In this document: positions 1-18,323 of the stretch, piece by piece
Numbering within the stretch: position 1 is the stretch's first letter
Layout: each line of letters starts with the position of its first letter
Assembly (NCBI GenBank): GCA_000004985.1
Contig: GG738960.1
Source: Naegleria gruberi
Lineage: Eukaryota
Direction: 5' to 3' (one strand)
Length of the DNA stretch: 18,323 nucleotides
Program-made: the position numbers and the translations under genes
Notes under the pieces: generated by a model
What the model was told of the DNA's origin: nothing
Seen by the model: only the letters and a program-made list of their open reading frames with translations
Databases searched by the model: none

Positions 1-328
1 TCTATTAATAAAAAAATAGAAGAATTTGAAAGCCTTTGTTAAAATTTAGTATTATACTCTCTCATATTCTTCTGTTTTGTAAATAAGAACAATACTCCTC
101 ATCTATTTTCAATATAGTTATAATAGTAATAATATTTAAGATTGCAATATATTACAGTATTTTTATCATCATTATATATTCCGAGTATTTTAAATTCATT
201 AAAACAATTGAATCTCAATTTTCTCTCTTCATTAATAATTAACAAATACATAACAATTATACAATCATATAGTAATATAACATTCAACTACTACTATTAT
301 AATATAACAACAAATAATACTAATTTAA

Positions 329-352
329 TAATAATAATAATAATAATAACAA
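329..352. repeat. (ATA/TAA)n trinucleotide microsatellite immediately upstream of the ATG at 354
   Basis: Direct reading: aataataataataataataataac ends 2 nt before the start codon. This is typical dictyostelid AT-microsatellite sequence in a 5' flank. Confidence 0.6.
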
Positions 353-353
353 A

Positions 354-1186
354 ATGAATACAAATTTACAAAAAGATTGTGAATATTCAATAGAATTAGG
401 TGATTCATTTTCACAATTAACAAATTCATCTTCTAATAATTCATCTAATTCTTCATCTTCTAATAATGAATTTCATTCACTTGTTTATAAATTTAAACCT
501 AAAAGTCTTAAAGATAATAGTTGGGAAGGTAAAATAGATATAGATACATCATCTACTATTGTACATTTAAATACTAATAATTCAAGATTATTTAAAGGTA
601 CATTTGAATCTTATAAAAAACCAAATATTCATGAATGTATTTTAATTTATGATAAAAATAGTAATACTTTTACTTTGGAAAAATTACATGCTACTATTGG
701 TGCTTTACAACAAATTGATAATAATTCTTCATCTTCAAATAATTTACAAAATTTAAATAATAATAATTCATTAAATAATATGATGATGAATAATATTATT
801 ACTGAAACTATTACAAGTAATTATTTGAATAATAATAATAATATGAATAATAGTAATAATTTGAATAATAATAATAATAATTTGAATAGTAATATGAATA
901 GTACAATGATGAGATCAAATTCATCTTCATCTACAACTCAATTATTAAATTCAACTGTATCATCTAAAACAACAACACCTCCAAAGAGAAGTTTAACACC
1001 AAGTAGTTCAACACATTCATTAGATATTGAATTACCAAAGAAGAAATTAAAAGATTCACCTCCTACTTTTAATCCTACTTTTATGACAAGTAATAATAAT
1101 ATGACTAATATGATAAATTCTAATATGACAAATAGTAATAATAATAGTAATAGTATGATGATGGTAAATAATAATGAAATGATANN
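354..1186 (+). CDS. EAF: ELL-associated factor (EAF) family transcription elongation factor homologue; 5' part only, 3' end runs into assembly gap
   Basis: ATG at 354 opens an ORF that continues into the N-run at 1187. From memory of human EAF1/2, the N-terminal ~110 aa match the conserved EAF N-terminal domain: ELGDSF ~ RLGESF; FHSLVYKFKPKS ~ FHTIRYDFKPAS; LFKGTFESYKKPNIHECILIYDKNSNTFTLEKL ~ [29 protein letters not shown]. Downstream is a Ser/Asn/Met-rich low-complexity tail (poly-N), as expected for an amoeba orthologue of the Ser-rich EAF C-terminus. The true 3' end is unknown because of the gap. Confidence 0.75.
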
Positions 1187-2847
1187 NNNNNNNNNNNNNN
1201 NNNNNNNNNNNNNNNNNNNNNNNNNNNNNNNNNNNNNNNNNNNNNNNNNNNNNNNNNNNNNNNNNNNNNNNNNNNNNNNNNNNNNNNNNNNNNNNNNNNN
1301 NNNNNNNNNNNNNNNNNNNNNNNNNNNNNNNNNNNNNNNNNNNNNNNNNNNNNNNNNNNNNNNNNNNNNNNNNNNNNNNNNNNNNNNNNNNNNNNNNNNN
1401 NNNNNNNNNNNNNNNNNNNNNNNNNNNNNNNNNNNNNNNNNNNNNNNNNNNNNNNNNNNNNNNNNNNNNNNNNNNNNNNNNNNNNNNNNNNNNNNNNNNN
1501 NNNNNNNNNNNNNNNNNNNNNNNNNNNNNNNNNNNNNNNNNNNNNNNNNNNNNNNNNNNNNNNNNNNNNNNNNNNNNNNNNNNNNNNNNNNNNNNNNNNN
1601 NNNNNNNNNNNNNNNNNNNNNNNNNNNNNNNNNNNNNNNNNNNNNNNNNNNNNNNNNNNNNNNNNNNNNNNNNNNNNNNNNNNNNNNNNNNNNNNNNNNN
1701 NNNNNNNNNNNNNNNNNNNNNNNNNNNNNNNNNNNNNNNNNNNNNNNNNNNNNNNNNNNNNNNNNNNNNNNNNNNNNNNNNNNNNNNNNNNNNNNNNNNN
1801 NNNNNNNNNNNNNNNNNNNNNNNNNNNNNNNNNNNNNNNNNNNNNNNNNNNNNNNNNNNNNNNNNNNNNNNNNNNNNNNNNNNNNNNNNNNNNNNNNNNN
1901 NNNNNNNNNNNNNNNNNNNNNNNNNNNNNNNNNNNNNNNNNNNNNNNNNNNNNNNNNNNNNNNNNNNNNNNNNNNNNNNNNNNNNNNNNNNNNNNNNNNN
2001 NNNNNNNNNNNNNNNNNNNNNNNNNNNNNNNNNNNNNNNNNNNNNNNNNNNNNNNNNNNNNNNNNNNNNNNNNNNNNNNNNNNNNNNNNNNNNNNNNNNN
2101 NNNNNNNNNNNNNNNNNNNNNNNNNNNNNNNNNNNNNNNNNNNNNNNNNNNNNNNNNNNNNNNNNNNNNNNNNNNNNNNNNNNNNNNNNNNNNNNNNNNN
2201 NNNNNNNNNNNNNNNNNNNNNNNNNNNNNNNNNNNNNNNNNNNNNNNNNNNNNNNNNNNNNNNNNNNNNNNNNNNNNNNNNNNNNNNNNNNNNNNNNNNN
2301 NNNNNNNNNNNNNNNNNNNNNNNNNNNNNNNNNNNNNNNNNNNNNNNNNNNNNNNNNNNNNNNNNNNNNNNNNNNNNNNNNNNNNNNNNNNNNNNNNNNN
2401 NNNNNNNNNNNNNNNNNNNNNNNNNNNNNNNNNNNNNNNNNNNNNNNNNNNNNNNNNNNNNNNNNNNNNNNNNNNNNNNNNNNNNNNNNNNNNNNNNNNN
2501 NNNNNNNNNNNNNNNNNNNNNNNNNNNNNNNNNNNNNNNNNNNNNNNNNNNNNNNNNNNNNNNNNNNNNNNNNNNNNNNNNNNNNNNNNNNNNNNNNNNN
2601 NNNNNNNNNNNNNNNNNNNNNNNNNNNNNNNNNNNNNNNNNNNNNNNNNNNNNNNNNNNNNNNNNNNNNNNNNNNNNNNNNNNNNNNNNNNNNNNNNNNN
2701 NNNNNNNNNNNNNNNNNNNNNNNNNNNNNNNNNNNNNNNNNNNNNNNNNNNNNNNNNNNNNNNNNNNNNNNNNNNNNNNNNNNNNNNNNNNNNNNNNNNN
2801 NNNNNNNNNNNNNNNNNNNNNNNNNNNNNNNNNNNNNNNNNNNNNNN
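1187..2847. other. assembly gap (run of N, ~1.66 kb estimated)
   Basis: Continuous n characters. The ORF-track 'X' translations crossing it are artefacts. Confidence 0.99.
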
Positions 2848-4335
2848 AATAATATAATTGAATTAAATTTATCAAATAATATTAAAATTACAAATGATTC
2901 AATTCAAATAATTTCATTTTATTTAAATAATTTAATTAATTTAAATTTATCAAATAATTTAGAAATTAATTATTTAAATGAAAATTTTATAAAATTAAAA
3001 AATTTAAAAATATTAAATTTAAATGAAACACAAATTGATAATTATTCAATTGAAGTAATTTCTAAATTAAATAATTTAATTGAATTATATATTTGTAAAA
3101 CTAATATTACAGATTTAAATTTTATTTTTACAAATATGATAAATTTAAAAAAATTACAAACAAGTTATATTCCTGGATTTAGAAATTATAATTTAACAAG
3201 TAATTTATCAAATTTATTTATAAATAATTTTAAAAATTTAGAAAAAATTCAATTTGAAAAATCAATTAATTCTTTAGAACCTTTATTTGTAAATGAAAAT
3301 TTAAATTTAATGGAATTAGGTTATCAATCTATAGATGAACCATGTATTTTATCTACTTTAAATTATTTAAATAATTTAATTATAATTGATAATAATATTA
3401 ATTTAATTATTTGTAAACATTTATCTAAATTAAGTAATTTAACAAAATTAGTAATTACTAATAATAAATCACAAATAGGTACAAAAGGATGTGAATTAAT
3501 TTCTAAAATGAATAATTTAACTCATTTAGAATTAAATTCAACTGGTGTTACTGGTGATGGTATTCAATATTTTCAACATTTAAATAAATTATCTATATTA
3601 GGAATTACAGGTGAAAAATGGGAAATTAAAGATGAACATGTTCAATTTTTATTAAATTTAAAATATTTAACTCATTTAGATTTAAATAATAATCAAATTT
3701 CTAATTTTGATTTAAATTTACATAAATTACTATATTTGGATTTAAGTAGTAATTCAATTTCAAAATTAACAAATTTTAATCAATTTAAATATTTAAAAAA
3801 TTTAAATTTATCTTTAAATCAAATTGAAAATATTGAACCTTTAATTCATTTAAAAAATTTAACACAATTAAATTTATCTTTTAATAAGAATATTAAAGAT
3901 ATTTCCTATTTAAGTAACTTGAAAAAATTAACATTTTTAGATTTATTTAGAACTGATATAGTTAATCAAGATTTGATTCATATTTCTAAATTAAGTCATT
4001 TAAAATATTTAAAATTAGATTGGATTACATTTGAAGGAATTAAACATTTAATTAATTTAACAAATTTAAAAGAATTAAAATTAATTGATTCTGAAATTGG
4101 TGAAAAGGGAATTAAAATTATTTGTGAAAAATTTCCATGTTTATCAAATTTAAATTTGGCAGGTACATTTGAAAAATCAAATCCAAGATTTGATGATGAA
4201 TCTTTTTTGAGACTTGCAATATTTTTAAATATTAAACATTTAAAAATTGGAAATATATATAAGGAAGTTGCAGATGAAATGAAAAAATATTTAAAAAAAT
4301 GTACAAATTTTGAATTTCATTCTGATTTTAATTAA
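2848..4335 (+). CDS. leucine-rich repeat (LRR) protein, 5'-partial (open reading frame begins inside gap 1)
   Basis: Frame 1 is open from the first base after the gap (NNIIELNLSNNIKITNDSIQ...) through the track ORF 3136..4335, so the listed Met at 3136 is internal. The sequence is tandem ~22-24 aa LxxLxxLxLxxNxIxxIxxL repeats, SDS22/internalin-like (e.g. LKYLTHLDLNNNQISNFDLNLHKLLYLDLSSNSISKLTNFNQFKYLKNLNLSLNQIENIEPL), plus an RNI-like segment (IGTKGCELISKMNNLTHLELNSTGVTGDGIQYF). Stop TAA at 4333-4335. Whether this is the 3' part of the EAF gene or a separate gene cannot be decided across a gap of unknown length. A separate gene is more likely, since EAF proteins are not LRR proteins. Confidence 0.7.
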   Translation, partial: NNIIELNLSNNIKITNDSIQIISFYLNNLINLNLSNNLEINYLNENFIKLKNLKILNLNETQIDNYSIEVISKLNNLIELYICKTNITDLNFIFTNMINLKKLQTSYIPGFRNYNLTSNLSNLFINNFKNLEKIQFEKSINSLEPLFVNENLNLMELGYQSIDEPCILSTLNYLNNLIIIDNNINLIICKHLSKLSNLTKLVITNNKSQIGTKGCELISKMNNLTHLELNSTGVTGDGIQYFQHLNKLSILGITGEKWEIKDEHVQFLLNLKYLTHLDLNNNQISNFDLNLHKLLYLDLSSNSISKLTNFNQFKYLKNLNLSLNQIENIEPLIHLKNLTQLNLSFNKNIKDISYLSNLKKLTFLDLFRTDIVNQDLIHISKLSHLKYLKLDWITFEGIKHLINLTNLKELKLIDSEIGEKGIKIICEKFPCLSNLNLAGTFEKSNPRFDDESFLRLAIFLNIKHLKIGNIYKEVADEMKKYLKKCTNFEFHSDFN

Positions 4336-4458
4336 ATTTGTATTAATAAATAATTCGTATTCTCTGATATACTACTCAACTGCTTGTCATCCAACAGTTG
4401 TTCATTAGAAAGCTACAAAATTATCCAACCAGGATCCTAATTAGTTGCAGATGAATGA

Positions 4459-4973
4459 NNNNNNNNNNNNNNNNNNNNNNNNNNNNNNNNNNNNNNNNNN
4501 NNNNNNNNNNNNNNNNNNNNNNNNNNNNNNNNNNNNNNNNNNNNNNNNNNNNNNNNNNNNNNNNNNNNNNNNNNNNNNNNNNNNNNNNNNNNNNNNNNNN
4601 NNNNNNNNNNNNNNNNNNNNNNNNNNNNNNNNNNNNNNNNNNNNNNNNNNNNNNNNNNNNNNNNNNNNNNNNNNNNNNNNNNNNNNNNNNNNNNNNNNNN
4701 NNNNNNNNNNNNNNNNNNNNNNNNNNNNNNNNNNNNNNNNNNNNNNNNNNNNNNNNNNNNNNNNNNNNNNNNNNNNNNNNNNNNNNNNNNNNNNNNNNNN
4801 NNNNNNNNNNNNNNNNNNNNNNNNNNNNNNNNNNNNNNNNNNNNNNNNNNNNNNNNNNNNNNNNNNNNNNNNNNNNNNNNNNNNNNNNNNNNNNNNNNNN
4901 NNNNNNNNNNNNNNNNNNNNNNNNNNNNNNNNNNNNNNNNNNNNNNNNNNNNNNNNNNNNNNNNNNNNNNNNN
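4459..4973. other. assembly gap (N run, ~0.5 kb); isolated single N also at 4988
   Basis: Continuous n characters. Confidence 0.99.
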
Positions 4974-6460
4974 TCTTCTGTTGTTACNACTGTTACAAAG
5001 AGCTGATTGTGATATGTGTTATAAATGCTTAAGCTATTACTGTTACAATATATAATCTCCAATTGTTTTGTGTGCATAGTCACAACGCAATAGTTTTAGG
5101 CGAGATCTAGTATTGATGCCGTATATTATTATACTCAGCTTACTAACACTGCTCATACAATGCATAAAATGTTGTTTTCATGATTCTGTGTTGTCTCCAC
5201 ACTTACTGTAAGTTATGATCGTAATATTTCTAGAGAAGTGGTTGATAATCATTCGGTAATATTGAATTACTCTGTTGCTAGTATTGCACAAAAGAATGAT
5301 AGTTACGTTACTGCTAAGTTGACATACACAAAATTATGTTCATCTTTTGCATCGTTCATGTACATCAACAATTTATGCATTGTATGAACAGAAATCAATC
5401 TTGGTTCTTTCTGAATCAGCTTCAGAATTAATAACATTATTCCACTTTCACTATTGGAAAAATTGGAAGTAAAAATTTGTGAATCTTTATTAAGAAAAGA
5501 TGTAACAACAGGCGTCTATGGTGATAAATCTCAAGGAGGACTTTGGCTTTCATCTCTAGTTGATATAAGTCACGAGGATGACATCTATCTGATAGGTAAG
5601 TCAATTCTACCTCTCCTATCAACCAAAATCGCAAATGTATTTCACAAATACTGGAATGTCAAGTAAGATTGGACCCATGCATTCCAAACTGAAATCTGCA
5701 AAGCCCTAGCTATCTATTTGGAAAATTGCTAGTCCAATCAAATTAACAGGGAAACTTACTGGTTGTAGACCTCGTCTCTCACAAGGTCTTTACGATACAT
5801 GAGATGTTAATAAATATTACAATTTAGATTTATTGATTATATCTGTCAAATTGAGTTGAATGGGATACAGATGACAATGGACAGGGAACCCATTGTTGTG
5901 GGATTATTGCTGGGAAACAATGGTGTGGCTGAATTCAAAATTCGTAACAAAAGTTGTGGATGACACAGTTGTGGTGATGCTGAAACACGTAGTCAGGGAA
6001 TCAAATATCACTGTAGGAAGTGAACATAAACTTGGAAGTTGGTAGTGGTGGTACTATCATCATGACTAGTTGGAGGTGTTATTGTTTGTGGTTGTGATGT
6101 AATATCTAGTTGTTTTTCTTCATCATCAGAAAGACTACTTCTTGATGAATAAGTTGAAGAGGAAGATGAAGTGGACAGAATCTACTTTCTGGTCACTCAA
6201 AGTATTGACATTTGTGACAAATGATTACAAAGCAGCCTCAGACAAATCCATTGCAAAACCTGTAATCTCAGGAATGTTAGAAGAGGAAGGTCAGCCATTG
6301 AAAGAAATTTAAATTGCAATCACACAACGAAACATTACCTTAAACAGCTCTCTCACAATGCCAATAAAGAATTGGAAAAGGGTTTTGGTATTCCAGATTT
6401 CAGAGAGGTAATGGAGCATGATGGCCTGTTCTTAAGCAGAATCAGAGATACAAATTAGAA
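4974..6460. other. GC-elevated island (about 36-42% GC versus ~20% in flanks) lacking any long ORF; contains the subtilase pseudogene below; abuts gap 2 on its left
   Basis: Seen in sequence: base composition shifts abruptly after the gap and returns to AT-rich sequence near 6460-6640. The six-frame track shows only ORFs of 70 aa or less. A 100-nt sample (5870-5969) counts to about 42% G+C by hand. Confidence 0.6.
5454..6045 (+). pseudogene. decayed subtilisin-like serine protease (peptidase S8) gene fragment, + strand, convergent with the intact subtilase gene
   Basis: Three blocks lie in the canonical order and spacing of subtilase catalytic motifs, but each is in a different frame. (1) Frame 0, 5454-5666: ...GGLWLSSLVDISHEDDIYLIGKS, a degenerate match to the Asp-box W..G.TG..V.VIDTGID..HPDL. 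(2) Frame 2, 5870-5932: DDNGQGTHCCGIIAGKQWCG*, which is the His-box NGHGTHVAG with the catalytic His replaced by Gln and a stop 6 codons later. A 1-nt shift then reads LGNNGVAEFKI (compare GVAP.AKI in the intact paralogue). (3) Frame 1, 6031-6045: KLGSW*, the SxSWG box, followed by a stop. Multiple frameshifts and stops indicate a pseudogene. Confidence 0.5.
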
Positions 6461-6675
6461 GACTGATTGGAATTCATATTCATCATCTTGTGCAAATATT
6501 TTGTAAATAGGCAAGAAGAAGAGCAAAGACCAACATTGAAATTGAAGGTTGAAAGACAAATGAAGGCAGGAAACAAACTTGTCAAACTTTTGCATGTTTA
6601 CAGAGAGAGAACAAAAAGTCGACTCAACATAAATAGGTATATTATTATTATTTATTTATTTATATATTTATAAAT

Positions 6676-8018
6676 TTAATAAAAATTACATTGATTTAAA
6701 TTCAAAGTATTTCCACCCAAATTATAAATACTACCATATAAATTAACAACATTAAAATTAACAACACCCTTAGTTAAAATGTTACCATAAATAGGACCAT
6801 TAACTGCAATACTATTATTAATTAACCAATAAACATTATCATAGGTAGCACCATTAATAAATTCAAATGTAATAAAATTACTATTTAAATTACTTGCTAA
6901 TTTCAATACAATTGGACCATCAGAACCAGAGAATGTAATTTTAGTATTACCATTCAATCCTTGTGGGAAACAATAAACATTATTAGAATTGAATACAAAT
7001 CCACTGGCTGGAATATTTTGATCCATATTATTAACAGTACATTGTAATGATTGTAATTGATCATACTTGTTAAGAGCATTTTCAATAATATATTGTGATT
7101 CATCATTATTAATATTTAAAACATAATTACTTGTTGGTTGTAATTGTTGTACTTGGAATGGTCTATCAGTTGCAATTGAACCTGGAATTAATAATGAGGA
7201 TGATTGTGCATTTTGTGAGAGAATTGAACCCTTAGAAATGATTTTATAACCCAATAGAGGTGATGGTGCCAATCCTTGTTCAATATCACCACTCACTACC
7301 AATGAAAAGTTTTGTGAACCAATATTTGTTGATTTGGCAACAATTCTCAATGTAAATTGACGTTTATCACCTCCAGTTGTTGTAGTTGTAGTTGTAGTTG
7401 TAGATTGTAATAATTGTTCAGGTGAAATGATAATCTTTTCAACAGTATTAATTGAATCATCTTGTGTAGATCTTTCAACACCTGGATTTGAATTAATAAT
7501 TTCATTAGAATTTGATTTAATTAAATATAAATCAATATCATTAATTAATTGTTTCATTGTAACAGTTGATGGATCAGTAATAGTACCAGCATAATCATAC
7601 CATGTTAATGTTACTTTAATTGGTATTTTAGATTTTCTATTACTAATATAGAATGGAATATTTAATTCTTGATTTGGTGATAATGAATATCTATTAATAA
7701 TAAATAATTTAGATCCAATTAATGATTTTGATTCTTCTACATTAGAAAATAATAATGAATTCTTTAAATTAACACTACCATATCCATTAAATTTGTTAGG
7801 GAATGGTAAATTAGATAATGGTTGTAAAATTGATGGTATTTCAGCTGTATTAACTCCATTCATTGGAACAAATCCATTCATTTTCTGTGCTGAATGAATT
7901 ATCATGGCTTTAACAAGTGATCCTGAAATACTTTGTTGTGGATTCTTATCATATATACTTAATAAACCAATATTTTGTGTTAAATAATCTCTAACCAATG
8001 CTGCACTACCAGCAATAC
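6676..8018 (-). CDS. subtilisin-like serine protease, exon 3 (C-terminal 446 aa plus stop); begins with 2 nt completing a split Ser codon
   Basis: Minus-strand ORF 6676..7998 extends upstream to the acceptor aataatAG|GT at 8020/8019. The first residues, (S)IAGSAALVRDYL, are the standard continuation of the GTSMAxP Ser-box. The region includes a poly-Thr linker (TTTTTTTTTGG) encoded by (ACAACT)n at about 7378-7406, and a long beta-rich C-terminal extension. Stop TAA at 6678-6676 (minus). Confidence 0.8.
7378..7406. repeat. hexanucleotide (GTTGTA)n / (ACAACT)n coding repeat giving a poly-Thr linker in the subtilase C-terminal region
   Basis: Direct reading on + strand: gttgtagttgtagttgtagttgtag. 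Confidence 0.7.
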
Positions 8019-8119
8019 CTATTATTATTATTATTATTAAATATTAAATTAAAATTATTAAATTAAAAATATTAAATTAAATTAAATAAATAAAAATAAA
8101 TAAAATATAAAAAACTTAC

Positions 8120-8615
8120 TTGGTGTTGCCATAGATGTACCTGATTTTTGAGTTAAAGTAACAGATGGAGTACATTGAGTAACATTCTTATTATAGGCAG
8201 CCCAAATTAAAACACCAGGACCAACAACATCAGGTTTAGATCTACCATCAGCAGTATTACCACGTGCAGAGAAATAGGCCATATTTTCATGATTAAATAA
8301 AACTTCATCAATTGGTGTCGTATTAAATCTGGTATATTCTTGTAAGTGAGCATATTGTGCACCGACAGTGAGAGCATTCTTTGATGTAGATGGTGTTAAA
8401 ATAGTACCACCTTCACTTGAAAAATGTCCATTATTACCAGCTGCAAATACAATTAACATTTCATCATTGGCACGTGTGAAGGAATCTGATGTTGATGCAT
8501 CTTTATCATAGGAATTACATACTTGACAACATTTAACTCCATATTGAGCTAAACATGTTGTATCATTAATTGGTTTACCTGTTTCATATTCATAACAATC
8601 ACAATCATAATAACA
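8120..8615 (-). CDS. subtilisin-like serine protease, exon 2 (165 codons + 1 nt): Cys-rich insert, oxyanion Asn and catalytic Ser motifs
   Basis: Starts after the intron-1 acceptor ...aataatAG|tgttat (AG at 8617-8616 minus). It encodes CYYDCDCYEYETGKPINDTTCLAQYGVKCCQVCNSYDKD..., then MLIVFAAGNNGHF (oxyanion-hole Asn motif AAGNxG), then ...LTQKSGTSMATP (catalytic Ser motif GTSMAxP). It ends at cca a|GTAAGT (donor at 8119-8118 minus). The phase arithmetic is consistent: exon 1 ends in phase 0, and 496 nt leaves 1 nt that joins the 2 nt at the exon-3 start to make AGT (Ser). Confidence 0.8.
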
Positions 8616-8727
8616 CTATTATTATATTATATTATATTATATTATATAAAAATATTAAAATATTAAAATATTATTATATTAAAAATAAATAAATAAAATT
8701 AAAAATAAATAAAATAATAAAACATAC

Positions 8728-10101
8728 AGTGAATGGATTTGCACAACCCCAACTATTACTACTAATTCTAGCTTGTCTACTATAAGCAGTAGTTAAATAA
8801 CTATTTAAAGAAGAAACATAAAAGAAAATACTTCTCATAACATCAGTAACATAAATCTTTGCTTGTGGAGCTACACCAGTATCTTGTTTCATTGGATTTG
8901 TTTCATCATTTGAATCAATATTACCAGCAGCAATAGAAGCACAATGTGAACCATGTCCATTATTATCTAATTTATCACCCCATAATGTAACAGGTTGATA
9001 GAATATAATCTTTCTATTGGAATAATTTGGTGTGGTAAAATAATTTTCATTTTCCTTAAAGAAATGACAATGATTAACTTCAACACCTGAATCAATAATT
9101 TGAATCACTTGATTTTGACCTGTAATACCTTGATCCCAAATAAATCTATTATTAGAATTACCAGAATTACCAGAATTAGATTGACCACCATTTTGAATTA
9201 CAATATTTGAACCAAATGTTAATAATTCTTGTGGAAATTGTCTTGAAATGGATTCTACATTTTCTTTAAATAATGAATTTAATAATAATTCACCTAATTG
9301 TTGAGATAGATCATCATATTCTTTCAATTCATAATGTTGAGAATATTCTTCTAATGATCTTCTTCTATTTAACATGTTTACAATATTAGTTCTAGCAGAT
9401 GATTGAACTTGTAATTGATTTTCTTTTTCTTGTTTAAGTAATGGCCAAATATTTACATTGAAATTTTGTAAAGCAATAATATACACATCATTTTCTTCTT
9501 CTTCTACTTGAATTGTAAAGGCATTTTCTAATTCTCTCTTTAACCATTGACTATTTCTCTTTTTAGTTGAACTCTTTACATTTTCAATATTTTGTTGTAA
9601 AGTTAATGTAAATTCTTCTTTAATATTTAAAATAGATTTCAATGAAGAAGTAGTAGTAGCATCTCTCTTATTAGAAGTAGTAGAATCATCTTCTTGTGAT
9701 TTCATAACAATTCTTAAATTAGAATATAATAAACTATTCATATCTAATTTAGAAAAAGTAATTCTATGTTCATATGGTACACGTTCAATACTTTCAATAA
9801 TAGAAGATAATTCATTTCTAGCCTTTTCTAATTGTTGGTTATTTAACCAAGTAATGAATGTTTTAGGATAACGAGCTGTAACTTTTAATTCTTGATTATT
9901 ATTGGATAATACTTTTGAAATTTGTTGAATAATTTCATTGGTAACAATAATAGATTGTTTAACTTTAACATATACATTGGTAGTACTTTCTAATACTTGA
10001 TTATTATTAGTATTTAACATTAAATTAATACCATCTAATGGATGACTTTTAACACCATTTGAAGTGTTATTGGCATAGACAAGGGTAACAACAAAAATCA
10101 A
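8728..10101 (-). CDS. subtilisin-like serine protease, exon 1 (signal peptide, long propeptide-like region, Asp and His catalytic motifs); true start codon unresolved
   Basis: Minus ORF 8674..10101 encodes a hydrophobic N-terminus (RIVGSFLLVLIFVVTLVYA, a signal peptide). It then has VIQIIDSGVEVNHCHF (Asp-box, D[ST]G) and LDNNGHGSHCASIAAGN (His-box HGTH-like), ending ...ISSNSWGCANPFT | GTATGT. The donor is at 8727 and the intron (8616-8727) is 112 nt. The track's 'M' at 10101 is a TTG (Leu). The frame is open upstream to a TAA at 10167-10165 with no in-frame ATG. The nearest ATG (10151-10149, behind an A8 run) is in the +1 frame and terminates after 9 codons. Confidence 0.75.
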
Positions 10102-10140
10102 TACTAGAAGGAATGAACCAACTATTCTTGAATTATTGTT

Positions 10141-10724
10141 TGATATTTCATTTTTTTTATAGTTTTAATTGAGTGTTGTTGTTTGTACTCGTTCTATTTA
10201 AAAGTAATTTCACCAAGTGTTGTGATAGAGGAAAAATTTTAACTGCGACTGCAAAGAGCACTCATTCATAGATTCAATGTGAACATGTGGATATTAGAAT
10301 CGATCTTTGTGAGATGTCAAGTCCAAACCAATAATCTTACCATATATGGAATGTGATAACAATATTTGGAGTGTGAGCTCTTTAATAAAATGCCGAACCG
10401 TTTTGATTTTACATGGTATTAAACTTCTCATTCAGTCAAACGATATCTAGTCAGAGAAACTAACTGCTCAATAAATAAATGACTTTTAATAGTAGGCGCT
10501 GTAGCATGTATTTCAATTATAACACAAGTCAACACATTTCAATGCTAGCTAAACTACAATAGTGTTGAAGAATATCTCTTATAATGTGGTAAAGATGATT
10601 CTGATTTGGTGGTGTTATCAGGATCACCTGATTTGAGACCAGTGTTGTGTTCTTTTTGAAAGTCAACACATTCGATTAAAATTAGTATCATGCACTATTT
10701 CAGGATTCTGTATCACTATCTTTG
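10141..10724. other. second GC-elevated island immediately upstream (5') of the subtilase gene and abutting gap 3; nature unknown (repeat/TE remnant, or unusual UTR/promoter)
   Basis: Composition of about 35-38% GC against about 20% background, with no ORF above 60 aa in any frame. It is adjacent to an N run, which is a typical signature of a repeat-induced assembly break. Confidence 0.4.
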
Positions 10725-11255
10725 NNNNNNNNNNNNNNNNNNNNNNNNNNNNNNNNNNNNNNNNNNNNNNNNNNNNNNNNNNNNNNNNNNNNNNNNNNNN
10801 NNNNNNNNNNNNNNNNNNNNNNNNNNNNNNNNNNNNNNNNNNNNNNNNNNNNNNNNNNNNNNNNNNNNNNNNNNNNNNNNNNNNNNNNNNNNNNNNNNNN
10901 NNNNNNNNNNNNNNNNNNNNNNNNNNNNNNNNNNNNNNNNNNNNNNNNNNNNNNNNNNNNNNNNNNNNNNNNNNNNNNNNNNNNNNNNNNNNNNNNNNNN
11001 NNNNNNNNNNNNNNNNNNNNNNNNNNNNNNNNNNNNNNNNNNNNNNNNNNNNNNNNNNNNNNNNNNNNNNNNNNNNNNNNNNNNNNNNNNNNNNNNNNNN
11101 NNNNNNNNNNNNNNNNNNNNNNNNNNNNNNNNNNNNNNNNNNNNNNNNNNNNNNNNNNNNNNNNNNNNNNNNNNNNNNNNNNNNNNNNNNNNNNNNNNNN
11201 NNNNNNNNNNNNNNNNNNNNNNNNNNNNNNNNNNNNNNNNNNNNNNNNNNNNNNN
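10725..11255. other. assembly gap (N run, ~0.53 kb)
   Basis: Continuous n characters. Confidence 0.99.
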
Positions 11256-12016
11256 AAATAAAAAGTAGTTGTTAAAACATTTGTTGTTTTCTTTTTAAAA
11301 ATTACATTTTCTCTTTTAATTTCCAATGATGATAAATTATTTAATTTTAAATATTCATCAAAATATAAATCACAATATATATCTATATTTGTACCTCTAA
11401 ATAAATTACCAACTCCAAATGGTGTATATATTAATGATACTCCTAATATATTAGTTGTATTTTGTAATAATTTTACACTTGGTTGACCTGTATTACTTAA
11501 TGGTTTACAATATGAACTTTCAATTTGAAATGCAACTGATGATAATTGATCTCCTGAATTACATAATGAAAAATTTGTAACATAATTACATATTTGTAAT
11601 ATATATTCTTCTGAACTTTGTTCATTAATCACTTTATAATATCCATTAGTTGATGATGCATTTGTAACATCTATTATTTGTGTTGAATCTATATTTATAT
11701 AACAAGCTTGTTGTCCTTTTACAATAATATTATTATTATTTAATATTATTGTAAATAATGTTAATGTTGATGAATATTTTAATGAGTGTGGTGATGTTAG
11801 TGATGATGATGTTGATGAATGTAGTGCTAGTGAAGATGATGGAAATGTATTATTAAATAAATCATGTATGATCATCATTGAACAATCAAATGATATTATT
11901 ATAATTATTATTAATATTATTACATGTTTAATATATTCCGATAATGATTGTTTACAATGACTATATTTTAAACGATAATGATGATTCATCATAATTGAAG
12001 ATAACAAGTTTGTCAT
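11256..12016 (-). CDS. hypothetical type-II/signal-anchor membrane protein with Ser/Thr-rich stalk and Cys-containing ectodomain; 3' end truncated by gap 3
   Basis: ATG at 12016-12014 (MTNLLSSIMMNHHYRLKYSHCKQ...) is followed by a strongly hydrophobic segment VIILIIIIIISF. Next comes a Ser/Thr-rich tract (SSSLALHSSTSSSLTSPHSLKYSSTLTL), then about 170 aa of ordinary composition with 7 Cys. The frame stays open into the N run at 11255. No recognisable domain; the product is unknown. Confidence 0.5.
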
Positions 12017-12133
12017 TTTTTTATAAATTATTTGATTCTAATTAAACATTCTATTATTATTATTAATATCTAGATTCTACTTTAAAAGAACAATTCTGAT
12101 TCTAATTTCAAAAATTCCAATGAATTAGATAAT

Positions 12134-13189
12134 TTATTTAACATTTCTATCTTTCCATTTAGATGGTTTTAATTGTAAAGGTCTATTTCCTAAATATTTT
12201 CCATTTAAATTTTCCAAAGCATGAATATAATCATTTGAATCTAAAAAACTGATAAAACCAAATCCCTTAGATCTATTCGTTCTTTTATCTCTAATCACAC
12301 AGGCTTTACTAAAACTTGGATAGGATTGAAAGAAAGTTGTTAACATTTGATCTGTTACTTCATTTCCTAAATTATTAGCATAAATTCTATAATCATTCTC
12401 TGAAAATTCATCCAATCTTGAATCTTCCCAAACTTCACTCTTTCCACTTGCTGTAAAAACTGTTCTCAAATTCTTCTTCTTTTTCTTATTGGAATTTTCA
12501 AGTTCTTGTTGAGCTTGTTCATGTTCTAATAATTCTTGTTGATATTGTTGTTGAATTTGTGATGATTCCTTCTTTCTTTGATAATCCATCATGTATATTT
12601 GTTTTTCAATGGAATTATCATCATTTGATTGATTATTATTATTTGATTGATTGTTATTTAACACTGCATTACTATTAATTATATTATTATTAGCAGATGA
12701 TGATTTAGTGGTAGTACTATTGGGTTTAATACTTGTTACTGGAGTTGAAGTGTTTTTTAAGGATTTTTGTATTTGAGAGGCTACTTGTTTTCCAAGACCA
12801 TTCACTGGAGCTGTAGTATTATGTGGTTTTTGAATTTTAGATAATTGTGGTGGTGGAATAGTAGAGGGTTGACTTTTTGTAGCCTTCGTTATTGTTGTTG
12901 GTGTAGGTGCAGTTTTACTAGGAGTTGATGAAGATGATGATGGTGGTACACTAGTAGAGGATGGTTGAGTTGATGATGGTAGTAGGGATGGAGTTGTGGA
13001 TGTTGGAGGAACACCAGTCTTGTTTAACTTTTGTGCAATATTTTGTTGTAATTTTGCCAACTTGGATTGTAAATCATTAGCATTGGGTATCAGGGCTTTA
13101 TTCACAACTGTTGTTGTTGGTTTACTAGATGGTGTCAATGCCGATGATGATGATGCTATTGATGATGTGGCATTGTTATTTGATGACAT
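12134..13189 (-). CDS. RBM42: RNA-binding protein with C-terminal RRM, orthologue of RBM42 (RNA-binding motif protein 42)
   Basis: Continuous minus ORF, ATG 13189-13187, stop at 12134. The C-terminal 90 aa form an RRM, with RNP-2 YRIYANNL and RNP-1 KGFGFISF. From memory of the human RBM42 C-terminus, the match is close over the whole domain: SEVWEDSRLDEF..DYRIYANNLGNEVTDQMLTTFFQSYPSFSKACVIRDKRTNRSKGFGFISFLDSNDYIHALENLNGKYLGNRPLQLKPSKWKDRN against SSWEDPSLLEW.DDFRIFCGDLGNEVNDDILARAFSRFPSFLKAKVIRDKRTGKTKGYGFVSFKDPSDYVRAMREMNGKYVGSRPIKLRKSMWKDRN. The N-terminal half is low-complexity and S/T/P-rich. Confidence 0.8.
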   Translation of the reverse strand: MSSNNNATSSIASSSSALTPSSKPTTTVVNKALIPNANDLQSKLAKLQQNIAQKLNKTGVPPTSTTPSLLPSSTQPSSTSVPPSSSSSTPSKTAPTPTTITKATKSQPSTIPPPQLSKIQKPHNTTAPVNGLGKQVASQIQKSLKNTSTPVTSIKPNSTTTKSSSANNNIINSNAVLNNNQSNNNNQSNDDNSIEKQIYMMDYQRKKESSQIQQQYQQELLEHEQAQQELENSNKKKKKNLRTVFTASGKSEVWEDSRLDEFSENDYRIYANNLGNEVTDQMLTTFFQSYPSFSKACVIRDKRTNRSKGFGFISFLDSNDYIHALENLNGKYLGNRPLQLKPSKWKDRNVK

Positions 13190-13207
13190 TTTTTAAGATT
13201 AAGAAAA

Positions 13208-14236
13208 ATGACTCAACAAGAAAATACTTCACCTTCAACAACAACTAGCCTTTCCGAAAATGTTTCATCATCAACAACAACAATAACATCATCGGAATGT
13301 TTATCAATTGTAAATAAAAATGTAGTATTAGATAAAACTAATTTAATACAATCATTAATAGAACAACAACAACAACAACAACATGAAGATAAAAACCAAT
13401 CATCATCACTTGCTAATCAATCCAATAATAAGAAGAATATAACAAGAATTAAATCATCAACATCAACATTTATGCAATCAGTTATTAGTATTCGTAATGA
13501 AATACAAAATATAGAATATGAAATACAATCATTTATTTCACATTTATTAAGAGAATCTAATAATAATGATATGAATGAAATATATTATGATGAAATTGAT
13601 AAACAAATATTTGAAAGTAGTAATCATTTAAATTTATTAAAAAGTATTATTGATCAATCTAAATATTCATCTGATCAATATCATCAACAATTACATTATA
13701 AATCAATTATACAATTTTTAAATCATTCACTTAATCATTGTAAACATTTATTATCATTCACTCAAAATCTTAAAGATAGAAAAAAGTTTACAAAAAATAA
13801 TCAATCACATTTATTATTTAATGAAAATGAAAATAATACTTTAGAGGAAGAAGAAATAACTAATGAAAATAGAAATGATTTTATAATACAACAAGAATTA
13901 ATGAAACAATTATCATCATCAACAGATTTACAAGATGCACAAGATACAGAAATAACAGCAATTCAAATCAGTGAATTATTAACAGCCTTTGAATCCAAAG
14001 TAGAAGAACAAGGTGAATTAATGAACATGTTTGAAAATAATATTGAACAAGCAAATGACTGTATGGATCAAGCAAATGAAGAATTGAGAAAATTAAATAA
14101 GAAAGATGATACTAAATTACCATTTCCATATAATATTTTACCAACCTATGTCAGTCACTTTATCAAATATTTTGTTTCTTACTTGTTTGTTATATTGGGT
14201 TTAATCATTTTCATTTATGATAGAATAAAATTGTAA
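13208..14236 (+). CDS. tail-anchored t-SNARE, syntaxin-family (Qa-SNARE) protein
   Basis: Continuous ORF of 342 aa. The C-terminal hydrophobic segment FVSYLFVILGLIIFIY, followed by a few residues, is a tail anchor. It is preceded by a SNARE motif with a zero-layer Gln: ITAIQISELLTAFESKVEEQGELMNMFENNIEQANDCMDQANEELRK. This aligns with the syntaxin-1 H3 region ...[27 protein letters not shown]. There is a poly-Gln run at 13367-13386. The subfamily (for example syntaxin-18/Ufe1-like) cannot be decided from memory. Confidence 0.7.
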   Translation: MTQQENTSPSTTTSLSENVSSSTTTITSSECLSIVNKNVVLDKTNLIQSLIEQQQQQQHEDKNQSSSLANQSNNKKNITRIKSSTSTFMQSVISIRNEIQNIEYEIQSFISHLLRESNNNDMNEIYYDEIDKQIFESSNHLNLLKSIIDQSKYSSDQYHQQLHYKSIIQFLNHSLNHCKHLLSFTQNLKDRKKFTKNNQSHLLFNENENNTLEEEEITNENRNDFIIQQELMKQLSSSTDLQDAQDTEITAIQISELLTAFESKVEEQGELMNMFENNIEQANDCMDQANEELRKLNKKDDTKLPFPYNILPTYVSHFIKYFVSYLFVILGLIIFIYDRIKL

Positions 14237-14474
14237 TTTATTTATCTATTATTATTATACACAATTAGATAAAAGTTGAAAGGTTATCCATAGCTTTGAA
14301 GTGATATAGTATTGATGAAGATATTGATATCTTCTAGAAGTGAGTGAAAATACCTTTCAAAAGTTTTAGTGAAGCAAAGAAATGAATGTTTGAAAAAAAT
14401 TAGCAAAAATAATTTGAACTTGTTTTGCTTTTTAATTTTCAAGGAGAGAGGAAATAATAACATAACAATCGGAA

Positions 14475-15698
14475 ATGGCTAAAAAGAAGAAGAATACTCA
14501 ACAACAACAATCTAATGGAGGAGAACAATCCGAAGCTCCAGTTGCTGCTACTACTACCACTTCTTCTAATCAAGTTGTAGAAGAAACAAAGCAACCAAAT
14601 GCTCCTAAACAACAACCAAAACAGAAAAAGCCAAAACAAAAGCAACCACAACAACAACCTAATAATCAACAACAACCACAAGAGGGAGAAAGTGTTGTTT
14701 CTACTACTACTCCTCAACAATCTGCTCCAAAACAACAACCAAAGCAGAAAAAACCAAAACAACCACCACCACAACCTAAAAAGAAGGCTAAACAACAAAA
14801 TCAACAAGAAGCCTCATCATCATCAGTTGTGGAAAGTGAAAATAAGGAAGTGGAAGGTAATGATAGTAGTACTACTATTACACCACCTCCACCACTTAAT
14901 ACAGAGTCATCAGTAACAACAACAGTATCAGCATCGACAGAACAACCTGCTGCTGCTAAAAAGAAGAAGAAGAAGAAAAAGAAGAAGGCTTCTACTACAA
15001 GTGGTTCAACCACTGAGGAATCTGCAACAATAACAACAGATAATAATAATACTGAAAATGTTTCTCAGCCTTCAACTATTGCTAACACTCCAACACAAGC
15101 ATCAAATACTTCTAAACAAACAAAGTCTGCTAAAAAGCAAAAACAAAAACAACCTCAAAATCAATTATCTAAAAAACAACAACGTCATCAACATCAACAA
15201 CAACAACAAGCAAATTTTCAACAACTTAAACAAAAGTTTGAAAAACCACTTCCAGCCTTTTTTGTTGCATTTGATTTATTAACAAATTTAGAACCAAGTA
15301 AATTACAAAAAGGTTTACAAATATTTATTGATGAAAGTGAAAGAATAATTTTAGAAAATATTGAAAATTTAAATGATGATACTAAATATAATTTAATACA
15401 AGTTTATCAATATCCAACAATACCTCATCCTGTATTTGTTGATAAATTTTCATCAAGTGATTTAACAAGTTCATATTTTTACAAACAATTTAAATATTTA
15501 TATGATAAATCAAATAATGAATTGAAATTCATTCCATTTAAAGATAACAAATGTTATATTTATCAATTATATTATAATGATCAATTCTTTATTATTTTAT
15601 CAAATATATTTAAATATATTTTGAAGAATTACCTAAAAAAGGAAATGAATATGGTGAAAAGATTTCACTTTTATTACAAGTTAAATTATTTACAGTAA
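14475..15698 (+). CDS. large low-complexity protein, N-terminal part (Lys/Gln/Pro-rich, poly-Lys tract, internal ~15-aa duplication); frame 0 reading that ends at a TAA likely created by a frame break
   Basis: ATG 14475, MAKKKKNTQQQQ... The segment APKQQPKQKKPKQ occurs twice (14611-14650 and 14722-14760). (AAG)n at 14958-14987 encodes K11. After about residue 245 the composition becomes ordinary (PLPAFFVAFDLLTNLEPSKLQKGLQIFIDESERIILENIENL...). The product is unknown, and the basic KKKK N-terminus suggests nuclear or nucleolar localisation (inference). Confidence 0.6.
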   Translation: MAKKKKNTQQQQSNGGEQSEAPVAATTTTSSNQVVEETKQPNAPKQQPKQKKPKQKQPQQQPNNQQQPQEGESVVSTTTPQQSAPKQQPKQKKPKQPPPQPKKKAKQQNQQEASSSSVVESENKEVEGNDSSTTITPPPPLNTESSVTTTVSASTEQPAAAKKKKKKKKKKASTTSGSTTEESATITTDNNNTENVSQPSTIANTPTQASNTSKQTKSAKKQKQKQPQNQLSKKQQRHQHQQQQQANFQQLKQKFEKPLPAFFVAFDLLTNLEPSKLQKGLQIFIDESERIILENIENLNDDTKYNLIQVYQYPTIPHPVFVDKFSSSDLTSSYFYKQFKYLYDKSNNELKFIPFKDNKCYIYQLYYNDQFFIILSNIFKYILKNYLKKEMNMVKRFHFYYKLNYLQ

Positions 15699-15801
15699 TT
15701 TTATACATGATGAGATATATTTTACCACAAGATTTTAATAATGAAAAATCACCAATTTTATTAAGAGCAAATCAATTTATTAATTTAGTATTACCATATT
15801 T
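15614..15801 (+). CDS. continuation of the same gene in frame 2 (open from 15614 to gap 4)
   Basis: Frame 2 is open from the TAA at 15611-15613 and reads ...FEELPKKGNEYGEKISLLLQVKLFTVILYMMRYILPQDFNNEKSPILLRANQFINLVLPY into the N run. Joining frame 0 to frame 2 with a 1-nt change in the (TA)n/A-T run at about 15611-15625 gives a seamless protein, ...SNIFKYIFEELPKKGNEY.... No plausible intron is present: the only GT...AG candidate (15654-15695) is 42 nt, too short. Confidence 0.5.
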
Positions 15802-17134
15802 NNNNNNNNNNNNNNNNNNNNNNNNNNNNNNNNNNNNNNNNNNNNNNNNNNNNNNNNNNNNNNNNNNNNNNNNNNNNNNNNNNNNNNNNNNNNNNNNNNN
15901 NNNNNNNNNNNNNNNNNNNNNNNNNNNNNNNNNNNNNNNNNNNNNNNNNNNNNNNNNNNNNNNNNNNNNNNNNNNNNNNNNNNNNNNNNNNNNNNNNNNN
16001 NNNNNNNNNNNNNNNNNNNNNNNNNNNNNNNNNNNNNNNNNNNNNNNNNNNNNNNNNNNNNNNNNNNNNNNNNNNNNNNNNNNNNNNNNNNNNNNNNNNN
16101 NNNNNNNNNNNNNNNNNNNNNNNNNNNNNNNNNNNNNNNNNNNNNNNNNNNNNNNNNNNNNNNNNNNNNNNNNNNNNNNNNNNNNNNNNNNNNNNNNNNN
16201 NNNNNNNNNNNNNNNNNNNNNNNNNNNNNNNNNNNNNNNNNNNNNNNNNNNNNNNNNNNNNNNNNNNNNNNNNNNNNNNNNNNNNNNNNNNNNNNNNNNN
16301 NNNNNNNNNNNNNNNNNNNNNNNNNNNNNNNNNNNNNNNNNNNNNNNNNNNNNNNNNNNNNNNNNNNNNNNNNNNNNNNNNNNNNNNNNNNNNNNNNNNN
16401 NNNNNNNNNNNNNNNNNNNNNNNNNNNNNNNNNNNNNNNNNNNNNNNNNNNNNNNNNNNNNNNNNNNNNNNNNNNNNNNNNNNNNNNNNNNNNNNNNNNN
16501 NNNNNNNNNNNNNNNNNNNNNNNNNNNNNNNNNNNNNNNNNNNNNNNNNNNNNNNNNNNNNNNNNNNNNNNNNNNNNNNNNNNNNNNNNNNNNNNNNNNN
16601 NNNNNNNNNNNNNNNNNNNNNNNNNNNNNNNNNNNNNNNNNNNNNNNNNNNNNNNNNNNNNNNNNNNNNNNNNNNNNNNNNNNNNNNNNNNNNNNNNNNN
16701 NNNNNNNNNNNNNNNNNNNNNNNNNNNNNNNNNNNNNNNNNNNNNNNNNNNNNNNNNNNNNNNNNNNNNNNNNNNNNNNNNNNNNNNNNNNNNNNNNNNN
16801 NNNNNNNNNNNNNNNNNNNNNNNNNNNNNNNNNNNNNNNNNNNNNNNNNNNNNNNNNNNNNNNNNNNNNNNNNNNNNNNNNNNNNNNNNNNNNNNNNNNN
16901 NNNNNNNNNNNNNNNNNNNNNNNNNNNNNNNNNNNNNNNNNNNNNNNNNNNNNNNNNNNNNNNNNNNNNNNNNNNNNNNNNNNNNNNNNNNNNNNNNNNN
17001 NNNNNNNNNNNNNNNNNNNNNNNNNNNNNNNNNNNNNNNNNNNNNNNNNNNNNNNNNNNNNNNNNNNNNNNNNNNNNNNNNNNNNNNNNNNNNNNNNNNN
17101 NNNNNNNNNNNNNNNNNNNNNNNNNNNNNNNNNN
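15802..17134. other. assembly gap (N run, ~1.33 kb)
   Basis: Continuous n characters. Confidence 0.99.
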
Positions 17135-18312
17135 CTAATAATATAATTGATATAACATTAATTAAACAATTTGAAAAGGAATTAATTTTAGAATTTAGAA
17201 AGAGATTTCCAATTCAACCATCTTTATTTATTAAAGATATTTGTTTAAATAGAATTATTAATTGTTCAAATGTAACACCTTCATCTTTATTATTAGATAA
17301 TATTATTAACATGTTTAAATATTATATTAAATATTATCCTGATCAAACAGGTAATAATAATATTGGTGTTTTACTTCCAATGATTTCACAAATTATTATT
17401 AAATATACTAAATCTAATTCATCTAATCAAATGAATGATGATGATAATTATCATGTTGATTTAGTTTCTAATTATATTGATTTATTATCTGAAATGAATT
17501 TATCATTTTATCATGATATATTACCTAATTTAGTCATTTCAACAAATTCAGGTAATATATTAATAGATATGATATTAGGTATTGATTATTTAGCTATATG
17601 TGAAGGTACAATACATTCAACTAATTATATTAAAAAAGCTAATTTATTTACAAACATTTTTACAAAAGATAAAGAATCAAGTGATGTAATGATGTTTATT
17701 AACAAGTATGATTGTATGCATTGGTTTATGATGACTTTCTTTAATGATAAATCTAGTTTACAATTAGTTAATTTTATTATTAAATATATTACTGATAATA
17801 CTACTTTACATTTAAACAAGTATCAAGAATTTATTAAATTTAATAATCAACACAATAATCAACAGAATATATTTACTAATTTCATGTTATATTGTATTGA
17901 TCATTTAAATAACAATAGTGGTAATAGTAATAATAATAATAATATTGATGGATATAATTATTTATATAGAGTATTTGTATATAAATTTATTCATTCACCA
18001 TTAATTCATGATAAAAAGAATGATTTAATTAAAATATTTAAAAATACAAATAATCAATTATATACTAAATTAATTACATTTTTAAATATGAATGAATTGA
18101 AATTATCTAATAATAATAATAATAATAATAATCAACAACAACAACAACAACAAGATAATGATGAATATTATTATGATAATATTATAAATATAAATTTAAA
18201 TGATAAACAAATTCCATATTCAATTTTATTTTATTTAATGAATTTTAATCAAGAAGAAGAAATTTGTTTAAAATTAAAAGAATCAATTAAACAATTTGAT
18301 ATAATTCATTAA
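17135..18312 (+). CDS. C-terminal part of the large gene resuming after gap 4 (frame 1 open from the first post-gap base; track Met at 17311 is internal)
   Basis: Frame 1 reads NNIIDITLIKQFEKELILEFRKRFPIQPSLFIKDICLNRIINCSNVTPSSLLLDNIINMFKYY... with no stop from 17135 to TAA at 18310-18312. It has Asn- and Gln-runs (18110-18152). No recognisable domain. Same strand as, and contiguous with, the 14475.. gene. Confidence 0.6.
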
Positions 18313-18323
18313 ATGCATTTGAA

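What the first reader, a model, noticed from the sequence alone, without database searches (positions are those of the whole stretch)
4974..6460. GC-rich island carrying a decayed subtilase paralogue, tail-to-tail with the intact subtilase gene
On the + strand the island contains degenerate Asp-, His- and Ser-box remnants of a peptidase S8 domain (VDISHEDDIY at about 5559-5588, DDNGQGTHCCGIIAG at 5870-5914, and GVAEFKI and KLGSW at 6031-6042). They are in the right order and spacing but spread over three reading frames with stops, and the catalytic His is replaced by Gln, so it is a pseudogene. It is convergent with the intact subtilase that ends at 6676, an inverted-duplication geometry. Its composition (about 36-42% GC) is far above both the local background (about 20%) and the neighbouring functional paralogue. 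That is the wrong direction for a pseudogene decaying in an AT-biased genome. It suggests a recent origin from a GC-richer source: horizontal acquisition, a transposon-carried copy, or a mis-scaffolded foreign fragment (the left side is a gap). Any of these is worth resolving.
Basis: partly seen in the sequence, partly recalled or inferred. Interest (0 to 1): 0.65.

Follow-up and report, generated by a model that had tools for sequence, protein, structure and literature searches.

The report
Anonymous spacer with a subtilase scrap
The "GC-rich island" is real, but it is stop-riddled spacer DNA in a Naegleria gruberi scaffold (not a slime mould); it has the normal base composition of that genus and carries only one ~25-codon, disabled scrap of a subtilase active-site motif, so it is a minor relic and not a recognisable foreign pseudogene.

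Summary
The island exists. It spans 4974-6640, and the same composition continues left of the gap at about 4355-4458. GC is 0.35, flat over codon positions, with no open reading frames beyond random expectation.

The window is a complete 18,323-bp scaffold of the Naegleria gruberi assembly, not a dictyostelid. The neighbouring subtilase is 57-63% identical to Naegleria orthologues and has no dictyostelid hits.

- A family HMM scores it 8.7 bits, against 0 of 3000 random sequences reaching that score.
- All 25 PDB matches to it are subtilases.
- Pfam scores it below threshold (E=0.16).
- The proposed Asp and Ser boxes, and any colinear extension, are not supported.

The composition argument reverses. 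The island's 35% GC is the Naegleria norm of 33-37%. The flanking genes are the outliers (GC3 0.04-0.16, introns 3% GC), so no GC-richer donor is needed.

Best reading: non-functional spacer DNA holding an eroded fragment of a local subtilase duplication. Chance resemblance and an assembly artefact remain open. Interest is low to modest.

The parts
4355..4458 (.). Left edge of the island, before the gap. GC is about 0.35 and it starts about 20 nt after the stop codon of the LRR gene (3136-4335).
   Evidence: 60-nt GC profile: 0.15 at 4300-4359, rising to 0.35 at 4360-4419. GC 0.356 and CpG o/e 0.32. Sequence read.
4459..4973 (.). Assembly gap of 515 N inside the island. A single n also sits at 4988.
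4974..6640 (.). Main body of the island: ORF-free DNA with GC 0.347 and GC by codon phase of 0.36/0.36/0.32.
   Evidence: Composition. Longest open stretch is 83 codons against a null median of 81; 203 stops against a null 5-95% range of 203-240. No Pfam family in any of the six frames, no Rfam family and no tRNA, no plasmid match. The only database protein hit is the scaffold's own ab-initio model.
5858..5929 (+). Subtilase His-box-like patch in one frame: EWDTDDNGQGTHCCGIIAGKQWCG. Gln (CAG, 5882-5884) replaces the catalytic His. It is bounded by in-frame TGA codons at 5852-5854 and 5930-5932.
   Evidence: Family HMM 8.7 bits against a maximum of 4.6 in 3000 random islands. Pfam PF00082 11.7 bits, E=0.16, profile positions 51-70. 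tblastn from about 20 S8 proteins all lands on 5870-5914. All 25 PDB matches are subtilases, aligned at the catalytic His region. 65% nucleotide identity to the neighbour's His-box DNA over 55 nt.
5916..5942 (+). NNGVAEFKI in the next frame, reachable by a 1-nt shift. It resembles the GVAPxAKI motif that follows the His box, but without the 12-18 residues normally in between. Suggestive only.
   Evidence: Read and compared. It adds nothing to the Pfam or HMM scores. Alignments do not extend through it at normal penalties.
5559..5588 (+). Not supported as an S8 remnant.
   Evidence: No HMM, Pfam or tblastn signal. It lies 104 codons upstream of the His position, against about 46 in the neighbouring gene (protein).
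6028..6042 (+). It is not the catalytic Ser motif (GTSMAxP). At most it echoes the SNSWG motif.
   Evidence: no score.
5149..5391 (.). Inverted repeat (arms 5149-5183 and 5356-5391, 86-92% complementary) enclosing about 170 nt. No target-site duplication was seen. Possibly a small foldback or MITE-like unit, or chance.
   Evidence: I2. (blastn E=5e-5 within the window). Folding z-score only -2.15.
6641..6675 (.). 35-nt spacer of A and T only, between the island and the subtilase stop codon. Presumed 3' UTR or terminator of the subtilase gene.
   Evidence: GC 0.0. GC is 0.03 in the 60-nt window 6640-6699.
6676..10151 (-). Neighbouring subtilase gene with three exons (to 8728, 8615-8120, 8018-6676) and two introns of 3% GC. 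D/H/N/S motifs are all present. Overall GC3 is 0.10.
   Evidence: Splice reconstruction and translation. Best hits N. lovaniensis 60-63%, environmental Naegleria-like contig 57%, then Willaertia and N. fowleri. tblastx colinearity with L001 and L002. The ATG at 10151-10149 is one base out of frame with the signal peptide.
10170..10724 (.). Second ORF-free block of bulk-like composition (GC 0.33), just upstream of the subtilase start and running into gap 10725-11255.
   Evidence: No Pfam family. No similarity to the first island.

Best explanation
The island is non-coding, non-functional spacer DNA of about 2.3 kb (gap included). It lies between two convergent genes, an LRR gene and a subtilase, on a small scaffold of Naegleria gruberi.

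Its base composition is the ordinary one for Naegleria nuclear DNA. It looks 'GC-rich' only because the genes around it are unusually AT-rich.

Embedded in it is one short relic, about 25 codons at 5858-5929, of the His-box region of a subtilase. The catalytic His is changed to Gln and the frame is closed by stop codons on both sides.

The most likely origin is an old, partial or since heavily deleted, inverted duplication of the adjacent subtilase gene or of its ancestor. Everything else of that copy has eroded beyond recognition.

Nothing is made from it. It is a fossil, not a working gene or a regulatory device.

Shown: the composition, the absence of reading frames, the identity and significance of the patch, the lack of any other S8 signal, and the organism. 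Inferred: that the patch descends from a local duplication, and that the island is not transcribed into anything useful.
For: Organism and context:
- Three-frame translation of the island hits only EFC36005.1 [Naegleria gruberi], whose longest contig is 18,323 bp, the window length.
- The subtilase is 57-63% identical to Naegleria orthologues over its full length.
- A second gene is 53% identical to an N. lovaniensis protein.

The patch is subtilase-like beyond chance:
- Family HMM: 8.7 bits, with 0 of 3000 random islands reaching that score.
- Frameshift-aware alignment scores of 55-63 for four of the five test queries exceed all 150-300 nulls; P0002 (score 47) does not.
- All 25 PDB hits are subtilases.
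- It sits beside a subtilase gene, on the opposite strand.

It is disabled:
- Gln replaces the catalytic His, there are in-frame TGA codons 6 codons before and 5 codons after the DDNG...IIAG motif, and a frameshift is needed to reach the next motif.

The rest is ORF-free at random expectation, with no family match.

Composition is native-like:
- GC 0.347 against 33-37% for Naegleria genomes (PMC12482156, PMC9928731, PMC6125883).
- The orthologous loci have intergenic GC of 0.26-0.40 and GC3 of about 0.3.
- The dinucleotide signature (CpG 0.33, TpG/CpA about 1.4, TpA 0.7) resembles both the flanks and the relatives.

Boundaries respect gene ends: composition switches at about 4355, 6640 and 10170 lie 20-70 nt outside coding sequence.
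Against: - Only about 25 codons carry signal, and Pfam's own score is below its threshold (E=0.16). A relic that keeps 11 of 15 motif residues while all else is erased is odd under uniform decay.
- Introns and short spacers in this locus are 0-8% GC. Old neutral DNA here should by now be far more AT-rich than 35%. So either the island is young, in which case more subtilase similarity should survive, or untranscribed DNA here has a different equilibrium. That is unexplained.
- Gene order is not conserved. N. lovaniensis has a myosin gene and an environmental relative has a DUF4116 gene convergent with the orthologous subtilase. Neither has a second subtilase there.
- 515 nt of the island are unsequenced.
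- The scaffold is low-coverage draft sequence.
Confidence: 0.45

Rival explanations
1. Chance resemblance. The island is plain anonymous intergenic (or long-dead repeat-derived) Naegleria DNA, and the His-box-like peptide is a coincidence noticed because a subtilase gene lies next door.
For: - Pfam is below threshold (11.7 against 21.8 bits, E=0.16).
- The PDB E-value of 0.011 is for one 31-aa window out of about 100 possible in six frames.
- No second motif is supported.
- ORF statistics are fully random.
- There is no synteny support for a second subtilase.
- The spacing does not fit the neighbour's architecture.
Against: - 0 of 3000 random islands reach the HMM score; the best is 4.1 bits lower, giving an extrapolated p of about 2e-5.
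- Every PDB hit is a subtilase aligned on the catalytic His.
- The a-priori chance that such a match falls next to a subtilase gene is small.
Confidence: 0.25
2. Assembly artefact. The 35% GC blocks are bulk-genome N. gruberi sequence joined to AT-rich contigs by chimeric clones or poor read ends in a low-coverage, hard-to-clone region, so the island is not really next to the subtilase.
For: - The scaffold is small and has four gaps.
- Both ends of contig 4974-10724 and the right end of contig 2848-4458 are island-like and abut gaps.
- There is an n at 4988.
- An apparent 1-nt indel sits at the subtilase start.
- The island's composition equals the bulk genome, while the flanks are atypical for it.
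Against: - Three independent composition switches each fall 20-70 nt outside a coding end, in a window that is mostly coding. Random chimeric breakpoints would mostly hit coding sequence.
- 1.67 kb is longer than any single read tail.
- The right junction lies inside continuous sequence.
- There is no vector or plasmid match.
Confidence: 0.12
3. Recently arrived foreign or mobile DNA: a subtilase-bearing fragment from a GC-richer donor, whether a bacterium such as a Legionella-like cobiont, a virus or a transposon, now decaying.
For: - Third-position GC is about three times that of every gene in the window.
- An internal 36-nt inverted repeat is present.
- The patch's HGTHC...IIAG wording is closest to proteinase K and bacterial-type S8 sequences in the PDB.
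- Naegleria cells are known to host 33-40% GC Legionella-like bacteria (PMC12482156).
Against: - A recent arrival should keep long open frames and extended S8 similarity. It has neither.
- CpG is depleted, with TpG/CpA in excess, as in the host.
- The composition is simply the genus norm.
- There is no transposase, RT, TIR or TSD, and no plasmid match.
- The scan for viral relatives, run with the neighbouring subtilase family as query, found none.
- Landing next to the host's own subtilase would be a coincidence.
Confidence: 0.08
4. Functional non-coding element, such as a long non-coding RNA, a regulatory or insulator region or a replication origin, kept GC-richer than neutral DNA by selection. 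The subtilase-like patch would be incidental.
For: - The island stays at 35% GC although neutral sites nearby (introns, short spacers) are 0-8% GC.
- A similar block sits on the other side of the same gene.
- There are slightly fewer stops than the null median.
Against: - No Rfam family.
- The only structured element has a weak z-score.
- There is no sequence conservation with the regions flanking the orthologous gene in two relatives.
- The two blocks share no similarity.
Confidence: 0.05

Closest known systems
Peptidase S8 (subtilase) family, Pfam PF00082; specifically the heterolobosean subfamily of the neighbouring gene (N. lovaniensis C9374_002536 and C9374_011857)
   Same: The patch reproduces the His-box wording D-x-N-G-x-G-[ST]-H-C-x-x-I-x-A-G. 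It shares W..D, HC and AGN with the neighbour and IIAGN with the N. lovaniensis paralogue P0004. All PDB matches align on the catalytic His segment.
   Different: - There is no Asp box, no oxyanion Asn segment, no Ser box and no continuous frame.
- The catalytic His is Gln.
- The score is below the Pfam cut-off.
- The length available downstream (about 730 nt) is a third of what the neighbour's architecture needs.
Gene-fragment or duplicated (non-processed) pseudogene relics next to their parent gene
   Same: A disabled, parent-like sequence lies in inverted orientation within 800 nt of the parent's 3' end, with stops, a frameshift and loss of a catalytic residue.
   Different: Ordinary duplicated pseudogenes show extended colinear similarity to the parent and drift towards the local neutral composition. 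Here only about 70 nt are recognisable, and the composition (35% GC, GC3 0.32) is far from both the parent (GC3 0.10) and the local neutral sites (0-8% GC).
Compositional islands from horizontal transfer or integrated elements (for example the viral insertions with deviant GC flanked by inverted repeats in Acanthamoeba genomes, PMC11702301)
   Same: A sharply bounded block whose GC differs from its flanks.
   Different: The block matches the genome-wide norm rather than deviating from it. It has no genes, no terminal inverted repeats and no hallmark proteins. The flanking genes are the deviant part.

Membership tests
Peptidase S8 domain (functional or pseudogenised) | Profile match to PF00082 at or above the gathering score | tested here: not met
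   Six frames: no hit at E<=10. Stitched peptide: 11.7 bits against a cut-off of 21.8, E=0.16, covering only 19 residues.
Peptidase S8 domain (functional or pseudogenised) | His-box motif (HGTH...AG) recognisable | tested here: met
   DDNGQGTHCCGIIAG at 5870-5914. Family HMM 8.7 bits, with 0 of 3000 nulls reaching it. PDB hits are all subtilases. The catalytic His itself is replaced by Gln.
Peptidase S8 domain (functional or pseudogenised) | Asp box and Ser box present, in the order D-H-S with family-like spacing | tested here: not met
No HMM, Pfam or tblastn signal outside the His box. Frameshift-tolerant alignments end at the His box.
Duplicated pseudogene of the adjacent subtilase | Extended colinear similarity to the parent gene at protein or DNA level | tested here: not met
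   tblastn of the parent: one 15-aa HSP, E=0.28. blastn: 28 nt at 79%. 65% identity over 55 nt.
Duplicated pseudogene of the adjacent subtilase | Disabling lesions (stops, frameshifts, loss of catalytic residues) | tested here: met
   TGA at 5852-5854 and 5930-5932, His to Gln, and a frame change needed to reach GVAEFKI. Some indels could be draft errors.
Duplicated pseudogene of the adjacent subtilase | A second subtilase at the syntenic position in related genomes | tested here: not met
   N. lovaniensis has a myosin-head gene there. The environmental contig L002 has a DUF4116 gene. Neither is similar to the island. The closest relative, N. clarki, could not be reached with the tools.
Horizontally acquired island | Composition atypical of the recipient genome | tested here: not met
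   0.347 GC against a genus range of 33-37% (PMC12482156). It matches L001 and L002 intergenic and third-position GC. Caveat: no bulk N. gruberi DNA could be fetched for a direct comparison.
Horizontally acquired island | Identifiable donor-like sequence or intact foreign genes | tested here: not met
   No protein hits other than the scaffold's own model, no plasmid match and no ORFs.
Transposable element | Transposase, RT or integrase remnants, terminal repeats, target-site duplication | tested here: not met
   No Pfam hits. The boundary 'repeats' are AT-rich low complexity. The internal 36-nt inverted repeat has no TSD.
Transposable element | Multiple copies in the genome | not testable with these tools
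   The rest of the N. gruberi assembly is not available. Only the window could be searched, and no second copy was found.
Assembly chimera | Junctions unsupported by spanning reads or mate pairs | not testable with these tools
   No read data. Indirect evidence against: the switches sit 20-70 nt outside coding ends at all three junctions.

The most novel reading that the evidence does not exclude
The mosaic is real and old. In this part of the N. gruberi genome, transcribed units (exons at third positions, introns, UTRs) have drifted to extreme AT-richness (GC3 about 0.1, introns 3% GC, CpG almost absent). Untranscribed spacer DNA has stayed at the genus-typical 35% GC long enough for a duplicated subtilase to erode to a single motif.

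That would imply either a transcription-linked or compartment-specific mutational regime, or an AT-rich genomic compartment that Sanger cloning under-sampled. Neither is described for Naegleria. The long-read N. clarki assembly is 13 Mb larger and lower in GC than the N. gruberi assembly (PMC11702301), which is compatible with the second possibility.
Probability: 0.12. Interest if true: 0.6.

Novelty: new member of a known kind. Interest (0 to 1): 0.25.

Why it matters
As a subtilase pseudogene it matters little. It is at most a 70-nt fossil with no function.

Three practical points follow:
- The scaffold is Naegleria, not Dictyostelium, so the checks proposed against dictyostelid transposon libraries would have been misdirected.
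- The only public gene model touching the island (NAEGRDRAFT_76327) is a chimera that stitches two unrelated genes and two random open stretches of the island across gaps. Meanwhile the real subtilase, and the parts of four other window genes that were searched for, turned up no exact gene model.
- The contrast between extremely AT-rich genes and genus-typical spacer DNA on one scaffold is unexplained. If it is general, it would bear on mutation bias, on gene prediction and on the completeness of the N. gruberi reference.

Tried and rejected
Looking for more subtilase signal:
- My own eyeballed extra motifs were LLVVDLVSHKVF at 5757-5792 as an Asp box, SDKSIAKPVISG at 6238-6273 as a Ser box and GFGIPDF at about 6381 as the GYG motif. 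They looked convincing, but Pfam, the family HMM, tblastn and frameshift-aware alignment with shuffled controls gave them no support. I dropped them.
- A spliced-gene reading, with stops explained by introns, was rejected. Open-stretch statistics equal random expectation, and introns in this locus are 3% GC, unlike the island.

Database searches on the island:
- A six-frame, 3360-aa database query timed out. A three-frame query of 5650-6460 found only the scaffold's own model.
It was not worth spending on a single 80-aa scrap.
- Rfam, tRNA and plasmid (vector or bacterial) searches found nothing.

Looking for related loci:
- Exact look-ups of three window ORFs and of P0001 found no other assembly of this locus.
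- Metagenome scans for close relatives of the subtilase found nothing with the single protein, and only 27-29% relatives with the alignment. The viral collection gave nothing.
- Synteny in N. lovaniensis and in an environmental Naegleria-like contig showed different neighbours and no similarity to the island.

Contamination:
- D. purpureum or other dictyostelid contamination of the JGI assembly was considered because of the Dictyostelium-like look. It was rejected because there are no dictyostelid hits and two genes have Naegleria best hits.
- ContScout lists only bacterial and a few other contaminants for N. gruberi. That was uninformative for this scaffold.

The low-quality read-tail idea was rejected. 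The island is too long, and other contig ends are normal AT-rich coding sequence.
Full report
**What is at the coordinates.**
- The window has four assembly gaps plus a single n at 4988.
- Between the gap at 4459-4973 and about 6640 lies a block with GC of 0.30-0.39 in 300-nt windows, 0.347 overall.
- The same composition is already present in the last 100 nt before the gap (4355-4458, GC 0.356). That stretch begins about 20 nt after the stop codon of an LRR gene (3136-4335).
- On the right the block ends at about 6640. A 35-nt spacer of pure A and T then leads to the stop codon (6676-6678) of a three-exon subtilase gene on the minus strand.
- A second, unrelated block of the same kind (10170-10724, GC 0.33) sits just upstream of that gene's start and runs into the next gap.

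**Which organism.** That is wrong.
- A three-frame translation of 5650-6460 found a single database protein, P0001. This is EFC36005.1 / XP_002668749.1 / NAEGRDRAFT_76327, 'predicted protein [Naegleria gruberi]'. Its longest contig is 18,323 bp, exactly the window length.
- P0001 is an ab-initio model. It joins an EAF-like ORF, parts of the LRR ORF and two open stretches of the island (5499-5594 and 6133-6309) across two gaps, so it is no evidence that the island is coding.
- The neighbouring subtilase is 60-63% identical over its whole length to N. lovaniensis C9374_002536. It is 57% identical to a gene on an environmental Naegleria-like contig, and less similar to Willaertia and N. fowleri proteins. 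There are no dictyostelid hits.
- A second window gene (14475-15698) is the probable match of a 53%-identity hit to an N. lovaniensis protein. The query pooled five window genes, so the matching segment is inferred from the coverage.

**Is there a subtilase pseudogene?**
- Pfam finds no family in any of the six frames of the island, even at E<=10.
- When I stitched the frames by hand to favour S8, Pfam reported only the His box: residues 55-73, 11.7 bits, E=0.16, against a cut-off of 21.8.
- tblastn with the neighbour gives one 15-residue HSP (E=0.28). About twenty other S8 proteins all hit the same 5870-5914 and nothing else consistently.
- An HMM built from the neighbour plus 35 relatives gives one domain: the His box, 8.7 bits.
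- None of 3000 first-order Markov random islands reached 8.7 bits; the maximum was 4.6. With the usual factor of two per bit, this extrapolates to p of about 2e-5.
- phmmer of the single-frame 31-residue peptide against all PDB sequences returns 25 matches. Every one is a subtilase aligned on the catalytic His segment, best E=0.011.
- So the patch 5858-5929 is subtilase-like beyond chance, given the specific question raised by the neighbouring gene.

**Nothing else is.**
- A frameshift-tolerant protein-to-DNA alignment that I wrote ends at the His box for all eight test subtilases. With penalties relaxed enough to extend further, it is not better than shuffled controls.
- 'KLGSW' is not the catalytic Ser motif.
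- The extra motifs I thought I saw myself gained no support either.
- The patch is disabled. Gln (5882-5884) stands for the catalytic His, TGA codons close the frame at 5852 and 5930, and a 1-nt shift is needed to reach the GVAEFKI string.
- The island as a whole has the ORF structure of random sequence: longest open stretch 83 codons against a null median of 81.
- The geometry does not fit a full inverted duplicate. The neighbour needs about 2270 nt from its His box to its stop; the island offers about 730.

**Composition, re-read.**
- The island is not much richer in GC than the neighbour's catalytic exon (0.35 against 0.34).
- The difference lies at third codon positions: 0.32 in the island against 0.04-0.16 in every gene of the window. 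Introns here are 3% GC and short spacers 0-8%.
- Published Naegleria genomes are 33-37% GC, with N. gruberi at 35% (PMC12482156, PMC9928731, PMC6125883).
- The two orthologous loci I could fetch have GC3 of about 0.29-0.37 and intergenic GC of 0.26-0.40.
- The island therefore has the ordinary composition of Naegleria DNA, and the genes around it are the outliers. A GC-richer donor is not needed.
- The dinucleotide signature (CpG 0.33, TpG/CpA about 1.4) is host-like.
- The lack of any long ORF argues against recent bacterial or viral DNA.

**Artefact?**
- The scaffold is low-coverage draft sequence.
- The subtilase's ATG (10151-10149) is one base out of frame with its signal peptide, which looks like a base-calling indel.
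- Still, the three composition switches (about 4355, 6640 and 10170) each lie 20-70 nt beyond a coding end in a window that is mostly coding. That is not what random chimeric joins would give.
- The right junction is inside continuous sequence.
- I could not test read support.

**Other searches.**
- There was no Rfam family and no tRNA, no plasmid or vector match, and no Pfam hit in the second block.
- The two blocks share no similarity, and neither resembles the flanks of the orthologous gene in two relatives.
- Gene order is not conserved: a myosin gene in N. lovaniensis and a DUF4116 gene in the environmental contig lie convergent with the subtilase.
- Metagenome and viral scans gave nothing close.
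- A 36-nt inverted repeat (5149-5183 / 5356-5391) is the only internal structure. Its fold z-score is -2.15.

**Verdict.**
There is a real compositional block and a real, disabled His-box-like patch. There is no demonstrable S8 domain.
- The most likely reading (0.45) is inert spacer DNA of native composition that retains one eroded fragment of a local subtilase duplication.
- The rivals are chance resemblance (0.25), an assembly artefact (0.12), foreign or mobile origin (0.08) and a functional non-coding element (0.05).
- One point remains unexplained: why ORF-free DNA holds 35% GC beside introns of 3% GC.
- The most novel reading that is still open (about 0.12) is a transcription-linked or compartment-specific AT drift, or an under-assembled AT-rich compartment, in N. 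gruberi.
- As a pseudogene finding it is ordinary; interest is about 0.25.

Noticed in passing
window 1-18323 (genes at 354-1184, 3136-4335, 6676-10151, 11256-12016, 12134-13189, 13208-14236, 14475-15698, 17311-18312): Every real gene on this N. gruberi scaffold is Dictyostelium-like in composition. GC3 is 0.04-0.16, introns are 3% GC, CpG o/e is 0-0.16, and there are poly-Asn, poly-Gln and poly-Thr runs. Naegleria genomes are 33-37% GC, and the orthologous subtilase genes in two relatives have GC3 of about 0.3. It is unclear whether this is a special AT-rich compartment, typical of N. gruberi genes, or something else.
   Followed up: partly
window 354-6312 (model NAEGRDRAFT_76327 / EFC36005.1): The only public gene model found for this scaffold is a chimera. 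It fuses an EAF-like ORF, parts of an LRR ORF and two random open stretches of the island across two gaps. No exact (100%-identity) model turned up for the subtilase catalytic region or for the parts of the RBM42-like, syntaxin-like, 14475-15698 and 11256-12016 genes that were searched.
   Followed up: partly
window 10170-10724: A second ORF-free block of about 33% GC lies immediately upstream of the subtilase start and abuts gap 10725-11255. It has no Pfam hit and no similarity to the first island. The subtilase gene is thus bracketed by bulk-composition DNA on both sides.
   Followed up: partly
window 10100-10151 (minus strand): The subtilase's only upstream ATG (10151-10149) reads MKYQTIIQE and then a stop. 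The signal peptide (…SRIVGSFLLVLIFVVTLVYA) is in another frame and has no ATG. One inserted base would join them. This is probably a base-calling indel in an A-run, or possibly a real lesion in the 'intact' gene.
   Followed up: partly
window 5149-5183 and 5356-5391: An inverted repeat of about 36 nt (86-92% complementary) encloses about 170 nt. blastn E is 5e-5 within the window, no target-site duplication was seen, and the fold z-score is only -2.15. It could be a small foldback or MITE-like unit.
   Followed up: partly
L002:700-800 (environmental Naegleria-like contig, JGI 3300002220): In this relative the subtilase His-box codons appear to be followed directly by GTAAGT (…GGTCATGG|GTAAGT). 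This suggests an intron splitting the His box, although the gene caller annotated the region as two adjacent ORFs (1-612 and 860-2542).
   Followed up: no
window 2848-3135: The very AT-rich stretch (8% GC) upstream of the LRR ORF's ATG contains LRR-like repeat units in register with those inside the ORF (repeat families). The LRR gene probably starts further upstream, inside or beyond gap 1185-2847.
   Followed up: no
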